Assembly (NCBI GenBank): GCA_051954195.1
Contig: JBQCHZ010000015.1
Coordinates: 18,357-82,356, forward strand
From: Marmoricola sp.
Lineage (GTDB): Bacteria > Actinomycetota > Actinomycetes > Propionibacteriales > Nocardioidaceae
Length of the DNA: 64,000 bases
Reading direction: 5' to 3'
Below the pieces are notes generated by a model, which had not been told where the DNA came from, did not search any database, and saw only the letters and a list, made by a program, of their open reading frames with translations. The translations under genes and the position numbers were made by a program. The first letter of the stretch is position 1; every line of letters starts with the position of its first letter. This document shows positions 1 to 64,000 of this stretch, piece by piece.

Positions 1-860
1 AGGTTCTGGTCCATCGGGTGGTCCGGGAAGTGCTGCCGGGCGTCCTCGGGCGAGTACAGCCGGGCGACCGAGGGTCGGTAGCCCGTGGTGAGCACCTCGC
101 GGAGGATCCGCACGCCGTCGGCGAAGGCGGGCACGAGGAAGCCGTGATAGCGGGCGGTGTCGGGGTAGAACCGGAAGACCTTGACGGTTACCTCGGTGAT
201 GAAGGCGAGCGCGCCCTCGTTGCCGATCACGATGTGGCGGATGTCGGGGCCGGCCGCACGGCGGGGGACGTTCTTGATCCGAACGACGCGCCCGCCGGGC
301 AGGACGGCCTCCAGCCCGACGACCATGTCCTCGATCGCGCCGTACAGCGTGGAGAACTGGCCGATCGAGCGGGTGGCGACCAGCCCGCCCATCTGCGCGA
401 TCGGCTTGGACTGCGGGGAGTGACCGGTGGTGAGGCCCTGCTCGCGCAGCTGGTCCTCCAGCCGCTGCAGCGGTACGCCGCACTGCACCGTGACCATCAT
501 GTCCTCGGCGTTCACCGCGAGGACCGCGTCCATCCGCGACCCGTCGAGCACGATCGCGTCCTCCACGACCGTCTCCAGGCCGCCCTCGGTGCTGGTCCCG
601 CCGGTGCGCGGCACCACCGCGATCCGCTCCCGGTCGGCCAGCTCGAGCACCGCCGCCACCTGCTCGGTCGAGGTCGGGTAGGCGATCACCGCGGGGAAGG
701 GCCCGTCGAAGATGCCGTGCACGGCGGTGTACTTGCGGAAGCGGTCGACGCTGCTGGCGCGCAGGTGCTCGGGGTCGGTGTCCACCTGCTCGGCACCGAG
801 GAGGTCGGTGACGGCCGCGGCGATCTCGTCGCGGGTGAGGGTGGAGCGGGAGGCGACCAT
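1..860 (-). CDS. FAD-binding oxidoreductase, YgcU / alkyl-DHAP synthase / GlcD-like (runs off the left edge of the window)
   Basis: Not in the ORF track as a minus-strand ORF; translated by hand from ATG at 860: MVASRSTLTRDEIAA...VVPRTGGTSTEGGLE...GHSPQSKPIAQMGGLVATRSIGQFSTLYGAIEDMVVGLEAVL...GPDIRHIVIGNEGAL. This is a PCMH-type FAD-binding pattern resembling E. coli YgcU. Confidence 0.85.
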   Translation of the reverse strand, partial: MVASRSTLTRDEIAAAVTDLLGAEQVDTDPEHLRASSVDRFRKYTAVHGIFDGPFPAVIAYPTSTEQVAAVLELADRERIAVVPRTGGTSTEGGLETVVEDAIVLDGSRMDAVLAVNAEDMMVTVQCGVPLQRLEDQLREQGLTTGHSPQSKPIAQMGGLVATRSIGQFSTLYGAIEDMVVGLEAVLPGGRVVRIKNVPRRAAGPDIRHIVIGNEGALAFITEVTVKVFRFYPDTARYHGFLVPAFADGVRILREVLTTGYRPSVARLYSPEDARQHFPDHPMDQN

Positions 861-898
861 GGTGGGAAGTCCTTCGGTGGTGGTGAGGGCAGGAGGGG

Positions 899-1684
899 TC
901 AGCGGACGAGGTAGCCGCCGTCGACCACGAGGACGTGGCCGTTGACGTAGTCCGAGGCCGGCGAGGCGAGGAAGACCAGCGCCCCCATCAGGTCGGCGGG
1001 ATCGCCCCACCGGCCGGCCGGGATGTGCTCGACGATGCGCCGGTTGGCCTCGTCGTCACCGCGGGTGGCGGTGGTGATCGCGGTGGCGAAGTAGCCCGGG
1101 GCGATCGCGTTGACCTGGACGTTCGCGGCGCCCAGCTCGTCGCAGTAGGCCTTGGTGAAGCCCACGATGCCCGCCTTGGTTGCGGCGTAGGCCGGCGACT
1201 GCTGGCCACCCAGGAAGGAGAACAGCGAGGCGATGTTGACGATCTTGCCGCCGCCCTGGGCCACCATCCGGGTGGCCGCGGCGTGGGCGATCTCGAAGGC
1301 AGCGGTGAGGTTGACCGCGATCATCGGGTCCCACTGGGACCGGTCGAAGTCGGCCACGTCGGCGAGCAGGCAGATCCCGGCGGAGTTCACCAGGATGTCC
1401 ACGCCGCCGAGCTCCTCGACGCAGCGCTGCACGGCGGCGGCCGGCGCCCCGGGCTCGGTGAGGTCGACCTGCATGCTCGCGTAGCGACGCCCACGCCCGG
1501 TGACGGCGGCCTTCGTGGCGCCGTCGTCGTGGGTGATGCTCGGGGCGAAGACGTCGGCGCCGGCGGCGGCCAGGGCGACCGAGAAGGCGTGGCCCAGGCC
1601 GGTGTTGCCGCCGGTGACGATCGCCCGCTTGCCGGCCAGGGAGAAGTGGTCGAGCCCGAAGCCCTCCACGGCACTGGTGCTCAT
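899..1684 (-). CDS. SDR family oxidoreductase, YgcW / KduD-like
   Basis: TGGNTGLG, NSAG and YAATK motifs; C-terminus ASDYVNGHVLVVDGGYLVR closely resembles E. coli YgcW from memory; ATGA overlap with the upstream aldehyde dehydrogenase. Confidence 0.9.
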   Translation of the reverse strand: MSTSAVEGFGLDHFSLAGKRAIVTGGNTGLGHAFSVALAAAGADVFAPSITHDDGATKAAVTGRGRRYASMQVDLTEPGAPAAAVQRCVEELGGVDILVNSAGICLLADVADFDRSQWDPMIAVNLTAAFEIAHAAATRMVAQGGGKIVNIASLFSFLGGQQSPAYAATKAGIVGFTKAYCDELGAANVQVNAIAPGYFATAITTATRGDDEANRRIVEHIPAGRWGDPADLMGALVFLASPASDYVNGHVLVVDGGYLVR

Positions 1685-3183
1685 TCCGACACCGCCGCGG
1701 TGGCGTAGGGGTCGCGGATGCCGACGTACACGGTCTCGAGGTACTCCTCGATGCCCTCCGCGCCGCCCTCGCGGCCGAGCCCGGAGGCCTTGACGCCGCC
1801 GAACGGCGCCGCCGGGTTGGACACCACGCCGGTGTTGATGCCGATCATGCCCGACTCCAGCTCCTCGGACAGCCGCAGCGCCCGGTCGAGGTCGCGGGTG
1901 AAGACGAACGCGACCAGGCCGTACTCGCAGCTGTTCGCCGAGCGCACCGCCTCAGCCTCGTCGTCGAAGACCATGACCGGGGCGACCGGCCCGAAGATCT
2001 CCTCGCGGGTGATCTCCATGTCGGGTCGCACGTCGGTGAGCACGGTCGGCGGGTAGAACCACCCCGCTCCGTCGGCCACCGCTCCCCCGGTGAGCACCCG
2101 CGCCCCCGAGGCCACCGCGCCGTCGACCAGGCCGGCGACCTTGTCGCGGAAGCGCTCGGCGACGAGCGGACCGAGCGTGGTGCCGTCCTCGGAGCCGGGG
2201 CCCATCACGAACGACCGCATGCGGGCGGTGAGCTTGGTGGTGAACTCCTCCGCGACCGAGGCGTGCACGAGCATCCGGTTGGCGGCGACGCAAGCCTCGC
2301 CGCCGTTGCGCATCTTCGCGATCACGGCGCCCTCGACCGCCTCGTCGACGTCGGCGTCTGCGCAGACGATGAGCGGCGCGTTGCCGCCGAGCTCCATCGA
2401 CACCTTGAGGACCTGGTCCGACGCCGCGGCCATCCGCCGTCGGCCGACGGCGGTCGACCCGGTGAAGGAGAGCTTGCGGAGCCGGCTGTCGGCGAGCAGC
2501 GGGCCGCTGATCGCGCCGGGGTCGGTGGTGGTGACGACGTTGAGGACGCCCGGCGGGAGGCCGGCCTCCTCCATCACCGCGGTGAACAGCAGCGCGGTGA
2601 GCGGCGTGAGGTCCGCAGGCTTGAGCACCATCGTGCAGCCCGCCGCGATGGCGGGGGCGACCTTGCGGGTCGCCATCGCGATCGGGAAGTTCCACGGCGT
2701 GATCAGCAGGCAGGGGCCGACGGGCCGCTTGCGGACGAGCAGCCGGTTGGCGCCGTCGGGTGCGGTGGCGTAGCGACCGGAGATGCGCGGCGCCTCCTCG
2801 CTGAACCAGCGCAGGAACTCCGCGCCGTAGGCGACCTCGCCCCGGCTCTCGGCCAGCGGCTTGCCCATCTCCAGCGTGATCAGCCGGGCGAAGTCGTCGG
2901 CACGCGCGGTCACCAGCTCGAAGCCACGGCGCAGGATCTCGGCGCGGGCGCGGGCCGGCGTACGGGCCCAGGAGCGCTGGGCGCGGTCCGCCGCGTCGAG
3001 GGCACGGAGTCCGTCGGCGGCCGAGGCGTCGGCGACCGTGGCGAGCACGCGACCGGTGGCCGGGTCGTGGACGTCGAAGCGGCGTCCACCCTCGGCCTCG
3101 ACCCAGGCGCCGTCGATGTGGAGGCCGGTGGGGACCTGGGCGAGGAGGGCGCTCACCGCGTCGGGGAGTACGTCGGCGCTCAT
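1681..3183 (-). CDS. gabD: NAD(P)-dependent succinate-semialdehyde dehydrogenase family aldehyde dehydrogenase
   Basis: ITPWNFP, SFTGST, MELGGNAP, GEACVA (catalytic Cys), EEIFGP, PFGGVKASGLGREG. Start trimmed to ATG 3183 (MSADVLP), which overlaps the upstream stop as ATGA. Confidence 0.85.
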   Translation of the reverse strand: MSADVLPDAVSALLAQVPTGLHIDGAWVEAEGGRRFDVHDPATGRVLATVADASAADGLRALDAADRAQRSWARTPARARAEILRRGFELVTARADDFARLITLEMGKPLAESRGEVAYGAEFLRWFSEEAPRISGRYATAPDGANRLLVRKRPVGPCLLITPWNFPIAMATRKVAPAIAAGCTMVLKPADLTPLTALLFTAVMEEAGLPPGVLNVVTTTDPGAISGPLLADSRLRKLSFTGSTAVGRRRMAAASDQVLKVSMELGGNAPLIVCADADVDEAVEGAVIAKMRNGGEACVAANRMLVHASVAEEFTTKLTARMRSFVMGPGSEDGTTLGPLVAERFRDKVAGLVDGAVASGARVLTGGAVADGAGWFYPPTVLTDVRPDMEITREEIFGPVAPVMVFDDEAEAVRSANSCEYGLVAFVFTRDLDRALRLSEELESGMIGINTGVVSNPAAPFGGVKASGLGREGGAEGIEEYLETVYVGIRDPYATAAVSE

Positions 3184-4130
3184 GCCGGGAGCGCCTGGGG
3201 GGTGGCAGCCGGCAGCCGCAGGGTGGAGCCGAGCAGGTCCTCGTAGAGGTGGAACGGGGTCATCTCCCCGGCGCGGTCGCCGTAGGTGGCACGTGCCCGC
3301 CGGTAGACCTGCTCGACGACCGCCGAGACCTCGACCGGCATCCCCACGGCGGCGGCGAGGTCGGTGGAGAGCCCGAGGTCCTTGCAGGCGAGGGCGATCG
3401 CGAACCCCTCGTCGTAGTCGCCGTGCTCGAGGATCGAGAGCACGTCGCGCTCGAGGAAGTTGCTGTTGGCCGGGCTGGCGATGAGCGCGTCGCGCAGCAC
3501 CCCGAGCTCGACGCCGGCCTTGACCCCGACTGCGAGCACCTCCGCCGTGGCGACGAGGTGGGAGAACCACAGCTGGTTGATCATCAGCTTGACCGCGTAG
3601 CCGGCCCCGTGCGGACCCACGTGCAGGATCCGCTCGGGGTCGCCCATCGCCTCGAACACCGGCCGGAGCCGGGCGACCTGGTCGGCGTCGCCGCCGATGA
3701 AGATCTGCAGGCGACCGGTGGCGGCACCGACCGCCATCCCGCTGACCGGGGCGTCGAGCACGACGATGCCCCGGTCGGCGGTGCGGCGGCGGACGTCGTC
3801 GGCGACGGCGGGCACCGAGGTGGACATGTCGATCCAGGTGCCGCCGTGGGGCAGGCCGGCGAGGATGCCGGCCGGCCCGTTGACGACGTCGTTCACGATC
3901 GCCGGGGTCGGCAGCATCGTGATGACGGTGCCGGTGGCCGCGGCGACCGCGGCGGCGGAGTCGGCGATCTCGGCGCCCAGCGCGGCGTACTCCTCGAGGA
4001 CCTCGGGCCGGGTGTCGTGGACCACGAGCTCGAACCCGGACGCCAGCAGGTTGCGGGTCATGCCCGAGCCCATGCTGCCGAGTCCGATGAAGCCGACGCG
4101 GGTCGGCGTGGCGGTCAGGCTGTGCTGCAT
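3180..4130 (-). CDS. NAD(P)-dependent oxidoreductase, 3-hydroxyisobutyrate / 6-phosphogluconate dehydrogenase family
   Basis: VGFIGLGSMG, LDAPVSG, GAGYAVKLMINQL (catalytic Lys); start ATG 4130 (MQHSLTATP). Confidence 0.9.
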   Translation of the reverse strand: MQHSLTATPTRVGFIGLGSMGSGMTRNLLASGFELVVHDTRPEVLEEYAALGAEIADSAAAVAAATGTVITMLPTPAIVNDVVNGPAGILAGLPHGGTWIDMSTSVPAVADDVRRRTADRGIVVLDAPVSGMAVGAATGRLQIFIGGDADQVARLRPVFEAMGDPERILHVGPHGAGYAVKLMINQLWFSHLVATAEVLAVGVKAGVELGVLRDALIASPANSNFLERDVLSILEHGDYDEGFAIALACKDLGLSTDLAAAVGMPVEVSAVVEQVYRRARATYGDRAGEMTPFHLYEDLLGSTLRLPAATPQALPA

Positions 4131-4168
4131 CTGAGGGATGTTCCTTCGAGGACGGAGGGCACCGGCGG

Positions 4169-4681
4169 TCAGCCGGCGGGTGTGTAGAAGGGGTTGTGGA
4201 CGCCGTCGCGGGCGTCGCGGACGTCCTGGACGGCGGGCAGACCGTGCACGCCGTTGCGCAGTGCCGTGGCGGTGGCCTCCCGGTTGTTGCGGTAGACCTC
4301 CTCCGCGTCGTTCGCCGAGGGGTTCACCCACACCGCGCAGATCAGCACCATCTGGTCGAGGTCGAGACCCTCCAGGGTGCCCTCGGCCAGAGCGTCGGCG
4401 ACGCCGCCGGCGACACCGGCCTGCGCCGGGCCCCAGATCATCAGGCCGTGCTCGTCGCCCTCCGGCGCCGCCTTGGTGACGAAGAGCGTCGGCGGCTTCA
4501 CCGGTACGCCGGGCTGCAGCACGGCCATGAACGGGACATGACCGGGGCTGGGGGTGGCCAGGGCCGTCGCCCACGCCGTCCCCACCGGCCCGAGCCGGCT
4601 TCCGAGGACGGTGTTGATGTGGGCGGCGTTGGCGCCGGAGCCGATGAAGGACTCGCCGACCTGGTAGACGGGGTCGCTCAC
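4169..4681 (-). CDS. fae: Formaldehyde-activating enzyme (Fae) family protein
   Basis: C-terminal part of track ORF 4169..5314; GTG 4681 overlaps the SBP stop (GTGA). QVGESFIGSGANAAHINTVLG, PVKPPTLFVTK, WGPAQAGVAGGVADALAEG, NREAT and HNPF align by eye with Methylobacterium Fae ([40 protein letters not shown], HPF). Confidence 0.85.
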   Translation of the reverse strand: MSDPVYQVGESFIGSGANAAHINTVLGSRLGPVGTAWATALATPSPGHVPFMAVLQPGVPVKPPTLFVTKAAPEGDEHGLMIWGPAQAGVAGGVADALAEGTLEGLDLDQMVLICAVWVNPSANDAEEVYRNNREATATALRNGVHGLPAVQDVRDARDGVHNPFYTPAG

Positions 4682-5610
4682 TTGAGGAGTCCGTGCTGGG
4701 CGAGGAAGTCGTGGGCGATGTCCTGGGGGTCCAGGCCGTCGACGTCCGCCTTGGCGTTGAGCTCCTGCATCTGCTCGGTGGTGAGCAGCGGGGAGAGCTT
4801 GGCGACGATGTCCTTGATCGCGGGGTACTTCTTGACGATGTCGGCCTTCATCGTCAGCGCACCCTGGTAGACCGGGAAGAAGTGCTTGTCGTCGTCCATC
4901 ACCGTGAGGTTGAGGGCCTTGATGCGGCCGTCGGTGGAGAACACCTCGCCGAAGTTGCAGTCCTTGCCCTTCTGGGTGGCGGTGTAGATGACGCCGGTGT
5001 CGAGGAGCTTGACGTTGCTGGCCGGGACGTTGATGTCGTAGGCCTTCTTGACGCCGGGCCAGCCGTCGTCGCGGGTGCTGAACTCGCTCTCGATGCAGAA
5101 GGTCTGGTCGGCGGCGGGCAGCTTGGAGACGTCGCTGAGCGACTTCACGCCGAGCTGCTGGGCCTTGTCGGAGCGGACCGCGAAGGCGTAGGTGTTGTTG
5201 AACGGCGCGGGGTCGATCCAGGCGATGCCGTTCTTGGCGTCGGCAGCCTTGACCGCGTCGAACTGCTTCTGCGGGTCGGTGATCGGCTTGGTGTTCTTCA
5301 GGTACGTGATCCACGCGGTGCCGGTGTACTCCCAGTAGCCGATGAAGTCACCGTTCGTCAGGGCCTGGCGGGTGTTGGCCGAGCCGACGAGCTTGGTGTT
5401 GACGTCGACGTCGGCGCCGTGGGCGTTGAGCAGGTCGCCCGTCATGTAGGCGAGGATGTACTGCTCGGAGAAGTCCTTGGAGCCGATGGTGCCGGTCAGG
5501 CCCTTGAGCTCCTGGCCGGCGCTCCCGGAGCTGGAGCTCCCTCCGCCGCACGCCGCGGTCGACGCGAGCATGGTGAGTCCGAGGAGGGCGGTAACGATCT
5601 TCTTCATCAT
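4678..5610 (-). CDS. Glycine betaine/choline-type ABC transporter substrate-binding lipoprotein (OsmF/OpuCC family)
   Basis: Lipoprotein signal (LASTAAC); IGSKDFSEQYIL, YWEYTGTAW, FNNTYA, EFSTRDDG, GEVFSTDGRI motifs. Confidence 0.9.
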   Translation of the reverse strand: MMKKIVTALLGLTMLASTAACGGGSSSSGSAGQELKGLTGTIGSKDFSEQYILAYMTGDLLNAHGADVDVNTKLVGSANTRQALTNGDFIGYWEYTGTAWITYLKNTKPITDPQKQFDAVKAADAKNGIAWIDPAPFNNTYAFAVRSDKAQQLGVKSLSDVSKLPAADQTFCIESEFSTRDDGWPGVKKAYDINVPASNVKLLDTGVIYTATQKGKDCNFGEVFSTDGRIKALNLTVMDDDKHFFPVYQGALTMKADIVKKYPAIKDIVAKLSPLLTTEQMQELNAKADVDGLDPQDIAHDFLAQHGLLK

Positions 5611-5681
5611 GTTCCTTCAGGGTGGGCGGGACGGAGCAGCCGAGGCGGCACGGGGCCGCCACGACGAGGTGGTGCGGGATC

Positions 5682-6512
5682 TCAGAGGCCGCGCGGGCGC
5701 GCGACCTCCTCGACGAGACCGGCGAGCCAGTCGATGAGGATCGCGATGGCGGCCACCAGGCAGGACCCGACGATGAGCACGGGATACCGCTGGAGCTTGA
5801 GGCCGTTGACGATCATGTCCCCGAGACCGCCGGCGTTGATGAAGGTCGCGATGGTGGCGACCCCGACGGCGAAGACCAGTGAGGTGCGCAGGCCGGCCAG
5901 GATCACCGGCGAGGCGAGGGGGAGCTCGATGCGGCGCAGCACCTGCCAGCGGGTCATCCCCATGCCGCGGGCGGACTCCCGGGTGGCGGCGTCTACCTCG
6001 GCGAGACCGGTGAGGGTGTTGCGCAGCACCGGCAGGAACGCATAGGCGACGAGTGCCACCAGGGCGGTGGTGAACCCGGTCTTCCAGGCGATCGCCAGCA
6101 GGATCACCACGCCGACGGCCGGGGTGGCCTGGCCGACGTTGGCGAGCGCGAGCACCACCGAGCGCAACACCTTCGACCGGGCCTCGTGGATGAGCGTCCC
6201 GATCGGGATGGCGAGCACCGCGACCAGCGCGGCGGCGGCGAAGGACAGCTCGAGGTGCTCGCGCACCCGGGCGATGAGGTAGGTGGTGTTGAGCGTGCGC
6301 TGCTCGATGGAGTCGAGGTGCTGGGACTTCACCCAGAGCATCAGCACGACCAGGGCGATCGCGACGAGCACGGGGGTGAGCAGCACCCGCGTGGGAGTGA
6401 GCCCGGTGCTGGTGGAGCCGAGCAGCATGGACCGCTCGTCGGCCGGGTCCGCCTGCTCGGTGGGGTCGCCGGACGCGGAGCGGCGGCCCTGCGCGGGGGT
6501 CTGGAGGCTCAC
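5682..6512 (-). CDS. Osmoprotectant ABC transporter permease
   Basis: Hydrophobic helices with ESARGMGMTRWQVLRRIELPLA (EAA loop) and GGLGDMI; GTG 6512 overlaps the ATPase stop. Confidence 0.9.
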   Translation of the reverse strand: MSLQTPAQGRRSASGDPTEQADPADERSMLLGSTSTGLTPTRVLLTPVLVAIALVVLMLWVKSQHLDSIEQRTLNTTYLIARVREHLELSFAAAALVAVLAIPIGTLIHEARSKVLRSVVLALANVGQATPAVGVVILLAIAWKTGFTTALVALVAYAFLPVLRNTLTGLAEVDAATRESARGMGMTRWQVLRRIELPLASPVILAGLRTSLVFAVGVATIATFINAGGLGDMIVNGLKLQRYPVLIVGSCLVAAIAILIDWLAGLVEEVARPRGL

Positions 6513-7534
6513 GAGGCGGTCACCTCCTGGCGGGGCGTGCGGGTCAATGCGGCCGAGATGTCGGCGTGCCGGAGCTGACCGAGCGGCACACCACGCTCGT
6601 CGACGACGGTGAGGGCGTCCGCGCCGGTGACCACGAGACGGTCGAGGGCGTCGCGCAGGGTGGCCGTCGCGACGAGGGTCGGCCGCTCGCCGCCCTCGGC
6701 GGGTGCGAGACGAGCGGCGGTGACCGGGATCAGCGCGAGCCGCTTGAGGGCGGCACCGGAGCCGATGAACGAGGCGACGTAGTCGTTGGCCGGCGCGGCG
6801 AGGATGGCGTCGGGGGTGTCGAACTGCTCGATGTGGCTGCGCTCGCTGAGCACCGCGATCCGGTCGCCGAGGCGAACCGCCTCGTCGAAGTCGTGCGTGA
6901 CGAAGATGATCGTCTTGCCGATGTCGGCCTGCAGCCGGAGGAACTCCGCCTGGAGCTTCTCCCGCGTGATCGGGTCGGTGGCACCGAACGGCTCGTCCAT
7001 CAGCATCACCGGCGGGTCGGCGGCCAGTGCCCGGGCGACACCGGCGCGCTGCTGCTGGCCGCCGGAGAGCTGGCGGGGGAAGCGCTTGGCGAAGACGGCC
7101 GGGTCGAGCTGCACGGTCTCCAGCAGCTCCTCGACCCGGGCGTTGGTCCGCTGCTTGGACCACCCGAGCAGCCGCGGCACCGTCGCGATGTTGTCGGCGA
7201 TGGTCATGTGGGGGAACAGGCCGATCTGCTGGATGACGTAGCCGATGTGGCGGCGGAGCTGGTCCGGGGCGAGGCCGAGGACGTCCTGGCCGTCGATGCG
7301 GATCGAGCCGCCGGTGGGCTCGATGATCCGGTTGACCATCTTCATGGTGGTGGTCTTGCCGCAGCCGCTCGGCCCGACGAACATCACCAGCTCGCCGGGG
7401 TTGATCGTCATCGAGAAGCCCTCGACAGCCGGGGCGCTCTGGCCGGGATAGACCTTGGTGACGCCGTCGAGCTCGATGCCGACGCCACCGCTGGTGCCGG
7501 CGGAGGAGAAGAGGTGCTTGGTCTGGTCAGCCAC
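6509..7534 (-). CDS. Osmoprotectant ABC transporter ATP-binding protein (OpuCA/OsmV-like, CBS-like tail)
   Basis: GPSGCGKT, LSGGQQQR, LMDEPFGATDP, FVTHD. Confidence 0.92.
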   Translation of the reverse strand: MADQTKHLFSSAGTSGGVGIELDGVTKVYPGQSAPAVEGFSMTINPGELVMFVGPSGCGKTTTMKMVNRIIEPTGGSIRIDGQDVLGLAPDQLRRHIGYVIQQIGLFPHMTIADNIATVPRLLGWSKQRTNARVEELLETVQLDPAVFAKRFPRQLSGGQQQRAGVARALAADPPVMLMDEPFGATDPITREKLQAEFLRLQADIGKTIIFVTHDFDEAVRLGDRIAVLSERSHIEQFDTPDAILAAPANDYVASFIGSGAALKRLALIPVTAARLAPAEGGERPTLVATATLRDALDRLVVTGADALTVVDERGVPLGQLRHADISAALTRTPRQEVTAS

Positions 7535-8237
7535 GGAGACCCCTCGGGGTGGTGAAGCGGGCGATGAGGATGAAGAGCCCGTCGACGACGAGGGCCAGGA
7601 GCACGACGAGCAGGGTGCCGCTGAGCGCGTAGTTGAGGGCGTTGAGGGAGCCGAGCGAGGACAGCCCCTGGAAGATGTACTGGCCCAGGCCCGGGCCGGC
7701 GACGTACGCGCCGATCGCCGCGATGCCGATCGCGAGCTGGGTGGCGACCCGGATGCCGGTGAGGATGATCGGCCACGCCATCGGCAGCTGCACGCGCAGC
7801 AGCACCGTCGACCGGCTCATCCCCATCCCGCGGGCCGACTCGAGCACGTGGGAGGGCACCTCGCGCAGTCCGGTGACGCTGTTCCGCACGATCGGCAGCA
7901 TCGAGTAGAGGACCAGCGCGGTGATGGTCGGTCCCCAGCCGAGGCCGAACAGCGGGCTGAGGATCGCCAGCAGCGCCAGCGACGGGACGGTGAGGATCAC
8001 CGCGGTCGAGGTGACGGCCAGGGTGCGCCCGATCGGGCGGTCCCAGACCAGCAGGGCGATCGCGATGCTGATCACCGTCGCGATGCCGACCGAGAGGGCG
8101 ACCACGAGGATGTGGTCGACCAGCATCGTGGTGAGGTCGTCGGAGCGGCGCTGGATGAAGGTCTCGAAGCCCTGGAGGCCGTGGTACTCGTCCGTGCTCA
8201 CCGGCCCGAAGGCGGCGGCCGTCAGAGAGATCTCCAT
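7527..8237 (-). CDS. Osmoprotectant ABC transporter permease
   Basis: ESARGMGMSRSTVLLRVQLPMAWP and GPGLGQYIF; ATG 8237 preceded by GGAGG. Confidence 0.9.
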   Translation of the reverse strand: MEISLTAAAFGPVSTDEYHGLQGFETFIQRRSDDLTTMLVDHILVVALSVGIATVISIAIALLVWDRPIGRTLAVTSTAVILTVPSLALLAILSPLFGLGWGPTITALVLYSMLPIVRNSVTGLREVPSHVLESARGMGMSRSTVLLRVQLPMAWPIILTGIRVATQLAIGIAAIGAYVAGPGLGQYIFQGLSSLGSLNALNYALSGTLLVVLLALVVDGLFILIARFTTPRGLRG

Positions 8238-8340
8238 GTCACCTCCTGGTGGGAGCGAGTGGCTGAGCGATGCGGTGGAGTGCGTGACCCGAGTCACGCC
8301 CTGCGTCCTGCGGAGGACCCTGGCACCGGCGGATCACCAC

Positions 8341-8369
8341 GCACAACGACTGTTGTGCATATGGCAACA
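8341..8369. promoter_or_regulatory. Overlapping inverted repeats between divergent genes; candidate IclR operator
   Basis: GCACAAC-GACT-GTTGTGC (8341-8358) overlapping TGTTG-N9-CAACA (8351-8369), in an AT-richer patch between the transporter operon and the IclR gene. Confidence 0.55.
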
Positions 8370-8389
8370 CACGCCGTACGGTGCTCCGC

Positions 8390-9283
8390 ATGCCGCCCCC
8401 TCCAGCCGGTGCCGCCACGGCGCCGTCTCCTCCCCCGCGCCGCCGCAACAGCAGTGGGCTCGCCCGCGACGTGGAGCTGCTCGAGCTGTTCGCGGGCCCC
8501 GAGGCGCAGCGCGACGGTGGCCTGCGGGTGCTCCAGGTCGCGACGATGCTGGGCCGGGACAAGGCGACGGTGTCGCGGGCGCTGGCGACCCTGGCCGACG
8601 CCGGACTGCTGCGCCGCGACGCCGAGCGGCTGACCTACGAGCTGGGGCCGAAGCTCTACGCCCTGGCGGCGCAGACCCAGGAGGCGACGCTGGTCCGGCG
8701 GGCGCAGCCGCTGCTGCGGCAGATGGCCGCCTCGACCCGGGAGACCACGCACCTGTGCGTGCTGCGCGGCGGCAACGTGCTCACCCTGGTGAGCGAGATG
8801 AGCAGCCAGGTGGTCGGCACGACGAGCTGGGCCGGCACCACCACCGCCGCCTGGCGCACCCCGTCGGGACGGGTGCTCGTCAGCGACTGGGACCGCTCCT
8901 CGGTCGCCTCCTGGTACACCACCCACGGCCACGACGCCGCCCTGGTCAACCCGCCCCGCCCGCAGGGGCCCGGCACGTTCTCGCTGGTCACCGACCCGCA
9001 ACCGGACCGCCTCGTGGTGCGCGACCTGGAGACGCTGTACGCCGAGATCGCGCGCATCCGCCAGCGCGGCTACGCCACCTCCGACGCCGAGCTGGAGGAC
9101 GGCGTGGTCGCCGCCTCGGCTCCGGTGCGCGACGCCGCCGGCACGATCGTCGCCGCGGTGAACATCAGCGCCCCGAAGTCCCGGCTCGGGGGCCGGCTGG
9201 ACGAGATGGGACGCTACGTCGCGAAGTGCGCGAAGGTGCTCTCCGAGCACCTCGGCCACCCCGCGGCACCGCCCGTGGGATGA
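8390..9283 (+). CDS. IclR family transcriptional regulator
   Basis: N-terminal HTH (LELLELF...KATVSRALATLADAGLL, YELGPKL) and effector domain (TPSGRVL, RQRGYATSDAELEDGVVAASAPV, AAVNISAP); start 8381 or 8390. Confidence 0.92.
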   Translation: MPPPPAGAATAPSPPPRRRNSSGLARDVELLELFAGPEAQRDGGLRVLQVATMLGRDKATVSRALATLADAGLLRRDAERLTYELGPKLYALAAQTQEATLVRRAQPLLRQMAASTRETTHLCVLRGGNVLTLVSEMSSQVVGTTSWAGTTTAAWRTPSGRVLVSDWDRSSVASWYTTHGHDAALVNPPRPQGPGTFSLVTDPQPDRLVVRDLETLYAEIARIRQRGYATSDAELEDGVVAASAPVRDAAGTIVAAVNISAPKSRLGGRLDEMGRYVAKCAKVLSEHLGHPAAPPVG

Positions 9284-9294
9284 GGAGGCTGACG

Positions 9295-10227
9295 GTGATC
9301 ACGCGAGCTGACGTCGAGCAGGCCCGGGACCGGATCGCGGGACGAGTACGCCGTACGCCGCTCGCGCCCGTCGGCGGCGCCTTCGGGGGCCGGGGCTGGT
9401 TCAAGCTGGAGCACCTGCAGCACACCGGCAGCTTCAAGGCCCGGGGCGCGTTCAACCGGATCCTCTGCGCGGCCGAGGACGGCATCCTCGACCCGTCCGT
9501 GGGCGTGGTGGTGGCCTCGGGCGGCAACGCGGGGTTGGCGAACGCGTTCGCGGCACGGGCGCTGGGCGTGCCGGCCACCGTGTTCGTTCCCGAGACGGCG
9601 CCCCGGGTGAAGGTAGACCGGCTCCGGGCGTACGGCGCCGACGTGGTGCTGCGCGGCAGCGAGTTCGCCGAGGCGCAGGCGGCGGCCGTCGAGCATGCGG
9701 AACGGACCGGCGCGGTCGCCTGCCACGCCTACGACCAGCCGGCGATCGCGGCCGGCGCGGGGACGCTCGCCCTGGAGGTGCTTGACGACCTGCCCGACGG
9801 CGTCGACACGGTGATCGTCGCGGTCGGCGGGGGCGGCCTGCTCGCCGGCGTCGCGGCGGCGACGGAGGGCGCGGCCCGGGTGGTCGGTGTCGAGCCCCGG
9901 TCGATCCCGACCCTGCACACCGCGCTGGAGCGGGGCGCTCCGACCGACGTCGCGGTCTCGGGGATCGCCGCCGACTCACTGGGCGCACGCCGCCTGGGCG
10001 ACATCGCCTTCGACGTGGCGACCCGCACCGGCGTGGAGTCGGTGCTGGTCGGCGACGACGCCATCGTCGCGGCCCGCCGGCTGCTCTGGGAGGAGTACCG
10101 GATCGTCGTCGAGCACGGCGCCGCCACCGCCCTCGCCGCCCTGACCGCCGGCGCCTACCTGCCGGCCGCCGACGAGCGGGTCGTCGTCGTGCTGTGCGGC
10201 GCGAACACCGATCCCGCCACCCTGTAG
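9295..10227 (+). CDS. PLP-dependent threonine/serine dehydratase
   Basis: FKLEHLQHTGSFKARGA (PLP Lys), ASGGNAG, VAVGGGGL, VVEHGAA, LCGANTD; GTG 9295 follows AGGAGG (ATG 9280 is an alternative). Confidence 0.9.
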   Translation: MITRADVEQARDRIAGRVRRTPLAPVGGAFGGRGWFKLEHLQHTGSFKARGAFNRILCAAEDGILDPSVGVVVASGGNAGLANAFAARALGVPATVFVPETAPRVKVDRLRAYGADVVLRGSEFAEAQAAAVEHAERTGAVACHAYDQPAIAAGAGTLALEVLDDLPDGVDTVIVAVGGGGLLAGVAAATEGAARVVGVEPRSIPTLHTALERGAPTDVAVSGIAADSLGARRLGDIAFDVATRTGVESVLVGDDAIVAARRLLWEEYRIVVEHGAATALAALTAGAYLPAADERVVVVLCGANTDPATL

Positions 10228-10252
10228 GACCCCCCCGCTGGACCCGCGCCGC

Positions 10253-11374
10253 TCAGATGTCGGCGAAGAACACCGCGCCGGCGAAGGCGAGGTACAGCCC
10301 GAGCAGCATCACGCCCTCGAGCCAGTTGGCCTTGCCGTCGTCGAGCAGCTGCCGGACCAGCAGCGTCGCGATCGCCAGCGCGGTCAGCTCCAGCGCGCTG
10401 AAGACGAGCTCGATCGGGTGTCCAGTGACCGCACCGAGCAGCACGAGGGCGGGGACGACCAGCATCGGAAGCTGCATGCTGGCGCCGACCGCGATCTCGG
10501 TGGCCACGCCGAGCCGGTCCTTCACCGCGAGCGCGAGCGCGCTGAACTGCTCGGCCGCATTGCCGACCAGCGGCAGGATCACGAACCCGATGAACCCACT
10601 GTGCAGCCCGAGCGACGCACCCGCCTCCTGCACGCTGCTGGCGACGAACTCCGCCGCGATCGCGACCAGCGCGGTCGCGACGGCCAGCACGATGATCGCG
10701 CCCTTGAGCGACCACGCCCGTCCCGACTCGCTCTCCTCTTCGACCCCCTGGTCCTGCTTCGATCCCCCCGCGCTCTGCTCACCTGAGGAGTCGGTGCGGA
10801 ACAGGCTCCGGTTGGTCTTCAGCATGAACAGCAACGACAGGGCGTAGATCGCGAACAGGATCACGGCGACCAACCCGCTGACCTCGTCGAGCCTGTTCGT
10901 CGAGCTCTCGGGTCGGTAGGAGAAGACCGTCGGCAGGATCAGGATGCCGATGGAGAGGAACAGCATCGTCGACTGCACCTGCGAGGTGCGCGTGATCTTG
11001 ACTTCGCCGTCCCGGTCGTGTCCCGCAACGATCATTGCGACGCCGAGGAGCAGCAACAGGTTGCCGATGATGGAGCCGGTGATGGACGCCTTGAGCACCG
11101 AGATCTCGCCATTGACCACCAGCAGGGCGGCGATCAGGAACTCGGCGATGTTGCCGAAGGTGGCGTTCAGCAACGCGCCCATGCTGCCGCCCACGCTCTC
11201 GGCGAGCACCTCCGTCGACCGCCCGACGAGCCCGGCGAGCGGGATCACGGCGATCGCGGAGGTGATGAACAGCGCCGCCGCACCGAAGTCGAGGAACTTC
11301 GCCGCCACGGCCACCGGGAGCGCGATCACCAGAAAGTCGAGTGGCCGCCAAGGCCCCAGGGACTTCAGGTTCAA
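10253..11374 (-). CDS. cax: Ca2+/H+ antiporter (CaCA/ChaA family)
   Basis: Alpha repeats GALLNATFGNIAE, SITGSIIGNLLL and LPLVGNAAE; TTG 11374 preceded by GGAGG. Confidence 0.9.
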   Translation of the reverse strand: MNLKSLGPWRPLDFLVIALPVAVAAKFLDFGAAALFITSAIAVIPLAGLVGRSTEVLAESVGGSMGALLNATFGNIAEFLIAALLVVNGEISVLKASITGSIIGNLLLLLGVAMIVAGHDRDGEVKITRTSQVQSTMLFLSIGILILPTVFSYRPESSTNRLDEVSGLVAVILFAIYALSLLFMLKTNRSLFRTDSSGEQSAGGSKQDQGVEEESESGRAWSLKGAIIVLAVATALVAIAAEFVASSVQEAGASLGLHSGFIGFVILPLVGNAAEQFSALALAVKDRLGVATEIAVGASMQLPMLVVPALVLLGAVTGHPIELVFSALELTALAIATLLVRQLLDDGKANWLEGVMLLGLYLAFAGAVFFADI

Positions 11375-11714
11375 GAGCTCCTCCGCACACAGGTACGCCG
11401 GCGCCGCGCTCGGGCGTATACCGCCACAGGGTTCCCCGCGCCCGGCGGCGTATGCGCACCGCGGCGCGCCGCCATCGGACCACACAGCGCACTCGGGCTG
11501 ACTAGGTGAACGCGGCGGGCGTGGACGGCCGTTCTGCCGCCGTCCCAGCGGGTCATTCCCCGCGTTCGGGCTACACCTTTCGGCGACCCGCCCTCGCTCC
11601 TCCCAGGCGACGGACGCGGCGCGCCTTGGTGAGTGCCTCCGGCAAGTCGCGTTAGCCTCGCCGCACTCGGACGTCGGCGCAGGAACGGGCCCGGGAAGTA
11701 GAGGCGGGGGAAGC

Positions 11715-13127
11715 ATGAGCGAAGAGTCTTGGCATGAGGCACGGCTCATTCCGACGTCCGGCATCAACGGCGCTGAGGAACAGGAGCGGCGTGCGACCTC
11801 CGCACTCCTTGCTGTGCTCGGTGCCGTCAAGGAGTTCGGACGGAGTTTCGTCAAGCCGTTCGGAGCACCGGCCGGAGCGATGCAGTGCTACATCGAGGTG
11901 CCCTTCACGCTCGGTGAACGGCGGCTCTACCCGGATGGCCTGATCCGCGTCAGACGTGGCTCCCGATCGTGGACCGCGCTGGTCGAGGTGAAGACCGGTT
12001 CTAACCGCCTCGCCACCGAGCAGCTTGAGGCTTATCTAGACATCGCTCGCGAGAACGCGTTTGACGCCGTTATCACCATCTCGAACGAGATCCCGGCGAT
12101 CGAGGGCCAGCACCCCACCAAGGTCGACAAGCGGAAGCTGAAGAAGGTCGCGCTGCATCACCTCTCTTGGTCCAAGGTCCTGGCGGATGCGGTCATGCAG
12201 AAGGAGTTTCGCGGCGTCGCAGACCCTGAGCAGGCGTGGATCCTCGGCGAGCTGATCCGCTACCTGGAGCACCGCAAGTCTGGAGCGCTGGAGTTCGACG
12301 ACATGGGCGAGGCTTGGGTCGGGGTTCGCGATGCCGTAGCTGCCGGCACCCTGCGACCGTCAGACAAGGGCGTGGACGAAGTCGTCGCACGATTCGATGC
12401 ACTGCTGCGCTTCGCCAGCCTTCAGCTCGGCCGCCAGCTCGGCACGGAGGTGGTACCGGCGTTGACGCGCCGCGAGCTGAGCGACCCTGCGTCACGTGCA
12501 CAGGCCATGACGGCCACGTTGTGCGATACCGGTGTCCTGACGGGGGCTATCCGTGTTCCGGACACCGTCGGGCACCTGGTCGTCACCGCAGATCTACGGG
12601 CCGCGAAGGTGACGTGCCACGTCGACGTAGAAGCGCCACGCGAAGGCAAACCCACGACCCGAGTGAATTGGCTGCTGCGTCAATTGAAGTCGGCTCCGGA
12701 CAGCACTCGCGTCGAGTCCTTTGTTGCCCATGGGCGTGGTGCAGCGATGGCGGAGCTTCTCGGCGCCATCCGGGAGAGCTCAGGGGTGCTGGTCGACGAC
12801 TCCGGCCGCGAGATCCGAGCCTTCCGTGGGGCGACCAGCGCTAATCTGGGATCGAAGCGCGGCCGCGGCCGCGGTGCCTTCATCGACTCTGTCCTCAGCG
12901 CCGTGGATGGGTTCTATGCGGACGTGCTTGGGTCGCTCCGTGCCTGGTCTGCCGCGCCTCCGAAGCTCCGGCCGGCCGACGCTGCATCCCAAGGGATCGA
13001 CGAGAAGATTCCACCGGCACTTCCGTCGACGGACTACTCCTCACAGGACGAGCCGTCGAACCAGCCTGCGGAGAGCTCGCCTGCTCCTAGCGAGCAACTG
13101 CCTTCTGCCGCGGAAGATATCGACTGA
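11715..13127 (+). CDS. Hypothetical protein with PD-(D/E)XK nuclease-like motif
   Basis: YPDGLIRV...WTALVEVKTG fits the PD..(D/E)xK catalytic spacing; acidic/Pro-rich low-complexity C-terminus; more A/T-ending codons than flanking genes. Confidence 0.6.
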   Translation: MSEESWHEARLIPTSGINGAEEQERRATSALLAVLGAVKEFGRSFVKPFGAPAGAMQCYIEVPFTLGERRLYPDGLIRVRRGSRSWTALVEVKTGSNRLATEQLEAYLDIARENAFDAVITISNEIPAIEGQHPTKVDKRKLKKVALHHLSWSKVLADAVMQKEFRGVADPEQAWILGELIRYLEHRKSGALEFDDMGEAWVGVRDAVAAGTLRPSDKGVDEVVARFDALLRFASLQLGRQLGTEVVPALTRRELSDPASRAQAMTATLCDTGVLTGAIRVPDTVGHLVVTADLRAAKVTCHVDVEAPREGKPTTRVNWLLRQLKSAPDSTRVESFVAHGRGAAMAELLGAIRESSGVLVDDSGREIRAFRGATSANLGSKRGRGRGAFIDSVLSAVDGFYADVLGSLRAWSAAPPKLRPADAASQGIDEKIPPALPSTDYSSQDEPSNQPAESSPAPSEQLPSAAEDID

Positions 13128-14823
13128 GATACGAGCGGAGCTGTTCGTCGCACACATATAGGTACGTCCCGAGGATCCCCCGGGTCACCAGCACCGCGTA
13201 GATGTTCGTGACCAGCTGGAGCAGATCATCGTCGCTGTAGACGATGCCCAGGCGCGGATTGTTCTCCTTGCCCTTGGAGTCGAAGTAGTTGTCCCGGTCG
13301 AAAACGAGTCGGCCGGCCGCGGCGTCGTACCTCAGGTCCGGACCGATGATCACGCCGGCGTAGTTGAGGTCGTAGCCCTGGACGGTGTGAATGGAGCCGA
13401 CCTCATCGCGGGAGGTCGGTGAGCCGACCCAGTCGACGGCTGTCCGGTTCCACTGAAGACGAACTCCGTCGATGTCGATGTCGATGGCGTCGCGGTTCGC
13501 CTTGCTTCGCCAGGGCCAGGCGTAGCCGGCCACCAGACGTCCCAGGCCGTGCTCGTCGTCCTTGCGTCGGATGGCTTCGACCATCGCTGGGAAGTCGTCG
13601 AAGAGGCGTAGGTCGTACTGGTCGAACGTCTGCGGCGCCGGCGGGTCAGCGCTCAGCACCCGGCGCACGTAGCCCACGTAGTCGTCTCCACCTGCGACGC
13701 GCATCTGAGTCGTCAGGCGGTAGCGGCGACGCTGCTCATCAACGGCTGCGAGCAGCTGGTCGACGACGTGGCGTGGAAGGTCAGCGGGACGCACGCTCTG
13801 TGCTGCGTCGATGAGGAAGATCTGGTGCGTGCTTCGGGCAACGATCCAGTCGAGCTGCGTGTGGAGCGAGTCGCCCGAGCCGAAGAGCCGTTCGTTGATG
13901 TCGGCGTACCGCCGGTTCTGCACACCCGACGGCTGGTTGGCGCGCTGGTTCAGCCGGTGCGCCTCGTCCACGATGAGCAGGTCGTACGGCTCCGAATCCT
14001 CGCCGACCTCGAACGGCGTCAACACCATCGCGGCGTCCAGTCCAGGCGTACGCCGGAACACCTTCTCGATCGACTTTCGAAGCGACTGCTGCGGGATGAC
14101 GAGGCCGACGCGGAAGTCCTCGAGGAGCTCGGGGTAGCCCGCGAGGAAGAACTCCGACAACACCGCGTCCTCGTCGACGGCTTCGGCTGGGTCGGAGGCC
14201 TTGATGTCGCTGAGCAGCTTCATGAGGTAGATCGCCACGACGGTCTTGCCGGTGCCGGGGTCGCCCTGGATGACGATCTGGCTGGGCCGGTCGTCGGCGA
14301 GGTCCTGGAACAAGCCGTCGAGGATGTCCTCCATCGCAATGGCCTGGTCCTGCGTCAGGGCCTTGAAGGGCGATAGCTTGAAGAGGTCGCTGTTCTCGAT
14401 CTCGCGCACGGACCGGCTGAACGCTCCGCGCTCTCGCAGCTCCTCGAAGATCTCGTCGAAGAGGAGTCGATACTCAGCGCGGCCGTAGTAGTCGCTGTCC
14501 GTGATGCCGACGTTGCGGTTGAGCACGTCGTACTGTCCGTCGCCCGAGAACAGTCGGATCAGGTGCGACTCCAGGTCGAGGCAGACGGACTTGTTGAACG
14601 TCGCGTCCACGACGATGCGTGCACCGGTCAGCTCGGCCTTCCGGGCGTCATCGAGGTGCTGGCGGAGACGAGTGACGGCGCTCAGCGACTCGCCGACGTA
14701 GATCTTGTCGGCGCTGCCGAGGGCGTAGACGACCGGCCAGTTCCTGAACCGCGGGTCGAGCGCGGCCCAAGCGTCGAGGTTACTGCGCTCGAACGCGACT
14801 TCCTCAATCCGGAAGCTGGTCAT
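13087..14823 (-). CDS. GIY-YIG nuclease fused to DUF2075 (Schlafen group 3-like / SF1-type) helicase domain
   Basis: N-terminal VVYALGSADKIYVGES...RLRQH...LESHLI; Walker A GDPGTGKT, Walker B LLIVDEAH, DAAQSVRP, LTTQMRV, VGSIHTVQGYDL, YAVLVTRG. Start ATG 14823 lies inside the end of the MazG-like gene. Confidence 0.85.
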   Translation of the reverse strand: MTSFRIEEVAFERSNLDAWAALDPRFRNWPVVYALGSADKIYVGESLSAVTRLRQHLDDARKAELTGARIVVDATFNKSVCLDLESHLIRLFSGDGQYDVLNRNVGITDSDYYGRAEYRLLFDEIFEELRERGAFSRSVREIENSDLFKLSPFKALTQDQAIAMEDILDGLFQDLADDRPSQIVIQGDPGTGKTVVAIYLMKLLSDIKASDPAEAVDEDAVLSEFFLAGYPELLEDFRVGLVIPQQSLRKSIEKVFRRTPGLDAAMVLTPFEVGEDSEPYDLLIVDEAHRLNQRANQPSGVQNRRYADINERLFGSGDSLHTQLDWIVARSTHQIFLIDAAQSVRPADLPRHVVDQLLAAVDEQRRRYRLTTQMRVAGGDDYVGYVRRVLSADPPAPQTFDQYDLRLFDDFPAMVEAIRRKDDEHGLGRLVAGYAWPWRSKANRDAIDIDIDGVRLQWNRTAVDWVGSPTSRDEVGSIHTVQGYDLNYAGVIIGPDLRYDAAAGRLVFDRDNYFDSKGKENNPRLGIVYSDDDLLQLVTNIYAVLVTRGILGTYLYVCDEQLRSYLSRYLPRQKAVAR

Positions 14824-15130
14824 ACTTCGTGCTCCGCCCCCGCGCGCGCTCGACCGGGTACTTGCCACGAGTCAGCTCCAGCTTCTCGAGCACGAGATCA
14901 TCGGGATCGGCGCCCAACGTGTCGGCAAGGAGGTAGCAGTAGGTCAACACGTCCGCGAGCTCTTCGCGAACCGAGCTCGAGTCGCTCGGCTCACCCCATT
15001 GGAAGCACTCGAGGAGCTCTCCCGACTCGATCACGACGCTCTTGGCCAGGTTCTCAGCGCTGTGGAACTGACTCCAGTCGCGCTCGTCGCGGAAGGCTCG
15101 AAGCGCCTCGATCGCCGGACGGGTCGCCAT
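14804..15130 (-). CDS. MazG-like nucleotide pyrophosphohydrolase (dCTPase / RS21-C6 type)
   Basis: FRDERDWSQFHSAENLAKSVVIESGELLECFQW...VREELADV, LEKLELTRGKYP; leaderless -10 TAGGGT 7 nt before the ATG. Confidence 0.9.
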   Translation of the reverse strand: MATRPAIEALRAFRDERDWSQFHSAENLAKSVVIESGELLECFQWGEPSDSSSVREELADVLTYCYLLADTLGADPDDLVLEKLELTRGKYPVERARGRSTKYDQLPD

Positions 15131-15200
15131 GTCGCCGACCCTATCGGCGGACGACCTGCACGTGGTGGCTCCGACCTCCCGTGGCGTTTCGGCTCGACAG

Positions 15201-15950
15201 CTAGCGCTGTGCGACCAGTCGGCTCAGCTCATGCTGGTAGTCGCCGTAAGCCGTCCTCAGCCCCGCGCCGGGCCATGCCTCAGGCAGCACGGCATTGGGC
15301 AGCAGCGGATCCTCCGTCAGGTGGCGGACGAGGTGAGCGGCCACGGCGAGGCGGAGAGCTGGCTCCGTTGTGCGTCCGAGTTGGTCGAGCAGCGCCCTCC
15401 CCTTGTCCGCCCACTTCCCCAGATCCCACAGCCACGCAGCCAGCATGGCCGGGTCAGCCACGGGCCGAGCTGAGAAGCAGGACAGCACCGGGTCGACGGC
15501 GTACGGGGGCTCGCGGCGCAGGTTCGCTGGCCGGGTCCAGACGCCCTCCCGAAGCTCGGCCAGGCGGGCGTCGAGAAGCTGTTGCCGCAACGCGGCGCGC
15601 TCCCCCGCCGACCGGCCCGACACGACGACGACCGCCATCTCCCAGGTGCCGTCCCAGTCCTTCTCGGCGTCGGCGACGGCCTCGTCCTGGCGGCGCTGGC
15701 GGGCGACGAGGCGCCTCTCCAGGACGTAGTCGCCGTCCTCGCGGCGGAGGTCGCCGGCGGCGACCGCGCGACTGAGCGCTACGCGGGTAGTGGCCGCGGG
15801 GATGCCGAAGTGCTCACCCGCCGCGACGAGCTGGGCCGGGCTGAGGAGGTCGGGGTGGGCGCCGAGGAGGAGCGAGAGGACGACCGAGCGCGCGGGGAGC
15901 GGCTTCAGGCCGGGCAGAGCCGACGCAACGGTTCTCGACACAACCGTCAT
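15201..15950 (-). CDS. PaaX-family transcriptional regulator (Rv0674-like)
   Basis: C-terminal part of track ORF 15201..16922 from ATG 15950: ARSVVLSLLLG...TTRVALSRAVAAGDL, WDGTW, LAELREGVWTRPANL, DPLLPNAVLPEAWPG. Confidence 0.85.
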   Translation of the reverse strand: MTVVSRTVASALPGLKPLPARSVVLSLLLGAHPDLLSPAQLVAAGEHFGIPAATTRVALSRAVAAGDLRREDGDYVLERRLVARQRRQDEAVADAEKDWDGTWEMAVVVVSGRSAGERAALRQQLLDARLAELREGVWTRPANLRREPPYAVDPVLSCFSARPVADPAMLAAWLWDLGKWADKGRALLDQLGRTTEPALRLAVAAHLVRHLTEDPLLPNAVLPEAWPGAGLRTAYGDYQHELSRLVAQR

Positions 15951-15958
15951 GCTAGACG

Positions 15959-15964
15959 TAACAT
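15959..15964 (+). promoter_or_regulatory. -10 box of leaderless enoyl-CoA hydratase transcript
   Basis: TAACAT (TANNNT) 7 nt upstream of ATG 15972, inside a 21-bp gap between divergent genes. Confidence 0.55.
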
Positions 15965-15971
15965 CGGCTGC

Positions 15972-16910
15972 ATGACAGATCCCGCCCCGTGGCGGCACAT
16001 GCCGACCGAGGGAGCCGACTCGCCGTACGCGGCGCTGCCCGACCAGGACGGCGAGCGGGAGTACGCGACGCTGACGTACGAGGTGGATGGGCGGATCGCG
16101 CGGATCACGTTCAACCGGCCCGAGCAGGGCAACGCGATCACGCCGGACACCCCGGTCGAGCTCGCGCACGCGGTCGAGCGGGCGGACCTCGACCCGCGGG
16201 TGCACGTGATCGTGGTGAGCGGGCGGGGCAAGGGGTTCTGCGGCGGGTACGACCTTGCCGCGTTCGCCGAGCAGGCGATCCCCAACCACGACCCGTCCCA
16301 GACCTGGGACCCGATGGTCGACTACGCCCTGATGAGCCGCTTCACCAAGGGCTACGCGAGCCTCCTGCGCGCCAACAAGCCCACGGTGGCGAAGATCCAC
16401 GGCTTCTGCGTCGCTGGCGGCACCGACATCGCGCTGCACTGCGACCAGATCCTGATCAGCGCCGACGCCAAGATCGGCTACCCGCCCACCCGCGTCTGGG
16501 GCGTCCCCAGCGCCGGCCTGTGGGCGCACCGCCTCGGCGACCAGCGCGCCAAGCGGCTGCTGTTCACCGGCGACTGCCTCTCCGGCCGCGAAGCCGCCGA
16601 GTGGGGCCTCGCCATCGAGGCGCCGGAGCCCGAGGACCTCGACGCGCGCACCGAGAACCTGCTCGCCCGCATCGCCGCGATGCCGCTCAACCAGCTGATG
16701 ATGGTCAAGCTCGCGCTCAACTCCGCGCTGCTCGCCCAGGGCGTGCAGAACAGCCAGATGATCAGCACCGTCTTCGACGGCATCGCCCGCCACACACGCG
16801 AGGGTTACGCCTTCGCCGCCCGCGCCGCCGAGGTCGGCTTCCGCCAGGCGGTGGCCGAGCGCGACGGGCCGCCGTACGACGACTTCGGACCCTCCACCAA
16901 CAAGGGATGA
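15972..16910 (+). CDS. Crotonase / enoyl-CoA hydratase family protein (EchA4-like)
   Basis: ARITFNRPEQGNAIT, FCGGYDL, CVAGGTDIALHCD, KIGYPPTRVWG, LWAHRLGDQRAKRLLFTGD; very like mycobacterial EchA4 from memory. Confidence 0.9.
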   Translation: MTDPAPWRHMPTEGADSPYAALPDQDGEREYATLTYEVDGRIARITFNRPEQGNAITPDTPVELAHAVERADLDPRVHVIVVSGRGKGFCGGYDLAAFAEQAIPNHDPSQTWDPMVDYALMSRFTKGYASLLRANKPTVAKIHGFCVAGGTDIALHCDQILISADAKIGYPPTRVWGVPSAGLWAHRLGDQRAKRLLFTGDCLSGREAAEWGLAIEAPEPEDLDARTENLLARIAAMPLNQLMMVKLALNSALLAQGVQNSQMISTVFDGIARHTREGYAFAARAAEVGFRQAVAERDGPPYDDFGPSTNKG

Positions 16911-18544
16911 CCATGAAGACACATGAAGTGTTCAACCAGGTGCCGCCGCTCGTCGGCCACAACACCGCCGCCGACCCCGCACTCCGCGAGGGCGTCGAGC
17001 GCGAGGGCGCCGGCTGGGCGTTGGGCGAGATCGACGAGCTCGGCCGGTTCGCCGGCACCGCCGAGGCCCAGGACTGGGGACGCCTCGCCGAGCGCGTCCC
17101 CCCGGTGCTGCACACGCACGACCGCTACGGCCACCGCGTCGACGAGGTCGAGTACGCCCCGGCGTACCACCACCTGATGGAGACCGCAGTCCACCACGGT
17201 CTCCACGCCGCGCCCTGGGCCGACGACCGGCCCGGCGCCCACGTCGCCCGCGCCGCGAAGTTCATGGTGTGGTCGGTCGACGCCGGGCACGGCTGCCCGA
17301 TCTCGATGACGTACGCCGTCGTCCCCGCGCTGCGCGCCAACCCCGAGCTGTCCGCGACCTTCGAGCCGCTGCTGACCAACCGCGAGTACGACTTCGGGCT
17401 GCGCGACCCCGCCACCAAGCGCGGCCTCATCGCCGGCATGTCGATGACCGAGAAGCAGGGCGGCTCCGACGTCCGCGCCAACACCACCACCGCAACGCCG
17501 CAAGCGGATGGGACGTACACGCTCGTCGGGCACAAGTGGTTCACGAGCGCCCCGATGTCGGACATGTTCCTCACCCTGGCCCAGGCGCCCGGCGGCCTCT
17601 CCTGCTTCCTGGTCCCCCGCGTGCTGCCTGGCGGCGAGCGCAACGACATGCGCTTCCTGCGGCTGAAGGACAAGCTCGGCAACAAGTCCAACGCGTCCTC
17701 GGAGATCGAGTACGACGGCGCCACCGGCTGGCTCGTCGGCGAGGAGGGCCGCGGGGTGCGCACCATCGTCGAGATGGTGAACATGACCCGCCTGGACTGC
17801 GTGATCGGCTCCTCGGCCGGCATGCGCACCGCTCTGGCGCTGGCTGCGCACCACGCCCGGCACCGCTCCGCCTTCGGCAAGCTGCTCATCGACCTGCCCG
17901 CGATGCGCAACGTGCTCGCCGACCTGCAGGTCGAGTCCGAGGCGGCCACCACCGCGATGTTCCGGCTGGCCGGGGCCAACGACCGCGCGATCCGCGGCGA
18001 CGAGGGCGAGGCGGCGCTGCGCCGGATCGCGCTAGCGGTCACCAAGTACTACGTCTGCAAGCGCGCCCCGATGGTCGCCGGCGAGGCGCTGGAGTGCCTG
18101 GGCGGCAACGGCTACATCGAGGAATTCGACGCCGCCCGCGTCTACCGCGAGCTGCCGCTGCTCTCGATCTGGGAGGGCTCCGGCAACGTCGCCGCCCTGG
18201 ACGCGCTGCGCGCGATGGTCCGCGAGCCGCACACCCTCGACGCGTTCTTCACCGAGGCCGAGCTCGCAATCGGCAGCGATGCCCGGTACGACGACGCCGT
18301 CGACAGGCTGAAGAAGGAGTTCACCTCCTTCGACGACATGGAGCTGCGCGCGCGGCGGGTGGTGGAGCAGATGGCGCTGGTGTTCCAGGGCTCGCAGCTG
18401 CTGCGGCACTCCCCTGCTGCTGTGGCCGACGCGTTCTGCGCCTCCCGGCTGGCCCGCGACTGGGGCGGCGCGTTCGGGACGCTGCCGGCCGGGCTGGACC
18501 TGGCGCCGATCCTGGAGCGGACGGAGACGGGGTTTCCGGGCTGA
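16907..18544 (+). CDS. Acyl-CoA dehydrogenase, AidB / FadE8 type
   Basis: THEVFNQVPPL, GCPISMTYA, MSMTEKQGGSDVRAN, KDKLGNKSNASSEIE, LGGNGYIEE, SIWEGSGNV; ATGA overlap with the upstream gene. Confidence 0.92.
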   Translation: MTMKTHEVFNQVPPLVGHNTAADPALREGVEREGAGWALGEIDELGRFAGTAEAQDWGRLAERVPPVLHTHDRYGHRVDEVEYAPAYHHLMETAVHHGLHAAPWADDRPGAHVARAAKFMVWSVDAGHGCPISMTYAVVPALRANPELSATFEPLLTNREYDFGLRDPATKRGLIAGMSMTEKQGGSDVRANTTTATPQADGTYTLVGHKWFTSAPMSDMFLTLAQAPGGLSCFLVPRVLPGGERNDMRFLRLKDKLGNKSNASSEIEYDGATGWLVGEEGRGVRTIVEMVNMTRLDCVIGSSAGMRTALALAAHHARHRSAFGKLLIDLPAMRNVLADLQVESEAATTAMFRLAGANDRAIRGDEGEAALRRIALAVTKYYVCKRAPMVAGEALECLGGNGYIEEFDAARVYRELPLLSIWEGSGNVAALDALRAMVREPHTLDAFFTEAELAIGSDARYDDAVDRLKKEFTSFDDMELRARRVVEQMALVFQGSQLLRHSPAAVADAFCASRLARDWGGAFGTLPAGLDLAPILERTETGFPG

Positions 18545-18581
18545 GCAGCCGGGCGGAAACACACCTCTGCCCGAGCCAGTG

Positions 18582-18610
18582 TTGACGACGCGTCGAACGC
18601 GTGTTCTAAT
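18582..18610 (+). promoter_or_regulatory. Housekeeping-type promoter overlapped by an actinobacterial LexA (SOS) box
   Basis: -35 TTGACG (18582-18587), 17-nt spacer, -10 TCTAAT (18605-18610). TCGAAC-GCGT-GTTCTA (18593-18608) matches TCGAAC-N4-GTTCGA at 11 of 12 specified positions. Confidence 0.8.
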
Positions 18611-18734
18611 GGTCGTAGTTCCGGTGGTGATAACGATGGCTAAGGCCCCGGAGCGTTGGCCCCTCTCCCGAGAGGGGTCGGCCCCTCACAGGCCAGCTGC
18701 CCATCACGTGTGAGATCCCTTCCGAGGTCGATCT

Positions 18735-20027
18735 GTGCGTGAGGCGGTGACTGCGATGGCGATGGCTCCCGAAGCCGGTGTGCACCCGCTGCTGTCGTTC
18801 GCGCGGGCACTGGACGGCGCCTTGGACAAGGCGGCCACCCACGAGCCGCTTTTCCTCCCCGCCGAGGCCAAGGCAGCGCTGCTGATCGAGCTGCACCGCC
18901 AGGAGCAGCGGCTGGCCGCGTTGCGGCTGCGGGTGATGGCCGCCTCGGCCGACGTCGCCGACGCGCACGCCGCTCGCGACGTCGCCGCGTGGCTCGCGCA
19001 CGCCACTCGGACTGATTGCTCCCCTGCCGACCTGAGGCTCGCCGAGGCTGTCGACCGGACCTGGACCCGCGTCGGCGCCGGCGTGGCCGAGGGGCGGGTC
19101 AACCTTGCTCAGGCGCACGTGATCGTGCGCGCCCTCGAGGCGCTGCCCGACGACCTCGAAGCGGAGCTCGTGGTCAAGGCTGAGGAGCACCTGGTCGAGC
19201 TCGCTGCGACGTACCCACCCGCCGTGCTCAAGAAGCTGGGCCGGCGGATCCTCGAGGTCGTCGCGCCCGACATCGCCGAGGCCGAGGAGGGCCGCCAGCT
19301 CCAGGACAAGGAGCGGCGCGCCCGGGAGACCACCCGCCGGGAATTCAAGCGACTCGGTGACGGGTCCACCCGGATCACTCTGAAGGTTCCCGACGGCGTC
19401 GCCGACCGGTTCCGCACCTACCTCGACGCCTTCACCAGCCCGCGCCACGGCACGGGGGCCGACGGCGGGGGCGTCGTGGAGGTCCCCGACGTGCCCGCCG
19501 GGGACCGGATCCCTGCGGCCCGCAAGCGCGGGCTGGCGTTCGCCGCCCTGCTCGAGCACCTCGACCCGCAGAAGCTGCCCGACCACGGCGGCGATGCGAC
19601 CACCGTGATGGTCACCCTCAGCCTCGACCAGCTGCGCTCCGGGCTCGGAGCCGCCGGGGTGATCACCTCCGCGCACGGCGACATCTCCGCGACCGAGGCG
19701 CGACGCCTCGCCTGCACCGCCCACCTCATCCCCGCCGTCCTCGGCAGCAAGGGCGAGATCCTCGACCTGGGCCGCCGCGCCCGGCTGTTCAGCCCTGCCC
19801 AGCACCGAGCCCTGCGGCTGCGTGACCGCGGTTGCCGAGCCGAGGGCTGCACCGTGCCGGTCACCTGGACCGAAGCCCACCACTGGGAGCCTTGGTCGCA
19901 CGGCGGCACCACCGACCTCGCCAACGCCGTCAGCCTCTGTAACTTCCACCACCACCGGGTCCACGACAACGGGTTTGCAGCCGACCGGCTGAGCAACGGC
20001 GATGTGCGATTCCGCAGGCGGACGTGA
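18735..20027 (+). CDS. DUF222 domain + HNH endonuclease (13E12 / Rv1128c-like)
   Basis: GRVNLAQAHVI, ARRLACTAHLIPAVLG, LDLGRRARLFSPAQHRALRLRDRGCRAEGC, EAHHWEPWSHGGTTDLANAVSLCNFHH; true start may be 18747 or 18756. Confidence 0.92.
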   Translation: MREAVTAMAMAPEAGVHPLLSFARALDGALDKAATHEPLFLPAEAKAALLIELHRQEQRLAALRLRVMAASADVADAHAARDVAAWLAHATRTDCSPADLRLAEAVDRTWTRVGAGVAEGRVNLAQAHVIVRALEALPDDLEAELVVKAEEHLVELAATYPPAVLKKLGRRILEVVAPDIAEAEEGRQLQDKERRARETTRREFKRLGDGSTRITLKVPDGVADRFRTYLDAFTSPRHGTGADGGGVVEVPDVPAGDRIPAARKRGLAFAALLEHLDPQKLPDHGGDATTVMVTLSLDQLRSGLGAAGVITSAHGDISATEARRLACTAHLIPAVLGSKGEILDLGRRARLFSPAQHRALRLRDRGCRAEGCTVPVTWTEAHHWEPWSHGGTTDLANAVSLCNFHHHRVHDNGFAADRLSNGDVRFRRRT

Positions 20028-20038
20028 GGCAGCAGGTG

Positions 20039-22384
20039 CTAGTCGACGTACTCCGCCAGGTGCTCCCCCGTCACCGTGCTGCGCGCGGCGACGAGGGCAG
20101 CCGGCGTGCCCTCGAACACCACGCGGCCGCCGTCGTGGCCGGCGCCTGGGCCCAGGTCGATGATCCAGTCGGCGTGGGCCATCACGGCTTGGTGGTGCTC
20201 GATGACGATCACCGACTTGCCCGACTCGACCAGCCGGTCGAGCAGGCGCAGCAGGTTTTCCACGTCGGCCAGGTGCAGGCCCGAGGTCGGCTCGTCGAGC
20301 ACGTAGACGCCGCCGTCCTCGGCGAGGTGGGTGGCCAGCTTGATCCGCTGCCGCTCACCACCCGACAGCGTGCTCAGCGGCTGGCCGAGGCGCAGGTAGC
20401 CGAGCCCCACGTCCTCGAGCCGGGCGAGGATCGTCGCGGCGGCGGGCACCTTCGCGTCCGGTGCGGTGAAGAACGCGCGCGCCTCGTTGACCGGCAGGTC
20501 GAGCACCTCGGCGATGTTGAGACCGCCGTACCGGAGCTCGAGCACCGCGGCCTGGAAGCGCTTGCCCCCGCAGTCCTCGCACGGCGTGGCGACGGTGTCC
20601 ATGAAGCCGAGCTCGGTGAAGATCTGCCCGTTGCCGTTGCAGGTCGGGCAGGCGCCCTCGGAGTTGGCGGAGAACATCGCCGGCTTCACGCCGTTCGCCT
20701 TCGCGAACGCCTTGCGGATCGGGTCCAGCAGGCCGGTGTACGTCGCGGGGTTGCTGCGCCTCGAGCCGCGGATCGCGACCTGGTCGATCACCACGACGCC
20801 CTCACGGCCGGCCACCGAACCGTGGATCAGCGAGCTCTTGCCGGACCCGGCGACGCCAGTGACCACGCACAGCACGCCGAGCGGGATGTCGACGTCGACG
20901 TCCTGGAGGTTGTGTGTCGAAGCACCGCGCACCTCGAGTGCGCCGGACGGCGTACGGACCTTGTCCTTGAGCTGCGCCCGGTAGGCAAGGTGCTCACCGG
21001 TCAGCGTGCCGCTCGCCCGCAGGCCCTCCACGGTGCCCTCGAAGACGACCTCGCCTCCTCCGCTGCCGGCGCCCGGACCGAGGTCGACGACGTGGTCGGC
21101 GATCGCGATCACCTCGGGCTTGTGCTCGACCACGAGCACGGTGTTGCCCTTGTCGCGCAGCTGCTGCAGCAGGGTGTTCATCCGCTCGATGTCGTGCGGG
21201 TGCAGACCGACGGTCGGCTCGTCGAAGACGTAGGTGACGTCGGTGAGCGCAGAGCCGAGGTGGCGCACCATCTTGGTGCGCTGGGCCTCACCGCCCGAGA
21301 GCGTGCCGGAGGGACGGTCGAGGGAGAGGTAGCCCAACCCGATCTCCACGAACGACTCCAGCAGGTGGAGCAGCTGCGCGACCAGCGGCGCCACACCGGC
21401 GTCGTCGATGCCACGCACCCAGTCGATGAGGTCGGTGATCTGCAGAGCGCAGGCCTGGCCGATGTCGATGCCGTCGATCTTCGAGGAGCGGGCAGCGTCG
21501 TTGAGCCGGGTGCCGTCGCACGCGGGGCAGGTGCCGAACACCGCCGCCCGCTCCACGAACGCCCGGACGTGCGGCTGCAGCGAGGCGACGTCCTTGCCGA
21601 ATATCGACTTGCGCAGCTTGGGGATCAGGCCGTCGTAGGTGACGTTGATGCCCTTGGCCTTCACCTTCGTCGTCTGCTTGTGCAGCAGGTCGTGGCGCTC
21701 GCGCTCGGTGTAGTCGCGGATCGCCTTGTCGGGGTCGACGAACCCGGACTCGGCGTAGGTGCGCACCATCCAGCCGTCGGCGGTGTAGCCGGGGACGAGG
21801 ATCGCGCCCTCGTTGAGCGACTTCGACTCGTCGATGATCGCGGTCAGATCGAGGTCGGAGACCGTGCCGCGCCCCTCGCACTCGGGGCACATGCCGCCGA
21901 GGTACACCGCGTCCTTGACGATCTTCTTCTCGCCCTTCGGCCCCGTCATCACTCCGCTCGCCCGGGTCGTCGGGATGTTGAAGGAGAAGGCGGTCGGTCC
22001 ACCGATGTACGGCGTACCGAGCCGGCTGAACAGGTTGCGGAGCATCGCGTTGGCATCGGTGACCGTGCCGAGCGTCGAGCGCGGGTTGGCGCCGAGCCGC
22101 TCCTGGTCGACGATGATTGCAGTGGTCAGCCCCTCGAGCAGGTCGACGTCGGGACGGGGCAGGTCGGGCAGGAACCCCTGCACGAAGGTCGAGTACGTCT
22201 CGTCGATCAGCCGCCGGGACTCGGCCGCGATCGTGGCGAAGACCAGCGAGCTCTTCCCCGACCCGGAGACGCCGGTGAACACCGTCAGCCGGCGCTTCGG
22301 GATCTCCAGGGAGAGGTCCTTGAGGTTGTTCTCCCGGGCGCCCTGGACGCGGATGACCTCGTGGACGTCGGCGGGGTGGGCCAT
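20039..22384 (-). CDS. Class II UvrA-like ATPase (UvrA2 / DrrC family)
   Basis: Two ABC cassettes (GVSGSGKSS...LSGGEAQR; GVAGSGKSS...LSGGERQR) with CPECEGRG and CPTCNGNG zinc motifs; ~780 aa, apparently lacking the UvrB-binding insertion. Confidence 0.9.
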
Positions 22385-22424
22385 GGCGCGCATCCTCGCA
22401 TCGCGCATGGCGGGCAGGCACATC

Positions 22425-22835
<411 letters not shown>

Positions 22836-22845
22836 GGCGACCACG

Positions 22846-23277
22846 CTAGGAGCGCGGTGAGGTCGGCGCTTCTCGATTCCTGACCGGTCGCGACACCTTC
22901 TTCTCCACGCACGCCGGCGGCCCGGCCGCGTGGTCGACCTCGGTGCGGTAGCGGCTCGGCGACATCCCGACCAGCTCGCTGAACCGGGTGCTGAACGTGC
23001 CCAGCGAGGTGAAGCCGACCGCGAAGCACACCTCGGTCACGCTGAGCTCCCCGATGCGCAGCAGCGCCATCGCGCGCTCGATGCGGCGGGTCATCAGGTA
23101 GCTGTACGGCGACTCCCCGTAGGCCGCTCGGAACTGCCGGCTCAGGTGGCCGGCCGACATGTGCACGCCGGCCGCGAGCGCCTCGACGTCCAGCGGCTCG
23201 GCGTACTCCCGGTCGATGCGGTCGCGGACCCGGCGCAGCAGGGCCAGGTCGCGCAGCCGGTCGCGGGTCGGGTCCAC
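22846..23277 (-). CDS. Single-domain AraC family regulator
   Basis: LDVEALAAGVHMSAGHLSRQFRAAYGESP, SVTEVCFAVGFTSLGTFSTRFSELVGMSP. Confidence 0.92.
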   Translation of the reverse strand: MDPTRDRLRDLALLRRVRDRIDREYAEPLDVEALAAGVHMSAGHLSRQFRAAYGESPYSYLMTRRIERAMALLRIGELSVTEVCFAVGFTSLGTFSTRFSELVGMSPSRYRTEVDHAAGPPACVEKKVSRPVRNREAPTSPRS

Positions 23278-23302
23278 GCCGCCATCCTGCCCGAGGTTGC
23301 CC

Positions 23303-23668
23303 TCAGGAGTGCTGGGTCCGGAGCAGTGCGAGGAACTCGTCGGCCATCGCCAGCTTCTGCGCCAGGGACTCCCGGCGCTCGGTCGCCTCGTCGAGCAGTG
23401 CCTGCCACGTGGCGGCGTCCACGTCGCCGGACCGCAGCAGGTCCATCACGCGGTGCATGTCGTCGAGGGAGTAGCCCAGCGGCTTCATCCGCCGGATCAC
23501 CAGCAGCCGCTCGACGTCGTCGGCGCTGTAGAGCCGGAAGCCGCCGTCGCTGCGCGAGGACGGCGAGCACAGACCGATCTCGTCGTAGTGCCGCAGCGTG
23601 CGCAGCGACAGCCCGGTCAGCTCGGCCACCTCGCCGATCTGCACCGGCCCGCGACCCACCTCCGCCAC
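23303..23668 (-). CDS. MerR family transcriptional regulator
   Basis: IGEVAELTGLSLRTLRHYDEIGL...RSDGGFRLY; start set at GTG 23668 after GAGGAG (uncertain). Confidence 0.9.
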   Translation of the reverse strand: MAEVGRGPVQIGEVAELTGLSLRTLRHYDEIGLCSPSSRSDGGFRLYSADDVERLLVIRRMKPLGYSLDDMHRVMDLLRSGDVDAATWQALLDEATERRESLAQKLAMADEFLALLRTQHS

Positions 23669-23693
23669 TGTGCTGCTCCTCACCACGCCGGGA

Positions 23694-23726
23694 TTCGTCC
23701 ACAACCCTCACGCAACGTTAGGGTTG
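23694..23726 (+). promoter_or_regulatory. MerR-type operator/promoter upstream of sulP
   Basis: Dyad CAACCCTCACG-CAA-CGTTAGGGTTG (23702-23726, one mismatch); -10 TAGGGT (23719-23724) lies 19 nt after a weak -35 TTCGTC, the long spacer typical of MerR promoters. Confidence 0.65.
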
Positions 23727-23809
23727 CTCGTGCGGCCCTCGAGCCGCCCCGCATCCTCCCACGCGCCCCACCGCGCGCCTCCTTCGTACGTCGACCCGAG
23801 AGGTCCTCC

Positions 23810-25303
23810 TTGTCCGTCGCCCTGCCTGCCCCCATGCCCGTCTCCGCCGCCCTGCACTCCGTCGCCCGGCTCCGCACCGAGGTCCTCGGCGGCCTGGTCG
23901 TCGGCCTCGCGCTGATCCCCGAGGCCATCTCGTTCTCAGTGATCGCCGGCGTCGACCCCCGCGTCGGCCTGTTCTCCGCGGTCACGATGGCGATCACCAT
24001 CTCGATCGTCGGCGGCCGGCCCGCGATGATCTCCGCCGCCACCGGCTCGGTCGCCCTCGTGGTGGCACCGCTGGCTCGCGAGTACGGCCTGGACTTCCTG
24101 GTGGCCACGGTGCTCCTCGCCGGGCTCTTCCAGATCGTGCTGGGGCTGCTCGGGGTCGGACGGCTGATGCGGTTCGTGCCCCGCTCGGTGATGGTCGGGT
24201 TCGTCAACGCCCTCGGCATCCTGCTCGCCGTCGCGCAGTGGGACAACCTGCACGACGTGCCGTGGGTCGTCTACCCGCTGGTGGCGCTGGGCATCGCCCT
24301 GATCGTCGTCTTCCCCCGCCTCAACCGGGTCGTCCCCGCTCCGCTGATCGCGATCCTGGTCCTGACGGCGATCACCTGGGCCGGCGGCATCGACGTGCCC
24401 ACCGTCAGCGACAAGGGCCGTCTCGTCGACAGCATCCCGCCGCTCGGACTGCCCGACGTGCCGTGGACCTGGCACACGTTGAGCATCATCGCGCCGTACG
24501 CCTTCGCGATGGCGCTGGTCGGTCTCCTCGAGTCGCTGATGACGGCGAAGTTCGTCGACGACATCACCGAGACCCACTCCGACAAGGACCGCGAGTCCTG
24601 GGGTCAGGGCATCGCCAACGTCGTCAGCGGTCTCTTCGGCGGCATGGGCGGCTGCGCGATGATCGGCCAGACGATGATCAACGTGCGCCAGTCCGGCGCG
24701 CGCACCCGGCTCTCCACCTTCCTCGCCGGCGCGCTGCTGCTGGTGCTCATGCTGGCGCTCGGCGACATCGTCGGACGCATCCCGATGGCCGCCCTCGCCG
24801 CGGTGATGATCATGGTCGCGATCGGCACCTTCGACTGGCACAGCGTCCGCACGCTGCGGCGGATGCCGAGGTCGGAGACCGCCGTCATGGTGACCACGGT
24901 GATCGTGGTAGTCGCCACCAGCGACCTCGCCATCGGCGTCGTCGTCGGCGTCGTCCTCGCCGCGCTGCTCTTCGCGCGACGCGTCGCCCACCTCGCCGAC
25001 GTCGACCGGACGATCGCGGTCGCGGAGGACGGCACCGAGTACGCCCGCTACCGCGTCACCGGTGAGCTGTTCTTCGCCTCCAGCAACGACTTCTACTCCC
25101 AGTTCGACTACGCCGAGGACCCCTCCTCGGTCGTCATCGACTTCACCGACGCCCACATCTGGGACGCCTCGACGGTGGCGGCGCTCGACGCCGTCACCAC
25201 CAAGTACGCCGACCACAACATCGCCGTCGAGGTCCACGGGCTCAACGCTGAGAGCGCCGCCCGCTACGACCTGCTCAGCGGTCACCTCTCCTCGGCGCAC
25301 TGA
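23810..25303 (+). CDS. SulP family anion transporter with STAS domain
   Basis: EVLGGLVVGLALIPEAISFS, GGRPAMISAATG, GGMGGCAMIGQT, YRVTGELFFASS, IDFTDAHIWD; TTG 23810 or ATG 23834. Confidence 0.92.
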   Translation: MSVALPAPMPVSAALHSVARLRTEVLGGLVVGLALIPEAISFSVIAGVDPRVGLFSAVTMAITISIVGGRPAMISAATGSVALVVAPLAREYGLDFLVATVLLAGLFQIVLGLLGVGRLMRFVPRSVMVGFVNALGILLAVAQWDNLHDVPWVVYPLVALGIALIVVFPRLNRVVPAPLIAILVLTAITWAGGIDVPTVSDKGRLVDSIPPLGLPDVPWTWHTLSIIAPYAFAMALVGLLESLMTAKFVDDITETHSDKDRESWGQGIANVVSGLFGGMGGCAMIGQTMINVRQSGARTRLSTFLAGALLLVLMLALGDIVGRIPMAALAAVMIMVAIGTFDWHSVRTLRRMPRSETAVMVTTVIVVVATSDLAIGVVVGVVLAALLFARRVAHLADVDRTIAVAEDGTEYARYRVTGELFFASSNDFYSQFDYAEDPSSVVIDFTDAHIWDASTVAALDAVTTKYADHNIAVEVHGLNAESAARYDLLSGHLSSAH

Positions 25304-27233
25304 CGGGGGCCTCCACGAGCCACCAGGCGGCGTACGGCGGGAGGCGGAGGACGCCGTCGGTCCCGACCTCGAGGTCGTGGCCGCCCAGCGCCTCGTGGGG
25401 ACGGTCGATGCCCAGCTCGTGCAGACGCGCCAGCGGGAAGGGCCGCGCGGTGCCGGTGACGTTGTAGAGGCCGACGAGGGTGCCGCTGGCGTGACGTCGT
25501 ACGACGCCCAGCACGCCGTCGTCTGTCCCGGCGAGCACCCGCGTGGACGCCGAGGCGTGCAGCTGCGGCAGCGTCGCCCGCACCCGCGCCAGGTGGGCCA
25601 GCCCGCTGAAGACCCGGCCGGGGACCGTGCGCAGGTCCGACGCCAGCGCAGCACGCTCCCAGTCCAGCCGCGGCCGGTGGGCCCAGCGGTTGTCGTCCTC
25701 GTGCCCGGGCTCCGCGCGCCAGTCGGGGTCGTTGGGCTGACCCAGCTCGTCCCCGCTCCAGATCACCGGCACGCCGCCCCAGGCAGCGGCGACGGCGTGG
25801 GCCAGGAAGAGACGGGCGAGCGCCCGGTCGACCTCCGCCGGGGTGCTGTCGGGGTGGAGGCCCGCGAGGGAGGCCGCGGTGCCGCTGATCCGGCGGTCGC
25901 CGGTGGCGGGGTTCGCCTGGAACACCAGCCCGTCGGCCCACGAGCCGGGCGCGTCGCCGGCGTACCAGTCGGAGAGGAAGCGCCGGTGTCCCTCGCCGGT
26001 CACCCCGACCGCCGCGGCGTCGGCGTCGTCGACGGCCCAGCCGATGTCGTCGTGGCAGCGCACGTAGGTGATCCAGGTGGCGGTGGGCGGTGCCGGCGGC
26101 AGGGCGGCGAGGGCGTGCCGGGCCAGGACGACGTCCTGCGCGGCGAGCATCGACCAGACCTGCACCATCAGGCTGTTGTGGTACGCCAGGTCGCAGACGC
26201 GGCCGGCGTGCTCCCCGACGCCGAGGTACTGCACCAGGTCGCGCGGCCCCACGATCGCCTCGGCCTTGAACGCCAGCGCCGGCGCGGCGATCCGCGCGAC
26301 CGTGCGCAGCGCCTGGGTGATCGCGTGCACCTCCGGCTGGTTCTGGCAGCTGGTGCCCATCCGCTTCCACAGGAACGCGATCGCGTCGAGCCGCAGCACC
26401 TCGACGCCGAGGTTCGCCAGCCACAGCACCAGGTCGGCGAACTCCAGCAGCACCGCGGGGTTGGACCAGTTCAGGTCCCACTGCCAGGCGTTGAAGGTCG
26501 TCCACACCCAGCCGTCGAGGTCCGGGTCGTGGGTGAAGCTGCCGGGCGCGAAGTCGGGGAAGACCTCCGGCAGCGTCCGCTCGTAGGCGTCCGGCAGGGC
26601 ACGGTCGGCGAAGACGTGGAAGTAGTCGCGGTAGGTCGCATCCCCGGCGCGCGCCGCCTCCGCCCAGGCGTGCTCGCGGGCGACGTGGTTGAGCACCAGG
26701 TCGACGACCAGGCTGATCCCTCGTGAGCGCAGCGTCGTCGCGAGGTCGCGCAGGTCCTCGACGCTGCCCAGGTCGGGCCGCACGGCGCGGTAGTCGGCGA
26801 CCGCGTAGCCGCCGTCGTTGTCGCCCTCACGCGGCTGCAGCAGCGGCATCAGGTGCAGGTAGGTGACGCCGCGCGCCTCGAGGTGGTCCAGGTGCGCCGC
26901 TACGCCGCGCAGGTCGCCGCCGAAGCGCTCGGCGTAGCAGGCGTAGCCGAACATCCGCGGCTGCTGGAGCCAGTCGGGCTGGAGCAGCCGCCGCTGGTCG
27001 AGGCGGTGCAGGTCGTCGGGGCGTACGGCGTACGCCGCGACCGCGCTCGCCAGCAGCCGCTCCAGGAGCGGGTCGGCCACCTCCGCCTCGGGATGGACGG
27101 CGGCGACCGCGTCGCGCAGGTCGGGCCAGTAGCGCTCCAGCCGCAGCGCGAACGTCTCCTGGCGCTCGGCGCCGACCCCGGTCGCGGACAGCTGCGCGGC
27201 GACGGCCTCGCGCACCGCCTCCGGGACGCTCAT
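25275..27233 (-). CDS. Amylosucrase-like GH13 enzyme
   Basis: GVTYLHLMPLL...DGGYAVADY, DLVLNH, LRLDAIAFLWKRMGTSCQNQPEVH, FKAEAIV, YVRCHDDIGW, RRISGTAASLAG; no signal peptide seen. Confidence 0.88.
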   Translation of the reverse strand: MSVPEAVREAVAAQLSATGVGAERQETFALRLERYWPDLRDAVAAVHPEAEVADPLLERLLASAVAAYAVRPDDLHRLDQRRLLQPDWLQQPRMFGYACYAERFGGDLRGVAAHLDHLEARGVTYLHLMPLLQPREGDNDGGYAVADYRAVRPDLGSVEDLRDLATTLRSRGISLVVDLVLNHVAREHAWAEAARAGDATYRDYFHVFADRALPDAYERTLPEVFPDFAPGSFTHDPDLDGWVWTTFNAWQWDLNWSNPAVLLEFADLVLWLANLGVEVLRLDAIAFLWKRMGTSCQNQPEVHAITQALRTVARIAAPALAFKAEAIVGPRDLVQYLGVGEHAGRVCDLAYHNSLMVQVWSMLAAQDVVLARHALAALPPAPPTATWITYVRCHDDIGWAVDDADAAAVGVTGEGHRRFLSDWYAGDAPGSWADGLVFQANPATGDRRISGTAASLAGLHPDSTPAEVDRALARLFLAHAVAAAWGGVPVIWSGDELGQPNDPDWRAEPGHEDDNRWAHRPRLDWERAALASDLRTVPGRVFSGLAHLARVRATLPQLHASASTRVLAGTDDGVLGVVRRHASGTLVGLYNVTGTARPFPLARLHELGIDRPHEALGGHDLEVGTDGVLRLPPYAAWWLVEAPVSAPRRGDR

Positions 27234-27245
27234 CGCCCCGGACTC

Positions 27246-27269
27246 CGCGGGGCCGCCGACGGCCCCGCG
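27246..27269. other. Perfect 10-bp GC hairpin between divergent amylosucrase and msiK
   Basis: CGCGGGGCCG-CCGA-CGGCCCCGCG. Confidence 0.6.
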
Positions 27270-27304
27270 TGCGCGTTCGCACTTTCGGGGCCTAGTGTGA
27301 GCCC

Positions 27305-27359
27305 CGTCACTTCACAACGGATCGTCCGGCACGTACCTGCCGGTGAAGGGAGCTCAACC
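27305..27359 (+). ncRNA. msiK RNA motif (cis-regulatory leader)
   Basis: ACAACGGATCGT-CCGGCA-CGTACC-TGCCGG-TGAAGGGAG directly upstream of an msiK ATG; matches my recollection of the Rfam msiK motif hairpin and its context. Confidence 0.75.
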
Positions 27360-28439
<1,080 letters not shown>

Positions 28440-28451
28440 CCCGACGACCTC

Positions 28452-28488
28452 GAGGTCCCGTCGCTCCTGCTCGGGGCGGCGGGACCTC
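28452..28488. terminator. Bidirectional stem-loop between convergent msiK and alpha-galactosidase
   Basis: GAGGTCCCGTCGCTCC-TGCTC-GGGGCGGCGGGACCTC, 16-bp stem with G-U pairs. Confidence 0.75.
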
Positions 28489-30604
28489 ATCGCTGTCGCC
28501 GTAGCCGCACCAGCGTCACCGTCTCCGGACGGCGCCGGGGCATCCAGAAGCCGCGCTGCCGCAGCTGGGTGCCGGTGAGGGCGACGCCGCCGGTCGGGCC
28601 CTGCTCGGGCAGCGGCTGGGACATGCTCACCGCGCGGTGGTCGACCGGGCCCTCCCAGGCCAGGTCGTAGGCGGCGGCCTGGTCGAGTCCCGCGACGCGG
28701 ACCTGCACGCCGCGGTTGTGGGCGCTCTCGTCGAGCGCGACGTGCGCCAGCAGCGCCTCGGAGCCGTCGTGGGCGACGACGCCGTGCAGCAGCACGGCCG
28801 GGTCCGAGCTCTCCGGTCGCACCACCCGGCCGCTGTGCAGCAGCGGCCGCAGGTCGCGGTAGCGGCGCACCCAGGCCGCCAGCCGGTCGAGCTCCTCCTC
28901 GCTCGCCCGGGCCAGGTCCCACTCGATGCCGAAGGACCCGAACAGCGCCGTGGCGCAGCGGAAGTCCAGGTCGAAGGTCCGGCCGGTGGCGTGGGAGGTG
29001 GTCGAGGAGACATGGGCGCCGAGGTACTCCGGGGCGACCAGCTGGGTGGTCCACCGCTGGATCTGCTGCCGGGCGAGCGCGTCGGTCATGTCCGAGGTCC
29101 ACACCCGCTGCACCCGCTCGATCACGCCGAGGTCGATCCGCCCGCCGCCGGCGGCGCAGGACTCCCACACCACGTCCGGGAACTCCGCGCGCAGGGTGTC
29201 CAGCAGCCGGTAGTAGGCCCGGGTCTGCTCGTGGACCGCCGGGCGGCCGCCCGCCCGGAGGCTGCCCGCCTCGAGCAGGTCGCGGTTGTGGTCCCACTTG
29301 ACGAAGGCGATCGGGTGGGCGGCGAGGATCGAGGACATCCGCTCGTGCACGTGGTCCCAGGCGGGCTGCCGGGTCAGGTCCAGCACCTGCTGCTGGCGGT
29401 GCATCAGCGGCGCCCGGTCCGGGGAGGGGGCGAGCAGCCAGTCGGGGTGGGCGCGCAGCAGGTCGGAGTCGGGGTTGACCATCTCCGGCTCGAACCACAG
29501 CCCGAAGTCCATGCCGCGCGCCCGGACGTGGTCGATCAGCGGCATCAGGCCCTGTGGCCACACGCCCTCGTCGACCCACCAGTCACCGAGACCGGCGGTG
29601 TCGTCGCGACGGTTGCGGAACCAGCCGTCGTCGAGCACGAACCGCTCGACGCCCACCCGCGCGGCCCGGTCGGCGATGTCGCGGAGCCGGTCGAGGTCGT
29701 GGTCGAAGTAGACGGCCTCCCACACGTTGAGCAGCACCGGCTGCGCCGGCGGGTGCGTGGGCAGGCTGCGCTGCCAGGTGTGCCAGGAGGCGGCCAGGCC
29801 GTCGAGACCGTCCTCGGCGGTGCCGAAGAACACCCACGGCATCCGGTAGCCCTCCCCCGGCCCGAGCACGACCTCGCCGGGGAGCAGCAGCTCGCCGCCG
29901 CCCAGGGTGGTGCCGGCCGCGGCGTCGCGCTCCACGCGCAGCACTGTGTTGCCGCTCCACGCCACGGCGGCGGCGACCACCTCGCCGTGCGTCGTACCGA
30001 AGCCGGGCGTGCCGAGCACCGCCATCGTGGCCGCGTCGAGACCGGGCCGGCCCCCGCGGCCCTCCCGCAGCCACAGCCCGTCGGTGACCGCTCGCCGCTG
30101 GGGGGTGCGCTCGCGCTCGTGGCGGCCGGTGAAGTCCATCGACTCGGTGAGGTGGTCGCCCACCGGCAGGACCAGCTCCAGGCCCTCCAGCAGGTACGGC
30201 GTGCTGCCGGCGTTGGTCACGCTCCACCGACCGCGCAGCGCCCCGCCCGGGAGGGCCTCGAGCTCCAGGACCAGCGCGAGCCGGGCTGCCTCCTCGACCG
30301 CGTCGAGCCGCAGCACCCCGTCGGCCACCGTGCAGGAGCCGGTGGTGAAGCGGGTCGTCCAGGCCGACCCTGACTCCTCGCCCAACCGGTGTCCGCGCAG
30401 GTGCGGCCGGGTGTAGCGCGCGTGTGCGTGCTCCCCCAGCAGCGGCATGCCGGGCGGACCCTCGGCGTGGCCCTCTGCCTCACCCCCGGCCGGTCCGGCG
30501 GCGTGCCCGAACCAGGCGACCCGGGGCAGCCCCGGCTCCGCCGCCCGCAGCTCGAGGGCCGTGTGCGGGGCAGCCGTCAGCGCGGCGGCGTCGGGGAAGC
30601 GCAT
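28487..30604 (-). CDS. Alpha-galactosidase, GH36
   Basis: LNVWEAVYFDHD, ERFVLDDGWF, LGDWWVD, FGLWFEPEMVNPDS, FVKWDHNR, ESCAAGGGRID, WTSDMTDA; ATG 30604 after AGGAG. Confidence 0.93.
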   Translation of the reverse strand: MRFPDAAALTAAPHTALELRAAEPGLPRVAWFGHAAGPAGGEAEGHAEGPPGMPLLGEHAHARYTRPHLRGHRLGEESGSAWTTRFTTGSCTVADGVLRLDAVEEAARLALVLELEALPGGALRGRWSVTNAGSTPYLLEGLELVLPVGDHLTESMDFTGRHERERTPQRRAVTDGLWLREGRGGRPGLDAATMAVLGTPGFGTTHGEVVAAAVAWSGNTVLRVERDAAAGTTLGGGELLLPGEVVLGPGEGYRMPWVFFGTAEDGLDGLAASWHTWQRSLPTHPPAQPVLLNVWEAVYFDHDLDRLRDIADRAARVGVERFVLDDGWFRNRRDDTAGLGDWWVDEGVWPQGLMPLIDHVRARGMDFGLWFEPEMVNPDSDLLRAHPDWLLAPSPDRAPLMHRQQQVLDLTRQPAWDHVHERMSSILAAHPIAFVKWDHNRDLLEAGSLRAGGRPAVHEQTRAYYRLLDTLRAEFPDVVWESCAAGGGRIDLGVIERVQRVWTSDMTDALARQQIQRWTTQLVAPEYLGAHVSSTTSHATGRTFDLDFRCATALFGSFGIEWDLARASEEELDRLAAWVRRYRDLRPLLHSGRVVRPESSDPAVLLHGVVAHDGSEALLAHVALDESAHNRGVQVRVAGLDQAAAYDLAWEGPVDHRAVSMSQPLPEQGPTGGVALTGTQLRQRGFWMPRRRPETVTLVRLRRQR

Positions 30605-30673
30605 CGTCGTACTCCTGGGGCTGAGGTGCGAGGGCGCCGACACGATAGGGGCCGAGCTGGCGGACGACGCGGG

Positions 30674-31597
30674 CTACCCCTTCACGGCTCCGGCGGTCAG
30701 GCCGCGGATGAAGAAGCGCTGCAGCGCCAGGAACACCAGGATCGGCAGGATCATCGTGATGAAACCACCGGCCGTGGTGAGCTCCCAGCCCTGGCCGAGC
30801 TGGCCCTTGAGACCCGTCAGCGCGACGGTGACGGGCTGGTTCTCGCCGGGTCCGATGAAGACCAGTGCGGTGAGCAGGTCGTTCCACACCCACAGGAACT
30901 GGAAGATCGCGAACGAGGCCAGTGCGGGCACCGACATCGGCAGCACCAGCTTGAAGAACGTCTGGTAGTGGCTGGCCCCGTCGATCTTGGCCGACTCGAT
31001 CACGGTCTTGGGCAGCGTGGCCATGTAGTTGCGCAGGATGTAGACCGCCAACGACATCCCGAAGCCGATGTGCGCCAGCCACACCGCCGGGAACCCGCCG
31101 GTGAGCCCGACGCTCTTGTAGAGCTTGAGGATCGGGATGAACGCCACGTAGTTCGGGACCACGAGCATGCTGACGATGAGCAGGAACAGGAAGTCGCGCC
31201 CCTTGAACTCCATGAACGTGAACGCGTAGGCCGCGAACGCCGCGATCAGGATCGGGATGAACGTGGCCGGCAGCGCGATGGCCAGGCTGTTGATGAAGGC
31301 CGCCGCCATGTCGGTCGAGCCGCCGAGCGCAGTCCGGTAGTTCTGCAAGGTGAGGCTGCTCAGCGTCGAGGGGTGGGCGAACACGCTCCACCAGCCGGTG
31401 CTCGCCGCGTCGTCGGTGGTGCGGAACGACGTGATGAGCGTGCCGATGAGCGGGATCAGCCACAGCACGCACAGCACCGCGAGGACGGTGCGGGTCAGCC
31501 AGCCGGCGTTCGCCGGGTTGGCCTCGTTGCGCGAGGTCGCCCGGCGCCGCCGCGCGGTGGGCGTCGCCGCCGCCTGGGTGGTGGTCGCGGTGCTCAT
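30674..31597 (-). CDS. Carbohydrate ABC transporter permease (AglG-like)
   Basis: ESAKIDGASHYQTFFKLVLPMSVPALASFAIFQFLWVWNDLL; ATG 31597 overlaps the upstream stop. Confidence 0.92.
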   Translation of the reverse strand: MSTATTTQAAATPTARRRRATSRNEANPANAGWLTRTVLAVLCVLWLIPLIGTLITSFRTTDDAASTGWWSVFAHPSTLSSLTLQNYRTALGGSTDMAAAFINSLAIALPATFIPILIAAFAAYAFTFMEFKGRDFLFLLIVSMLVVPNYVAFIPILKLYKSVGLTGGFPAVWLAHIGFGMSLAVYILRNYMATLPKTVIESAKIDGASHYQTFFKLVLPMSVPALASFAIFQFLWVWNDLLTALVFIGPGENQPVTVALTGLKGQLGQGWELTTAGGFITMILPILVFLALQRFFIRGLTAGAVKG

Positions 31598-32577
31598 GCG
31601 TTCGCCTCCTCTTGGCGGAAGTGCCGGACCTGGTACCACATGATCGGGATCACGGCGATCATCAGGATCACCACGATCGCCGAGGCGGCCCCGTAGTTGA
31701 AGAACGTGCTGATCTGGTTCCAGAAGTCGTTGCCGAGCACGTTGGTGTTGAAGCTGCCGTTGGTGTTGACGTAGACGATGTCGAAGATCTTCATCACCCC
31801 GATCGTCACGGTGATGAAGACGGTGATGATCGTGCCGCGGATCTGGGGCACCACCACGCGGAAGAAGATCTGCCGCTCGCCGGCACCGTCGATGCGGGCC
31901 GCCTCGATGGTGTCGGTGGGGACGCCCTTGACGGCGGCGGAGAGCAGCACCATCGAGAAGCCGACCTGCGACCAGAGCAGGATCACCATCAGCAGCAGGC
32001 TGTTGAGGTGGAAGTCGCTCTTCTCCAGCCACGGGACCGGGGAGGCTCCGAACGCGCTGCCGATCGCGTTGAGCAGTCCGATCTGGGTCGAGCCCGCGGG
32101 CTTGGCCACGTAGACGAAGCGCCAGATCGTGGCCGCGCCGACCATGCTGATCGCCATCGGCAGGAAGATGATCGTCTTGGTCAGCTTCTCGGCGTTGGGC
32201 CGGAGCCGGTCGGCGAGGGTGGCGACGATCAGGCCCACCACCACGGTCACCGCGGGCACGATGATGATCCACAGCAGCGTGTTGACCAGCGTGTGCTTGA
32301 AGTCCTCGGAGGAGAACAGCCGCTGGTAGTTGTCGAACCCGACCCACTTGCGGCTGAAGTTGTCCTTGAACGAGTTGATCACCGTCAGCACGGCCGGGTA
32401 GATCAGGTAGATCACGATCGCGGCCATCGTGGGCAGGATGTAGAGGTACGGCTTGACCCGGTGCTCCCAGCCTCCGGGGAGCAGCTCGGCGATCTTGTTC
32501 AGCACCCAGTACAGGAGCACCGCCGCGCCGATGCCGATCACGACGGTCAGCAGAGCGGTGAGAGCTTTGGCCAACAT
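31594..32577 (-). CDS. Carbohydrate ABC transporter permease (AglF-like)
   Basis: FLPMAISMVGA, EAARIDGAGERQIFFRVVVPQI, MKIFDIVY. Confidence 0.92.
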   Translation of the reverse strand: MLAKALTALLTVVIGIGAAVLLYWVLNKIAELLPGGWEHRVKPYLYILPTMAAIVIYLIYPAVLTVINSFKDNFSRKWVGFDNYQRLFSSEDFKHTLVNTLLWIIIVPAVTVVVGLIVATLADRLRPNAEKLTKTIIFLPMAISMVGAATIWRFVYVAKPAGSTQIGLLNAIGSAFGASPVPWLEKSDFHLNSLLLMVILLWSQVGFSMVLLSAAVKGVPTDTIEAARIDGAGERQIFFRVVVPQIRGTIITVFITVTIGVMKIFDIVYVNTNGSFNTNVLGNDFWNQISTFFNYGAASAIVVILMIAVIPIMWYQVRHFRQEEANA

Positions 32578-32615
32578 CGGTCGGCCTCCCTTCGGTTCAG
32601 GCGTCCGGTCGAGCG

Positions 32616-32674
32616 GGAGCCGGAGGCTCGGGGGAGGCGCACGCGTGGACGCTGCGCACGCCTCCCCCGGCTCC
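32616..32674 (-). other. Intercistronic stem-loop after the SBP gene (likely mRNA stabiliser / attenuator)
   Basis: GGGGGAGGCG (32630-32639) pairs with CGCCTCCCCC (32659-32668); outer GGAGCC/GGCTCC pair. Confidence 0.6.
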
Positions 32675-32691
32675 GGCCCGTGGGCCGCGGC

Positions 32692-33993
32692 CTAGGAGGC
32701 CGGCCAGGCCTGGTCGATCTGCTTCAGCGCGGTGTTGATGTCCTCCTGGCCGCTGATCCAGGCGGTGAGCTCCTTCCACTCCGCTCCGGCACCGACCTGG
32801 GCCGGCATCGCGTCGGAGGCGTCGAAGAGGAACGACGTGGTGCCGTAGAGCACCTTGGCGATGCTGCGGGTGAGGTCGTTCGGGTACTTCGAGACGTCGA
32901 AGTCCTTGTGCGGGGAGATGAACGAGCTCGTCGGGGCAGCCTCGACGCCGATGTCGGTCTGCGACAGCATCTTCGCGACCATCTCTACGTTCTTGGTGTC
33001 GTTGAGCACCGTCATCATGTCGCCGCCACCCTCGACCGGGTTGTCACCGCCGGCCGTCGCGGGCGGGAAGCCGAAGACGCCGACGCTCTGGTCGAGGTTC
33101 TTCTGCACGTCCTTGGGGAAGAAGCCGGTGATGAACGAGCCCTGGTTGTACATCCAGCAGTTCGGCGGGTTGGTGAACAGCCCGTTGCCCGCGGTGTCGA
33201 AGCCGTTGCTCGTGATGGCGTCCTGACCGCCGTAGGTGTTGCCCTTGGTGAAGAGCAGCTGGGCGAACTCGTCGGCGACCTTGTGCACCTGCGGGGAGTC
33301 GAACTTGATGTCGTGGCTGATCCACTTGTTGTAGGCGTCGGCGCCGAAGTACTTCATGAACAGCGTCTCGAACCAGTCCGTGGCCGGCCAGCCGGTCGCG
33401 GTGTCGGCGCCGATGCCCATGCAGAACGGTGCGGTGCTGCCCTTGGCCTTCATCTTGCCCACGAGCGACTCGAGCTCGGGGATGGAGGCCGGCGCCTTCC
33501 AGCCGGCCTTGGTCCAGGCCGGCTTGTTGTAGAACAGCAGGCCCTTGACGTTGGCGCTGACGAGCAGGCCGTAGAGCTTGCCGTCGATCGTGCCGGCGTC
33601 GAGCGACCCGGGCACCATCGAGGACTTCAGCGAGCTCATGTCGACCATGCTGTCCAGCGGCTTGATCGCGTTGAGCTGCTGCATCTGGGCGACCACGCCG
33701 GGCTGCGGGATGAACGCGATGTCCGGGGTGGAGCCGGCCTGGATCTTGGTGATGATCACCTGGTTGATGTTGGTGACCGTGTCCCACTTGATCTTGACCG
33801 CGGACTTGCCGGCGGCCGCGAGCTTGGCCTTGAGCTCCTTCTCCAGTCCGGCCTTGACCGGCGGGTCGACGCTCGACCAGATCGTCACGGTGTTGCTGTC
33901 GCCACTGCCGGACCCTCCGCTGCCGCAGGCGGTGAGGCCGAGCGAGGCGGCCAGCAGGAGGGACGACGCGAGCGCTGTCCGACGGGTCTTCAT
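32692..33993 (-). CDS. Sugar ABC transporter substrate-binding lipoprotein (AglE-like)
   Basis: Lipobox LGLTAC; PDIAFIPQPG, ANVKGLLFYN, GADTATGWPATDW, FDASDAMPAQVG; ATG 33993. Confidence 0.92.
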   Translation of the reverse strand: MKTRRTALASSLLLAASLGLTACGSGGSGSGDSNTVTIWSSVDPPVKAGLEKELKAKLAAAGKSAVKIKWDTVTNINQVIITKIQAGSTPDIAFIPQPGVVAQMQQLNAIKPLDSMVDMSSLKSSMVPGSLDAGTIDGKLYGLLVSANVKGLLFYNKPAWTKAGWKAPASIPELESLVGKMKAKGSTAPFCMGIGADTATGWPATDWFETLFMKYFGADAYNKWISHDIKFDSPQVHKVADEFAQLLFTKGNTYGGQDAITSNGFDTAGNGLFTNPPNCWMYNQGSFITGFFPKDVQKNLDQSVGVFGFPPATAGGDNPVEGGGDMMTVLNDTKNVEMVAKMLSQTDIGVEAAPTSSFISPHKDFDVSKYPNDLTRSIAKVLYGTTSFLFDASDAMPAQVGAGAEWKELTAWISGQEDINTALKQIDQAWPAS

Positions 33994-34062
33994 GGCTGCT
34001 CCTCGGGGTCGTGGGCTCCGGGGTGGAGGTCCCTTCGCGTCGCACGTGTGAGACACACCACG

Positions 34063-34112
34063 TGCTGAATCGAGTCAGCATGATCTTTGCCACGCGGCCC
34101 GAGCAGTGTCAA
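34063..34112 (-). promoter_or_regulatory. LacI-type operator and promoter of the sugar ABC operon
   Basis: TGCTGAATCGAGTCAGCA (34063-34080), near-perfect palindrome with central CG; on the minus strand TTGACA (34107-34112) and a weak -10 (AAAGAT) place the operator over the expected start site. Confidence 0.7.
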
Positions 34113-34152
34113 GGTATGGCGAGCGGTCGTGATCGAAGTGAGGCACCGGGAG

Positions 34153-35214
34153 ATGACGAGGGTCCGCAAGCCCACCCTGAGCGACGTGGCCGCGCGCGCC
34201 GGCGTGTCCACGACGACCGCCTCCTACATCCTCAACGGCCGCTCGGAGTCGATGCGGATCTCCCCCGAGACCCGCACCCGGGTCCTGGAGGCGATCGAGG
34301 CCCTGGCCTACCGGCCCAACCGCAACGCGCGCAGCCTGCGCACCTCGAAGACCAGCACGATCGGGATCATCACCGACTTCGTCGCCGGCGGGATCTTCTC
34401 CAGCCAGATGCTCTCCGGCGCCAACCTCGCCGCCCGCGCCGCGGACCACCTGCTGGTGATCGGCGAGAGCGAGGGCGACGCCGCCGCGCGGGACCTGCTG
34501 ATCGACGAGATGCTCGACCGTCAGGTCGACGGCATCATCTACGCCACGCGGACGGCGCTGCGCACTCCGCTCCCCCCGCGGCTGCGGGGCACCCGGGTGG
34601 TGATGTTGAACTGCCACGACCCCGCCAGCGACGTCGCGTTCGTGATGCCCGACGACGTCGACGGTGGCCGGCTCGCGGCCCGGATCCTGCTCGACGCCGG
34701 CTACACCGCGGGCATCTCCCTGGTCGGGGAGACGCCGGAGGAGTCGATGGTGGCCGGGCGCCGGCGCATCGCCGGCCTGGAGGAGGTCCTCGGGGCGGCC
34801 GGCGTCACGGTGGTCGACCAGGTCGTCTGCGACTGGGCCCCCGACCCGGCGTACGACGCGGTCGACGCCTGGCTCGCTGCCGGCGCGGTGCCGCAGGCGC
34901 TGATCTGCATGAACGACCGAGCCGCGATCGGCACCTACCAGGCGCTGCGCACCCACGGGCTGTCCGTGCCCGACGACGTCTCCGTGGTGTCGTTCGACGG
35001 ATCCGAGGTGGCATCCTGGGTGCGGCCACGCCTGACCTCCGTCGCCCTGCCGTTCCGCGAGATGGGTGCCCGCGCCGTGCAGCTGCTGCTCGGTGATGCC
35101 GGGGTCCGGGCGGGGCTGGTCCCGATGACGATCCAGGTGGGCGAGTCCGTGCGCACGAGGCGCGGACCGTCCCGCCGACGACCCGAAGGAGGCTCCCGTG
35201 CTCGACCTGCCTGA
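34153..35214 (+). CDS. LacI family transcriptional regulator
   Basis: PTLSDVAARAGVSTTTASYILNG, AYRPNRNARSL, ALICMNDRAAIG, VPDDVSVVSFD, PRLTSV. Confidence 0.95.
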   Translation: MTRVRKPTLSDVAARAGVSTTTASYILNGRSESMRISPETRTRVLEAIEALAYRPNRNARSLRTSKTSTIGIITDFVAGGIFSSQMLSGANLAARAADHLLVIGESEGDAAARDLLIDEMLDRQVDGIIYATRTALRTPLPPRLRGTRVVMLNCHDPASDVAFVMPDDVDGGRLAARILLDAGYTAGISLVGETPEESMVAGRRRIAGLEEVLGAAGVTVVDQVVCDWAPDPAYDAVDAWLAAGAVPQALICMNDRAAIGTYQALRTHGLSVPDDVSVVSFDGSEVASWVRPRLTSVALPFREMGARAVQLLLGDAGVRAGLVPMTIQVGESVRTRRGPSRRRPEGGSRARPA

Positions 35215-36181
35215 GGACTGGGTCTGGGACTTCTGGTGCTGCCGCGACGACGACGGCCGGCACCACGCGTTCTTCCTCAAGGCACCGCGCTCGCTGGGCG
35301 ACCCCGACCTGCGGCACTGGCACGCGACCGCCGGTCACGCCGTCTCCGACGACCTCGTCACCTGGACGCGGCTCCCCGACGCGCTGGACCCACAGCCAGT
35401 GCCGGCCTTCGACGACGCCGCGATCTGGACCGGGTGCGTGGTGCGTGCGCCCGAGGGCGACTGGCGGATGTTCACCACCGGTCTCTCGGCCGACGGAGAC
35501 ATGCGGGTGCAGCGCATCGGGGTGGCGACCTCCGCTGACCTGGTGACCTGGCAGCGCAGCCCCGCCGCGTCGGTCCAGGCTGACCCCCGTTGGTACGCAA
35601 CGGTGGAGACCGGAGCGCGGGAGACGCCGTGGCGCGACCCGTTCGTGCTCCGCGCGGCCGACGGCTGGCACCTGCTCGCCACCGCCCAGGACGTGCAGAC
35701 CGGCGGCGCGGTCATCGCCCACGCCGTGTCCCGCGACCTCGCGACCTGGTCCGTGCGGGCGCCGATCACCCAGCCCAGCAAGCGCTTCGGGCACGCCGAG
35801 GTGGTCTCGGTCGCCGTGGTCGAGGACCGGCCGGTGCTGCTGTTCTCGTGCCTCTCGGACCGGATGGCGCACGACCCGGAGGGGGCCGGCGGGGTGTGGG
35901 CGCTCCCCCTCCCCGCGCTCGACGAGCTCCTCGACGGCGGGCCAGAGACCATGCTCGACCTCGACCGTGCCGTCAGGGTGACGTCCGAGGACCTCTACGT
36001 CGGGCGGCTGGTGCCGGGTGACGACGGGCTCCGGTTCCTCGCCTTCCACCACCGCGACGAGCACGGCGCCTTCGTCGGCGGCATCATCGACCCGCTCGAG
36101 GTCGCCTGGCTGCCGGACGGCTCGGGGCTGCGCCTGGTCGGCGCCCTCCCCCGCTGGCTGCCCTCCGAGCAGCGTCAGTAG
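35198..36181 (+). CDS. GH32-like (clan GH-J) glycoside hydrolase, catalytic propeller only
   Basis: WVWDFW (nucleophile position), GHAVSDDLVTW, FDDAAIWTGCVV, WRDPFV, GHAEVV; 327 aa with no room for the beta-sandwich. Confidence 0.75.
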   Translation: MLDLPEDWVWDFWCCRDDDGRHHAFFLKAPRSLGDPDLRHWHATAGHAVSDDLVTWTRLPDALDPQPVPAFDDAAIWTGCVVRAPEGDWRMFTTGLSADGDMRVQRIGVATSADLVTWQRSPAASVQADPRWYATVETGARETPWRDPFVLRAADGWHLLATAQDVQTGGAVIAHAVSRDLATWSVRAPITQPSKRFGHAEVVSVAVVEDRPVLLFSCLSDRMAHDPEGAGGVWALPLPALDELLDGGPETMLDLDRAVRVTSEDLYVGRLVPGDDGLRFLAFHHRDEHGAFVGGIIDPLEVAWLPDGSGLRLVGALPRWLPSEQRQ

Positions 36182-36588
36182 ACGTCGACGAGCAGCATCC
36201 CGGCACCGAGCAGGAGCACCTCGACCCGGCGACGCTCGCCGTCGAGCTCGGGCCCCTCGCCGAGCACCCCGAGGAGGTGCTCGAAGCCGAGCGCACGGCA
36301 GCCCTCGGCGAGGACGTCGTCGTAGGCCCGGCGGATCGCGTCGATGCGCGCACGGCTGCGCCCGTCGTCGGCGTGCTGGAGCTGGCGGCCCAGCCGCCGG
36401 GCGTCGAGGGCGATCCGCTCGATGGGCCGGCCCGCCGGGACCCGCTCGCCGCCACGCAGTCGGCGCCGGGCCCAGCACGAGCAGCGCCCCAGCAGCGTGA
36501 AGGGCGGGTCGGAGAGGACGTAGAGGACCGCGGCCAGCGTCGCCGCCGGCCCGACCCAGAGCGCGAGGAGCGCCACGCCGGCACCCAC
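36175..36588 (-). CDS. Small hypothetical protein with N-terminal hydrophobic segment
   Basis: GTG 36588 lies 7 nt after TACCGT, with TTGTCG 17 nt further upstream (leaderless promoter); body IERIALDARRL...AYDDVLAEGCRALG. Confidence 0.6.
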   Translation of the reverse strand: MGAGVALLALWVGPAATLAAVLYVLSDPPFTLLGRCSCWARRRLRGGERVPAGRPIERIALDARRLGRQLQHADDGRSRARIDAIRRAYDDVLAEGCRALGFEHLLGVLGEGPELDGERRRVEVLLLGAGMLLVDVY

Positions 36589-36660
36589 CCCGTCGACGGT
36601 AGCCGCGCCGGATAGGCCCGACAAGGAGCCGTCGTGGCCGAAGCTGTGGTGCCCGGAGCT

Positions 36661-37437
36661 CTAGTGGCCGGAGAGGCGGAGGTTGGCCAGGCGCAGCAGC
36701 CAGCTGGGGGTGACCTCGCTGCTCGCGAGCATCGCCTTCGCCTGGCGGCCGACCGCGTGGTGGACGCCGAGAGGGCGACGCCGGGAGCGCAGCTCGGCGA
36801 GCACGGCGTCGGCCACGTCGTCGGCGGTGAGCCGGACGCCGAGGGAGCGGGTCGTGCCGATGTCCATCCCCTCGACCATCCCGGTGTCGACGAACAGCGG
36901 CCACAGCGCGCTCACCCGGATGCCCTGGGGACGCCACTCCAGGTCGAGGGCCTCGGTCAGGCCTCGCACGGCGAACTTCGTCGCCGAGTACGTCGCCAGC
37001 TCGGCCTGGCCGTAGATGGCCGAGGCCGAGCACAGGTTGACCACCCGGGCGCCGGTCGCGCGCGCCAGGTGCGGGTGGGCGGTGTGGCAGCCGTTGAGCA
37101 CGCCGCCGACGTTGACCTCAACGATCAGCCGCTGCCGGGCCAGCGGGATGTCCTCGAAGGGACCCGAGGCGAGGATGCCGGCGTTGTTGACCAGCACGTC
37201 CAGCGCGCCGCCGACCGGATCGGTGAGCTCCGCCAGCCGCTGCTCCCACTCCGCGGCGTCGGTGACGTCGAGCCTGCCGGTGACGAGCCGGTCGGTGCTC
37301 TGCTCGGCCGCCAGGCTCGCGAGCCCCGCCTCGTCGACGTCGTAGGCCCCGACGCGGTAGCCCGCGGCGAGCAGGCGGCGCGCCGTCGCGCGGCCGATGC
37401 CCGCCGCAGCGCCGGTGATCATCACGGACTCAGTCAT
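36661..37437 (-). CDS. SDR family oxidoreductase
   Basis: ITGAAAGIG, LVNNAG, CSAS, YSATKFAVRGLTEAL. Confidence 0.9.
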   Translation of the reverse strand: MTESVMITGAAAGIGRATARRLLAAGYRVGAYDVDEAGLASLAAEQSTDRLVTGRLDVTDAAEWEQRLAELTDPVGGALDVLVNNAGILASGPFEDIPLARQRLIVEVNVGGVLNGCHTAHPHLARATGARVVNLCSASAIYGQAELATYSATKFAVRGLTEALDLEWRPQGIRVSALWPLFVDTGMVEGMDIGTTRSLGVRLTADDVADAVLAELRSRRRPLGVHHAVGRQAKAMLASSEVTPSWLLRLANLRLSGH

Positions 37438-37441
37438 GGGC

Positions 37442-38632
37442 CTATGCAACCGCATCGACGCGCCGCCGGGGCAGGGCGGGGACGGCAGCCAGCGTGACGG
37501 CGGCGAGGACCACGAAGGCCGCCACGGGGGCATCGACCATCGCGCCGGCCAGGCCGGTGACGACGAGCGCGCCGAGCTGTCCGGCCAGCCACACCAGTCC
37601 GGCCGCCGCGCCCGCGTTGTCCGCGGCGGAGCGCTCGCTGATCTCCAGCACGATCGGCAGGGCCGGCAGCAGCAGCGCGCCCACGCCGACGAAGCACACG
37701 AGTCCCAGGCCGAAGGACGGTGCGAGGGCGAGCGCCGCGCACGCCGTCACGGTGACCGCGATGCCCAGGACCATCGCGAGCCGCTCGGTGTGCCGGTCCG
37801 CGGCCCACACCGGGATCACCGCGCAGCCGATCACGCCGGCGGTCACGTTGAGCAGCAGCAGGATCCCGGCCTGGTCGCTGCTCACGCCGGCAGGCTCGAG
37901 CAACGGCTGGGCCCAGGTGGTCAGCGCGGTGAAGGTGCCGAACGGCACCGGCACGAGCAGGCACATCCGGCGCACCACGGGGTTGCGCCACGCGGCCCCG
38001 AACGCCGACATCCCGCCTGCGGGCGCCACCGCGACGGGTGCCGGCGCCCCGTGCAGCGCCGCGACGAGCAGCAGCGCCGCGGCGACCGCCACGACCGCGT
38101 CGAGTCGCAGCACCGCGGTGAGGGAGAGGACGGTCGCGAGCACGAACGCCACGATCATGCCTGCGAACGTCCCGGCCGAGGCGAGGGCGATGCCCTTCGG
38201 GCGGTCCCGCTCGGCGAGATAGCGGGCGGCGACCGGCGAGATCGCGGTGAGCACCAGCGGCTGGGCGATGCCGACCAGGCACTGGCCGGCCATCCCGGCG
38301 GTGTAGTCGTCGGCCACCAGCCGCACGCACGCCCCGGCCGCGGTGAGCACCGCACCGAGCAGCAGCGTGGGTCGCAGCCACCGGTCCAGCGCCAGGCCGG
38401 CCGGGAGCGCCAGCACGACGTACCAGAGCGGGAAGACGTTGGCGAGCCAGCCGATCGCCGTCTCCGAGACGCCGTACCGGCGTGCGGCGTCGCTGGTCAC
38501 CGGTGCGTAGGTCAGCCACAGCAGCTGGGTGACCGCGCCGACGAGGGCGAAGCACACGACCACCCGCCACGCCGCACGGCGGGTGCGGACGGTGTCGGTG
38601 CGCTGCACCCGCCCGGCTTGACGATTCGCCAT
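37442..38632 (-). CDS. MFS transporter
   Basis: C-terminal half of track ORF 37442..39934; ~12 hydrophobic segments, LALPAGLALDRW loop, GIAQPLVL, RYLAERDRPKG. Confidence 0.85.
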   Translation of the reverse strand: MANRQAGRVQRTDTVRTRRAAWRVVVCFALVGAVTQLLWLTYAPVTSDAARRYGVSETAIGWLANVFPLWYVVLALPAGLALDRWLRPTLLLGAVLTAAGACVRLVADDYTAGMAGQCLVGIAQPLVLTAISPVAARYLAERDRPKGIALASAGTFAGMIVAFVLATVLSLTAVLRLDAVVAVAAALLLVAALHGAPAPVAVAPAGGMSAFGAAWRNPVVRRMCLLVPVPFGTFTALTTWAQPLLEPAGVSSDQAGILLLLNVTAGVIGCAVIPVWAADRHTERLAMVLGIAVTVTACAALALAPSFGLGLVCFVGVGALLLPALPIVLEISERSAADNAGAAAGLVWLAGQLGALVVTGLAGAMVDAPVAAFVVLAAVTLAAVPALPRRRVDAVA

Positions 38633-38680
38633 GACGAGAGGAAACACCACAGCCGGTCGTGCGCGTGCGAGGATCGACGC

Positions 38681-39955
38681 ATGTGGCGCAACTGGGCCGG
38701 TGACCAGAGCTGCACCCCGGCACGACGGGTCGCTCCGACGTCGGTGGACCAGGTCGCCGCAGAGGTACGACGCGCAGCGGACGCCGGTGAGGTCGTCCGC
38801 GTGGTCGGCGCCGGTCACGCCTTCGGCGACAACGTGCTGACCGACGGCACCCTGATGACGCTGGACGGCCTCTCCGGGCTGCACAGCCTCGACCCGGGCA
38901 CCGGACGGGCGCGGATCGCGGCCGGCACCCGGCTCCACGAGGTGAACGCGCTGCTCGACGCCCACGGGCGGGCACTGGCGAACCTCGGCGACATCAACGT
39001 GCAGAGCGCGGCCGGGGCGATCTCGACCGGCACCCACGGGACCGGCGCCCGGCTCGGCAACATGGCCACGTTCGTGGAGTCCCTGGAGCTGGTGACCGCC
39101 GACGGCTCCGTGCTCGAGCTGACCGGTGAGGACCTGCGCGCCGCCCGGATCAGCGTCGGCGCGCTCGGCGTGGTCACGGCGTACACGCTGGCGACCGTGC
39201 CGGCGTTCCACTTGCACGAGCGGCGCGAACGGATGCCGTTGGACCGCGTCCTCGGCGACTTCGACGAGCTGGCGACGGGCAGCGACCACTTCGAGTTCTT
39301 CGTCTTCCCGCACGCGCGGCACGCGATCACCAAGCAGCTCACCCGCACCGAGGAGCCGGTGCGGGCCGGCAGCGAGCGCCGCGCCTACCTCGAGGAGGAC
39401 CTCCTCGAGAACACCGTGCTGGACCGGATCAGCCGCGTGGGCCGCCGCTTCCCCGGCCGGATCCCGGCGCTCAACCGGCTGGTGACCCGGCTCGCGTCGC
39501 CCTCGGACAAGGTCAACGTCAGCCACAAGGTGTTCTCCAGCCCGCGCCGGGTGCGGTTCACCGAGACCGAGTGGGCGTTCCCGCGGGAGGTGGCCACCGA
39601 GGTGCTGACCACGATGCTGGGCATCATCGAGCGCCGCTTCGAGGTGAACTTCCCGATCGAGGTCCGCGTGGTGGCCGCCGACACGGCGTCGATGCTCAGC
39701 CCGTCGTACGGCCGCGACACGGCGTACCTGGCCTTCCACGCCTACGAGGGCATGGCCTGGGAGGAGTTCTTCGGGGTCGTCGAGGCGGTCGCGGCCGATC
39801 ACGACGGGCGACCGCACTGGGGCAAGCGGCACACCCTCGACGCCGCCCGGCTGAGCGCGCTCTACCCCGAGTGGGAGGGCTTCCAGACGTTGCGCAAGCG
39901 CCTGGATCCCGACGGGGTCTTCGCGAACGCCCACGTGCGCAGGATCTTCGGGTGA
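38681..39955 (+). CDS. FAD-linked D-arabinono-1,4-lactone / L-gulonolactone oxidase family protein
   Basis: MWRNWAG, VRVVGAGHAF, GAISTGTHGTG, SVGALGVV, FTETEW, NFPIEVR, GRPHWGK. Confidence 0.9.
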   Translation: MWRNWAGDQSCTPARRVAPTSVDQVAAEVRRAADAGEVVRVVGAGHAFGDNVLTDGTLMTLDGLSGLHSLDPGTGRARIAAGTRLHEVNALLDAHGRALANLGDINVQSAAGAISTGTHGTGARLGNMATFVESLELVTADGSVLELTGEDLRAARISVGALGVVTAYTLATVPAFHLHERRERMPLDRVLGDFDELATGSDHFEFFVFPHARHAITKQLTRTEEPVRAGSERRAYLEEDLLENTVLDRISRVGRRFPGRIPALNRLVTRLASPSDKVNVSHKVFSSPRRVRFTETEWAFPREVATEVLTTMLGIIERRFEVNFPIEVRVVAADTASMLSPSYGRDTAYLAFHAYEGMAWEEFFGVVEAVAADHDGRPHWGKRHTLDAARLSALYPEWEGFQTLRKRLDPDGVFANAHVRRIFG

Positions 39956-41166
39956 GCGACGCGCCGGACCTCGCGGCGATCGCGCCGGTGCCGCACGACT
40001 TCCCGGCGCTCGCGGCCGCCACCGCCCACCTCGAGCCGCCCTTCGCCGTCGTCGACCTGGGAGCCCTCGCCCGCAACGCCCGGTCCCTGGTGGCCCGAGC
40101 GGCGGGCAAGCCGGTGCGGCTCGCGACGAAGTCGGTGCGCTGCCGGGCGATCAGCGACGCGGTGCTGGCGGTCGACGGGTTCGCGGGCGTGCTGGCGCTG
40201 ACCCTGTCCGAGGCACTGCTGCTCGCCGAGAGCTGCGACGACGTGGTCGTGGGATACCCCAGCGCCGACCGGCAGGCGCTGGCGCGGTTGGGCGGCGACG
40301 AGCGCCTGGCAGCGCGGGTGACCGTCATGGTCGACAGCGTCGAGCAGCTCGACCTGATCACCGGGGCCGTGCCGGTCGCCGGGCCGCCGATCCGGGTCTG
40401 CCTCGATCTCGACGCCTCGCTGCGGCTGGCCGGTGGACGGGTGCACCTGGGCGTGCGGCGCTCGCCGGTGCACTCGGCCGCCGACGCCGCCGCGCTCGCG
40501 CGTGCCGTCGTCGCCCGCAGCCGCTTCCGGCTCGTGGGACTGATGGCCTACGAGGGACAGGTCGCCGGCCTCGGAGACGACGCCGGGTCGCGGCTGCACC
40601 GCGTGCAGGTGCGCGCGATGCAGGCCGCCTCGGTCGCGGAGCTCGCCCGCCGCCGGGCGGCCGCGGTCGCCGCCGTCCGGGAGGTGGCCGACCTGGAGTT
40701 CGTCAACGGCGGCGGCACCGGGAGCATCGAGACCACCGTCGCCGAGGAGGCGGTCACCGAGGTCGCGGCCGGGTCGGGCCTGTACTGCCCGACGCTCTTC
40801 GACGGCTACCGCCGCTTCCGGCCCGCCCCCGCCGCGTTCTTCGTCACCACGGTCGTGCGCCGCCCCACCGACGACATCGCCACCGTGGCGGGCGGTGGGT
40901 GGGTGGCCAGCGGCGTGCCCGGGCCCGACCGGCTGCCGACGCCGGTGTGGCCCCCCGGGCTCCGCATGACCCCCCTGGAGGGCGCCGGTGAGGCCCAGAC
41001 GCCGCTGCGGGGCGGCTCCGGGCTGCGGGTCGGCGACCGGGTGTGGTTCCGGCACGCCAAGGCGGGCGAGCTCTGCGAGCGCGTCGAGGAGCTGCACCTG
41101 GTCGAGGCGGGGGCGGTCGTCGCCGGCGTCCCGACGTACCGCGGCGAGGGGCACGCCTTCCTCTGA
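39952..41166 (+). CDS. PLP-dependent amino acid deaminase/aldolase (alanine racemase fold; Rv1769-like)
   Basis: VRLATKSVR (PLP Lys), GVRRSP, GLMAYEGQVAG, VNGGGTGS, EVAAGSG, EGAGEAQTPL, FRHAKAGELCE; GTGA overlap with the lactone oxidase. Confidence 0.85.
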   Translation: MSDAPDLAAIAPVPHDFPALAAATAHLEPPFAVVDLGALARNARSLVARAAGKPVRLATKSVRCRAISDAVLAVDGFAGVLALTLSEALLLAESCDDVVVGYPSADRQALARLGGDERLAARVTVMVDSVEQLDLITGAVPVAGPPIRVCLDLDASLRLAGGRVHLGVRRSPVHSAADAAALARAVVARSRFRLVGLMAYEGQVAGLGDDAGSRLHRVQVRAMQAASVAELARRRAAAVAAVREVADLEFVNGGGTGSIETTVAEEAVTEVAAGSGLYCPTLFDGYRRFRPAPAAFFVTTVVRRPTDDIATVAGGGWVASGVPGPDRLPTPVWPPGLRMTPLEGAGEAQTPLRGGSGLRVGDRVWFRHAKAGELCERVEELHLVEAGAVVAGVPTYRGEGHAFL

Positions 41167-41221
41167 GCGCCGGGTTGCCCGCGGCCGTCAGGATGGGCAC
41201 ACCGATCCTCGAGGAGCCACG

Positions 41222-41950
41222 ATGACCGCCGACCTGGACTTCTACTTCGACCCCGTCTGCCCGTTCGCCTGGATGACGAGCACCTGGGTGCGGATGGTCG
41301 CCGAGCAGCGCGACTACACCGTGGAGTGGCGGTTCATCTCGCTGCGGCACATCAACGCCCACCTCGACTACGCGACCCACTTCCCGGTCGGCTATGAGGC
41401 GGGGCACACCGCGGGCCTGCGGCTGCTGCGGGTCGCGGCGCGCACCCGCGCCGACCTCGGCCCGGCGGCCGTCGGCACCCTGTACGCCGCGCTGGGCACG
41501 GCCATCTTCGAGCGGGAGCCGGTGCCGTTCCACCCCGAGACCGGTCCCGACCTGCGCGGCACCGCCGACTTCGTGCGCCCCGTGCTGGCGGAGGCCGGCC
41601 TGCCGGCGGACCTCGCCGAGGCGCTGGAGGACCCCTCCTGGGACGACGTCATCCGCCGGGAGAGCGACCAAGCGCTGGCCCTGACCGGCAAGGACGTCGG
41701 CACCCCGATCATCCACGTCGAGCCACCCCACGGCGTCGCGTTCTTCGGCCCCGTGATCAGCCGTCGCCCGAGCCCCGAGCAGGCCGTCGAGCTGTGGGAG
41801 CACGTCCTGGGCCTGGCCCGCTTCGGCGGCTTCGCCGAGCTCAAGCGCAGCCTCCGCGAGGTGCCTCAGCTGCGCGGCCTGGGCGTCGCCCCGGACGAGA
41901 CCGGCACCGTGGAGGACTGGCACGGCGGGAGCCGGCGACAGAAGAGGTGA
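41222..41950 (+). CDS. DsbA-like / mycothiol-dependent reductase Rv2466c family
   Basis: DFYFDPVCPFAWMTSTW, DVGTPII, AFFGPVISR, FAELKR. Confidence 0.85.
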   Translation: MTADLDFYFDPVCPFAWMTSTWVRMVAEQRDYTVEWRFISLRHINAHLDYATHFPVGYEAGHTAGLRLLRVAARTRADLGPAAVGTLYAALGTAIFEREPVPFHPETGPDLRGTADFVRPVLAEAGLPADLAEALEDPSWDDVIRRESDQALALTGKDVGTPIIHVEPPHGVAFFGPVISRRPSPEQAVELWEHVLGLARFGGFAELKRSLREVPQLRGLGVAPDETGTVEDWHGGSRRQKR

Positions 41951-41996
41951 GCCGCGCGCGCTTGCTGCGCGACGCCCGACCCGGCACGCTTCGTCC

Positions 41997-43043
41997 GTGA
42001 TCCCCCCGGCTCCCGCGGTCGCGCTCGTGCCCACCCTCGGTGCCGACGCGCCCGCCTGGGACGACCTGGTCCTCGCCCAGCCCCTCGTCTCGCCCTTCGC
42101 GCGCACCTGGTGGCTCGCCGCGATGGCCTACCACACGACGGACGAGGCCGAGCCGTGCTACCTGCTGGTGCACCAGGCCGACCGCCTCGTCGGCGGCGTC
42201 GCCCTGGTCGAGGACCGGCTCCTGGGCGTTCCGCGGTTCCGCTTCCTCGGCCAGGGCGTCCTCGCTCCCGACCACCTCGACCTGCTCGCTCTGCCCGGGC
42301 ACGAGGACGCCGTCGTCGCAGCGTTCCGGGACTGGTTCGGTCGGGACGGCAGCCGGCTGCTGCACCTCGACGGCGTGGACGAGACGGCGCTGGTGCGGCG
42401 GGCCGTCCCCGGCCGCTCCCGGCCGGGCGAGGCGGCGCCGTACGCGCCACTGCCGGAGACCGGCGACGCCTTCGCCGCCGGGCTCTCCGGCTCCTTCCGC
42501 CGCAGCACCCGCCGGGCGGCGCGGCGGCTGGCCGCCGCGGGCCACGCCTACGGTCGCGTCCCCGACGCCGACGTCGACGCGGCGCTGGCGGCGTTCTGGC
42601 AGCTGCACGAGCGTCGCGGCGATCGCGCGCGGCTGATCAGCCACCGGCACGTCCTCGACGCCGCGGTCCGCGCCGGGGTGGCTCGCGGCGAGTGCCGCGT
42701 CGACGTGCTCGGCAGCGCGACCGCGCCGATCGCGGTCACGATCTCCTTCGAGGTCGCCGGGCGGCTGAGCTTCTACCAGCTCGCCCGCTCGATGCGGGAC
42801 GAGCACGGCGGCGCGGGCACCGTGCTGCTCGTGGCGCTCTTCGAGGACGCGGCCGAGAGCGGGTGCCGCGAGGTGGACCTGCTCCGCGGGGAGGAGTCCT
42901 ACAAGCAGCACTTCAGCACGCTGCAGCGTCCGCTGGCGCAGCTCGAGGCGAGCCACGGTGTACGCGCGCGGATGCTGGCGGCGGCCCGCCACCGGGCGCG
43001 GGCCGCGCGGGAGGCCCGGCTCCGCCGCGCCGACTCAGTGTGA
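41997..43043 (+). CDS. GNAT family acyltransferase (CelD/BcsL-like)
   Basis: C-terminal FYQLAR...GAGTVLL...A...GCREVDLLRGEESYKQHF. Confidence 0.8.
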   Translation: MIPPAPAVALVPTLGADAPAWDDLVLAQPLVSPFARTWWLAAMAYHTTDEAEPCYLLVHQADRLVGGVALVEDRLLGVPRFRFLGQGVLAPDHLDLLALPGHEDAVVAAFRDWFGRDGSRLLHLDGVDETALVRRAVPGRSRPGEAAPYAPLPETGDAFAAGLSGSFRRSTRRAARRLAAAGHAYGRVPDADVDAALAAFWQLHERRGDRARLISHRHVLDAAVRAGVARGECRVDVLGSATAPIAVTISFEVAGRLSFYQLARSMRDEHGGAGTVLLVALFEDAAESGCREVDLLRGEESYKQHFSTLQRPLAQLEASHGVRARMLAAARHRARAAREARLRRADSV

Positions 43044-43904
43044 GCGCGACGGCTCCGCGTCACCGGACCGCCGGCGCAGCGCGGCGTAGCCCCGCATCGC
43101 CGACGCCTTGAGCCGGTCGCGCCCCGGCCGCTCGCCGTACGCCCGGGGGCGGACGCCCCAGCCGCGCAGCCGCTCGTTGAGCACCTGCACCGCGGACTCG
43201 TCCTCGTTGGAGCGCTCGTAGAAGGTGACGGTGAGCGAGAGCGAGGGCAGGTCGCCGTTGGTGATCCAGTGCGGCGTGTACGGCGGGATGTAGGCGCCGA
43301 CGCCGGGACCCAGCTCGACCTCCGTGGTCGGCACCGGCATCGACTCCATCCGGCCGAACGAGGCCTGCGTCCACATCCGGTGGATCTCGCGCTCGCGCTC
43401 CCCCGCGCTGGGGAAGGCCCCGAAGGACAGGGTCCGGTGGCCGCTGAGCTGCATCAGCAGGCTGTGCTCCACGTCGAAGTGCGCGGGGGTGATCGACCCC
43501 GGCGAGCTCGCGAAGACGAAGCCCATCCGCCGCCGCAGGTCCGTGCGGCGCAGCCCGGACCGGTCGGCCAGTCCGTCGAGGATCTCGTCGACCAGCGCAT
43601 GGTACGGCGGGTCCTGCTCGATGTTGAGCAGGGTGAACCAGGAGTCGGTGACCGCCAGGTTGCGGATGCTGTCCGCGATGGTCTCGGTGGCCAGGGTGAG
43701 GAAGGCCGGATCGGTCTCGAGCAGGGGCTTGACCGCCGCCTGGGAGGAGACCGACTCGGTGCCCAGCCGCTCGGCCAGGCCGGCGATCGACTCGGTGCCC
43801 AGCAACGGGTGGTCGGTGAGGTCGTGGTGGTAGGGCGTCGGCGCCCGCTCCGCCACGGCCAGGGCGAAGGAGCGGTCCACGGCGGGGCCCGGTAGCACGG
43901 TCAC
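43035..43904 (-). CDS. JmjC / cupin-like 2OG-Fe(II) oxygenase
   Basis: FASSPGSITPAHFDVEHSLLMQ (HxD) and ELGPGVGAYIPPYTPHWITN (distal His); GTG 43904 after GGAGG. Confidence 0.75.
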   Translation of the reverse strand: MTVLPGPAVDRSFALAVAERAPTPYHHDLTDHPLLGTESIAGLAERLGTESVSSQAAVKPLLETDPAFLTLATETIADSIRNLAVTDSWFTLLNIEQDPPYHALVDEILDGLADRSGLRRTDLRRRMGFVFASSPGSITPAHFDVEHSLLMQLSGHRTLSFGAFPSAGEREREIHRMWTQASFGRMESMPVPTTEVELGPGVGAYIPPYTPHWITNGDLPSLSLTVTFYERSNEDESAVQVLNERLRGWGVRPRAYGERPGRDRLKASAMRGYAALRRRSGDAEPSRSH

Positions 43905-43980
43905 GGTCTTCCTCCACGAGCGACGGCGATTCGTTGCTCCAGTGCGAGGACGCGACCCCGGTGATCCATCCGGATGCCGG

Positions 43981-44277
43981 TCAGTCCCGGCCCACCCGCA
44001 TCTCGACGCCCACCACGTCGTCGAGGTCGCTGCCGGCCTGGCGGCGGATCGCGACCCGCAGCGGCAGGAGGTAGCGGCCGTCCTTCGGGAACAGCGCGGT
44101 GGCGAAGGTGACGTCGCCGATGCGCGCGACCACCGGCACCTGGCCCCAGTACTCCAGCCCCTTCGCGGCGACCTTGACGTCCTCGCTCTCCTCGCCGGGG
44201 ATCGCGACGAAGAAGAAGGGCGCGGGCCCCCGCCACTCGATGACGGGTCCCTCGAAGACGAACGGCCAGCTCCCCAC
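43981..44277 (-). CDS. DUF1905 domain protein
   Basis: FEGPVIEWRGPAPFFFV, YWGQVPVVARIG, FATALFPKDGRYLLPL. Confidence 0.85.
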   Translation of the reverse strand: MGSWPFVFEGPVIEWRGPAPFFFVAIPGEESEDVKVAAKGLEYWGQVPVVARIGDVTFATALFPKDGRYLLPLRVAIRRQAGSDLDDVVGVEMRVGRD

Positions 44278-44283
44278 GACCTG

Positions 44284-44291
44284 AGTATACT
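44284..44291. promoter_or_regulatory. Palindromic bidirectional -10 element (AGTATACT) serving two leaderless divergent genes
   Basis: TATACT on + (44286-44291) is 6 nt before ATG 44298; TATACT on - (44289-44284) is 6 nt before GTG 44277. Confidence 0.75.
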
Positions 44292-44297
44292 GATGGT

Positions 44298-44525
44298 ATG
44301 ACCAGCACGACCATCAAGGTGACGGCGGAGGTCCGTGACCGGCTGAAGGTCCAGGCCGCCCGGGAGCACCGGACGCTCGGCGAGCACCTCGGACACCTCG
44401 CAGACCTCGCCGACCGCGAGCAGCGGTTTGACGCGCTCAGGAACGCCATGGCGACCACTTCCGCGGAGGAGATGTCGTCGTACGCCGAAGAGGTCGCCGC
44501 CTGGGACGACCTCGAGCGCGGTTGA
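44298..44525 (+). CDS. Putative type II antitoxin (ribbon-helix-helix-like)
   Basis: 75 aa; TTIKVTAEVRDRLKVQA beta-alpha-alpha pattern with acidic tail; directly upstream of the toxin. Confidence 0.75.
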   Translation: MTSTTIKVTAEVRDRLKVQAAREHRTLGEHLGHLADLADREQRFDALRNAMATTSAEEMSSYAEEVAAWDDLERG

Positions 44526-44533
44526 TCCCGCGC

Positions 44534-44866
44534 ATGACGGATCTGGCGCCAGGCGACGTCGTGTGGGTGTCGCCCGACGTCACCGTGGGCCGCGAGCAGG
44601 CCGGCCGCCGCCCTGCCGTCATCGTCGCCGGCCGAACGTACCTGGAGGTCGTCGACACGCTCGCCGTCGTCGTTCCGATCACGACCGTGCACCGCGGTTG
44701 GCCCAACCACGTCGCCGTCGGAGCGGCGCTGAAGCAGCCGTCGTGGGCGATGACCGAACAGGTTCGCACCGTGTCGCGCCGCCGGATCACCAGCTACGCC
44801 GGCGCGACCTCTCCCGGGACGCTCGCGGACATCCGACGCTGGATCAGCGACTTCCTCGAGCTCTGA
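44534..44866 (+). CDS. mazF: PemK/MazF family endoribonuclease toxin
   Basis: PGDVVWV...GREQAGRRPAVIV...VVPITT...AMTEQVRTVSRRRI; start ATG 44534 or TTG 44522. Confidence 0.9.
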   Translation: MTDLAPGDVVWVSPDVTVGREQAGRRPAVIVAGRTYLEVVDTLAVVVPITTVHRGWPNHVAVGAALKQPSWAMTEQVRTVSRRRITSYAGATSPGTLADIRRWISDFLEL

Positions 44867-44881
44867 GTCGCCCGGTCCGGC

Positions 44882-45223
44882 TCACCTGCGATGGAGGGCG
44901 ACGGCGGAACGAACGAGGTCGACGAAGGCGTCCTCGTTGATCTCGTCGCTCTCGAAGAGGTCCACCGCGCGGCGGGTGCCGGCATCCATGCTGGCGTTGA
45001 AGATCCCCGTCGGGTCCTCGAGCGAGGCGCCCTTCGCGAAGGTGACCTTCACCTTGTCCTTGTAGGTCTCCACGGTGCAGACCAGCCCGTCGCAGGAGAA
45101 CGTCGGCACGCCGTCGGGATTCGTCGGCTTGCGCCACTTCGCCTCCTCCGACATGCCCGCGTCGGCGCTGAGGATCAGGCCGCGCAGCTGCTCGACGCGC
45201 ACGGTCCGCCAGTCGGTGCTCAT
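44882..45223 (-). CDS. DUF1801 (YdhG-like) protein
   Basis: [44 protein letters not shown]; leaderless TAGCGT 7 nt before the ATG. Confidence 0.85.
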
Positions 45224-45233
45224 GGCCGGCACG

Positions 45234-46748
45234 CTAGCGGAGCTCGCGCTTGAGGATCTTGCCCGTCGGGCCCTTCGGGAGGGTGTCGAGGAGGTTGATC
45301 TCGCGCGGGTACTTGTAGGCCGCGAGCCGCTCGCGGCAGTAGGCGGTGATGTCGTCGGGCGTGGTGGCGGCACCGGGGCGCAGGGCGACGTACGCGACGA
45401 CCTCCTCCCCCAGCCGCTCGTCGGGCTTGCCGACGACGGCCGCCTCGACGACGTCCGGGTGCTCGTAGAGCACCTCCTCGACCTCGCGCGGGTAGACGTT
45501 GTAGCCGCCGCGGATGACCAGGTCCTTGAGCCGGTCGACGATGTAGAGGTAGCCGTCCTCGTCGGCGTAGCCGAGGTCGCCGGTGTGCAGCCACCCGTCT
45601 CGCAGCGCCTCGGCCGTGGCCTCGGGCCGCTTGTAGTAGCCCTTCATCACGTTGTGGCCGCGGATCAGGATCTCGCCGACGTTCTCCATGCCCGGCGGCA
45701 ACTGCCGGCCGTCCTCGCCGACGACCTTGATCTCGACGCCCCAGATCGGCTTGCCGATCGAGAGCACCCGACGCTCCTCGGCGCTGATGTTGAACGTCGC
45801 GGTGCTGGCCGTCTCGGAAAGGCCGTAGCCCTCCAGGATGACCACGCCCTCGTACTTCTCCTCGAAGGCCCGGATCACCTCACCCGGGATGGATGCCCCG
45901 CCCGAGACCGCGGCACGCAGCGAGGACAGGTCCCGCCCGGTGGTGTCGGCTTGGAGCAGCGCGACGTACATGGTCGGCACGCCGGAGAAGATCGTGATCC
46001 GGTGCCGCTCGATCGCCTCGAGCACGTCGCCGGCGTCGAACCGCGGCAGCAGCACCATCGTCCCGCCGTACCGGACGGTGGTGTTGAGCACGCTGGAGAG
46101 CCCGAAGACGTGGAACAGCGGCAGCACGGCCGTCGACACGTCGTCGTCGTTGAAGTCGAACAGCCCGCCGGCGACGGTGCAGTTCATGTAGAGCTCGAAG
46201 TGCGTGAGCTCGGCGCCCTTCGGCTTGCCGGTGGTCCCGCTGGTGTAGAGCAGCACCGCGGTCTCGTCGGAGCCGAGCGCGACGCAGTCGCCGGTGTCAT
46301 CGGCGGCCAGCAGCCGCTCGAACGGCTGCGCACCGGCCGGCGGCTCGGCGCCGGAGACCGAGACCACGTACGTCGGCACGCCGCCCGCATCCGCCGCGCC
46401 CTGCATGGCGGGCTGCGCGAACATCTCGAAGGTGACCAGCAACCGGGCGTCGCTGTCGCTGAGGTGGTAGGCCACCTCGGGGGCGGTGAGCAGCGGGTTC
46501 AGCGGCACCATGACGAGCCCGGCCTTGAGGATGCCGAAGTAGCCGATCAGGAACTGCGGCAGGTTCGGCAGCTGCACCGCCACCTTGTCGCCGCGGCCCA
46601 GCCCCAGCTCGCCCAGCGTCGCGGCGAAGCGACCCGAGAGGTGGTCGATCTCCGCGTAGGTCAGCGAGCGGTCGCCGATGTGCACGAGCGGCTTGTCCGG
46701 CGACGTGCGGGCGGACTCGCGCAGCATCGTGGCGAGGTTGAACGACAT
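45234..46748 (-). CDS. Long-chain fatty acid-CoA ligase
   Basis: [45 protein letters not shown]. Confidence 0.93.
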
Positions 46749-46751
46749 GCG

Positions 46752-47747
46752 TCAGGCTCCTTCGAAGGGTGTGTCGTCGAAGAACGCGCGTGGGACGTCG
46801 ACGAGCATCGTGTCGATCTGCTCCTGGGTGACCCCGTGCTCGAGCACGTAGGGGAACACGTCCTCGAACAGGTGCGTGTAGTGCCACTGCGGCAGGAACG
46901 CCATCACGTTCGGGTCGATCCAGTCGATGTAGCAGGACGCGTCCTGCGACAGCACCATCCGCTCGGTGTAGCCGCGGCGGACCATCTCGACGAGCGTGTC
47001 CGCGCGGGCCTCGAAGGTGGTCTCGAGGTTGATGCCGAAGCGGTCCATGCCGAGCACGAAGCCGGCATCGGCCAGCGCGCTGAGGTGGTCGCAGTCCGTC
47101 GTGTCACCGCTGTGGCCGAGCACGATCCGCCCGGGCTCGACGCCCTCCTCCTCACACATCACCCGCTGCACGTGCAGCCCCGCCTGCGACCCCGGGTGGG
47201 TGTGCACGGTGATCGGCACACCGGTCGCGTGGTGCGCCTTCGCGACGGCGCGCATGACCCGCTCGACGCCCGGGGTCAGCCCCGGCTTGTCGATCGCGCA
47301 CTTCAGCATCCCGGCGCGCACACCGGTGCCGGCGATCCCGTCGCGGATGTCGCCCACGAACATGTCCACCATCGGGTCGGGCACCTCGGCGCCGAGCGCC
47401 TCGTTGAGCGCAGGTCCGCGGTGGTGGAAGTAGAACGGCACGTCGTGGTAGGTGTAGACGCCGGTGGCGACCACGATCCGCACCGGCGTCTGCTCGGCGA
47501 CCTGCTGGATGCGCGGGATGTAGCGCCCGAGCCCGATCACCGTGGGGTCGACGATCGTCCGGACGCCGGCGTCGTGGGCCTGCTGGAGCTTCGCGACCGC
47601 GTCGGCGACGCGCTCCTCCTCCGAGCCCCACTCCTCGGGGTGGTTCTGCTGGACGTCGGGGGTCAGCACGAAGACGTGCTCGTGCATCAGGGTGACGCCG
47701 AGGTCGTCGACCTCGACCGGGCCGGTGGCCGTCTGGACGGTGCTCAA
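46752..47747 (-). CDS. Phosphotriesterase-like lactonase (PLL / Php family)
   Basis: TLMHEHVF, MLKCA (carboxy-Lys), ITVHTH, LGHSGD, LSQDAS; TTG start. Confidence 0.9.
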   Translation of the reverse strand: MSTVQTATGPVEVDDLGVTLMHEHVFVLTPDVQQNHPEEWGSEEERVADAVAKLQQAHDAGVRTIVDPTVIGLGRYIPRIQQVAEQTPVRIVVATGVYTYHDVPFYFHHRGPALNEALGAEVPDPMVDMFVGDIRDGIAGTGVRAGMLKCAIDKPGLTPGVERVMRAVAKAHHATGVPITVHTHPGSQAGLHVQRVMCEEEGVEPGRIVLGHSGDTTDCDHLSALADAGFVLGMDRFGINLETTFEARADTLVEMVRRGYTERMVLSQDASCYIDWIDPNVMAFLPQWHYTHLFEDVFPYVLEHGVTQEQIDTMLVDVPRAFFDDTPFEGA

Positions 47748-47766
47748 CAGGTGCTCCTCGGGGTGC

Positions 47767-48882
47767 TCAGAGGTCGACGAGGCCGGCGAGGTGGGCCCGG
47801 TGCGCGCCCGGCGTGCCGAGCGCGATCTGGTCGGACTTCGCCCGCTTCAGGCGCAGGTGCGTGGGGTGCTCCCAGGTCATGCCGATGCCGCCGTGCAGCT
47901 GCAGCGCCTCCTCGGACGCACGGACGGCGAGGTCCCCGCAGTACGACGCCGCCAGGGCCGTCGCGACCGGCAGGTCGCTCTGCTGGTCACGCACACCGTC
48001 GTTTGCCAGCACGTCCGCCAGCGCGTCCGCCAGCACGGCCGCCGCGTACGCCGCGGCGGCGGAGCCTGACTCGACCTCGGCGTAGAGGTCGGCCAGCCGG
48101 TGCTTGAGCGCCTGGAACCCGCCGAGGACGCGACCGAACTGGGTGCGCACCTTCAGGTAGGCGGTCGTCTCCTCCAGGCACCACCGCGCCACGCCGACCT
48201 GCTCGGAGGCGAGCAGCGCGACGGTCGCGGTGAGCCCGCGCCGGATCGCGCCCTCCGCGTCGTCGATCAGCACCTCGCCGAGGCTCCCGATCCGGACGTC
48301 GGCCAGCTGACGCGTCATGTCCAGCGACGTCACCGGGGCCAGCTCCGCCTCCTCCGCCGGTACGGCGTGCAGCGCAATCCGGTCCCCCGCGGCCACCGGC
48401 ACCAGCAGCACGTCGGCCTCGAGGGCGCCGGCGACGCTGGTGACGACGTCACCGGCCGAGACCGTCGGGATGGCCGCGTGCGGAGCGGTGGACCACGGCA
48501 CCACCAGGGCCGCGGTCCGCTCCCCCGAGGCCAGCTCGGCCAGCAGCGGCGCGCCGGAGCCCAGCAGCACCGTGGTCGCCAGCACGGCGCTGGTCAGGAA
48601 CGGCACCGGCGCGACGGCACGGCCCAGCTCCTCCAGCACGGCGGCCGCTTCGCGGGCCGACGCACCCGCGCCGCCCTCATCCTCGGGCACGAGCAGGCCC
48701 GCCAGGCCGACGTCGACGGCCAGCGCGCGCCACAGCGGCGCCACGACCGCACGGTCGCCGTCGTAGAGCGCGTTGAGGGCGCCGATCCCTCGGGCGTCGA
48801 GCCGGTCGGCGAGCAGGTCGCGGACGGTGCCGCGCAGGTCCGCCTCGACCTCGGTCGGCAGCAGGTCCACGGTGTCGGTCAT
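47767..48882 (-). CDS. Acyl-CoA dehydrogenase family protein, probable non-catalytic subunit
   Basis: QFGRVLGGFQALKHRLAD and HGGIGMTWEH; C-terminal RAKSDQIALGT lacks the usual catalytic Glu. Confidence 0.85.
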   Translation of the reverse strand: MTDTVDLLPTEVEADLRGTVRDLLADRLDARGIGALNALYDGDRAVVAPLWRALAVDVGLAGLLVPEDEGGAGASAREAAAVLEELGRAVAPVPFLTSAVLATTVLLGSGAPLLAELASGERTAALVVPWSTAPHAAIPTVSAGDVVTSVAGALEADVLLVPVAAGDRIALHAVPAEEAELAPVTSLDMTRQLADVRIGSLGEVLIDDAEGAIRRGLTATVALLASEQVGVARWCLEETTAYLKVRTQFGRVLGGFQALKHRLADLYAEVESGSAAAAYAAAVLADALADVLANDGVRDQQSDLPVATALAASYCGDLAVRASEEALQLHGGIGMTWEHPTHLRLKRAKSDQIALGTPGAHRAHLAGLVDL

Positions 48883-50066
48883 CGGCTGAGCTCCTTCCAG
48901 GGCCGGTCCTTGTCGACCCGGTGCTCGCCGGGCAGGCCGAGGACCCGCTCGGCGACGACGTTGCGCAGGATCTCCGAGGTGCCGCCCTCGATGGAGTTCC
49001 CCTTGGCGCGCAGGTAGCGGTAGACGGCGTCGCGCCCGGTGAAGTCGACGCGGTCGGGCCGGACCATCTCCCAGCCGGGCTCGCTGGTGTAGCGCAGCCC
49101 CTCCTCGCCGAGGACCTCCAGCTCCAGGCCGGACAGCTGCTGGTTGGTCCGCGCGAAGGACAGCTTCATCGCCGCGCCCTCGGGGCCGGGGTGGCCGCTG
49201 GCGAGCTTCTGGCCCAGGCGCATGCCGGTGATCCGGGCGACCTCCGCGTCCACCCACAGCCGGACGAGCCGGTCACGCAGCTCGGGCGTCTGCGCGTCCG
49301 GGTGCTCGCGCCAGGTCCGCGCGACCCGGCCGATCATCCCGCTCTCGCGGTCGCCGACGTGGCCGCCGATCGCGACCCGCTCGCTGTTCAGCGTCGCGGT
49401 CGCGACCCGCCAGCCCTCGCCCTCCGCCCCGAGGCGCATGGCGTCGGGGATGCGCACGTCGGTGAGGAACACCTCGTTGAACTCCGCCTCCCCGGTGATC
49501 TGCCGCAGCGGCCGGACCTCCACGCCGGGGTCGGTCATGTCGCACAGGAAGTAGGTCAGGCCGGAGTGCTTGGCCTGGTCGGGATCGGTGCGGGCCACCA
49601 GCAGCGCGAACCGGGAGTTCTGCGCACCCGAGGTCCACACCTTCTGGCCGTTGACGACCCAGGCGTCGCCGTCGCGCACGGCTCGGGTGGAGACGTTGGC
49701 CAGGTCGGAGCCGGCGCCGGGCTCGCTGAACAGCTGGCACCAGATCTCCTCGCCCGTCCACAGCGGCCGCAACAGCCGGTCCTTCTGCTCCTGCGTGCCG
49801 AAGGCGAGGATCGTCGGGGCGGCCATGCCGAGGCCGATGCCGTTCTTGTACGGCTTGTTGTCCGGCGCCCCGGCGGCGGCGAAGGCGGCGTCCACGTCGC
49901 GCTGGAGCGAGCGGGAGAGGCCCAGCCCCCCGTGGCCATCGGGGAAGGCGACCCAGGCCAGGCCGGCGTCGTACCGGGCGCGCAGGAAGTCCAGCCGGTC
50001 GGTCGTCGCCGGGTCGTGCTCGGCGAGGAAGGCGTCGATGCGGCCCCGCAGGTCCTCAGGCAGCAC
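48879..50066 (-). CDS. Acyl-CoA dehydrogenase family protein
   Basis: WCQLFSEPGAGSDLA, VNGQKVWTS, EFNEVF, NSIEGGTSEILRN. Confidence 0.92.
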   Translation of the reverse strand: MLPEDLRGRIDAFLAEHDPATTDRLDFLRARYDAGLAWVAFPDGHGGLGLSRSLQRDVDAAFAAAGAPDNKPYKNGIGLGMAAPTILAFGTQEQKDRLLRPLWTGEEIWCQLFSEPGAGSDLANVSTRAVRDGDAWVVNGQKVWTSGAQNSRFALLVARTDPDQAKHSGLTYFLCDMTDPGVEVRPLRQITGEAEFNEVFLTDVRIPDAMRLGAEGEGWRVATATLNSERVAIGGHVGDRESGMIGRVARTWREHPDAQTPELRDRLVRLWVDAEVARITGMRLGQKLASGHPGPEGAAMKLSFARTNQQLSGLELEVLGEEGLRYTSEPGWEMVRPDRVDFTGRDAVYRYLRAKGNSIEGGTSEILRNVVAERVLGLPGEHRVDKDRPWKELSR

Positions 50067-50069
50067 GCG

Positions 50070-51308
50070 TCACTCCCCCCGGGCCGCGGCCTGACGGCGC
50101 AGCTCGGCCTTCGCCAGGGCGTTCTTGTGGACCTCGTCGGGCCCGTCGGCGAACCGCAGCGTGCGGATGCCGGCGATCATGTTGGCCAGGGGGAAGTCCT
50201 GCGACAGACCGCCGGCACCATGCGCCTGGATCGCCTTGTCGAGGATCCACTCCACCGTCGCGGGGGTGGCGATCTTGATCGCCTGGATCTCGGTGTGGGC
50301 GGCCTTGTTGCCGACGGTGTCCATCAGCCAGGCGGCCTTGAGCACCAGCAGCCGCAGCTGCTCCAGCCGCACCCGGGACTCCGCGATCCAGTCGCGGATC
50401 ACGCCCTGCTGGGACAGCGGCTTGCCGAACGCGACCCGGCTCTCCACCCGGGCGCACATCAGCTCGATGGCCCGCTCGGCGACGCCGATCGACCGCATGC
50501 AGTGGTGGATGCGTCCCGGGCCCAGCCGCGCCTGGGCGACCGCGAAGCCGGCGCCCTCCACCGCGATCAGGTTGCTCGCCGGCACCCGGGCGTCGGTGAA
50601 CCGGAGCTCGGCGTGGCCGCCGTGCTCGTGGTCGTCGTAGCCGAGCACGTGCATCCCCCGCACGATCTCCAGGCCAGGGGTGTCGCGCTCGACGAGGATC
50701 ATCGACTGCTGACGGTGCCGGTCGGCGGACGGGTCGGTCTTCCCCATCACGATGAAGATCTCGCAGTTCGGGTTCATCGCACCGGTGATCCACCACTTGC
50801 GGCCGTTGAGGACGTACTCGTCGCCGTCCTTGACGATGCTCGTGGAGATGTTGGTGGCGTCGGAGGACGCGACGTCGGGCTCGGTCATCGCGAACGCCGA
50901 GCGGATCTGGGCCTTCAGGAGCGGCTCGAGCCAGCGCTGCTTCTGCTCCTCGGTGCCGAACTGCGAGAGCACCTCCATGTTGCCGGTGTCGGGAGCAGCG
51001 CAGTTCATCGCCGGAGGCGCGAGGTGCGCGCTGCGCCCGGAGATCTCCGCGACCGCCGCGTACTGGAGATTTGAGATGACACCCCCCGCCGGGCTTTCAG
51101 AACCGGGGAGGAAGAGGTTCCACAGGCCGCGCTTCTGCGCCTCGGCACGCAGCTCGGCGAGCACCGGCACGGAGTCCCAGGCCCAGCGGTCCTCGAGCTG
51201 CTCGACCTGCTCACCGAACACCTGCTCGGCCGGGTAGACGTGACCCTCCATGAACTCCGTCATGGTGGAGCGCAGCTCCTCGGTGCGGGCGTCGTAGGAA
51301 AAGTCCAT
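50070..51308 (-). CDS. Acyl-CoA dehydrogenase, ACAD10/11 / LvaC type
   Basis: WNLFLP, NCAAPDTGNMEVL, SAFAMTEPDVASSDATNI, GRKWWITGA, AQARLGPGRIHHCMR, LRFADGPDEVH. Confidence 0.9.
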   Translation of the reverse strand: MDFSYDARTEELRSTMTEFMEGHVYPAEQVFGEQVEQLEDRWAWDSVPVLAELRAEAQKRGLWNLFLPGSESPAGGVISNLQYAAVAEISGRSAHLAPPAMNCAAPDTGNMEVLSQFGTEEQKQRWLEPLLKAQIRSAFAMTEPDVASSDATNISTSIVKDGDEYVLNGRKWWITGAMNPNCEIFIVMGKTDPSADRHRQQSMILVERDTPGLEIVRGMHVLGYDDHEHGGHAELRFTDARVPASNLIAVEGAGFAVAQARLGPGRIHHCMRSIGVAERAIELMCARVESRVAFGKPLSQQGVIRDWIAESRVRLEQLRLLVLKAAWLMDTVGNKAAHTEIQAIKIATPATVEWILDKAIQAHGAGGLSQDFPLANMIAGIRTLRFADGPDEVHKNALAKAELRRQAAARGE

Positions 51309-51334
51309 CAGTGGTGCTCCTTCGGGAGATCGGG

Positions 51335-52357
51335 CTAGAGGGTCGTGTCGAGGGCGTCGAGGCCCGCGGTGAGCAGCGGGTCGATGGCCGCGCCGATGCC
51401 GGCGAAGCCCTCCCCGACGGTCTGACCGTGAAGGAAGCGGTAGTGGATGCCCTCGAGGATCGCGGCGAGCTTGAACGCCGCGAGCCCGAGGTGGAAGCCG
51501 AAGCGGGACAGGTCGCGGTCGCTGCCGGCGGCGTAGCGCTCGACGACGGCGCGCTCGTCGAGGAAGCCGGGAGCGGCCGACACGTTGGTGACCGCGTTGC
51601 TGTCGGCCGCCGCCCCGAGGCGGTGGTAGACGAGCATCAGCGCGAGGTCGGCCAGCGGGTCCCCGAGGGTGGCCATCTCCCAGTCGAGCACCGCGGTGAT
51701 CCGGTCGTGGTCGTCGACCAGGGCGTTGTCGAGGCGGAAGTCGCCGTGCACGATGCCGGCGGCCGACTCCGGCGGCACGTCGGCGGCCAGGCGCGCGTAG
51801 AGCTCGTCGGCCAGCGGCAGGTCGCGGCTGTGCGAGGCGTCGAGCTGCTTCTTCCACCGCGCCACCTGGCGGCCCAGGTATCCCTCCGGCCGTCCGAAGT
51901 CGCCCAGGCCCACGGCGGCGGGGTCGACGGCGTGCAGGGCGGCCAGGGTGTCGACCAGCCGCTCGGAGATGGCGCGGGTGCGGTCCACGCCGAGCGCCTC
52001 GAGCTCCTCGGCGCGCCGGTACGGCGTACCGGGCACCCGCTCCATCACGTAGAACGGCGCTCCCACGACGGTGTCGTCGGTGCACAGGCCGTAGGTGAGC
52101 GGCACCGGCACGGCGGTGTCCCGCAGCGCGGTCATCACCCGGAACTCGCGACCCATGTCGTGGGCGGTCGCCAGCACGTGGCCGAGCGGCGGGCGGCGGA
52201 CGATCCAGTCGCGGGCGCCGTCGCCCACGACGTAGGTCAGGTTGGACTTCCCGCCGGCGATCAGCGTTGCGGTCAGCGGACCGTCGACACCGTCGATGTG
52301 CCGGTCGAACCAGCCGCCCAACCGATCGAGGTCAAGCCCCGGAGGTGCCTCGCTCAC
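51335..52357 (-). CDS. APH-family phosphotransferase (ACAD10/11 kinase domain / LvaA-like)
   Basis: IAGGKSNLTY, RRPPLGHVLATAHDMGREF, GAPFYVME, IVHGDFRLDN, VLDWEMATLGDPLADL. Confidence 0.9.
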   Translation of the reverse strand: MSEAPPGLDLDRLGGWFDRHIDGVDGPLTATLIAGGKSNLTYVVGDGARDWIVRRPPLGHVLATAHDMGREFRVMTALRDTAVPVPLTYGLCTDDTVVGAPFYVMERVPGTPYRRAEELEALGVDRTRAISERLVDTLAALHAVDPAAVGLGDFGRPEGYLGRQVARWKKQLDASHSRDLPLADELYARLAADVPPESAAGIVHGDFRLDNALVDDHDRITAVLDWEMATLGDPLADLALMLVYHRLGAAADSNAVTNVSAAPGFLDERAVVERYAAGSDRDLSRFGFHLGLAAFKLAAILEGIHYRFLHGQTVGEGFAGIGAAIDPLLTAGLDALDTTL

Positions 52358-53157
52358 GCGTCGTACCCTTCCTTGCTCTCCAGGTAGCGCTGGAGCTTGT
52401 TCATCCCGCCGAGCCAGCGGTCGGTGTCCTCGGCGCGGGCGCGGTAGTAGCCGGCCACCTGCGGGTGCGGCAGGATCAGGAACCGGTCGTCGCCCAGGGC
52501 CTCCCAGACGGTGTCCGCGACGTCCTCGGGGGACAGCGCGCCGTCGGCCACGAGCAGCTCCTGCATCGGTCCCGAGCCCGCGAGCATGTCGGTCTGCACG
52601 CCCTCGGGGCAGATCGCCTGGACGGTGATGCCGCGGTGCTTGTAGGTGGCTGCGAGCCACTCGGCGAAGCCGACCGCCCCGTGCTTGGTGACCGAGTACG
52701 TCGCGCTGCCGAGGGAGGTGAGCAGGCCGGCGGCCGATGCGGTGACCACGAAGCGGCCCTCGCCGCGCTCGAGCCACGCGGGGAGGAGCATCCGGGCGGC
52801 GCGCACGTGCGCCATCGTGTTCACCTCCCAGCTGGTGGCCCACTCGGCCTCGCTGGCGTCGAGCCCGATGCCGCGCACGACGCCGGCGTTGGCGAACCAC
52901 ACGTCGATCGCGCCCAGGTGCTCGCGGGCCGCCTCGACCAGCGCGGTGATGCCGGCCTCGGACGCCCCGTCGCCGGGCACGGGGTGGGCGCCGATCTCGG
53001 TGGCCGTGGCGGTGGTGCGCTCGGCGTCCAGGTCGTTGATCACGACCCGCGCCCCTCCGGCGACGAGCCGCGTCGCGATGGCCCGTCCGATGCCGCCGGC
53101 GGCACCGGTGACGACGACGCCCCTGCCGTGCAGCCTGCCCTCCGCCCCGGCGCTCAC
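52354..53157 (-). CDS. SDR family oxidoreductase
   Basis: VTGAAGGIG, FANAG, TASAAG, YSVTKH. Confidence 0.9.
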   Translation of the reverse strand: MSAGAEGRLHGRGVVVTGAAGGIGRAIATRLVAGGARVVINDLDAERTTATATEIGAHPVPGDGASEAGITALVEAAREHLGAIDVWFANAGVVRGIGLDASEAEWATSWEVNTMAHVRAARMLLPAWLERGEGRFVVTASAAGLLTSLGSATYSVTKHGAVGFAEWLAATYKHRGITVQAICPEGVQTDMLAGSGPMQELLVADGALSPEDVADTVWEALGDDRFLILPHPQVAGYYRARAEDTDRWLGGMNKLQRYLESKEGYDA

Positions 53158-53915
53158 TCGCCGCCCCCGGCGAGGGTGACGCCGCCGTCGAGCACGACCG
53201 TCTGGCCGGTGAGCCACGCGGCGTCCTCGGAGAGCAGGAACGCCACGGCGCCGGCGATGTCCTCCGGCACGCCCAGACGCTTGAGCGGGTAGGCGGCCGC
53301 AACCTTCTCCTCGCGGCCCTCGTAGAGCGCGGTGGCGAACCTGGTCTTGACCACCGCCGGGGCCACCGCGTTGACCCGGATCGACGGCCCCAGCTCGACG
53401 GCCAGCAGCTCGGTCATCGAGATCAGCATCGCCTTGCTGGCGCCGTACATGCCGATGCCGGGCGCGGGCCGGACCCCGGACACCGAGGAGACGTTGACGA
53501 CCGCCCCGCCGTGCTCGGCCATCCAGGCCCGGTGCGCCGCCTGGGTCCAGGCGAGCGCGGCGAGGCAGTTGACCTCGACGATCTTGCGGGCGGCGTCGAG
53601 GTCGATGTCGATCATCGGGCCGTAGGCGGGGTTGATCCCGGCGTTGTTGACCAGCAGTTCGAGGCTGCCGAAGCGGTCGAGCGCCTGGCCCACCGCCTCC
53701 TGCTGGTGCTCGGGGTCATCGGCCCGGCCGGCTACGGCGACGGCCACGTCGGGCCCGCCCAGCGCCGCGACGGCCTCCTGGAGCGCCTCCGCCTTCCGCG
53801 CCGTCAGGACCACCCGGGCGCCCTCGGCGACGAGGCGCTCGGCGATGCCGAGACCGATGCCGCGACTGGCTCCCGTGACGATCGCCGTCCTGCCCTCGAA
53901 CCGCCTGCTGACCAC
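53154..53915 (-). CDS. SDR family oxidoreductase (FabG / DHRS4-like)
   Basis: TGASRGIG, VNNAGINP, YGASKA, RVNAVAPAVVKTRFA. Confidence 0.9.
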   Translation of the reverse strand: MVSRRFEGRTAIVTGASRGIGLGIAERLVAEGARVVLTARKAEALQEAVAALGGPDVAVAVAGRADDPEHQQEAVGQALDRFGSLELLVNNAGINPAYGPMIDIDLDAARKIVEVNCLAALAWTQAAHRAWMAEHGGAVVNVSSVSGVRPAPGIGMYGASKAMLISMTELLAVELGPSIRVNAVAPAVVKTRFATALYEGREEKVAAAYPLKRLGVPEDIAGAVAFLLSEDAAWLTGQTVVLDGGVTLAGGGE

Positions 53916-53950
53916 GCGCTCTCCTTCGCCGGGCTCGCCGCTCTTCTCAA

Positions 53951-53968
53951 ACTAAGCGCTTGCTTAGT
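53951..53968. promoter_or_regulatory. TetR operator candidate
   Basis: ACTAAGC-GCTT-GCTTAGT palindrome between the divergent SDR operon and tetR. Confidence 0.75.
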
Positions 53969-54034
53969 ACGGTGCGCCTACTCTGCACCGCCGCCCCGAC
54001 GGCGTCAACGGTGCCGGGCCGCGAAAGGAGCGCC

Positions 54035-54646
54035 ATGTCCGAGCTGCCGCCTCCCGGGGCTGCGAGCCGGGGCGACGACACCCGCGAGCGCCTGCTGCGC
54101 GCCGCCATCGGTGCCTTCGCCGAGCGGGGCTTCCACGCCACCACCACGCGCGACATCGCCGCGGCGGCCGGGATGAGCCCGGCGGCCGTCTACGTGCACC
54201 ACCGCTCCAAGGAGGAGCTGCTGCACCAGATCGCGCGGTCGGGGCACGAGCGCACCCTGGGGCTGGTCCGCGAGGCCGTCGCCTCGGCCGACGACGCCGC
54301 CGGACAGCTGCGCGCCCTGGTCCGGTCCTTCGCGCGCCACCATGCCGAGGAGAACACCAGCGCCCGGGTGGTCAACTACGAGCTGAGCGCGCTCAGCCCC
54401 GAGCACGCCGCCGAGATCCAGGAGCTGCGCCGGGAGATCAGCGCCGAGATGCGCGCCCTGGTGCAGCGCGGCGTCGACGACGGCAGCTTCGACTGCCCGC
54501 AGCCGCGGATCGCGGCCACCGCGCTGCTCTCGCTCGGCATCGACATCGCCCGCTGGTACCGCGAGGACCGGTCCTGGACGCCGGAGGAGCTCGCCGCCTC
54601 CTACGCCGACCTCGCCCTGCGCATCGTCGGCTCCCGGAGCGCTTGA
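54035..54646 (+). CDS. TetR/AcrR family regulator
   Basis: AFAERGFHATTTRDIAAAAGMSPAAVYVHHRSKEELL; ATG after AAGGAG. Confidence 0.93.
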   Translation: MSELPPPGAASRGDDTRERLLRAAIGAFAERGFHATTTRDIAAAAGMSPAAVYVHHRSKEELLHQIARSGHERTLGLVREAVASADDAAGQLRALVRSFARHHAEENTSARVVNYELSALSPEHAAEIQELRREISAEMRALVQRGVDDGSFDCPQPRIAATALLSLGIDIARWYREDRSWTPEELAASYADLALRIVGSRSA

Positions 54647-54783
54647 GCCGCCCGTGTGAATCGCGAACGTGGCGAAGGTCTCAGCGTCCTGGGGCACGCT
54701 TCGGCGCTGGTGCGTTGTTGTCACGGGCAAGGATCTCTCGACCGCCCGTGCATCCGGTGCAGGGCACCAGGAGGACAGCCGCT

Positions 54784-56295
54784 GTGAGCAGCGCACGACA
54801 GCCCGGTACGACCTACGACGCGTTGCTGATCGGGGGCGGCATCATGTCGGCCACGCTCGCGACCCTGCTGCACCAGGTGGAGCCCACCTGGCGGATCGGA
54901 CTGGTCGAGCGGCTGCCCGAGCTGGCGAAGGAGTCCTCGGACCCCTGGAACAACGCAGGCACCGGGCACGCGGCGCTGTGCGAGCTGAACTACTCCCCCG
55001 AGCTCCCCGACGGCAGCGTCGACATCAGCAAGGCGATCACCGTCAACGAGCAGTTCCTGCTCAGCCGGCAGCTGTGGGCCGCGCTGGTCGAGGCCGGCCA
55101 CCTGCCCGAGCCGGCCGCGTTCATCCACCCGACGCCGCACGTCAGCTTCGTCTGGGGCGCCGACAACGTGGCCTACCTGCGCCGTCGCTACGAGCAGATG
55201 TCGCAGCACCCGCTCTTCCGCGGCATGGAGTTCAGCGACGACCCGGCCGTGATCAGGAGCTGGGCGCCGCTGCTCATCGAGGGCCGCGACCCCGCCGAGC
55301 CGGTGGCCGCCACCCGTGCCACGGCCGGCACCGACGTCGACTTCGGCTCGCTGACCCGGCACCTGATCTCGGGGTTGACCGACACCGGCGACCTCGAGCT
55401 GGCGCTGGGCATCGAGGTCCGCGACGTCACCCGCGTCGGGGAGCAGTGGCGGGTCGAGGGCGTGCGCATCGCCGGCACCGGTGAGCGGACGTTCGAGGCG
55501 ACCGCACCGTTCGTCTTCGTCGGCGCCGGCGGGCAGGCGCTGACCCTGCTGCAGAAGGCGGGCATCCCCGAGATCCGCGGCTACGCCGGATTCCCCGTGT
55601 CCGGTGAGTTCTGGCGCACGACCAACCCCGAGGTCGTCGCCCAGCACCACGTCAAGGCCTACGGCAAGGCGGCCGTCGGGGCGCCTCCGATGTCGGTCCC
55701 CCACCTCGACTCCCGCACCGTGGACGGCAGCCCCAGCCTGATGTTCGGGCCGTACGCCGGCTTCAGCCCGCGGTTCCTCAAGAACGGCTCGCTCTTCGAC
55801 CTGCTCAGGTCGGTGCGCGTGCACAACGTCGTGCCGATGGTGCAGGCGGGCCTGCGCAACCTCGGCCTCGTCGTCTACCTCGTCGGCCAGCTGCTCGCCT
55901 CCCGCAAGGACCAGCTCGCCGAGCTGCGCGCCTTCTACCCCGACGCCAAGGCCGAGGACTGGGAGAAGATCACGGCCGGCCAGCGCGTCCAGGTGATCAA
56001 GAAGGTGCCCGGCAAGGGCGGCGTGCTCCAGTTCGGCACCGAGGTGGTCACCGCGGCCGACGGCTCCATCGCGGGCCTGCTCGGCGCCTCCCCCGGCGCC
56101 TCGACCGCGGTCGCGGCGATGCTCGACGTGATGGGCCGCTGCTTCGGCGACCGCATGCAGGAGTGGGCCCCGGCGATCGAGAAGGCGATCCCGAGCTGGG
56201 GCACCGACCTCGGTAGGCACGCCGACGCCGCCGCCGACGTGCTGGCCACCACCGCCCGCGTCCTCGACCTCGAGGACGCGGCCGACCGCGCCTGA
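54784..56295 (+). CDS. mqo: Malate:quinone oxidoreductase
   Basis: LIGGGIMSATL, WNNAGTGHAALCELNY, GTDVDFG, MSVPHLD, AGQRVQVIK, LQFGTEVV, LLGASPGAST. Confidence 0.95.
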   Translation: MSSARQPGTTYDALLIGGGIMSATLATLLHQVEPTWRIGLVERLPELAKESSDPWNNAGTGHAALCELNYSPELPDGSVDISKAITVNEQFLLSRQLWAALVEAGHLPEPAAFIHPTPHVSFVWGADNVAYLRRRYEQMSQHPLFRGMEFSDDPAVIRSWAPLLIEGRDPAEPVAATRATAGTDVDFGSLTRHLISGLTDTGDLELALGIEVRDVTRVGEQWRVEGVRIAGTGERTFEATAPFVFVGAGGQALTLLQKAGIPEIRGYAGFPVSGEFWRTTNPEVVAQHHVKAYGKAAVGAPPMSVPHLDSRTVDGSPSLMFGPYAGFSPRFLKNGSLFDLLRSVRVHNVVPMVQAGLRNLGLVVYLVGQLLASRKDQLAELRAFYPDAKAEDWEKITAGQRVQVIKKVPGKGGVLQFGTEVVTAADGSIAGLLGASPGASTAVAAMLDVMGRCFGDRMQEWAPAIEKAIPSWGTDLGRHADAAADVLATTARVLDLEDAADRA

Positions 56296-56297
56296 GC

Positions 56298-56762
56298 TCA
56301 GCCCGCCTGCTTGCGGACCGGCCAGACGTAGTCGAGGTCGTCGGGCACGTCCGGGAACAGCGGCCGGTAGTGGTCGGGGTCCTTGCGGACCAGCGAGGAG
56401 CGGTGGCTGCGGTGGAAGGCCTCCTCGCCGAGCCACGGCGGCAGTGCGCCGGCTCGGGCGAGCTCGGCCTGGGTGCGGATCCCGGTGACACCGGCGGTCG
56501 CGAGGTCGGTCGCGATCGTCGCCGCGCAGGTGTCGCCGAAGCCGAGCTCGGTCCACACCGCGCAGGTGGTCAGGCCGTAGCGGCCCAGCGCCTCCTCGTA
56601 GCCCTTCCACATCAGCACCGCCGGGTGGTTGCGCCATCCGTAGCCCGGCACCACCAGACCGCGCACCACCTGGATCGTCTCCACGCGCTGCTTGCCCAGG
56701 CGCTTACGGTCGAGGGAGCGCGCGGAGCGCTCGAAGTCGGCGTACGGCAGGAAGGTCTGCAT
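56298..56762 (-). CDS. MSMEG_6728 family protein (pyrimidine-dimer glycosylase / T4 endoV-like fold)
   Basis: MQTFLP...LDRKRLGKQRVET...GWRNHPAVLMW...PPWLG...HRSHRSSL. Confidence 0.8.
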   Translation of the reverse strand: MQTFLPYADFERSARSLDRKRLGKQRVETIQVVRGLVVPGYGWRNHPAVLMWKGYEEALGRYGLTTCAVWTELGFGDTCAATIATDLATAGVTGIRTQAELARAGALPPWLGEEAFHRSHRSSLVRKDPDHYRPLFPDVPDDLDYVWPVRKQAG

Positions 56763-56816
56763 CGCCCTCAGCGTTCCCCCTGACAGCTGCCTGACACCAC
56801 CTCACGAAGGAGAACC

Positions 56817-57857
56817 ATGCAGGTCAACGCCTATGCCGCCCCCGCCGCCGGCGAGCCGCTCGCCCCGCTCACCATCGAGCGCCGCGAGGTCGGTCCCCAC
56901 GACGTGCTCATCGCCATCGAGTACGCCGGCATCTGCCACTCCGACATCCACACCGTCAACGGCGACTGGGGTCCGCAGCCCTTCCCCGTCGTGCCCGGTC
57001 ACGAGATCGTCGGGCGGGTCGCCGAGGTGGGCAGCGAGGTCACCCGCCACGCCGTGGGCGACCGCGTCGGCGTCGGCTGCATGGTCAACTCCTGCGGCGA
57101 GTGCACGAACTGCCGCAACGGCGACGAGCAGTACTGCCTGCGCGGCATGGTGGGGACCTACGCCGCCACCGACCGCGACGGCACGACCACCCAGGGTGGC
57201 TACTCGACCCACGTCGTGGTCGTCGAGGACTTCGTCCTGTCGGTCCCGGAGGGTCTCGACCCCGCCTCCGCGGCGCCGCTGCTGTGCGCCGGCATCACGA
57301 CGTACGCGCCGCTGAAGAAGTGGGGCGCCGGTCCCGGCACCCGGGTCGCGGTCGTGGGCCTCGGCGGCCTCGGCCACATTGCCGTCAAGATCGCGCACGC
57401 GATGGGCGCGGAGGTCACCGTGCTGTCGCAGTCGCTGAAGAAGCAGGAGGACGGGCTGCGGCTCGGCGCCCACGACTACCGCGCCACCTCCGACCCGGAC
57501 ACGTTCAAGCAGCTGCGTGGGTCCTTCGACCTGATCATCAACACCGTCAGTGCCGCGCTGGACATGAACGCCTACCTCGGCCTGCTCGCGGTCGACGGCA
57601 CGCTGGTCAACGTCGGTGCGCCGCCCGAGCCGCTGCCGGTCAACGCCTTCGCGCTCATCGGCGGCCGGCGCTCCTTCGCCGGCTCCATGATCGGCGGCAT
57701 CGCGCTGACCCAGGAGATGCTCGACTTCTGCGCCGAGCACGGCATCGGCGCCGAGGTGGAGGTCATCGGGGCCGACCAGGTCAACGAGGCCTACGAGCGC
57801 GTGCTCGCCTCCGACGTGCGCTACCGGTTCGTCATCGACGCCGCCACGCTCGCCTGA
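56817..57857 (+). CDS. Zn-dependent NAD(P) alcohol dehydrogenase (AdhC / CAD family)
   Basis: GICHSD, PGHEIVG, CGECTNC...[27 protein letters not shown]. Confidence 0.95.
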
Positions 57858-57864
57858 GCCCTCC

Positions 57865-58317
57865 TCAGCGAGCGCGGGCGGCCTCGACGGCGCCGAGGAC
57901 CGCGCGGTACGCCGCCTCGGCGTCGCCGCCGACCTCGACGTGCACGGCGTCGAGCGGGTCCTCGCGCCCGCGCCCCTCGAACCGGGCGCGGGCGTGGCCG
58001 GGCGGTGCGGTCAGCACCAGCGGCAGGTAGGTGTGGCCGCCGTCGGCCGCGACCGCGCGCAAGGCGTCACGCTCGGCGTCGTGGAGGAGCATCTGGGGCA
58101 CGATGACGTCGTGTCCACCGCGGAGGTGGGCTCCGATCATCGCCAGCGCGACCGGGCGGACCAGCTCGCCGGCGCCGACGAAGTCGTGCTGCCAGCCGCC
58201 CACCATCGTGCGCAGCCGGTCGATGTCGCACGCCAGCACGCCGGGGTGCTCCTCGGCGTACCGGCGGGCGATGGTCGTCTTGCCCACCCCCGACGGGCCG
58301 TCGAGGTGGATCAGCAT
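57865..58317 (-). CDS. Small P-loop kinase / AAA_33 family protein
   Basis: MLIHLDGPSGVGKTT, then DIDRLR; ~150 aa. Confidence 0.75.
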   Translation of the reverse strand: MLIHLDGPSGVGKTTIARRYAEEHPGVLACDIDRLRTMVGGWQHDFVGAGELVRPVALAMIGAHLRGGHDVIVPQMLLHDAERDALRAVAADGGHTYLPLVLTAPPGHARARFEGRGREDPLDAVHVEVGGDAEAAYRAVLGAVEAARAR

Positions 58318-58340
58318 CGCCACGGGTCGGGCCCGTCGCC

Positions 58341-60293
58341 TCAGACGACGCTCAGCGGCAGCAGTTGCTGCCCGGTCGGGCCGACCTGGATGTCGGTGCC
58401 CATCTCCGGGCAGACGCCGCAGTCGTAGCAGGGCGTCCAGCGGCAGTCCTCGACGTCGATGCTGTCGGGGTCCAGCGCGTCCTCCCAGTCCTGCCAGAGC
58501 CAGTCCTTGTCGAGGCCCGAGTCGAGGTGGTCCCACGGCAGCACCTCGCCGTAGGTGCGCTCCCGCGTGGTGAACCAGTCGACGTCCACGCCGCCGCCCT
58601 CTCCGCTGGGCAGAGCGGCGAGCTGCTCCCGGGCGCAGGCGAGCCAGCGCTCGTAGGAGAAGTGCTCGCTCCACCCGTCGAAACGGCCGCCGTCGCGCCA
58701 CACCGCCTCGATGATCCGGCCCACGCGGCGATCACCGCGGGAGAGCAGTCCCTCGACGATGCCGGGCTTGCCGTCGTGATAGCGGAACCCGATGGCGCGG
58801 CCGTAGCGCTTGTCGGCGCGGACCACCTCCCGCAGCTTGCGCAGCCGCTCGTCGGTGGTCTCGGCGTCGAGCTGTGCGGCCCACTGGAAGGGCGTGTGGG
58901 GCTTGGGCACGAACCCGCCGATGGACACCGTGCAACGGATGTCGTTGCGTCCCGACACCTCGCGGCCCTTGGCGATCACCTGCTTGGCTAGCTCGGCGAT
59001 CTCGAGGACGTCCTCGTCGGTCTCGGTCGGCAGGCCGCACATGAAGTAGAGCTTCACCTGCCGCCAGCCGTGGGAGTACGCCGCGGCCACGGTGCGGATC
59101 AGGTCCTCGGCGGTGACCATCTTGTTGATCACCTTGCGCATCCGCTCCGAGCCGCCCTCGGGCGCGAAGGTGAGGCCTGAGCGCCGGCCGTTGCGGGAGA
59201 ACTCGTTGGCCAGGGTGATGTTGAAGGCGTCCACGCGCGTGCTGGGCAGTGACAGCGACACGTTGGCGCCCTCGTAGCGGTCGGCGAGGCCCTTGGCCAC
59301 CTCCGCGATCTCGGTGTGGTCGGCGCTGGAGAGCGAGAGCAGGCCCACCTCGTCGAAGCCGGAGGCGCGGATGCCGTTCTCCACCATGTCCCCGATGGTG
59401 GTGATCGAGCGCTCGCGCACGGGCCGGGTGATCATCCCGGCCTGGCAGAACCGGCAGCCGCGGGTGCAGCCGCGGAAGATCTCCACGCTGAACCGCTCGT
59501 GCACGGTCTCGGCCAGCGGCACCAGCGGGGTGCGCGGGTACGGCCAGGAGTCGAGGTCCATCAGGGTGTGCTTGCGCACCCGGTCGGGGATGCCCGGCCG
59601 GTTGGGGACCACCGGCAGCAGCGCGCCGTCGTCGTCGTAGGCCACGTCGTAGAAGCGCGGCACGTAGACCCCGCCGCTCACCGCGAGGCGCCGGAGGAGC
59701 TCGTCGCGACCGCCGGGACGGCCCTCGCCGATCCACTCCCGCGCGACCTCGGTGATCGCCAGCACGACCTCCTCGCCGTCGCCGAGCACCGCGGCGTCGA
59801 TGAAGTCGGCGATCGGCTCGGGGTTGAACGCGGCGTGGCCGCCCGCGATCACCACCGGGTGGTCCTCGGTGCGGTCGGCGGCCTGCAGCGGGATGCCGGC
59901 GAGGTCCAGCGCGGTCAGCATGTTGGTGTAGCCGAGCTCGGTGGCGAAGGAGATGCCGAGGAAGTCGAACGCCCCGACCGGCCGGTGGCTGTCGACGGTG
60001 AACTGCGGGATGTCGTGCTCGCGCATCACCGCCTCCAGGTCGGGCCACACCGCGTAGGTGCGCTCGGCCAGCGCGTGATCGGACTCGTTGAGCACCTCGT
60101 AGAGGATCTGGACGCCCTGGTTGGGCAGCCCGACCTCGTAGGCGTCGGGGTACATCAGCGCCCAGTGCACCGGCACCGCGTCCCAGTCCTTGCTGACCGA
60201 GTTCAGCTCGCCGCCGACGTACTGGATCGGCTTCGAGACGCTCGGTAGCAGCGGCTCGAGGGCAGGGAACAGCGACGCGGGGGCAGCGGGCAT
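58341..60293 (-). CDS. TIGR03960 family B12-binding radical SAM protein
   Basis: KPIQYVGGELN, YPDAYEVGLPN, FATELGYTN, RGCTRGCRFCQAG (CxxxCxxC), GLTFAPEGGS, LPWDHL; leaderless TACCAT 7 nt before ATG 60293. Confidence 0.92.
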   Translation of the reverse strand: MPAAPASLFPALEPLLPSVSKPIQYVGGELNSVSKDWDAVPVHWALMYPDAYEVGLPNQGVQILYEVLNESDHALAERTYAVWPDLEAVMREHDIPQFTVDSHRPVGAFDFLGISFATELGYTNMLTALDLAGIPLQAADRTEDHPVVIAGGHAAFNPEPIADFIDAAVLGDGEEVVLAITEVAREWIGEGRPGGRDELLRRLAVSGGVYVPRFYDVAYDDDGALLPVVPNRPGIPDRVRKHTLMDLDSWPYPRTPLVPLAETVHERFSVEIFRGCTRGCRFCQAGMITRPVRERSITTIGDMVENGIRASGFDEVGLLSLSSADHTEIAEVAKGLADRYEGANVSLSLPSTRVDAFNITLANEFSRNGRRSGLTFAPEGGSERMRKVINKMVTAEDLIRTVAAAYSHGWRQVKLYFMCGLPTETDEDVLEIAELAKQVIAKGREVSGRNDIRCTVSIGGFVPKPHTPFQWAAQLDAETTDERLRKLREVVRADKRYGRAIGFRYHDGKPGIVEGLLSRGDRRVGRIIEAVWRDGGRFDGWSEHFSYERWLACAREQLAALPSGEGGGVDVDWFTTRERTYGEVLPWDHLDSGLDKDWLWQDWEDALDPDSIDVEDCRWTPCYDCGVCPEMGTDIQVGPTGQQLLPLSVV

Positions 60294-60346
60294 GGGTCCC
60301 ATGGTAGGGCGGCGACCCGGGCGGTCCCCAATCTCCGCCTGCCCGC

Positions 60347-61528
60347 TCAGCGGAGCAGCCGGTCGGAGCGCCGGTGGATGTTCAGCAGCAGCCCGACGGC
60401 CATCAGCGAGGCGAACATCGAGGAGCCGCCATAGGAGACCAGCGGCAGCGGCACGCCGGTGACGGGCATGATCCCCAGGCACATGCCGATGTTCTGGAAG
60501 GCCTGGAAGGCGAACCAGCAGGCGATGCCCGCCGCGGCGACGCGGCCGAAGAGATCCTCGGCCTGGGCGGAGATCCGCAGCGCCCGCCACAGCAGCACGC
60601 CGAACAGGGCGATCAGCACACCGGCGCCGACGAGCCCGAGCTCCTCGCCGGCGACGGTGAACACGAAGTCGGTGTGCTGCTCGGGCACGAAGCCCGACCG
60701 GGTCTGGGAGCCGTGGAAGAGCCCCTGCCCGAACAGCCCGCCGTTGCCGATGGCGATGCGGGCCTGGGTGGTGTTGTAGCCGGCGCCGCGCGGGTCGAGT
60801 GCGGGGTTGGTGAACGCCATGAAGCGGTCGACCTGGTACTGCTTGAGCACCCCGGTCGTCACCACCAGCGCAGCGGCGGCGACCCCACCGGCGAGCAGGG
60901 TGAGCAGCCAGCGCCGCGAGACCCCTGCCACGGCGAGGACGCCGAAGACCGTGGCCGAGAGCACCAGCATCGTGCCGAGGTCGGGCTGCAGCAGGATCAT
61001 CACCGTGGGCACGCCGGCGATGCCGAGCATCAGCAGCACCTCGGTCGTGCCGACCCGGCCCCGGCGTCGCGACGCCTCGGTGCGCTCGGCCACGACCAGG
61101 GCCATCCCGATGACCACGGCGAGCTTGGCGAACTCCGCCGGCTGCAACGACATCCCGCCGAGCATCAGCCACGAGCGCGAGCCGTTGATGGTCGAGCCCA
61201 TCACCAGCACGAGTCCGAGGCCGACCAGCGAGGCGAGGTAGACCAGCGGCGTCAGGATGCGCACCCAGCGGTGGTCGGTGACCACGACCGCCACGCACAG
61301 GATCAGCCCGATGGCGACGTTGACCAGTTGCTTGCGCAGGTACGCCGCCGGATGGCCGCCGGTGAGCAGGGTGTTGTGCGAGGTGGCCGACCAGACCAGC
61401 AGGACGCCGATCACCAGGATGCCGGCGGCGGAGGCGAGCAGGGGCCAGTCGAGCGTGGCCGTGCGGACGCGGGAGCGGGAGAGCGGCAGCCGGACGGCGC
61501 CGACGCGACTGGTGGGGACGACGGTCAC
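60347..61528 (-). CDS. rodA: Rod shape-determining SEDS protein RodA
   Basis: GSRSWL, LQPAEFAK, QPDLGT, GYNTTQA, PEQHTDFVF, TGVPLPLVSYGGSS. Confidence 0.95.
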   Translation of the reverse strand: MTVVPTSRVGAVRLPLSRSRVRTATLDWPLLASAAGILVIGVLLVWSATSHNTLLTGGHPAAYLRKQLVNVAIGLILCVAVVVTDHRWVRILTPLVYLASLVGLGLVLVMGSTINGSRSWLMLGGMSLQPAEFAKLAVVIGMALVVAERTEASRRRGRVGTTEVLLMLGIAGVPTVMILLQPDLGTMLVLSATVFGVLAVAGVSRRWLLTLLAGGVAAAALVVTTGVLKQYQVDRFMAFTNPALDPRGAGYNTTQARIAIGNGGLFGQGLFHGSQTRSGFVPEQHTDFVFTVAGEELGLVGAGVLIALFGVLLWRALRISAQAEDLFGRVAAAGIACWFAFQAFQNIGMCLGIMPVTGVPLPLVSYGGSSMFASLMAVGLLLNIHRRSDRLLR

Positions 61529-63672
61529 GAGCGGTGCGCCCCCTGACGGGCCTCGGTCGCCGGCGGCAGGATCGAGCCGTCGGCGGCGAAGACGGGCAGC
61601 CCTGCGGGCGGCAGCACCCCCGGGATGATCGAGGTCGACGGCTTCACGTCGGTGCCGTGCACGCCGTAGAGCGCCTCCCAGATCTTGCGGACCGCCGGTC
61701 CCGACGTACCGGAGCCGGTGCCGGCCTGGGTCACCATCATCACCACCACGTAGTCCTTGGTGTAGGTCGCCACCAGGGAGGTGGACTGCTTGCCCTGGAC
61801 CTCGGCCGACCCCGTCTTGCCGCGCACCTGCACGGTGTCGAGCGGGAAGCCGCCGAACTTCCAGGCCAGCGTGCCGGTCCGCGGGGTGCCCTTGAGCGCC
61901 TCGTCGACGTAGCGGAAGGCCGAGGCCTTCGAGCGCACGTGTCCCTGCACGACCGGCTTGATCTGCTTGACGACCTTCCCGGCGGGCGACACGATCGCGC
62001 GGCCCACCCGGGGCTCGTACAGCGTGCCGCCGTTGCTGATCGCGGCGTAGGCCCGCGCGAGCTGGAGCGGGGTCACCATCGTGTCCCCCTGGCCGATGGA
62101 GAAGTTGACGGCGTCGCCGGCGCGGTACTGGTAGCCCTCGAGGCAGAACTCGTGGGAGAAGAGCTTGAGGAAGGGCGTCTTCGCGGTGCCCTTGCGGTCC
62201 ATCCGGCAGTAGAAGCCCTTCATCGCCTTCCAGTAGGCGAGCTTCCAGTGCCGGTCGGCGATCCGGCCGCTCGCCTCACCGGGCAGGTCGATGCCGGTCT
62301 TGCGGCCGTAGCCGAACTGCTTGGCGATCGCGACCAGCGGGTCCTTGGCGTTGACGTTGGTGGGGTCGGAGCCGTACTTGTTCCAGAACGAGAGGCCCAC
62401 GCGGTAGAAGAACGTGTCGCAGGAGATCTGCAGCGCCTTGGCGAAGTCGATCATCCCGTAGGACTCCGACTCGTAGTTCTTGAACAGCCGGTTGCCCACC
62501 TGCAGGCCCGAGGAGCAGTCCAGCCGGCTCTGCGGGCCGTAGCCGTTGTTGAAGGCGCCGATCGTCATCTCGGGCTTCCAGGTCGACCCGGGGGCGAACT
62601 GTCCTTGGGTGGCGCGGGAGAGCAGCGGGGTGCCCGCCTTCGTGGAGTACAGGTGGGCCAGCTGCTTGGCCGTGATGCCGCCGACCCAGACCGAGGGGTC
62701 GTACGTCGGCTGGCTGGCCATCGCGACGATGCGGCCGTTGTGGGCGTCCATCACCACGACGGCGCCGCTGTCGGCCACGTAGTTCTTGTGGGAGACCGGG
62801 TCGTAGGTGTGCCGGGCGGTGAGGATCGTCTGGTGCAGCTGCTTCTCCACGACCGACTGCAGGTGCGCGTCGATCGAGGTCACCAGGGTGTCGCCGGGAG
62901 TGGCCCGGACGTGGCCGGCGTGCCCGAGCACCCGTCCCCGAGAGTCGACGGCGACCTGCCGGTAGCCGGGCACGCCCCGCAGCCAGCGGTCGTAGGACTT
63001 CTCCACGCCGGCACGACCGACCACGGAGGCGCCGTTGACGCTGGTGTCGTGGTCCTTCTCAGCGCGGGTGAGCTCGTCGGCGGTGATCGGGCTCAGGTAG
63101 CCCAGCAGGTGCGCGGCGTTGACCCCGAACGGCTGCGGGTAGGCGCGGACGGTGCGGGTGTCGACCAGCACGCCGGGGTAGTGCTCGGAGCGCTCGAGGA
63201 TGCGGACGGCATCGGCCTGCGGGACGTCGGTGGCGACGGGGACCGCCTGGAACGGGGAGCCGTTCCAGCAGCGGCCCGCCCGGGCGCCCGGCTCGCCGCA
63301 CAGCAGCGTGCGGGCGTGGACGAGCCGGTAGCGCTCCCCCACCGCGGCGGCCACCCGGTGCAGCAGGGCGCGCTGGTCGGCCGGAGCCATCCGGCCGAGG
63401 ACGGTGCGGTCGACGCTGACCACCCAGCTGGTGCGGTTGGCCACCAGGGGCCGGCCCTGGTCGTCGACGATGAGACCGCGGGCCGGCTGCACGACGATCT
63501 CGCGCAGGGACTGGTCAGCGGCCTGGGCCCGGTAGCCCTCGCCGGTGAAGACCTGGACGTACCAGAGCCGGGCGAACAGCGTCCCGAAGAGCGCCACCAC
63601 CAGCGCCTGCACCACGAACAGGCGCAGGCGACTCCTCTCCGACGGCGAGCGACGGACCGGGTCGGCGGCCAT
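61525..63672 (-). CDS. mrdA: Penicillin-binding protein 2
   Basis: N-terminal TM segment, ARGLIVD, PGSTWK (SxxK), ISCDTFF, GKTGSAE (KTG). Confidence 0.95.
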   Translation of the reverse strand: MAADPVRRSPSERSRLRLFVVQALVVALFGTLFARLWYVQVFTGEGYRAQAADQSLREIVVQPARGLIVDDQGRPLVANRTSWVVSVDRTVLGRMAPADQRALLHRVAAAVGERYRLVHARTLLCGEPGARAGRCWNGSPFQAVPVATDVPQADAVRILERSEHYPGVLVDTRTVRAYPQPFGVNAAHLLGYLSPITADELTRAEKDHDTSVNGASVVGRAGVEKSYDRWLRGVPGYRQVAVDSRGRVLGHAGHVRATPGDTLVTSIDAHLQSVVEKQLHQTILTARHTYDPVSHKNYVADSGAVVVMDAHNGRIVAMASQPTYDPSVWVGGITAKQLAHLYSTKAGTPLLSRATQGQFAPGSTWKPEMTIGAFNNGYGPQSRLDCSSGLQVGNRLFKNYESESYGMIDFAKALQISCDTFFYRVGLSFWNKYGSDPTNVNAKDPLVAIAKQFGYGRKTGIDLPGEASGRIADRHWKLAYWKAMKGFYCRMDRKGTAKTPFLKLFSHEFCLEGYQYRAGDAVNFSIGQGDTMVTPLQLARAYAAISNGGTLYEPRVGRAIVSPAGKVVKQIKPVVQGHVRSKASAFRYVDEALKGTPRTGTLAWKFGGFPLDTVQVRGKTGSAEVQGKQSTSLVATYTKDYVVVMMVTQAGTGSGTSGPAVRKIWEALYGVHGTDVKPSTSIIPGVLPPAGLPVFAADGSILPPATEARQGAHRS

Positions 63673-64000
63673 CTACGACAGCGCTCCCTCGGACGGCAGC
63701 CGTCCCAGCAGCGCGGCGAGCGCCGGCAGGAGGACCACCGCGAGGGCCACGTCCCAGGCGACGCCGATGCCGATCGCGCGCAGCATCAGGGCGGTGTCCG
63801 ATCCGGGCTCGCCGAGGACCAGGCCGCTCAAGGCGTAGAGCGAGGTCGCCACGAACGAGCAGGCGGCCACTGCGACCAGCGCCGAGACGCGCGAGGCCCG
63901 GGCGTCGGTGCGCACCCGGCCCGCCAGGAACCCCGCGACGACGAAGGCCAGCGCCCACCGGCCGGCGACCTGGTCGGCCGGCGGGGCGAGGTCGAGCAGC
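63673..64000 (-). CDS. mreD: Rod shape-determining protein MreD (5' part outside window)
   Basis: Hydrophobic ORF (DLAPPADQVAGRWALAFVVAG...) ending immediately before mrdA, the canonical mreD position. Confidence 0.8.
   Translation of the reverse strand, partial: LLDLAPPADQVAGRWALAFVVAGFLAGRVRTDARASRVSALVAVAACSFVATSLYALSGLVLGEPGSDTALMLRAIGIGVAWDVALAVVLLPALAALLGRLPSEGALS

What the first reader, a model, noticed from the sequence alone, without database searches (positions are those of the whole stretch)
1..8237. Uncharacterised catabolic operon: betaine-type ABC importer + Fae + four oxidoreductases
Seen: nine co-oriented genes, most joined by 4-8 nt overlaps (permease, ATPase, permease, OsmF-type SBP, Fae, HIBADH-family dehydrogenase, GabD-like ALDH, YgcW-like SDR, YgcU-like FAD oxidoreductase), divergent from an IclR gene. 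Known: OpuC/OsmF transporters import quaternary amines, and N-demethylation releases formaldehyde. Inference: this is an uptake-and-degradation pathway for an N-methylated or related solute rather than osmoprotection. I do not recognise this gene set as any described betaine, carnitine, trigonelline or stachydrine pathway.
Basis: partly seen in the sequence, partly recalled or inferred. Interest (0 to 1): 0.72.

Follow-up and report, generated by a model that had tools for sequence, protein, structure and literature searches.

The report
Orphan betaine-type uptake and breakdown operon
This is a real, widely conserved ten-gene operon. It joins a betaine-type importer to enzymes of unknown substrate, including counterparts of E. 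coli's unassigned ygcW, ygcU and ygcE genes and a "formaldehyde-activating enzyme" relative in a bacterium that lacks that enzyme's usual cofactor pathway, so it probably encodes an undescribed nutrient pathway.

Summary
The genes lie on the minus strand. The ninth gene is cut by the window edge. A tenth gene, an FGGY kinase, follows it.

The unit is an IclR gene divergent from permease, ATPase, permease, OpuAC lipoprotein, Fae-like, HIBADH-like, SSADH-like ALDH, SDR, FAD enzyme and kinase. It recurs in at least four actinobacterial lineages and in many soil and freshwater contigs.

The last three genes are orthologues of E. coli ygcW (62% identity), ygcU (56%) and ygcE (40%), whose function is unknown. 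The YgcU-type protein carries the Arg, Tyr and HHH motifs of alkyl-DHAP synthase.

The binding protein keeps the cation-pi tyrosines, and the ATPase has no CBS domains. The ALDH keeps the SSADH carboxylate-binding triad.

The Fae homologue belongs to a separate N/W-type clade. The genome lacks Mch and Ftr. No demethylase family is present, so formaldehyde release by N-demethylation is unsupported.

Best reading (inference): uptake and breakdown of a zwitterionic quaternary-ammonium solute that carries a glycerol-like diol. The substrate remains unknown.

The scan has met ygc-type clusters before on other DNA, and those notes reached similar readings. No paper describes this pathway.

The parts
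8381..9283 (+). IclR-family regulator, divergent from the operon
   Evidence: HTH_IclR and IclR_C domains. An orthologue at 56-84% identity sits in the same divergent position in related loci.
8238..8380 (.). 143-bp divergent control region with the perfect palindrome GCACAAC-N4-GTTGTGC at 8341-8358 (candidate IclR operator)
   Evidence: Sequence read. The palindrome is unique in the 64-kb window and recurs with at most 2 mismatches in the same spacer of four Nocardioides loci. No sigma-70 consensus promoter was found.
7527..8237 (-). ABC permease 1 (236 aa)
   Evidence: BPD_transp_1. ATG at 8237 is preceded by GGAGG. Weak NCBIfam matches to ProW and ChoW permeases.
6509..7534 (-). ABC ATPase (341 aa) without CBS domains
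   Evidence: ABC_tran only. The best NCBIfam match is the proV subfamily, 312 bits against a cut-off of 327, covering profile positions 7-300 of 363. Overlaps permease 1 by 8 nt.
5682..6512 (-). ABC permease 2 (276 aa)
   Evidence: BPD_transp_1. GTG at 6512 is preceded by GGAGG and overlaps the ATPase gene by 4 nt.
4678..5610 (-). OpuAC-family substrate-binding lipoprotein (310 aa)
   Evidence: PF04069, 5e-59. OsmF equivalog scores 152 bits against a cut-off of 400. Nearest solved structures are OpuBC-derived sensors, ProX, EgtUC and OpuCC. The cation-pi tyrosines Y95 and Y141 are kept. Twenty pocket-motif residues are invariant in relatives down to 41% identity. N-terminal signal with Cys.
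4169..4681 (-). Fae-family protein (170 aa), N/W-type subfamily
   Evidence: PF08714, 2e-49. TIGR03126 scores 147.9 bits against a cut-off of 118. PDB 1Y5Y at 8.8e-26. Only copy in the genome. Separate clade from true Fae, support 100/99. Start overlaps the SBP stop by 4 nt.
3180..4130 (-). HIBADH / beta-hydroxyacid dehydrogenase family enzyme (316 aa)
   Evidence: NAD_binding_2 and NAD_binding_11. It is below every NCBIfam equivalog cut-off. PDB neighbours are 2-(hydroxymethyl)glutarate dehydrogenase, HIBADH, tartronate semialdehyde reductase, the 6-phosphogluconate-dehydrogenase-type entries 3PEF/3PDU and sulfolactaldehyde reductase.
1681..3183 (-). SSADH/GabD-like aldehyde dehydrogenase (500 aa)
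   Evidence: Aldedh, 6e-162. SSADH subfamily scores 550 bits against a cut-off of 646. The top PDB hits are all SSADH, plus the A. baumannii malic semialdehyde dehydrogenase 8S33. Catalytic E264/C298 and the carboxylate triad R173/R292/S455 are conserved (with PMC11353897 read).
899..1684 (-). SDR, orthologue of E. coli YgcW (261 aa)
   Evidence: adh_short. KduD-type models are the best match, 314 bits against a cut-off of 369. 62% identity to YgcW over 261 aa.
1..860 (-). 5' part of the YgcU orthologue (alkyl-DHAP-synthase-like FAD protein, 499 aa). It continues left of the window and is followed there by the YgcE-like FGGY kinase (L002:16299-17720).
   Evidence: FAD_binding_4 and FAD-oxidase_C. 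56% identity to YgcU, and the kinase is 40% identical to YgcE. Best PDB hit is alkyl-DHAP synthase at 9e-52, against about 1e-33 for GlcD/D-LDH types. Arg, Tyr and HHHGVG motifs align with ADPS.

Best explanation
The locus is an IclR-controlled uptake-and-catabolism operon for a zwitterionic quaternary-ammonium solute (choline/betaine type) that carries a glycerol-like diol or hydroxy-acid part.

Shown or directly supported:
- An OpuC/OsmF-type ABC importer is present. Its lipoprotein receptor keeps the cation-pi tyrosines, and its ATPase has no osmosensing CBS domains.
- The importer is translationally coupled to six enzymes.
- The last three enzymes are the SDR / flavoenzyme / FGGY-kinase triad orthologous to E. 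coli YgcW/YgcU/YgcE.

Inferred mechanism:
1. The kinase phosphorylates a primary hydroxyl of the glycerol-like part.
2. The SDR oxidises the neighbouring secondary hydroxyl, giving a 1-substituted dihydroxyacetone-phosphate-like ketone.
3. The YgcU-type flavoenzyme has the catalytic Arg, Tyr and HHH loop of alkyl-DHAP synthase. It removes or exchanges the substituent on the carbon next to the ketone, or oxidises the polyol phosphate. This feeds a triose phosphate into central metabolism.
4. The HIBADH-like dehydrogenase and the SSADH-like ALDH, whose carboxylate-binding triad is intact, convert a 4-hydroxy-acid fragment through its aldehyde to a dicarboxylate.
5. The Fae-like protein does not activate formaldehyde with tetrahydromethanopterin. 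Like true Fae it probably accelerates an otherwise spontaneous aldehyde-level step, such as hemiaminal or hemiacetal breakdown, hydration or amine elimination, next to these aldehyde enzymes.

The exact substrate is not known.
For: Operon anatomy and coupling.

Conservation as a unit across actinobacterial families and metagenomes.

Receptor:
- OpuAC domain; the closest structures are choline, betaine and ergothioneine binders.
- Tyr65 and Tyr357 of the OpuBC scaffold make the cation-pi contacts (PMC8820738). They align with Y95 and Y141.
- Twenty pocket-motif residues are invariant down to 41% identity.
- The ATPase has no CBS domain.

Triad:
- 62, 56 and 40% identity to E. coli YgcW, YgcU and YgcE.
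- The three genes stay together in G264, G335 and most of 80 metagenome loci (67 carry all three matches).
- The E. coli and several metagenome versions carry a GlpP-like antiterminator.
- One contig couples the same type of importer to the triad alone (L112).

YgcU type:
- ADPS is the best structural relative.
- The Arg, Tyr and HHH motifs are conserved in all orthologues.

ALDH: SSADH-type triad R173/R292/S455.

Fae-like:
- No Mch or Ftr in a 99.8%-complete genome.
- Distinct N/W clade.
- Its neighbours elsewhere are HIBADH, AKR, GabD-like ALDH and MR_MLE.
- It is missing from some otherwise identical operons (L100 and L145), as expected for a rate-enhancing accessory.
Against: - No ligand, transcript or enzyme datum exists for any member.
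- The roles of the ADPS motifs and of the ProX-like K/T/R positions are recalled from memory, not tested here.
- E. coli and many other carriers of the triad use MFS carriers or have no adjacent transporter, so the triad's substrate need not be cationic.
- ETF genes beside ygcU in E. coli suggest a net dehydrogenase rather than ADPS-like group exchange.
- Rhodoluna has the same receptor pocket but no YgcU anywhere in its genome. The triad is therefore not obligatory for using the imported solute.
- The composition of the enzyme block varies: ALDH, Fae or MR_MLE may be present or absent. This weakens any single linear pathway.
Confidence: 0.42

Rival explanations
1. A C4-betaine pathway (carnitine, gamma-butyrobetaine or crotonobetaine) without an oxygenase. 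The solute is oxidised or dehydrated and trimethylamine is released at an aldehyde or hemiaminal stage by the Fae-like protein. The resulting succinic or malic semialdehyde is oxidised by the SSADH-like ALDH or reduced by the HIBADH-like enzyme.
For: - The receptor resembles carnitine, choline and betaine binders.
- The ALDH is close to the A. baumannii malic semialdehyde dehydrogenase of the carnitine pathway (8S33, 1.4e-136) and keeps the same carboxylate triad.
- HIBADH-family enzymes act on beta-hydroxy acids; use of gamma-hydroxy acids by this family is from my own knowledge.
- In G384 a Fae-like gene sits between an arginase-family gene and GabD/GabT genes, a succinic-semialdehyde context.
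- Rhodoluna has the same receptor pocket with an enolase-superfamily enzyme that could dehydrate a beta-hydroxy acid.
Against: - It gives no role to the always-linked FGGY kinase and ADPS-like flavoenzyme.
- No carnitine dehydrogenase (3HCDH type), BKACE, CntAB or Cai genes are present.
- The ALDH is absent from several otherwise identical operons.
Confidence: 0.15
2. A neutral polyol or sugar-acid pathway. The OpuAC-fold receptor has been recruited for an uncharged or acidic carbohydrate, and the enzymes form a tetritol-, glycerol- or tetronate-type route.
For: - The triad in E. coli goes with sugar-type MFS carriers and is CRP-activated (PMC8085971).
- The SDR is KduD-like, and the kinase is xylulokinase- or glycerol-kinase-like.
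- The HIBADH resembles tartronate semialdehyde reductase and L-threonate dehydrogenase.
- Variant loci add an acid-sugar-dehydratase-like MR_MLE and an HpcH-family lyase.
- A YgcS-like MFS carrier replaces the ABC system in L100, L122 and L145.
Against: - The receptor keeps both cation-pi tyrosines and a strictly invariant pocket typical of methylated-onium binders.
- No enzyme reaches any equivalog cut-off of a known sugar-acid pathway.
- No aldolase or isomerase is present in the operon.
Confidence: 0.17
3. An N-methylated solute is demethylated, and the formaldehyde released is captured by the Fae homologue using a carrier other than tetrahydromethanopterin, for example tetrahydrofolate or mycothiol.
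For: - The protein passes the Pfam and TIGR03126 cut-offs and keeps the conserved His.
- Archaeal Fae-Hps fusions show that Fae can serve sugar-phosphate C1 cleavage (NF009833 hit).
- Unchecked scan notes report Fae homologues next to 2OG oxygenases in other genomes.
Against: - No demethylase family is in the operon.
- No Mch or Ftr is in the genome.
- The protein lies in a clade separated from true Fae with 100/99 support and with coupled D-to-N and F-to-W changes.
- Partners of this clade are aldehyde reductases, ALDHs and MR_MLE enzymes, not C1 enzymes.
- One genome (G145) holds a true Fae beside Mch and, separately, an N/W-type copy beside MR_MLE and HIBADH.
Confidence: 0.1
4. The transporter is an ordinary osmoprotectant importer, and the downstream enzymes are an unrelated operon that happens to be adjacent.
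For: The family's best-known members import compatible solutes.
Against: - The SBP stop and the Fae start overlap by 4 nt.
- Importer and enzymes stay together, in two different gene orders, across families.
- There is a single divergent IclR gene with a conserved operator-like palindrome.
- There are no CBS domains.
Confidence: 0.03

Closest known systems
E. coli K-12 ygc cluster (ygcW, ygcU, yqcE-ygcE, with ygcS, ygcQR, ygcNO, ygcP); function unassigned
   Same: The SDR, FAD enzyme and FGGY kinase are full-length orthologues at 62, 56 and 40% identity. The three genes travel together in every lineage examined.
   Different: E. coli uses MFS carriers, its own ETF/ETF-QO set and a GlpP-like antiterminator. 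Here there is an OpuAC-type ABC importer, an IclR regulator and no ETF, plus the Fae-like, HIBADH-like and SSADH-like genes.
OpuC / OpuB / OsmF(YehZYXW) / ProX / EgtUV compatible-solute ABC importers
   Same: Same architecture of two permeases, one ATPase and an OpuAC-fold receptor. The aromatic-cage tyrosines are conserved.
   Different: It is below the OsmF equivalog cut-off (152 against 400 bits). The ATPase has no CBS domains. The importer is embedded in a catabolic operon. The ligand is unknown.
Formaldehyde-activating enzyme Fae (M. extorquens, PDB 1Y5Y)
   Same: Same fold family, same length, and the conserved GE..G....AH, GH, KP.T and GPAQ.GVA motifs.
   Different: It lies in a separate N/W-type clade: AHIN instead of AHID, WGPAQ instead of FGPAQ, and NPxA instead of HWEA. 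The host has no H4MPT pathway markers. Its genomic partners are aldehyde enzymes.
Alkyl-dihydroxyacetone-phosphate synthase (ADPS/AGPS; PDB 2UUU, 4BBY)
   Same: Best structural relative of the FAD enzyme. The aligned Arg, the SHxY tyrosine and the HHHGVG loop are conserved.
   Different: It lacks the roughly 130-200-residue N-terminal extension of ADPS, since the alignment starts at ADPS residue 138 or 199. It sits in a soluble catabolic context with a kinase and an SDR. In E. coli it is partnered with ETF, which suggests net oxidation.
Succinic / malic semialdehyde dehydrogenases (GabD; A. baumannii MSA-DH of the carnitine pathway)
   Same: E-values of 1e-136 to 1e-146. Catalytic Glu and Cys, and the Arg/Arg/Ser carboxylate triad, are conserved.
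   Different: It is below the SSADH subfamily cut-off (550 against 646 bits). No CntAB oxygenase or GABA transaminase is nearby.
Sulfoglycolysis end steps (YihU sulfolactaldehyde reductase; GabD-like SLA dehydrogenase)
   Same: The same pair of families, a HIBADH-type reductase and a GabD-like ALDH, acts on one charged three- or four-carbon aldehyde. Resemblance in logic only (SLA reductase model at 164 bits).
   Different: No sulfoquinovose genes are present. The model is below its cut-off of 348 bits. The receptor is of the onium-binding type.

Membership tests
OpuC/OsmF-type compatible-solute ABC importer | OpuAC-fold receptor, two BPD_transp_1 permeases and one ATPase | tested here: met
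   Pfam hits; gene order perm-ATPase-perm-SBP.
OpuC/OsmF-type compatible-solute ABC importer | Aromatic cage that binds the methylated onium head group | tested here: met
   Y95 and Y141 align with Tyr65 and Tyr357 of the OpuBC scaffold (PMC8820738 read). Y248 lies in the conserved FFPxY motif. All are invariant in relatives. The mapping of Tyr357 allows for a 2-residue numbering offset between constructs.
OpuC/OsmF-type compatible-solute ABC importer | Score above the OsmF (NF049931) equivalog cut-off | tested here: not met
   152.4 bits against a cut-off of 400.
OpuC/OsmF-type compatible-solute ABC importer | Tandem CBS domains on the ATPase (osmosensing OpuA/OpuC/ProV type) | tested here: not met
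   Only ABC_tran (and a weak AAA_30) in the 341-aa ATPase.
OpuC/OsmF-type compatible-solute ABC importer | Binds and imports betaines or choline | not testable with these tools
   Needs ITC or thermal shift, and uptake assays.
Formaldehyde-activating enzyme (Fae, H4MPT hydro-lyase) | Matches PF08714 and TIGR03126 above their cut-offs | tested here: met
   168 bits against 27; 147.9 bits against 118.05.
Formaldehyde-activating enzyme (Fae, H4MPT hydro-lyase) | Host has the tetrahydromethanopterin-linked C1 pathway (Mch, Ftr/Fhc) | tested here: not met
   No PF02289 or PF01913 match in the 99.8%-complete genome, while the archaeal control genomes match.
Formaldehyde-activating enzyme (Fae, H4MPT hydro-lyase) | Groups with bona fide Fae in a tree | tested here: not met
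   A split with 100/99 support separates the D/F type, which includes the copy beside Mch, from the N/W type that holds this protein.
Formaldehyde-activating enzyme (Fae, H4MPT hydro-lyase) | Accelerates formaldehyde + H4MPT condensation | not testable with these tools
   Needs an enzyme assay.
E. coli YgcW/YgcU/YgcE module | Full-length orthology of all three proteins | tested here: met
   62% over 261 aa, 56% over 482 aa and 40% over 473 aa.
E. coli YgcW/YgcU/YgcE module | The three genes are kept together across lineages | tested here: met
   Seen in E. coli, G264 and G335; 67 of 80 metagenome loci carry SDR, YgcU and FGGY matches.
Alkyl-DHAP synthase (ADPS) | FAD_binding_4 and FAD-oxidase_C with the Arg, Tyr and HHH catalytic motifs | tested here: met
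   Alignments; conservation in seven relatives. The catalytic roles of these residues are recalled from the ADPS literature, not tested.
Alkyl-DHAP synthase (ADPS) | N-terminal extension and full length of about 580-660 aa | tested here: not met
   499 aa; the alignment begins at ADPS residue 138 (2UUU) or 199 (4BBY).
Alkyl-DHAP synthase (ADPS) | Exchanges acyl for alkyl on DHAP | not testable with these tools
   Needs an enzyme assay.
Succinate-semialdehyde dehydrogenase (GabD) | Score above the TIGR01780 / PRK11241 cut-offs | tested here: not met
   549.6 against 646.35 bits; 530 against 828 bits.
Succinate-semialdehyde dehydrogenase (GabD) | Arg/Arg/Ser triad that binds the distal carboxylate | tested here: met
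   R173, R292 and S455 lie at the spacing from C298 given for MSA-DH (Arg166, Arg284, Ser447, Cys290) and human SSADH.
Known betaine/choline/carnitine catabolic pathways (GbcAB/Dgc/Sox, BetAB/GbsAB, CDH+BKACE, CntAB, Cai, HpbD route, Tgn, TmpAB) | Signature enzyme present in the operon: Rieske oxygenase, DAO/GcvT demethylase, GMC or Fe-ADH choline dehydrogenase, 3HCDH carnitine dehydrogenase, BKACE, MLE-type epimerase or TauD-type oxygenase | tested here: not met
   None of these Pfam families appears among the ten operon proteins.

The most novel reading that the evidence does not exclude
The operon degrades the deacylated head group of betaine lipids: glyceryl-N,N,N-trimethylhomoserine from DGTS, or a similar glyceryl-ether betaine.

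Proposed steps:
1. The betaine end is recognised by the OpuAC receptor.
2. The kinase and the SDR turn the glycerol end into a 1-O-alkyl-DHAP.
3. The YgcU flavoenzyme runs alkyl-DHAP-synthase chemistry in the catabolic direction and breaks the otherwise non-hydrolysable ether. This yields DHAP and homoserine betaine.
4. The HIBADH-like and SSADH-like enzymes oxidise homoserine betaine to a trimethylammonio-dicarboxylate.
5. Trimethylamine leaves at the aldehyde or acid stage, helped by the Fae-like protein and, where present, the enolase-superfamily enzyme.

If true, this would assign a function to E. coli ygcWUE (cleavage of glycerol ethers), define a non-methylotrophic function for half of the Fae family, and reveal a new route of trimethylamine formation from algal and bacterial lipids.
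Probability: 0.12. Interest if true: 0.85.

Novelty: new variant of a known kind. Interest (0 to 1): 0.62.

Why it matters
Three open items meet in one conserved operon.
- The substrate of the ygcW/ygcU/ygcE genes is among the unassigned catabolic functions of E. coli K-12.
- Fae-family proteins occur in organisms without tetrahydromethanopterin. About half of the full-length representatives examined carry the N/W signature.
- The natural ligand of the non-osmoregulated OsmF/YehZ-like branch of betaine receptors is unknown.

Here the importer gives an experimental handle that the E. coli cluster lacks. A soluble lipoprotein receptor with an invariant pocket can be screened against a short list of quaternary-ammonium compounds.

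The operon is common in soil and freshwater Actinomycetota. If trimethylamine is a product, the pathway would bear on carbon and nitrogen turnover of choline- and betaine-type solutes, and possibly on trimethylamine formation.

Tried and rejected
1. Plus-strand reading of the region. GC3 frame analysis shows the genes are on the minus strand.

2. A first Pfam query for Fae was in the wrong frame and found nothing. It was corrected.

3. Literature. No paper assigns a function to ygcU/W/E or to Fae homologues in Actinobacteria. No catabolic route for homoserine betaine or betaine-lipid head groups was found. The Fae structure paper is not held, so the H4MPT-contact residues could not be compared.

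4. HpbD-type betaine epimerase idea for the Rhodoluna MR_MLE. Rejected, because it is of the mandelate-racemase / acid-sugar-dehydratase type.

5. GBBH-like oxygenase next to the triad in G335 as a second link to trimethylammonium compounds. Weakened, because HIBADH / class II aldolase / GBBH-like is a module of its own that occurs elsewhere without the triad.

6. The idea that the triad and the MR_MLE block are strict alternatives. Rejected, because L151 and L161 carry both.

7. The large soil group of triad-only loci has no adjacent transporter. Its neighbours are MarR, ALDH, epimerase and others, which is uninformative.

8. YgcU orthologues are rare in sampled genomes: 2 of 400 other Actinomycetota and 2 of 401 Pseudomonadota. 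Broad context statistics were therefore not possible from genomes alone.

9. No sigma-70 consensus promoter or intrinsic terminator was found. This is expected for a 72% G+C actinobacterium.

11. No structure prediction was run, because no ligand docking or coordinate inspection is available to exploit it.

Full report
**1. What is in the sequence**

The window is 72% G+C. Third-position G+C places the genes of 1-8300 on the minus strand.

With start codons chosen by ribosome-binding sites and by the lengths of orthologues, the genes are:
- permease, 7527-8237
- ABC ATPase, 6509-7534
- permease, 5682-6512
- OpuAC-domain receptor, 4678-5610
- Fae-family protein, 4169-4681
- HIBADH-family dehydrogenase, 3180-4130
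- aldehyde dehydrogenase, 1681-3183
- SDR, 899-1684
- FAD_binding_4/FAD-oxidase_C protein, starting at 860

Five of the eight junctions inside the window are overlaps of 4 or 8 nt.

The window is contig C15:18357-82356 of a 3.29-Mb genome that is 99.8% complete. I read the contig to the left. The FAD protein is 499 aa. It is followed, with a 4-nt overlap, by a tenth gene, an FGGY-family kinase of 473 aa. A convergent LuxR-family gene then ends the unit.

An IclR gene (8381-9283) is divergent across 143 bp. That spacer holds a perfect palindrome, GCACAAC-N4-GTTGTGC, at 8341-8358. The palindrome is unique in the window and recurs in the same place in four Nocardioides loci. It is a candidate operator.

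The exceptions are the strand, the truncated ninth gene and the missed tenth gene.

**2. Conservation**

The closest Fae homologues are named Marmoricola and Nocardioides, so the organism is probably a member of the Nocardioidaceae.

The whole order, IclR divergent from perm-ATPase-perm-SBP-Fae-HIBADH-ALDH-SDR-FAD-FGGY, recurs in:
- Nocardioides spp.
- Terrabacter aeriphilus
- a Rathayibacter isolate
- a Microbacterium, with the transporter moved behind the enzymes
- a Nanopelagicales MAG
- an organism seen on contigs in 334 blocks of the collection

A scan of metagenome contigs with the FAD enzyme gave 80 loci at 63-82% identity.

These loci show that the block is modular:
- The ALDH is missing in L087, L088 and L089.
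- The Fae gene is missing in L100 and L145.
- A YgcS-like MFS carrier replaces the ABC system in L100, L122 and L145.
- L112 couples the ABC system to the SDR/FAD/kinase trio alone.
- L151 and L161 add an enolase-superfamily (MR_MLE) gene.
- Rhodoluna planktonica keeps the IclR gene, the importer and Fae. These are followed by MR_MLE, two ALDHs, HIBADH, an iron alcohol dehydrogenase and an HpcH-family lyase. It has no YgcU homologue anywhere in its 1.4-Mb genome.

In sampled reference genomes the parts are rare. Besides the window's own genome, a Fae homologue occurs in 11 of 400 Actinomycetota, and a true YgcU orthologue in 2 of 400 Actinomycetota and 2 of 401 Pseudomonadota.

**3. The importer**

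The receptor has a signal peptide with a lipobox-like Cys. Its nearest solved relatives are choline-, betaine-, carnitine- and ergothioneine-binding proteins: OpuBC-derived sensors, ProX, EgtUC and OpuCC, at E = 1e-31 to 1e-45.

In the OpuBC scaffold, Tyr65 and Tyr357 make the cation-pi contacts with choline, acetylcholine and drugs (PMC8820738). In the printed alignment these are the tyrosines of the VEYTGT and FNNTY motifs. They correspond to Y95 and Y141 here.

Twenty residues of these and neighbouring motifs are invariant in all receptors linked to this gene set. The set includes K45, T98 and R180. The invariance holds in the L112 receptor (41% identity overall) and in the Rhodoluna one. 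From memory, K45, T98 and R180 match the carboxylate binders of A. fulgidus ProX; I did not test this here. The ligand, or at least its bound end, is therefore probably the same throughout. It probably carries a methylated onium group and an anionic group.

The protein is not an OsmF equivalog (152 bits against a cut-off of 400). The ATPase shows no CBS domains. Together with the translational coupling to enzymes, this argues for nutrient uptake rather than osmoprotection.

**4. The last three genes**

BLASTP against E. coli K-12 (locus fetched) gives 62% identity to YgcW, 56% to YgcU and 40% to YgcE, all full length.

The E. coli cluster also holds two MFS carriers, an ETF/ETF-QO set and a GlpP-like antiterminator. 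I found no paper that assigns it a function. It is listed as CRP-activated, and a ygcU deletion had no effect in one D-serine study.

The FAD protein's best structural relative is alkyl-DHAP synthase, at 9e-52. GlcD and D-lactate dehydrogenase types score about 1e-33. The alignment shows three conserved elements: the arginine of the ...RLY... segment, the tyrosine of SHSY, and the loop GGSxVHHHG(V/I)G. These are present in the window protein, E. coli YgcU and five other relatives. From my memory of the ADPS literature, they are the catalytic Arg, Tyr and HHH loop. The ADPS N-terminal extension is absent.

A kinase, an SDR and a flavoenzyme shaped for a DHAP-like ketone, found with a GlpP-type regulator in other lineages, suggest one sequence. 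A primary hydroxyl of a glycerol-like unit is phosphorylated. The neighbouring hydroxyl is oxidised. The flavoenzyme then acts on the carbon next to the ketone, or oxidises the polyol phosphate. This is inference.

Earlier notes of this scan on ygc-type clusters in other genomes reached the same 'substituted glycerol' reading, and in two cases a 'betaine-like' reading. I read them after writing my own note. They are unchecked and do not count as independent evidence.

**5. HIBADH-like and ALDH**

The dehydrogenase is below every equivalog cut-off. Its structural neighbours oxidise or reduce 3- or 4-carbon hydroxy acids and their aldehydes.

The ALDH is closest to succinic semialdehyde dehydrogenases and to the malic semialdehyde dehydrogenase of the Acinetobacter carnitine pathway. 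Counting from the catalytic Cys298, residues R173, R292 and S455 sit at the spacing of the Arg/Arg/Ser triad. That triad binds the distal carboxylate in MSA-DH and in human SSADH (PMC11353897). Its substrate is therefore very probably a 4-oxobutanoate-type aldehyde acid.

**6. The Fae homologue**

It passes the family cut-offs and aligns end to end with M. extorquens Fae. However, the genome has no Mch or Ftr, and this is the only Fae copy.

Among the representatives of the whole family (915 clusters at E <= 0.001) two signatures stand out. One has His-x-Asp with Phe before GPAQ. The other has His-x-Asn with Trp before GPAQ.

A maximum-likelihood tree separates the two types with 100/99 support. 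One caveat applies: the two groups were labelled by two of the 171 columns used for the tree.

The D/F group contains a copy that lies next to Mch in genome G145. The same genome has a second, N/W-type copy next to MR_MLE and HIBADH genes. The window's protein is N/W type.

Neighbours of N/W-type genes elsewhere are:
- HIBADH
- an aldo-keto reductase and a GabD-like ALDH (Rhizobium)
- GabD and GabT with an arginase-family gene
- MR_MLE with SBP_bac_5 transporters

The constant partner is an enzyme that makes or consumes an aldehyde. The gene is dispensable in some operons.

I therefore read it as an accessory that speeds an aldehyde-level step, as true Fae speeds a spontaneous condensation. 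Which step this is remains unknown.

**7. Against the demethylation model**

None of the ten proteins belongs to a family known to demethylate amines. Formaldehyde as an intermediate cannot be excluded, but nothing here requires it.

**8. Synthesis**

The best-supported statement is that this is a dedicated uptake-and-breakdown operon for a zwitterionic onium compound, built around the unassigned ygcWUE module.

The most economical chemical reading is a two-part solute. A glycerol-like part goes to triose phosphate through the trio. A 4-hydroxy-acid part is oxidised by the HIBADH-like and SSADH-like enzymes.

This reading would explain three observations:
- Some organisms keep only the trio (L112).
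- Rhodoluna keeps only the other block.
- Both kinds of organism have the same receptor pocket.

Deacylated betaine lipid (glyceryl-trimethylhomoserine) fits every part, including the need for ADPS-type chemistry to break an ether. I hold it at about 12%, because no direct evidence exists. Glycerophosphocholine, carnitine-type betaines and a neutral polyol remain possible.

**9. Limits**

No binding or enzyme data exist. The residue roles for ADPS and ProX come from memory. The substrate is unknown.

Noticed in passing
window 8341-8358: Perfect palindrome GCACAAC-GACT-GTTGTGC in the IclR/operon spacer. It is unique in the window and conserved with at most 2 mismatches in four Nocardioides loci. 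It is a candidate IclR operator.
   Followed up: partly
L043 (G145:C4:404279-424200) and L044 (G145:C2:114137-134100): One genome of the same phylum carries a true (D/F-type) Fae about 11 kb from an Mch gene, so it has tetrahydromethanopterin-linked C1 genes. It also carries a separate N/W-type Fae next to MR_MLE and HIBADH under a LysR gene.
   Followed up: partly
L080:4959-7752; L084:7354-10122; L086:7348-10155: A conserved three-gene module: a HIBADH-like gene, a class II aldolase and a GBBH/TauD-type 2OG dioxygenase with the GBBH-like N-terminal domain. It occurs in aquatic Actinomycetota. In G335 it lies directly upstream of the YgcW/E/U trio. Its function is unknown.
   Followed up: partly
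L038 (G384:C1:3263350-3283300): A cluster of alanine dehydrogenase, amino-acid permease, arginase-family enzyme, SSF transporter, N/W-type Fae, GabD-like ALDH and class-III aminotransferase. Here a Fae-like gene sits inside a guanidino- or amino-acid to succinic-semialdehyde context.
   Followed up: no
L021:8973-12952 (Rhizobium sp.): An aldo-keto reductase, N/W-type Fae, GabD-like ALDH and LysR, followed by an SBP_bac_5 ABC system, a second ALDH and an MR_MLE gene. This is a proteobacterial version of the Fae-plus-aldehyde-enzyme pairing.
   Followed up: no
L042, L044-L046: The most distant Fae-like clade (33-40% identity) is fused in operons with MR_MLE genes and Dpp/Opp-type (SBP_bac_5) transporters, LysR regulators, a zinc ADH and a luciferase-like monooxygenase.
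   Followed up: partly
L002:12203-16276 (contig left of the window): Left of the operon lie a LuxR-family regulator (15068-16276, +), an unassigned 254-aa ORF, an NYN-domain protein (12873-14015, -) and a TetR regulator (12203-12823, -). These were not examined further.
   Followed up: no
L161 (metagenome contig Ga0308160_10002726): One contig places the importer/Fae/MR_MLE/HIBADH/ALDH/IclR block next to a complete ygc-type block: a YqcE-like MFS carrier, SDR, YgcU, FGGY kinase and a GlpP-like antiterminator. The two blocks can therefore be separate units with separate regulators.
   Followed up: no

What the first reader, a model, noticed from the sequence alone, without database searches (positions are those of the whole stretch)
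4169..4681. Fae homologue in an organism not expected to make tetrahydromethanopterin
Seen: full-length 170-aa Fae-like protein keeping the AHI histidine and the KP.TL and GPAQ.GVA motifs. Known: Fae condenses formaldehyde with H4MPT in methylotrophs and methanogens; no H4MPT genes (mch, mtd, fhc, mptG) occur in this window. Inference: it may use another acceptor (tetrahydrofolate, mycothiol) or act as a hydro-lyase/aldol-type enzyme on the operon substrate.
Basis: partly seen in the sequence, partly recalled or inferred. Interest (0 to 1): 0.65.

Follow-up and report, generated by a model that had tools for sequence, protein, structure and literature searches.

The report
Fae-like enzyme without its usual cofactor
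A soil actinobacterium that cannot make tetrahydromethanopterin still keeps an intact relative of the formaldehyde-activating enzyme, built into a conserved nutrient-breakdown operon, so this branch of the family probably does a different, still unknown, aldehyde-handling job.

Summary
Window 4169-4681 (minus strand) encodes an intact 170-aa Fae-family protein: Pfam 168 bits, TIGR03126 above cut-off, predicted fold TM 0.87-0.91 to Fae 1Y5Y/1Y60. The catalytic His and the GPAQ Gln are kept. The 99.8%-complete genome has no Mch, Ftr, Mtd N-domain or beta-RFAP synthase.

It is not a canonical Fae. It lies in a well-supported separate clade (100/99). That clade has replaced seven residues that are invariant in H4MPT-linked Fae. 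Members occur in Actinomycetota, Rhizobium and Caballeronia/Burkholderia; eight host genomes checked lack Mch.

The gene is translationally coupled to the binding-protein gene of a betaine-type ABC importer. It sits in an IclR-flanked operon with a beta-hydroxyacid dehydrogenase, an SSADH-like aldehyde dehydrogenase, an SDR, an alkyl-DHAP-synthase-like flavoenzyme and an FGGY kinase. A core trio recurs across three bacterial classes: Fae-like, an alcohol/aldehyde reductase and SSADH, plus a transporter.

Best reading (about 0.45): a pathway-dedicated, H4MPT-independent carbonyl-amine (hemiaminal) lyase. A tetrahydrofolate-dependent formaldehyde-activating enzyme is not excluded (about 0.2) and would matter. 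Fae-like proteins of unknown function in actinomycetes are already noted in the literature. The same scan separately noted Fae-oxygenase pairs on other DNA.

The parts
4169..4681 (-). Fae-like protein, 170 aa, of the H4MPT-independent ('orphan') clade. Keeps His21 (His22 of M. extorquens), Gln87 (Gln88), KPxTL and GE. Carries the clade signature N23, P44, H48, H78, W83, N120, P121, R134, N163.
4678..5610 (-). OpuAC-family substrate-binding lipoprotein of the ABC importer. Its stop overlaps the Fae-like start by 4 nt (GTGA).
   Evidence: Pfam OpuAC 200 bits. The closest solved relatives are choline/betaine/ergothioneine binders. Many invariant aromatic residues. Junction read.
5682..6512 (-). 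ABC permease 2
   Evidence: BPD_transp_1; gene call
6509..7534 (-). ABC ATPase
   Evidence: ABC_tran 123.7 bits
7527..8237 (-). ABC permease 1, first gene of the operon
   Evidence: BPD_transp_1
3180..4130 (-). Beta-hydroxyacid dehydrogenase (HIBADH / tartronate-semialdehyde-reductase family), specificity unknown. The most constant partner of the Fae-like gene.
   Evidence: NAD_binding_2 + NAD_binding_11. Below every NCBIfam equivalog cut-off. Closest solved: 2-(hydroxymethyl)glutarate dehydrogenase and HIBADH.
1681..3183 (-). SSADH-like (GabD-like) aldehyde dehydrogenase
   Evidence: Aldedh 539 bits. TIGR01780 548.6 bits, below its 646 cut-off. Closest solved are succinate-semialdehyde dehydrogenases, 489 bits.
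899..1669 (-). SDR, KduD-like
1..860 (-). N-terminal part of an alkyl-DHAP-synthase-like FAD enzyme. The whole gene is C15:17717-19216 and runs off the window start. An FGGY kinase gene (C15:16299-17720) follows it outside the window.
   Evidence: FAD_binding_4. Full length: AGPS 179 bits against 115-120 bits for glycolate oxidase / D-2-hydroxyacid dehydrogenases. FGGY.
8471..9283 (+). Divergent IclR-family regulator, conserved next to the operon in other genera

Best explanation
Shown: this is a genuine, intact, selected member of the Fae fold family. It belongs to a separate clade that is not tied to tetrahydromethanopterin. The clade keeps the catalytic core (His22, Gln88, KPxTL, GE) but has re-lined the rest of the pocket. 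Its genes sit in catabolic gene clusters, not C1 clusters. Here the gene is the fifth of a ten-gene IclR-flanked operon: four-component betaine-type ABC importer, Fae-like, beta-hydroxyacid dehydrogenase, SSADH-like aldehyde dehydrogenase, SDR, AGPS-like flavoenzyme, FGGY kinase.

Inferred: the protein is the operon's small lyase at the aldehyde level. It would use the family's chemistry, the reversible addition of an amine nitrogen to a carbonyl carbon (carbinolamine/hemiaminal to iminium or aminal, with loss or gain of water), on a pathway metabolite rather than on H4MPT. In doing so it releases or delivers the reactive, strongly hydrated aldehyde that the adjacent reductase and SSADH-type dehydrogenase then reduce or oxidise. 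The imported substrate is unknown; the binding protein suggests a quaternary ammonium or sulfonium compound. The SDR, AGPS-like and FGGY genes form an optional add-on that may free that compound from a glyceryl conjugate.
For: - **Family and fold:**
- **No H4MPT genes in the genome:**
- **Separate clade:** a 100/99-supported split from canonical Fae and from a second paralogue group.
- **Residue shift:** seven sites invariant in H4MPT-linked Fae are all replaced, namely E19, D24, Q79, F84, H121, Y135 and H164 (M. extorquens numbering). His22, Gln88, K71, T66, P64, G10 and E11 stay.
- **Phyletic decoupling:** Actinomycetota, Fae in 12 of 401 genomes and Mch in 2, with overlap only in the one genome that also has a canonical Fae next to Mch. 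Mch is absent from a Rhizobium, a Microbacterium, two Nocardioides and Rhodoluna.
- **Positive control:** in Hyphomicrobiales all 42 Mch genomes lie among the 44 Fae genomes.
- **Conserved context in Actinomycetota:** the same operon occurs in five Nocardioides/Marmoricola, Microbacterium (rearranged), Terrabacter, a metagenomic lineage seen on over 200 contigs, and Rhodoluna. A minimal form, ABC importer-fae-oxidoreductase-SSADH, sits on the S. clavuligerus giant plasmid with the same 4-nt coupling. A Streptomyces plasmid island carries an MFS transporter instead.
- **Conserved context in Proteobacteria:** AKR-Fae-SSADH in Rhizobium and fae-AKR-SSADH-MFS in Caballeronia/Burkholderia.
- **Other members of the clade** lie next to SSADH-like ALDH plus GabT (L036), HalD-like 2OG oxygenases (L038, L039), class-III-like alcohol dehydrogenases plus an enolase-superfamily enzyme (L040, L042, L043), or enolase-superfamily enzyme plus ALDH (L035).
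- **Purifying selection:** dN/dS 0.12-0.36.
- **No folate, H4MPT or RuMP gene** was seen in any of these neighbourhoods.
Against: - No substrate is identified and no reaction is demonstrated.
- The core trio has no obvious step that makes a carbinolamine or a C-N bond to cleave.
- Retention of the acid catalyst His and of Gln88 (which, from my memory of the 1Y60 paper, moves on pterin binding) fits continued use of a pterin equally well.
- Neighbourhood association cannot separate 'acts on the pathway aldehyde' from 'mops up formaldehyde released by the pathway'.
Confidence: 0.45

Rival explanations
1. It is a true formaldehyde-activating enzyme that has switched acceptor to tetrahydrofolate. 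It traps formaldehyde released during breakdown of the imported compound as 5,10-methylene-THF.
For: - The catalytic His22 and Gln88 are kept.
- Among the acceptors considered (H4MPT, mycothiol, glutathione, THF), THF is the only one expected in every host of the clade (general knowledge).
- The clade-specific gains of Arg134, His48 and His78 could bind the glutamate/benzoyl part of folate (inference).
- Some clade members are coupled to 2OG oxygenases, or lie near a BHMT-like methyltransferase and class-III-like alcohol dehydrogenases, all settings where formaldehyde is plausible.
- A folate-linked role has been suggested for Fae-like proteins (PMC11748545).
Against: - No folate enzyme (FolD, PurU, GlyA, GcvT-domain oxidase) is a neighbour in any of about 20 loci inspected.
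- The core trio (reductase plus SSADH) has no formaldehyde-producing step.
- The genome has only GcvT and a YgfZ-like GCV_T protein, so it has no folate-linked demethylases. It already has a mycothiol-dependent formaldehyde dehydrogenase.
- The gene is rare: 2 of 151 Nocardioidaceae.
- Two acidic residues invariant in H4MPT-linked Fae are changed: D24 is Asn throughout the clade and E19 is Asn here (variable across the clade).
Confidence: 0.2
2. It is a thiol-dependent formaldehyde activator (mycothiol here) that feeds S-hydroxymethyl-mycothiol dehydrogenase, playing the role proposed for Gfa with glutathione.
For: - The genome has a bona fide mycothiol-dependent formaldehyde dehydrogenase (640 bits against a cut-off of 513).
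- A deep subclade is flanked by class-III-like / mycothiol-FDH-like alcohol dehydrogenases.
Against: - The same clade with the same signature occurs in Rhizobium, Ensifer, Caballeronia and Burkholderia, which by general knowledge rely on glutathione rather than mycothiol.
- The dehydrogenase lies on another contig (C84) and is unlinked.
- The flanking alcohol dehydrogenases are far below the equivalog cut-offs (about 280 against 513 bits).
Confidence: 0.06
3. It is a non-catalytic aldehyde-binding protein: a sensor, buffer or chaperone for the pathway's toxic aldehyde.
For: Sensing or regulatory roles have been suggested for Fae-like paralogues (PMC11748545). The protein is small, has a single domain, and always sits next to aldehyde-consuming enzymes and a regulator.
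Against: The catalytic His and the GE/KPxTL/GPAQ core are invariant across the whole clade. The second paralogue group, by contrast, has lost the His. There is no DNA-binding or signalling domain, and the apparent fusions are frameshift artefacts.
Confidence: 0.08
4. It is an ordinary H4MPT-dependent Fae, and the cofactor pathway is hidden in unassembled sequence or the cofactor is scavenged.
For: It passes the NCBIfam equivalog-domain cut-off for Fae. The assembly is a draft of 89 contigs.
Against: - Completeness is 99.83% and four independent marker families are absent while the controls ring.
- The same absence is seen in genomes with few or single contigs that carry clade members.
- The seven H4MPT-linked invariant residues are replaced.
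- It falls in a separate clade.
Confidence: 0.02

Closest known systems
Formaldehyde-activating enzyme Fae of Methylorubrum extorquens AM1 (PDB 1Y5Y, 1Y60; Pfam PF08714, TIGR03126)
   Same: Same fold (TM 0.87-0.91, rmsd about 1.5 A) and same length. The alignment is ungapped at 33% identity. His22, Gln88, KPxTL and the N-terminal GE are conserved.
   Different: It lies in a separate clade (100/99). E19, D24, Q79, F84, H121, Y135 and H164 are all replaced, W122 becomes Pro, and F38/F119 become Trp. The host has no H4MPT pathway. The gene sits in a transporter/dehydrogenase operon, not next to mch/mtd/fhc.
Archaeal Fae and Fae-Hps fusion (NF009833)
   Same: About 39-40% identity to long (377-411 aa) representatives with an N-terminal Fae part. 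NF009833 gives 111 bits over the Fae part.
   Different: Those representatives carry the H4MPT-type signature E-H-D..Q-F-Q-H-P-Y-H. That they are Fae-Hps fusions is inferred from length only. Here there is no Hps fusion and no HxlA anywhere in the genome.
Fae2/Fae3-type paralogues of methylotrophs (function unknown; groups 2-4 of PMC11748545)
   Same: Fae-family proteins of unknown function. The literature already notes Fae-like sequences in actinomycetes.
   Different: The second paralogue group sampled here co-occurs with canonical Fae and Mch, forms its own clade on the canonical side of the tree, and has largely lost the catalytic His. The clade described here keeps the His and occurs without Mch. 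I could not map it onto the paper's group numbers.
[quoted passage not shown]
   Same: The name and the idea of speeding up a spontaneous formaldehyde condensation.
   Different: An unrelated family. The Pfam scan of this ORF returns only PF08714. Many literature hits for 'formaldehyde-activating enzyme' outside methylotrophs turned out to be Gfa.

Membership tests
Fae family (PF08714 / TIGR03126) | Profile-HMM score above the curated cut-off | tested here: met
   PF08714 168.1 bits against 27. TIGR03126 147.9 bits against 118.05.
Fae family (PF08714 / TIGR03126) | Fae fold | tested here: met
   AF2 model pLDDT 90.8. Foldseek top five hits are all 1Y5Y/1Y60, TM 0.85-0.92; the next hit has E 5e-3 and TM 0.38.
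Fae family (PF08714 / TIGR03126) | Acid catalyst His22 and Gln88 (roles recalled from the abstract of the 1Y60 paper, not re-read here) | tested here: met
   His21 and Gln87 align with them. Both are invariant in the whole clade.
H4MPT-dependent Fae (functional class EC 4.2.1.147) | Residues invariant in canonical bacterial Fae and shared by archaeal-type representatives (E19, D24, Q79, F84, H121, Y135, H164) | tested here: not met
   All seven are replaced here: N18, N23, H78, W83, N120, R134, N163. Most replacements are clade-wide.
H4MPT-dependent Fae (functional class EC 4.2.1.147) | Co-occurrence with the H4MPT pathway (Mch, Ftr/Fhc, Mtd, beta-RFAP synthase) | tested here: not met
   None found in the 99.83%-complete genome. 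Mch is absent from five other hosts and from 11 of 12 Fae-bearing Actinomycetota. Control: 42 of 44 in Hyphomicrobiales.
H4MPT-dependent Fae (functional class EC 4.2.1.147) | Phylogenetic placement within the clade of biochemically validated Fae | tested here: not met
   It falls on the other side of a 100/99 branch. The canonical clade itself is supported at 98/95.
H4MPT-dependent Fae (functional class EC 4.2.1.147) | Catalysis of formaldehyde + H4MPT to methylene-H4MPT | not testable with these tools
   Needs purified protein and cofactor.
Fae2/Fae3-like paralogues | Placement in the paralogue clade that co-occurs with canonical Fae | tested here: not met
   That group is a separate 100/99 clade sister to canonical Fae.
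OpuC/OsmF(YehZ)-type ABC importer (the neighbouring genes) | Two permeases, one ATPase and one OpuAC-fold binding protein | tested here: met
   The nearest solved binding proteins bind choline, betaine or ergothioneine. The ligand itself is not testable here.

The most novel reading that the evidence does not exclude
The clade may be the missing enzyme that condenses formaldehyde with tetrahydrofolate: a folate-dependent Fae. The clade is widespread outside the methylotrophs sampled here. The evidence neither shows nor excludes this.
Probability: 0.2. Interest if true: 0.9.

Novelty: new variant of a known kind. Interest (0 to 1): 0.6.

Why it matters
Annotation pipelines name these proteins 'formaldehyde-activating enzyme' or '5,6,7,8-tetrahydromethanopterin hydro-lyase'. 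The hosts lack that cofactor's pathway, so a whole clade is probably misannotated. At least 38 of the 101 full-length 50%-identity representatives examined carry the clade signature.

The clade marks a conserved, horizontally mobile three-enzyme module of unknown function: Fae-like, an alcohol/aldehyde reductase and SSADH, with a transporter. It occurs in soil and freshwater Actinomycetota, in rhizobia and in insect-symbiotic Burkholderia relatives. Solving it would add a new reaction to the Fae fold and probably a new catabolic route for an osmolyte-like compound.

If the acceptor proves to be tetrahydrofolate, the payoff is larger. The spontaneous formaldehyde-THF reaction is too slow to support growth; the calculated doubling time exceeds three weeks (PMC7073904). 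To my knowledge no enzyme is known for that reaction, so such an enzyme would be directly useful for synthetic methylotrophy.

Tried and rejected
- **Canonical Fae with a hidden H4MPT pathway:** rejected.
- **Link to glycine-betaine demethylation:** the genome has only GcvT and a YgfZ-like GCV_T protein, so it has no dimethylglycine or sarcosine oxidase of that type.
- **Serine/threonine dehydratase as part of the system:** the gene next to IclR (9280-10227) is not found beside the operon in any other genome, so I dropped it.
- **RuMP link as in archaeal Fae-Hps:** there is no HxlA.
- **Rosetta-stone fusions:** the long representatives with the clade signature are out-of-frame, Arg/Pro-rich artefacts or read-throughs into HalD-like or HIBADH neighbours.
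- **Hydroxyproline-betaine epimerase idea:** the enolase-superfamily neighbours in Rhodoluna and the deep subclade are closest to acid-sugar dehydratases/cycloisomerases, not HpbD.
- **HpaI-type formaldehyde-releasing aldolase in Rhodoluna:** that gene looks CitE/RipC-like instead.
- **Literature:** searches for an orphan Fae in Nocardioides, Streptomyces, Microbacterium, Rhodoluna or betaine contexts found nothing relevant, and most hits were Gfa. The two primary Fae papers (PubMed 15632161, PMC111405) are not held, so the roles of His22 and Gln88 rest on my memory of the abstract.
- **Ligand-contact mapping:** I could not get model or PDB coordinates, so the changed residues were not mapped onto ligand contacts.
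- **Speculative substrates considered, none testable here:** the deacylated head groups of betaine lipids (glyceryl-homoserine betaine, hydroxymethyl-trimethyl-beta-alanine), homoserine betaine, beta-alanine betaine or DMSP via 3-hydroxypropionate, and glyoxylate acetals.

Full report
**1. The observation**

Window 4169-4681 on the minus strand translates to a 170-aa protein with no stops. It matches Pfam Fae over the full profile (168.1 bits, positions 1-158 of 159). It also passes NCBIfam TIGR03126 (147.9 bits against a cut-off of 118.05).

It aligns without a gap to M. extorquens Fae (1Y5Y, 93.9 bits).

An AlphaFold2 model built on 22 homologues has mean pLDDT 90.8. It superposes on 1Y5Y/1Y60 at TM 0.85-0.92 and rmsd 1.4-1.8 A with 33% identity. 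Nothing else in the PDB matches above TM 0.43.

The start is the GTG at 4681. It overlaps the TGA of the upstream binding-protein gene in the sequence GTGA. The 381-aa ORF listed is a high-GC artefact.

Pairwise dN/dS against orthologues is 0.12-0.36, so the gene is under purifying selection.

**2. No H4MPT pathway**

The window lies on contig C15 of a 3.29-Mb, 89-contig assembly that is 99.83% complete.

| Query | Result in this genome |
|---|---|
| Fae (PF08714) | this single copy |
| MCH | no match |
| FTR | no match |
| Beta-RFAP synthase | one 12-bit chance hit |
| Mtd N-terminal domain | no match |
| Hexulose-phosphate synthase | none |
| Mycothiol-dependent formaldehyde dehydrogenase | present, 640 bits |
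| GCV_T-domain proteins | only GcvT and a YgfZ-like protein |

The archaeal control genomes rang in the MCH, FTR and beta-RFAP synthase searches.

**3. The pattern across genomes**

In an even sample of 401 Actinomycetota, 12 genomes carry a Fae-family gene and 2 carry Mch. The only overlap is G145. That genome has a canonical, 234-bit Fae a few kb from Mch, plus a second, divergent copy.

Mch is also absent from Rhizobium sp. BK418, a Microbacterium, two Nocardioides and Rhodoluna planktonica, all of which carry relatives of this gene.

As a control I sampled 251 Hyphomicrobiales. Of these, 44 have Fae and 42 have Mch, and all 42 lie among the 44. The two exceptions are the Rhizobium and one small 2.1-Mb genome.

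Within Nocardioidaceae the gene is rare: 2 of 151 species, and 0 of 6 others in the same genus.

**4. A separate clade with its own signature**

An IQ-TREE tree of 76 Fae-family sequences has a 100/99 branch. On one side lie all Mch-less types: the operon-type Actinomycetota, other Actinomycetota and the Rhizobium type. On the other lie canonical Fae (98/95) plus a second paralogue group (100/99) that co-occurs with canonical Fae.

A column-by-column comparison gives this picture:
- G9, E10, G47, P63, T65, K70, G84 and Q87 are invariant everywhere.
- His21 is kept in the new clade and in canonical Fae, but is largely lost in the second paralogue group.
- Sites that are about 100% conserved in canonical Fae are systematically different in the new clade.

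| M. extorquens residue | This protein | Conservation in the new clade |
|---|---|---|
| E19 | N18 | variable |
| D24 | N23 | conserved |
| F49 | H48 | conserved |
| Q79 | H78 | conserved |
| F84 | W83 | conserved |
| H121 | N120 | N or D |
| W122 | P121 | conserved |
| Y135 | R134 | mostly R |
| H164 | N163 | mostly N |

F38 and F119 also become Trp.

An exhaustive HMMER scan of 1.84 billion representatives finds 915 Fae-family clusters (447 at E<=1e-10). Among 101 full-length ones in the top 150, at least 38 carry the new signature. Long representatives with an N-terminal Fae part carry the canonical-type signature. I infer from their length alone that those are the archaeal Fae-Hps architecture. 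So the two H4MPT-linked groups agree with each other and differ from this clade.

**5. Gene context here**

Using a GC3-based gene call and Pfam/NCBIfam/PDB searches, the minus-strand operon reads as follows.

| Position | Product |
|---|---|
| 7527-8237 | ABC permease |
| 6509-7534 | ABC ATPase |
| 5682-6512 | ABC permease |
| 4678-5610 | OpuAC-type lipoprotein; closest solved relatives bind choline, betaine or ergothioneine |
| 4169-4681 | Fae-like |
| 3180-4130 | Beta-hydroxyacid dehydrogenase; closest solved are 2-(hydroxymethyl)glutarate dehydrogenase, HIBADH and tartronate semialdehyde reductase |
| 1681-3183 | SSADH-like ALDH, 489 bits to GabD structures |
| 899-1669 | KduD-like SDR |
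| C15:17717-19216 (window 1-860 plus upstream) | FAD enzyme; closest solved relatives are alkyl-DHAP synthases (179 bits against 115-120 for glycolate oxidase / D-2-hydroxyacid dehydrogenases) |
| C15:16299-17720 (outside the window) | FGGY kinase |

An IclR gene (8471-9283) is divergent.

**6. Context elsewhere**

- The same gene set and order recurs in five Nocardioides/Marmoricola genomes.
- It recurs with the transporter moved in Microbacterium.
- It recurs in Terrabacter, and in a metagenomic lineage seen on more than 200 contigs that lacks the ALDH.
- Rhodoluna planktonica, with a 1.4-Mb genome, keeps IclR, the importer and Fae-like. They are followed by an enolase-superfamily enzyme, ALDH, beta-HAD, Fe-ADH, ALDH and a CitE-like lyase.
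- The S. clavuligerus giant linear plasmid carries a minimal version: importer, fae (same 4-nt overlap), oxidoreductase, SSADH.
- A Streptomyces sp. plasmid island flanked by IS elements and integrases has IclR, fae-oxidoreductase, a divergent SSADH-SDR-FAD-FGGY block and an MFS transporter.
- In Rhizobium the arrangement is AKR-Fae-SSADH-LysR, and that ALDH passes the SSADH cut-off (697 against 646 bits).
- In Caballeronia grimmiae and Burkholderia sp. RPE67 it is fae-AKR-SSADH-MFS.
- Deeper branches of the clade sit in four further settings: next to beta-HAD plus a betaine-type importer, IclR and a BHMT-like methyltransferase (L045); between two class-III-like alcohol dehydrogenases with an enolase-superfamily enzyme (L040, L042, L043); next to GabT and an SSADH-like ALDH (L036); or translationally coupled to HalD-like 2OG oxygenases (L038, L039). 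The last setting echoes two earlier notes of this scan.

The constant elements are therefore three: the Fae-like protein, an NAD(P)-dependent alcohol/aldehyde oxidoreductase (beta-HAD or AKR), and an SSADH-type ALDH. A transporter and a regulator accompany them. The SDR, AGPS-like enzyme and FGGY kinase are an optional module.

**7. Interpretation**

What is shown:
- The protein is a real Fae-fold protein under selection.
- It belongs to a distinct clade.
- The H4MPT-linked invariant residues are replaced while the catalytic core is kept.
- No H4MPT pathway is present.
- It is embedded in a mobile catabolic module centred on aldehyde-level oxidoreductases.

What is inferred: the protein still performs carbonyl-amine addition/elimination chemistry, but on something other than H4MPT.

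I favour a substrate-level role (about 0.45). In this reading it is a hemiaminal/aminal lyase that releases or delivers the pathway's reactive aldehyde to the reductase and SSADH. Four observations support this:
- The partners are constant across three bacterial classes.
- None of the partners makes formaldehyde.
- No folate gene is ever nearby.
- The pocket is re-lined with Trp, His and Arg.

The folate-acceptor reading (about 0.2) is kept alive by the conserved His/Gln core and by the 2OG-oxygenase and class-III-ADH contexts. Thiol-dependent activation (0.06), a sensor role (0.08) and a hidden H4MPT pathway (0.02) are less likely, for the reasons given under the rival explanations.

The idea that FGGY kinase, SDR and the AGPS-like enzyme cleave a glyceryl ether is speculation. 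It would run by phosphorylation, oxidation to a DHAP-type ketone, then flavin-assisted exchange. The identity of the imported compound is speculation too.

**8. Novelty**

A 2024 paper already shows Fae-like sequences from actinomycetes in a family tree. It states that groups 2-4 have unknown function, with sensing or folate-linked roles suggested (PMC11748545). As far as the held literature shows, the following are new:
- the demonstration that this clade is decoupled from Mch;
- its residue signature;
- the conserved trio and operon.

I class it as a new variant of a known kind, of moderate to good interest, with a high-value minority possibility.

Noticed in passing
window 1-1669 plus G000:C15:16299-19216: An FGGY kinase, a KduD-like SDR and an alkyl-DHAP-synthase-like flavoenzyme travel together as an optional block. 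It is present in Nocardioides, Terrabacter, Microbacterium and a Streptomyces plasmid, and absent from S. clavuligerus and Rhodoluna. A catabolic glyceryl-ether or DHAP-derivative cleavage route is conceivable, but nothing is known about it.
   Followed up: partly
window 8471-10227: The IclR regulator gene overlaps the start of a serine/threonine dehydratase gene (PRK08246, 436 bits, above its cut-off of 331). The dehydratase does not accompany the operon in any other genome examined, so it is probably a local addition.
   Followed up: partly
L034 / L032-L033 (G145:C4:414279-422264): One sampled Actinomycetota genome has a canonical Fae a few kb from Mch; its closest protein relatives are named Solirubrobacterales. 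It therefore has an apparent H4MPT pathway in this phylum. Mch there matches as two adjacent pieces (profile 1-113 and 113-311), which suggests a frameshift or two ORFs. The same genome also holds a divergent Fae-like copy beside a class-III-like alcohol dehydrogenase, an enolase-superfamily gene and a HIBADH-like gene (L043).
   Followed up: no
L038:8791-12586 and L039:9726-12562: HalD-like Fe/2OG oxygenase genes lie immediately upstream of Fae-like genes in two unrelated actinobacterial families, overlapping by 16 nt in L039. In L038 an ALDH lies upstream, and in L039 a 2-oxoacid dehydrogenase E2. This matches two earlier notes of this scan on other genomes.
   Followed up: partly
L101 (Streptomyces sp. 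NBC_01562 plasmid, NZ_CP109358.1:288678-309166): The Fae-like module sits on a mobilizable linear plasmid between IS3/IS701/IS5 transposases and two tyrosine recombinases. This is direct evidence that the module moves horizontally.
   Followed up: no
window 11375-13086: My GC3-based gene caller found no gene in this 1.7-kb stretch beside the Schlafen-type helicase gene (13087-14823). This is consistent with foreign, lower-GC3 DNA, as other notes on this window have already said.
   Followed up: no

Follow-up and report, generated by a model that had tools for sequence, protein, structure and literature searches.

The genes analysed here probably constitute a TetR-repressed catabolic operon which, to judge from their sequences, would funnel gamma-lactones and free 4-oxo and 4-hydroxy acids into beta-oxidation. 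Within the window (the whole stretch of DNA analysed, 64,000 nucleotides), eight tightly packed genes occupy the minus strand from 45234 to 53915, with the TetR gene divergent from them. All nine genes of the TetR-controlled run described in the sequence-only reading were found at the coordinates below (Pfam domains, start codons).

54035..54646, plus strand: TetR-family repressor (Pfam TetR_N + TetR_C_24; alternative upstream start TTG 53960)
53951..53968, no strand: predicted TetR operator ACTAAGC-GCTT-GCTTAGT, an 18-bp palindrome between SDR1 and TetR
53154..53915, minus strand: SDR1, NADPH-type short-chain reductase (Pfam adh_short; 253 aa)
52354..53157, minus strand: SDR2, NAD-type short-chain dehydrogenase (Pfam adh_short)
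51335..52357, minus strand: APH-fold kinase of the LvaA / ACAD10-11 kinase type (Pfam APH, 186 bits)
50070..51308, minus strand: ACAD10/11-LvaC-type flavoenzyme (E 4e-136 to the 8v3u ACAD domain)
48879..50066, minus strand: ACAD alpha, heteromeric alpha2beta2-type acyl-CoA dehydrogenase (4x28 chain A, 6wy8 chain B)
47767..48882, minus strand: ACAD beta of the heteromeric acyl-CoA dehydrogenase (4x28 chain D, 6wy8 chain A)
46752..47747, minus strand: phosphotriesterase-like lactonase (PLL), PPH type (Pfam PTE, 297 bits)
45234..46748, minus strand: acyl-CoA ligase, AMP-forming (Pfam AMP-binding + AMP-binding_C)

Overlaps of 4 bp join SDR1 to SDR2 (where the GTGA of the SDR2 start overlaps the SDR1 stop), SDR2 to the kinase, and ACAD alpha to ACAD beta (through an ATGA). 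The kinase gene lies 26 bp upstream of the ACAD10/11-type gene, and the lactonase is followed by the ligase on the same strand after only 3 bp. Because every gap in the operon is either such an overlap or no longer than 26 bp, there is no room for a small LvaB-like gene, and the earlier remark that none is visible was borne out. The members of the operon include no transporter, hydratase or thiolase gene, and no transporter gene was found beside it. Among the closest known systems is the levulinate operon lvaABCDE of Pseudomonas putida (Rand et al. 2017, as summarised in PMC6692424 and PMC12440821). The two operons share four kinds of gene (CoA ligase, SDR reductase, APH-type kinase, LvaC-type ACAD), and the lva chemistry via 4-phosphoacyl-CoA is predicted here as well. 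Unlike lva, the present operon is without LvaB, has a TetR protein in place of LvaR, is not accompanied by LvaFG-type transporter genes, and adds the PLL lactonase, a second SDR and the heteromeric ACAD pair. The split kinase and ACAD orthologues of Burkholderia pseudomallei, like ACAD10/11, work without LvaB (PMC11342911), and P. citronellolis has no LvaB either (PMC6692424).

The kinase and the ACAD10/11-type flavoenzyme are each the only gene of their kind in the genome, and both are nearer to ACAD11 than would be expected of a Pseudomonas-type copy. In the kinase, the catalytic HGDFRLDN motif (HxDxxxxN), the LDWE metal site and the CoA-contacting GRQV arginine (R176 in the mouse) align with mouse ACAD11, whose kinase residues D220, N225 and R176 are all kept; we predict that it is a 4-hydroxyacyl-CoA 4-kinase. 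In the flavoenzyme, RLGPGRIHHCMR and ADGPDEVH are identical to mouse ACAD11 in the 8v3u alignment and correspond to its residues R626, R631, H634, R637 and D753. Of these, R626, H634 and R637 belong to the phosphate-binding helix of the mouse protein, and D753 is a catalytic Asp replacing Glu (PMC12440821). The operon shares its kinase catalytic residues and its ACAD phosphate-binding and catalytic residues, which are known to be important in mouse ACAD11, with mammalian ACAD11/ACAD10 and with the split B. pseudomallei orthologues (8v3u, 8v3v; PMC12440821, PMC11342911). It differs from the mammalian proteins in that the domains are separate genes, with no HAD domain, embedded in an operon that would also open and activate lactones.

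Solved relatives of the kinase are 9o56 (E 5e-65), 3dxp (E 1e-55) and the mouse ACAD11 kinase domain (E 7e-49). The closest of them, a bacterial kinase of the same family, is presumably the Caldalkalibacillus thermarum ACAD10-type kinase from a preprint on alkylglycerols. An alternative is that the substrate of the kinase is a lipid alcohol, for example 1-O-alkylglycerol, and that the cluster serves ether-lipid or other lipid metabolism instead of 4-hydroxy acids. According to that 2026 preprint, ACAD10-type kinases, prokaryotic ones included, phosphorylate 1-O-alkylglycerols, and several prokaryotic homologues phosphorylate chimyl alcohol (10.1101/2025.09.10.675409). A HAD hydrolase also stands beside the kinase in expanded relatives of the operon, but there is no HAD gene in the window, the ACAD that follows the kinase has the complete phosphate-binding Arg/His/Arg set, and the layout predicts that the kinase is co-transcribed with a CoA ligase. 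Ether lipids are not known as an actinobacterial trait, and we regard this alternative as highly improbable.

The lactonase has a full-length PTE domain (PF02126, residues 11–323), and its closest solved relative, aligned over the whole length, is Mycobacterium tuberculosis PPH (Rv0230c, 4if2; 391 bits, E 5e-116). For SisLac and SsoPox the score falls to about 250 bits, and for true phosphotriesterases (PTE and OpdA variants) it is at most about 160 bits. The segments MHEHVF, LKCA, VHTH, GHSGD and SQDAS align with the metal ligands of 4if2 and 4g2d, so that the binuclear ligands (HxH, carboxylated Lys, His, His and Asp) are all kept. These scores place the gene product nearer the lactonases than the true phosphotriesterases, and we predict it to be a PLL. 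Lactones both short and long are hydrolysed by PPH and AhlA, and PPH has no assigned physiological role (PMC3468530), whereas its homologue here has a gene context that suggests one. The ligase scores 510 bits against NF004837 (long-chain-fatty-acid--CoA ligase), above the NCBIfam subfamily cut-off of 476, and its solved relatives include feruloyl/fatty-acyl-CoA synthetase and FadD13. Ligase orthologues with 69–76% identity adjoin a PLL gene in many genomes, in either order.

In its composition and layout, with a divergent TetR gene and a PLL lactonase followed on the same strand by an acyl-CoA ligase, the operon resembles qsdR-qsdA-qsdC of Rhodococcus erythropolis, a gamma-lactone and AHL catabolic operon (PMC6262395, PMC3689677). 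The qsd system leaves the fate of 4-hydroxyacyl-CoA unspecified; the operon described here includes a kinase and an ACAD that would process it. Since PLLs of the PPH and AhlA types hydrolyse AHLs in vitro (PMC3468530) and AHLs induce the qsd operon (PMC6262395), the main role might instead be interference with signalling, the lactonase inactivating AHLs or gamma-butyrolactone autoregulators of neighbours and the other genes disposing of the products. However, the lactonase has no signal peptide, the cluster contains no amidase, and no lactone-sensing regulator of solved structure is a close relative of the TetR protein, whose nearest relatives with known ligands respond to acyl-CoA. N-acyl-homoserine, the ring-opened form of an AHL, is not known as a substrate of the kinase or the ACAD. 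We consider a signalling role very unlikely. Nothing found in this analysis speaks for AHLs or streptomycete butyrolactones as substrates of the operon, and to name them as such is speculation.

For the catabolic reading that we favour, we infer every step from homology and gene context. The cytoplasmic PLL would open the lactone ring to give a 4-hydroxy acid (or a 4-oxo acid if the substrate were an enol-lactone), and the ligase would convert this to the CoA thioester. Any 4-oxoacyl-CoA would be reduced to 4-hydroxyacyl-CoA by SDR1 in the role of LvaD, after which the APH kinase would phosphorylate the 4-hydroxyl group and the ACAD10/11-type flavoenzyme would eliminate the phosphate to leave 2-enoyl-CoA. 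General beta-oxidation would follow, in which the alpha/beta ACAD may take shortened or unusual acyl-CoAs and SDR2 may serve as a hydroxyacyl-CoA dehydrogenase or, alternatively, re-oxidise a 4-hydroxy enantiomer that the kinase refuses. The order proposed from the sequence, from lactone through 4-hydroxy acid, CoA ester and 4-phospho ester to enoyl-CoA, gains support from the active-site residues, the gene linkage and the conservation of the operator. Such a pathway would be a sensible extension of a known one, joining a lactonase and a ligase to ACAD11-type enzymes. If it is correct, one repressor in this soil actinobacterium governs lactone opening, CoA activation and the bacterial counterparts of mammalian ACAD11, which together feed ordinary fat breakdown.

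The ACTAAGC-N4-GCTTAGT site to which attention had been drawn was located in the 119-bp region between SDR1 and TetR, where the TetR protein would bind it. It occurs once in the 3.29-Mb genome, and still only once when two mismatches are allowed. The predicted operator recurs, often letter for letter, in other families of actinobacteria at the same intergenic position: it is identical at three loci (L138, L141 and L142), fits the pattern with one spacer base altered at L147, differs by one mismatch at L143 and L124, and matches the pattern exactly at three Tsukamurella loci (L052, L058 and L062). Because TTG 53960 falls within the palindrome and ATG 54035 is preceded by GAAAGGAG, the ATG is the more likely start of the TetR gene. 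Other genomes have orthologues of the repressor (58–65% identity) adjacent to and divergent from the same operon. Among solved structures the repressor is most similar to 3him from Rhodococcus (E 9e-37), with weaker matches to KstR2 and to acyl-CoA-binding FadR proteins. Unlike the qsd regulator, it resembles acyl-CoA sensors, the ligand class of its nearest relatives with known ligands, and an acyl-CoA intermediate would probably release it from the operator.

Comparative genomics places the operon in a widespread family with a conserved core, a TetR gene divergent from SDR1, kinase and ACAD, to which the lactonase, the ligase and the ACAD pair have been added as accessory modules; most operons of the family have neither lactonase nor ligase. 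The complete gene order is found again in Nostocoides, Nocardioides and Tsukamurella and different ones in Rhodococcus, Planobispora and G059, and in several actinobacterial families the lactonase again lies beside kinase/ACAD modules. Of 68 PLL loci in a sample drawn evenly from the class, 10 had the kinase within about 10 kb, in several arrangements, where chance would give about 1%. The link is facultative, since some 85% of the PLL genes in the sample are not near a kinase and all 30 PLL loci of the Nocardia clade stand alone.

A core conserved without the lactonase would also suit an operon that degrades 4-oxo and 4-hydroxy acids (levulinate-type, or lipid-peroxidation products such as 4-hydroxy- and 4-oxo-alkenoates), with the lactonase confined to salvage. 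Environmental lactones would then not be a growth substrate, and the enzyme would re-open gamma-lactones formed spontaneously from 4-hydroxy acids or 4-hydroxyacyl-CoA; 4-hydroxy thioesters are indeed prone to lactonise. The NADPH-type SDR1 implies entry of 4-oxo substrates, and relatives of the operon have additional genes for a PTGR1-like alkenal reductase and for MDR enoyl reductases. Against this, the lactonase–ligase pair travels as a unit that is also found alone, in a layout like that of the lactone-induced qsd operon (PMC6262395). In all other respects its enzymes and steps match those of the lactone route and the emphasis alone differs; we judge salvage credible but unlikely. More broadly, expanded relatives carry thiolase, MaoC hydratase, enoyl/alkenal reductase and HAD hydrolase genes, which fits a self-contained oxidation route.

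The two SDRs and the ACAD pair had been left unexplained in the sequence-only reading. It is SDR1 (TGASRGIG...LTARK, YGASK) that is found almost every time with the kinase–ACAD pair across the operon family. Its best solved relative is the carbonyl reductase DHRS4 (E 4e-53), and it is the candidate 4-oxoacyl-CoA reductase. SDR2 (TGAAGGIG...VINDLD, YSVTK) best matches the (3R)-hydroxyacyl-CoA dehydrogenase of yeast MFE-2 (E 2e-32), and the choice between hydroxyacyl-CoA dehydrogenase and 4-hydroxy to 4-oxo oxidase is a guess.

Other known heteromeric alpha/beta ACADs belong to steroid catabolism. ACAD alpha is most similar to ChsE4 (4x28 chain A) and Tcur3483 (6wy8 chain B), and ACAD beta to ChsE5 (4x28 chain D) and Tcur3481 (6wy8 chain A), with a weak NCBIfam IpdE2 match below cut-off. 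Like ChsE4-ChsE5 and Tcur3481-Tcur3483, the two genes are adjacent and translationally coupled, each matching its subunit type. These likenesses to ChsE4-ChsE5 and to the IpdE-type pair of Thermomonospora curvata might point to degradation of an acyl-CoA with a bulky ring or branched skeleton, for instance one from a lactone that Baeyer-Villiger oxidation yields from a steroid or terpenoid. The kinship is distant, however (E 1e-38 and 1e-21), the context is non-steroid (monooxygenase, MaoC pair, thiolase and other steroid genes are all absent), and many operons of the family lack the pair; we think a bulky substrate extremely unlikely. Within the lactone and 4-hydroxy acid route, the role given to the pair is a guess. 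A Glu of ACAD alpha aligns with ChsE4 E247, and a Glu of ACAD beta (LASEQVGVA) aligns with the catalytic Glu of alpha in a short BLAST segment.

The G+C content of the region is approximately 72%, and numerous spurious ORFs run across the true genes; the gene model was built from third-position G+C, Pfam matches and inspection of start codons. The features on which the analysis rests are as follows.

53915 to 45234, minus strand: operon encoding, in order, SDR1, SDR2, an APH-fold kinase, an ACAD, two further ACADs (alpha and beta), a PTE-family hydrolase and an AMP-forming ligase
54035 to 54646, plus strand: TetR gene, divergent from the operon, with ATG 54035 as the preferred start
53951 to 53968: palindrome ACTAAGC-GCTT-GCTTAGT, within the 119-bp divergent intergenic region

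Three of the operon junctions are 4-bp overlaps and the remaining gaps measure 3 to 26 bp; the eight-gene run is almost certainly a single transcription unit. Such gaps leave no space for an LvaB-like small gene, bearing out the sequence-only reading on this point. A promoter and terminator scan returned no promoter-like site, and terminator-like matches on the plus strand only, within genes. The host genome (3.29 Mb, 99.8% complete) encodes one kinase and one ACAD of the ACAD10/11 type, both of them within the operon.

The most coherent reading of these genes is the lactone to enoyl-CoA pathway first proposed from the sequence alone, with some roles sharpened. The PTE-family hydrolase, a predicted lactonase, would open the ring and the ligase would activate the acid; SDR1, in the role of LvaD, would convert 4-oxoacyl-CoA to 4-hydroxyacyl-CoA; and the kinase and ACAD together would turn 4-hydroxyacyl-CoA into the 4-phospho ester and then into 2-enoyl-CoA, which beta-oxidation would take onward. 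The predicted working resembles that of the P. putida levulinate (lva) operon and of ACAD10/11, and the operon includes the lactonase–ligase composition of the Rhodococcus gamma-lactone/AHL (qsd) operon, but it is a strict member of neither type: compared with lva it is without LvaB, LvaR and transporters, and in contrast to qsd its TetR looks like an acyl-CoA sensor. The cluster may alternatively serve quorum quenching in a qsd-like manner. On paper, the Rhodococcus qsd route for gamma-lactones ends at 4-hydroxyacyl-CoA, which is unusable by ordinary beta-oxidation; by joining a lactonase and ligase with a kinase and flavoenzyme that solve this dead end, the operon would make, again on paper, a complete and testable gamma-lactone route. 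Since this chemistry has already been described in Pseudomonas and mammals, what the operon adds is context and not principle. In the literature, we found no paper tying a phosphotriesterase-like lactonase (PLL) to a kinase/ACAD module; among the papers listed by one literature search, none contained both 'ACAD11' and 'lactonase'. The operon would also offer a compact gene set for engineered use of gamma-valerolactone, levulinate and flavour lactones.

The phosphate-elimination chemistry is the best anchored part of the proposal. The 412-residue ACAD aligns with its counterpart domain in mouse ACAD11 at an E value of 4e-136 and carries RLGPGRIHHCMR and ADGPDEVH, which correspond to R626, R631, H634, R637 and the catalytic D753 of the mouse enzyme (R86, whose alignment position is ambiguous, was left out of the comparison). 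These are the residues that bind and eliminate the 4-phosphate (PMC12440821). The kinase is related to 9o56, an ACAD10-type kinase of bacterial origin (E 5e-65), to 3dxp and, at E 7e-49, to the kinase domain of ACAD11, and retains HGDFRLDN (D220 and N225), DWE and the arginine corresponding to R176. Split orthologues from Burkholderia pseudomallei can replace the ACAD10 domains in vitro (PMC11342911). The kinase may instead phosphorylate alkylglycerols, an activity that a 2026 preprint reports for ACAD10-type kinases, prokaryotic ones included, but the surrounding operon and the intact site for phosphate elimination argue against this reading.

The PTE-family protein aligns over its full length with the M. 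tuberculosis lactonase PPH (4if2; 391 bits, E 5e-116), as against approximately 250 bits for the archaeal SisLac and SsoPox and 160 bits or less for true phosphotriesterases. All of its metal ligands are aligned, namely the HxH pair, the carboxylated Lys, two His and the Asp. We considered and rejected a role as a phosphomonoesterase on the 4-phospho intermediate, since the PTE family is not known to act on monoesters and the ACAD carries a complete elimination site. The nearest match is 92% identical and comes from a Marmoricola MAG, so that the host probably belongs to the Nocardioidaceae. In a large protein search, the lactonase drew only generically named matches, none of them labelled QsdA or AhlA. 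PPH and Rhodococcus AhlA hydrolyse both short and long lactones, and phosphotriesterase-like lactonases, recognised in 2006, have been described as a family of unknown physiological role (PMC3468530), for which the operon context provides a testable candidate. Lactone desaturation by Rhodococcus is the subject of a JACS paper, which names no genes (PMC12814362). The lactonase may instead do nothing more than salvage lactones arising spontaneously from the pathway's own intermediates.

The ligase scores above the cut-off of an NCBIfam subfamily, long-chain-fatty-acid--CoA ligase. SDR1 resembles DHRS4 carbonyl reductases and has LTARK after the second strand, an NADPH-type signature; SDR2 has the NAD-type signature VINDLD and a weak resemblance to the (3R)-hydroxyacyl-CoA dehydrogenase of yeast MFE-2. 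These cofactor preferences are predicted from the motifs, a standard reading for SDRs. The two further ACADs each best match a different subunit of the heterotetrameric ChsE4-ChsE5 and of Thermomonospora curvata Tcur3481-Tcur3483. Such a heteromeric enzyme could indicate that the substrates are bulky and cyclic, but the same two features, the surrounding operon and the intact site for phosphate elimination, again argue against this. Alpha has the Glu aligned with ChsE4 E247. In the beta subunit (47767-48882, minus strand), the Glu in LASEQVGVA aligns with the catalytic Glu of alpha, where ChsE5 has Gln; judged from these residues, catalysis might take place in both subunits. We regard the ACAD pair and SDR2 as accessory, and the roles assigned to them are guesses. 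One such role is speculative. The kinase of ACAD10 has a strong preference for the R-enantiomer (PMC11342911), and therefore an NAD-type oxidase and an NADPH-type reductase could invert the enantiomer left unused: SDR2 would oxidise the kinase-rejected 4-hydroxyacyl-CoA to the 4-oxo form, and SDR1 would reduce this to the accepted enantiomer. We consider it rather unlikely that PPH-type lactonases, including that of M. tuberculosis, natively feed gamma-lactones into a 4-phosphoacyl-CoA pathway with SDR2 and SDR1 acting here as a redox-driven stereo-inversion pair; if they did, natural lactones would be usable as both enantiomers.

Among the 80 closest lactonase homologues in named genomes, those of Nostocoides japonicum, Nocardioides species and six Tsukamurella genomes share the full gene order, while Aeromicrobium and several MAGs have the lactonase and ligase alone and 30 Nocardia copies stand alone. 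Many PLLs further removed in sequence have a different AMP-ligase behind them, in a qsdA-qsdC-like layout. Within its own genus the lactonase had no match in 22 of the 24 relatives searched and distant matches in the other two, and the ACAD10/11-type gene that these relatives commonly have is a paralogue with approximately 50% identity. In the lactonase tree the Tsukamurella copies are nested among those of Nocardioidaceae which, together with the patchy distribution, suggests that the operon moves horizontally. Two contigs binned as Gemmatimonadota and Acidobacteriaceae (L072 and L084) carry lactonases 76–79% identical to actinobacterial ones, with the same neighbours, probably through binning error or recent transfer.

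We also drew an even class sample of approximately 400 genomes, with at least 150 kinase matches, and scored all 68 PLL loci for a nearby kinase. An ACAD10/11-type kinase lies within approximately 10 kb of 10 of the 68, in at least four families and four arrangements, against a chance expectation of approximately 1% (one to five kinase genes per 3–10 Mb genome); this is an order-of-magnitude argument because related genomes are not independent. The core common to orthologous kinase loci is TetR facing SDR1-kinase-ACAD, and the near-constancy of SDR1 fits the LvaD role; thiolase, SDR2, HAD, MaoC, MDR, the ACAD pair, ligase and lactonase are variable, the lactonase occurring in only 1 of 12 kinase loci and in a different gene order. 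The Tsukamurella operons are expanded, running thiolase facing SDR1, SDR2, MDR-reductase, HAD, SDR3, MaoC, kinase, ACAD, ACAD alpha, ACAD beta, lactonase and ligase, followed by an MFS transporter. In Nocardioides phosphati (L017 10985-12007) a PTGR1-like alkenal/enone reductase with an ADH_N_2 domain follows the lactonase, a hint that some variants handle substrates of the 4-hydroxy- or 4-oxo-alkenal type. In expanded operons a HAD-family hydrolase gene often directly precedes the kinase (L052 3520-4203, L138, L145, L146 and L148), an order resembling the HAD-kinase-ACAD domain order of mammalian ACAD10.

The TetR protein is nearest to an uncharacterised Rhodococcus regulator and bears a remoter resemblance to KstR2 and the FadR proteins, which sense acyl-CoA esters. 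The palindrome at 53951-53968 is the only match in the whole genome with two mismatches allowed. Its 18 bases, spacer included, are identical in three other genomes, once per 20-kb locus and exactly between TetR and SDR1; a fourth (L147) fits the pattern and differs by a single base in the spacer, and two further genomes have one mismatch. The pattern also lies upstream of SDR1 in three Tsukamurella species, and in Rhodococcus opacus and R. koreensis half-sites adjoin the TetR gene. Together these sites are strong comparative evidence for a real operator. A TTG proposed earlier as the TetR start falls inside the palindrome; ATG 54035, with the ribosome-binding site GAAAGGAG ahead of it, is more likely. 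One locus with a single mismatch, from the same genus (L124, G022:C3:142500-162400), has TetR facing SDR2-ACAD-ACADa-ACADb, with no kinase, lactonase or ligase in the cluster, so that an ACAD10/11-type enzyme is apparently uncoupled from its kinase. The operon would define a widespread actinobacterial TetR regulon, whose unusually well conserved predicted operator would make a ready-made inducible switch.

The flanks are unrelated: beyond the ligase lie genes for DUF1801, a MazF-type toxin, DUF1905 and GNAT, and beyond TetR that for malate:quinone oxidoreductase (Mqo). DUF1801, MazEF, DUF1905 and Mqo were rejected as operon members, since their position next to the cluster is not kept in relatives. 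The small DUF1801 gene (44882-45200, minus strand) is the next gene after the ligase in the same orientation and, for the same reason, is probably outside the pathway. At 44244-44866 (plus strand) and 43981-44313 (minus strand), a gene for a MazF/PemK-type toxin, preceded by a small ORF, adjoins a DUF1905 gene. The closest relative (L013) has the ligase, DUF1905 and GNAT genes and lacks the toxin module and DUF1801, which were thus either inserted in this genome or lost from L013. At the other loci checked, no Mqo gene adjoined TetR. In the present genome the Mqo gene (54643-56295, plus strand) begins at the TetR stop or immediately behind it, in the same orientation, and read-through from the TetR promoter is possible.
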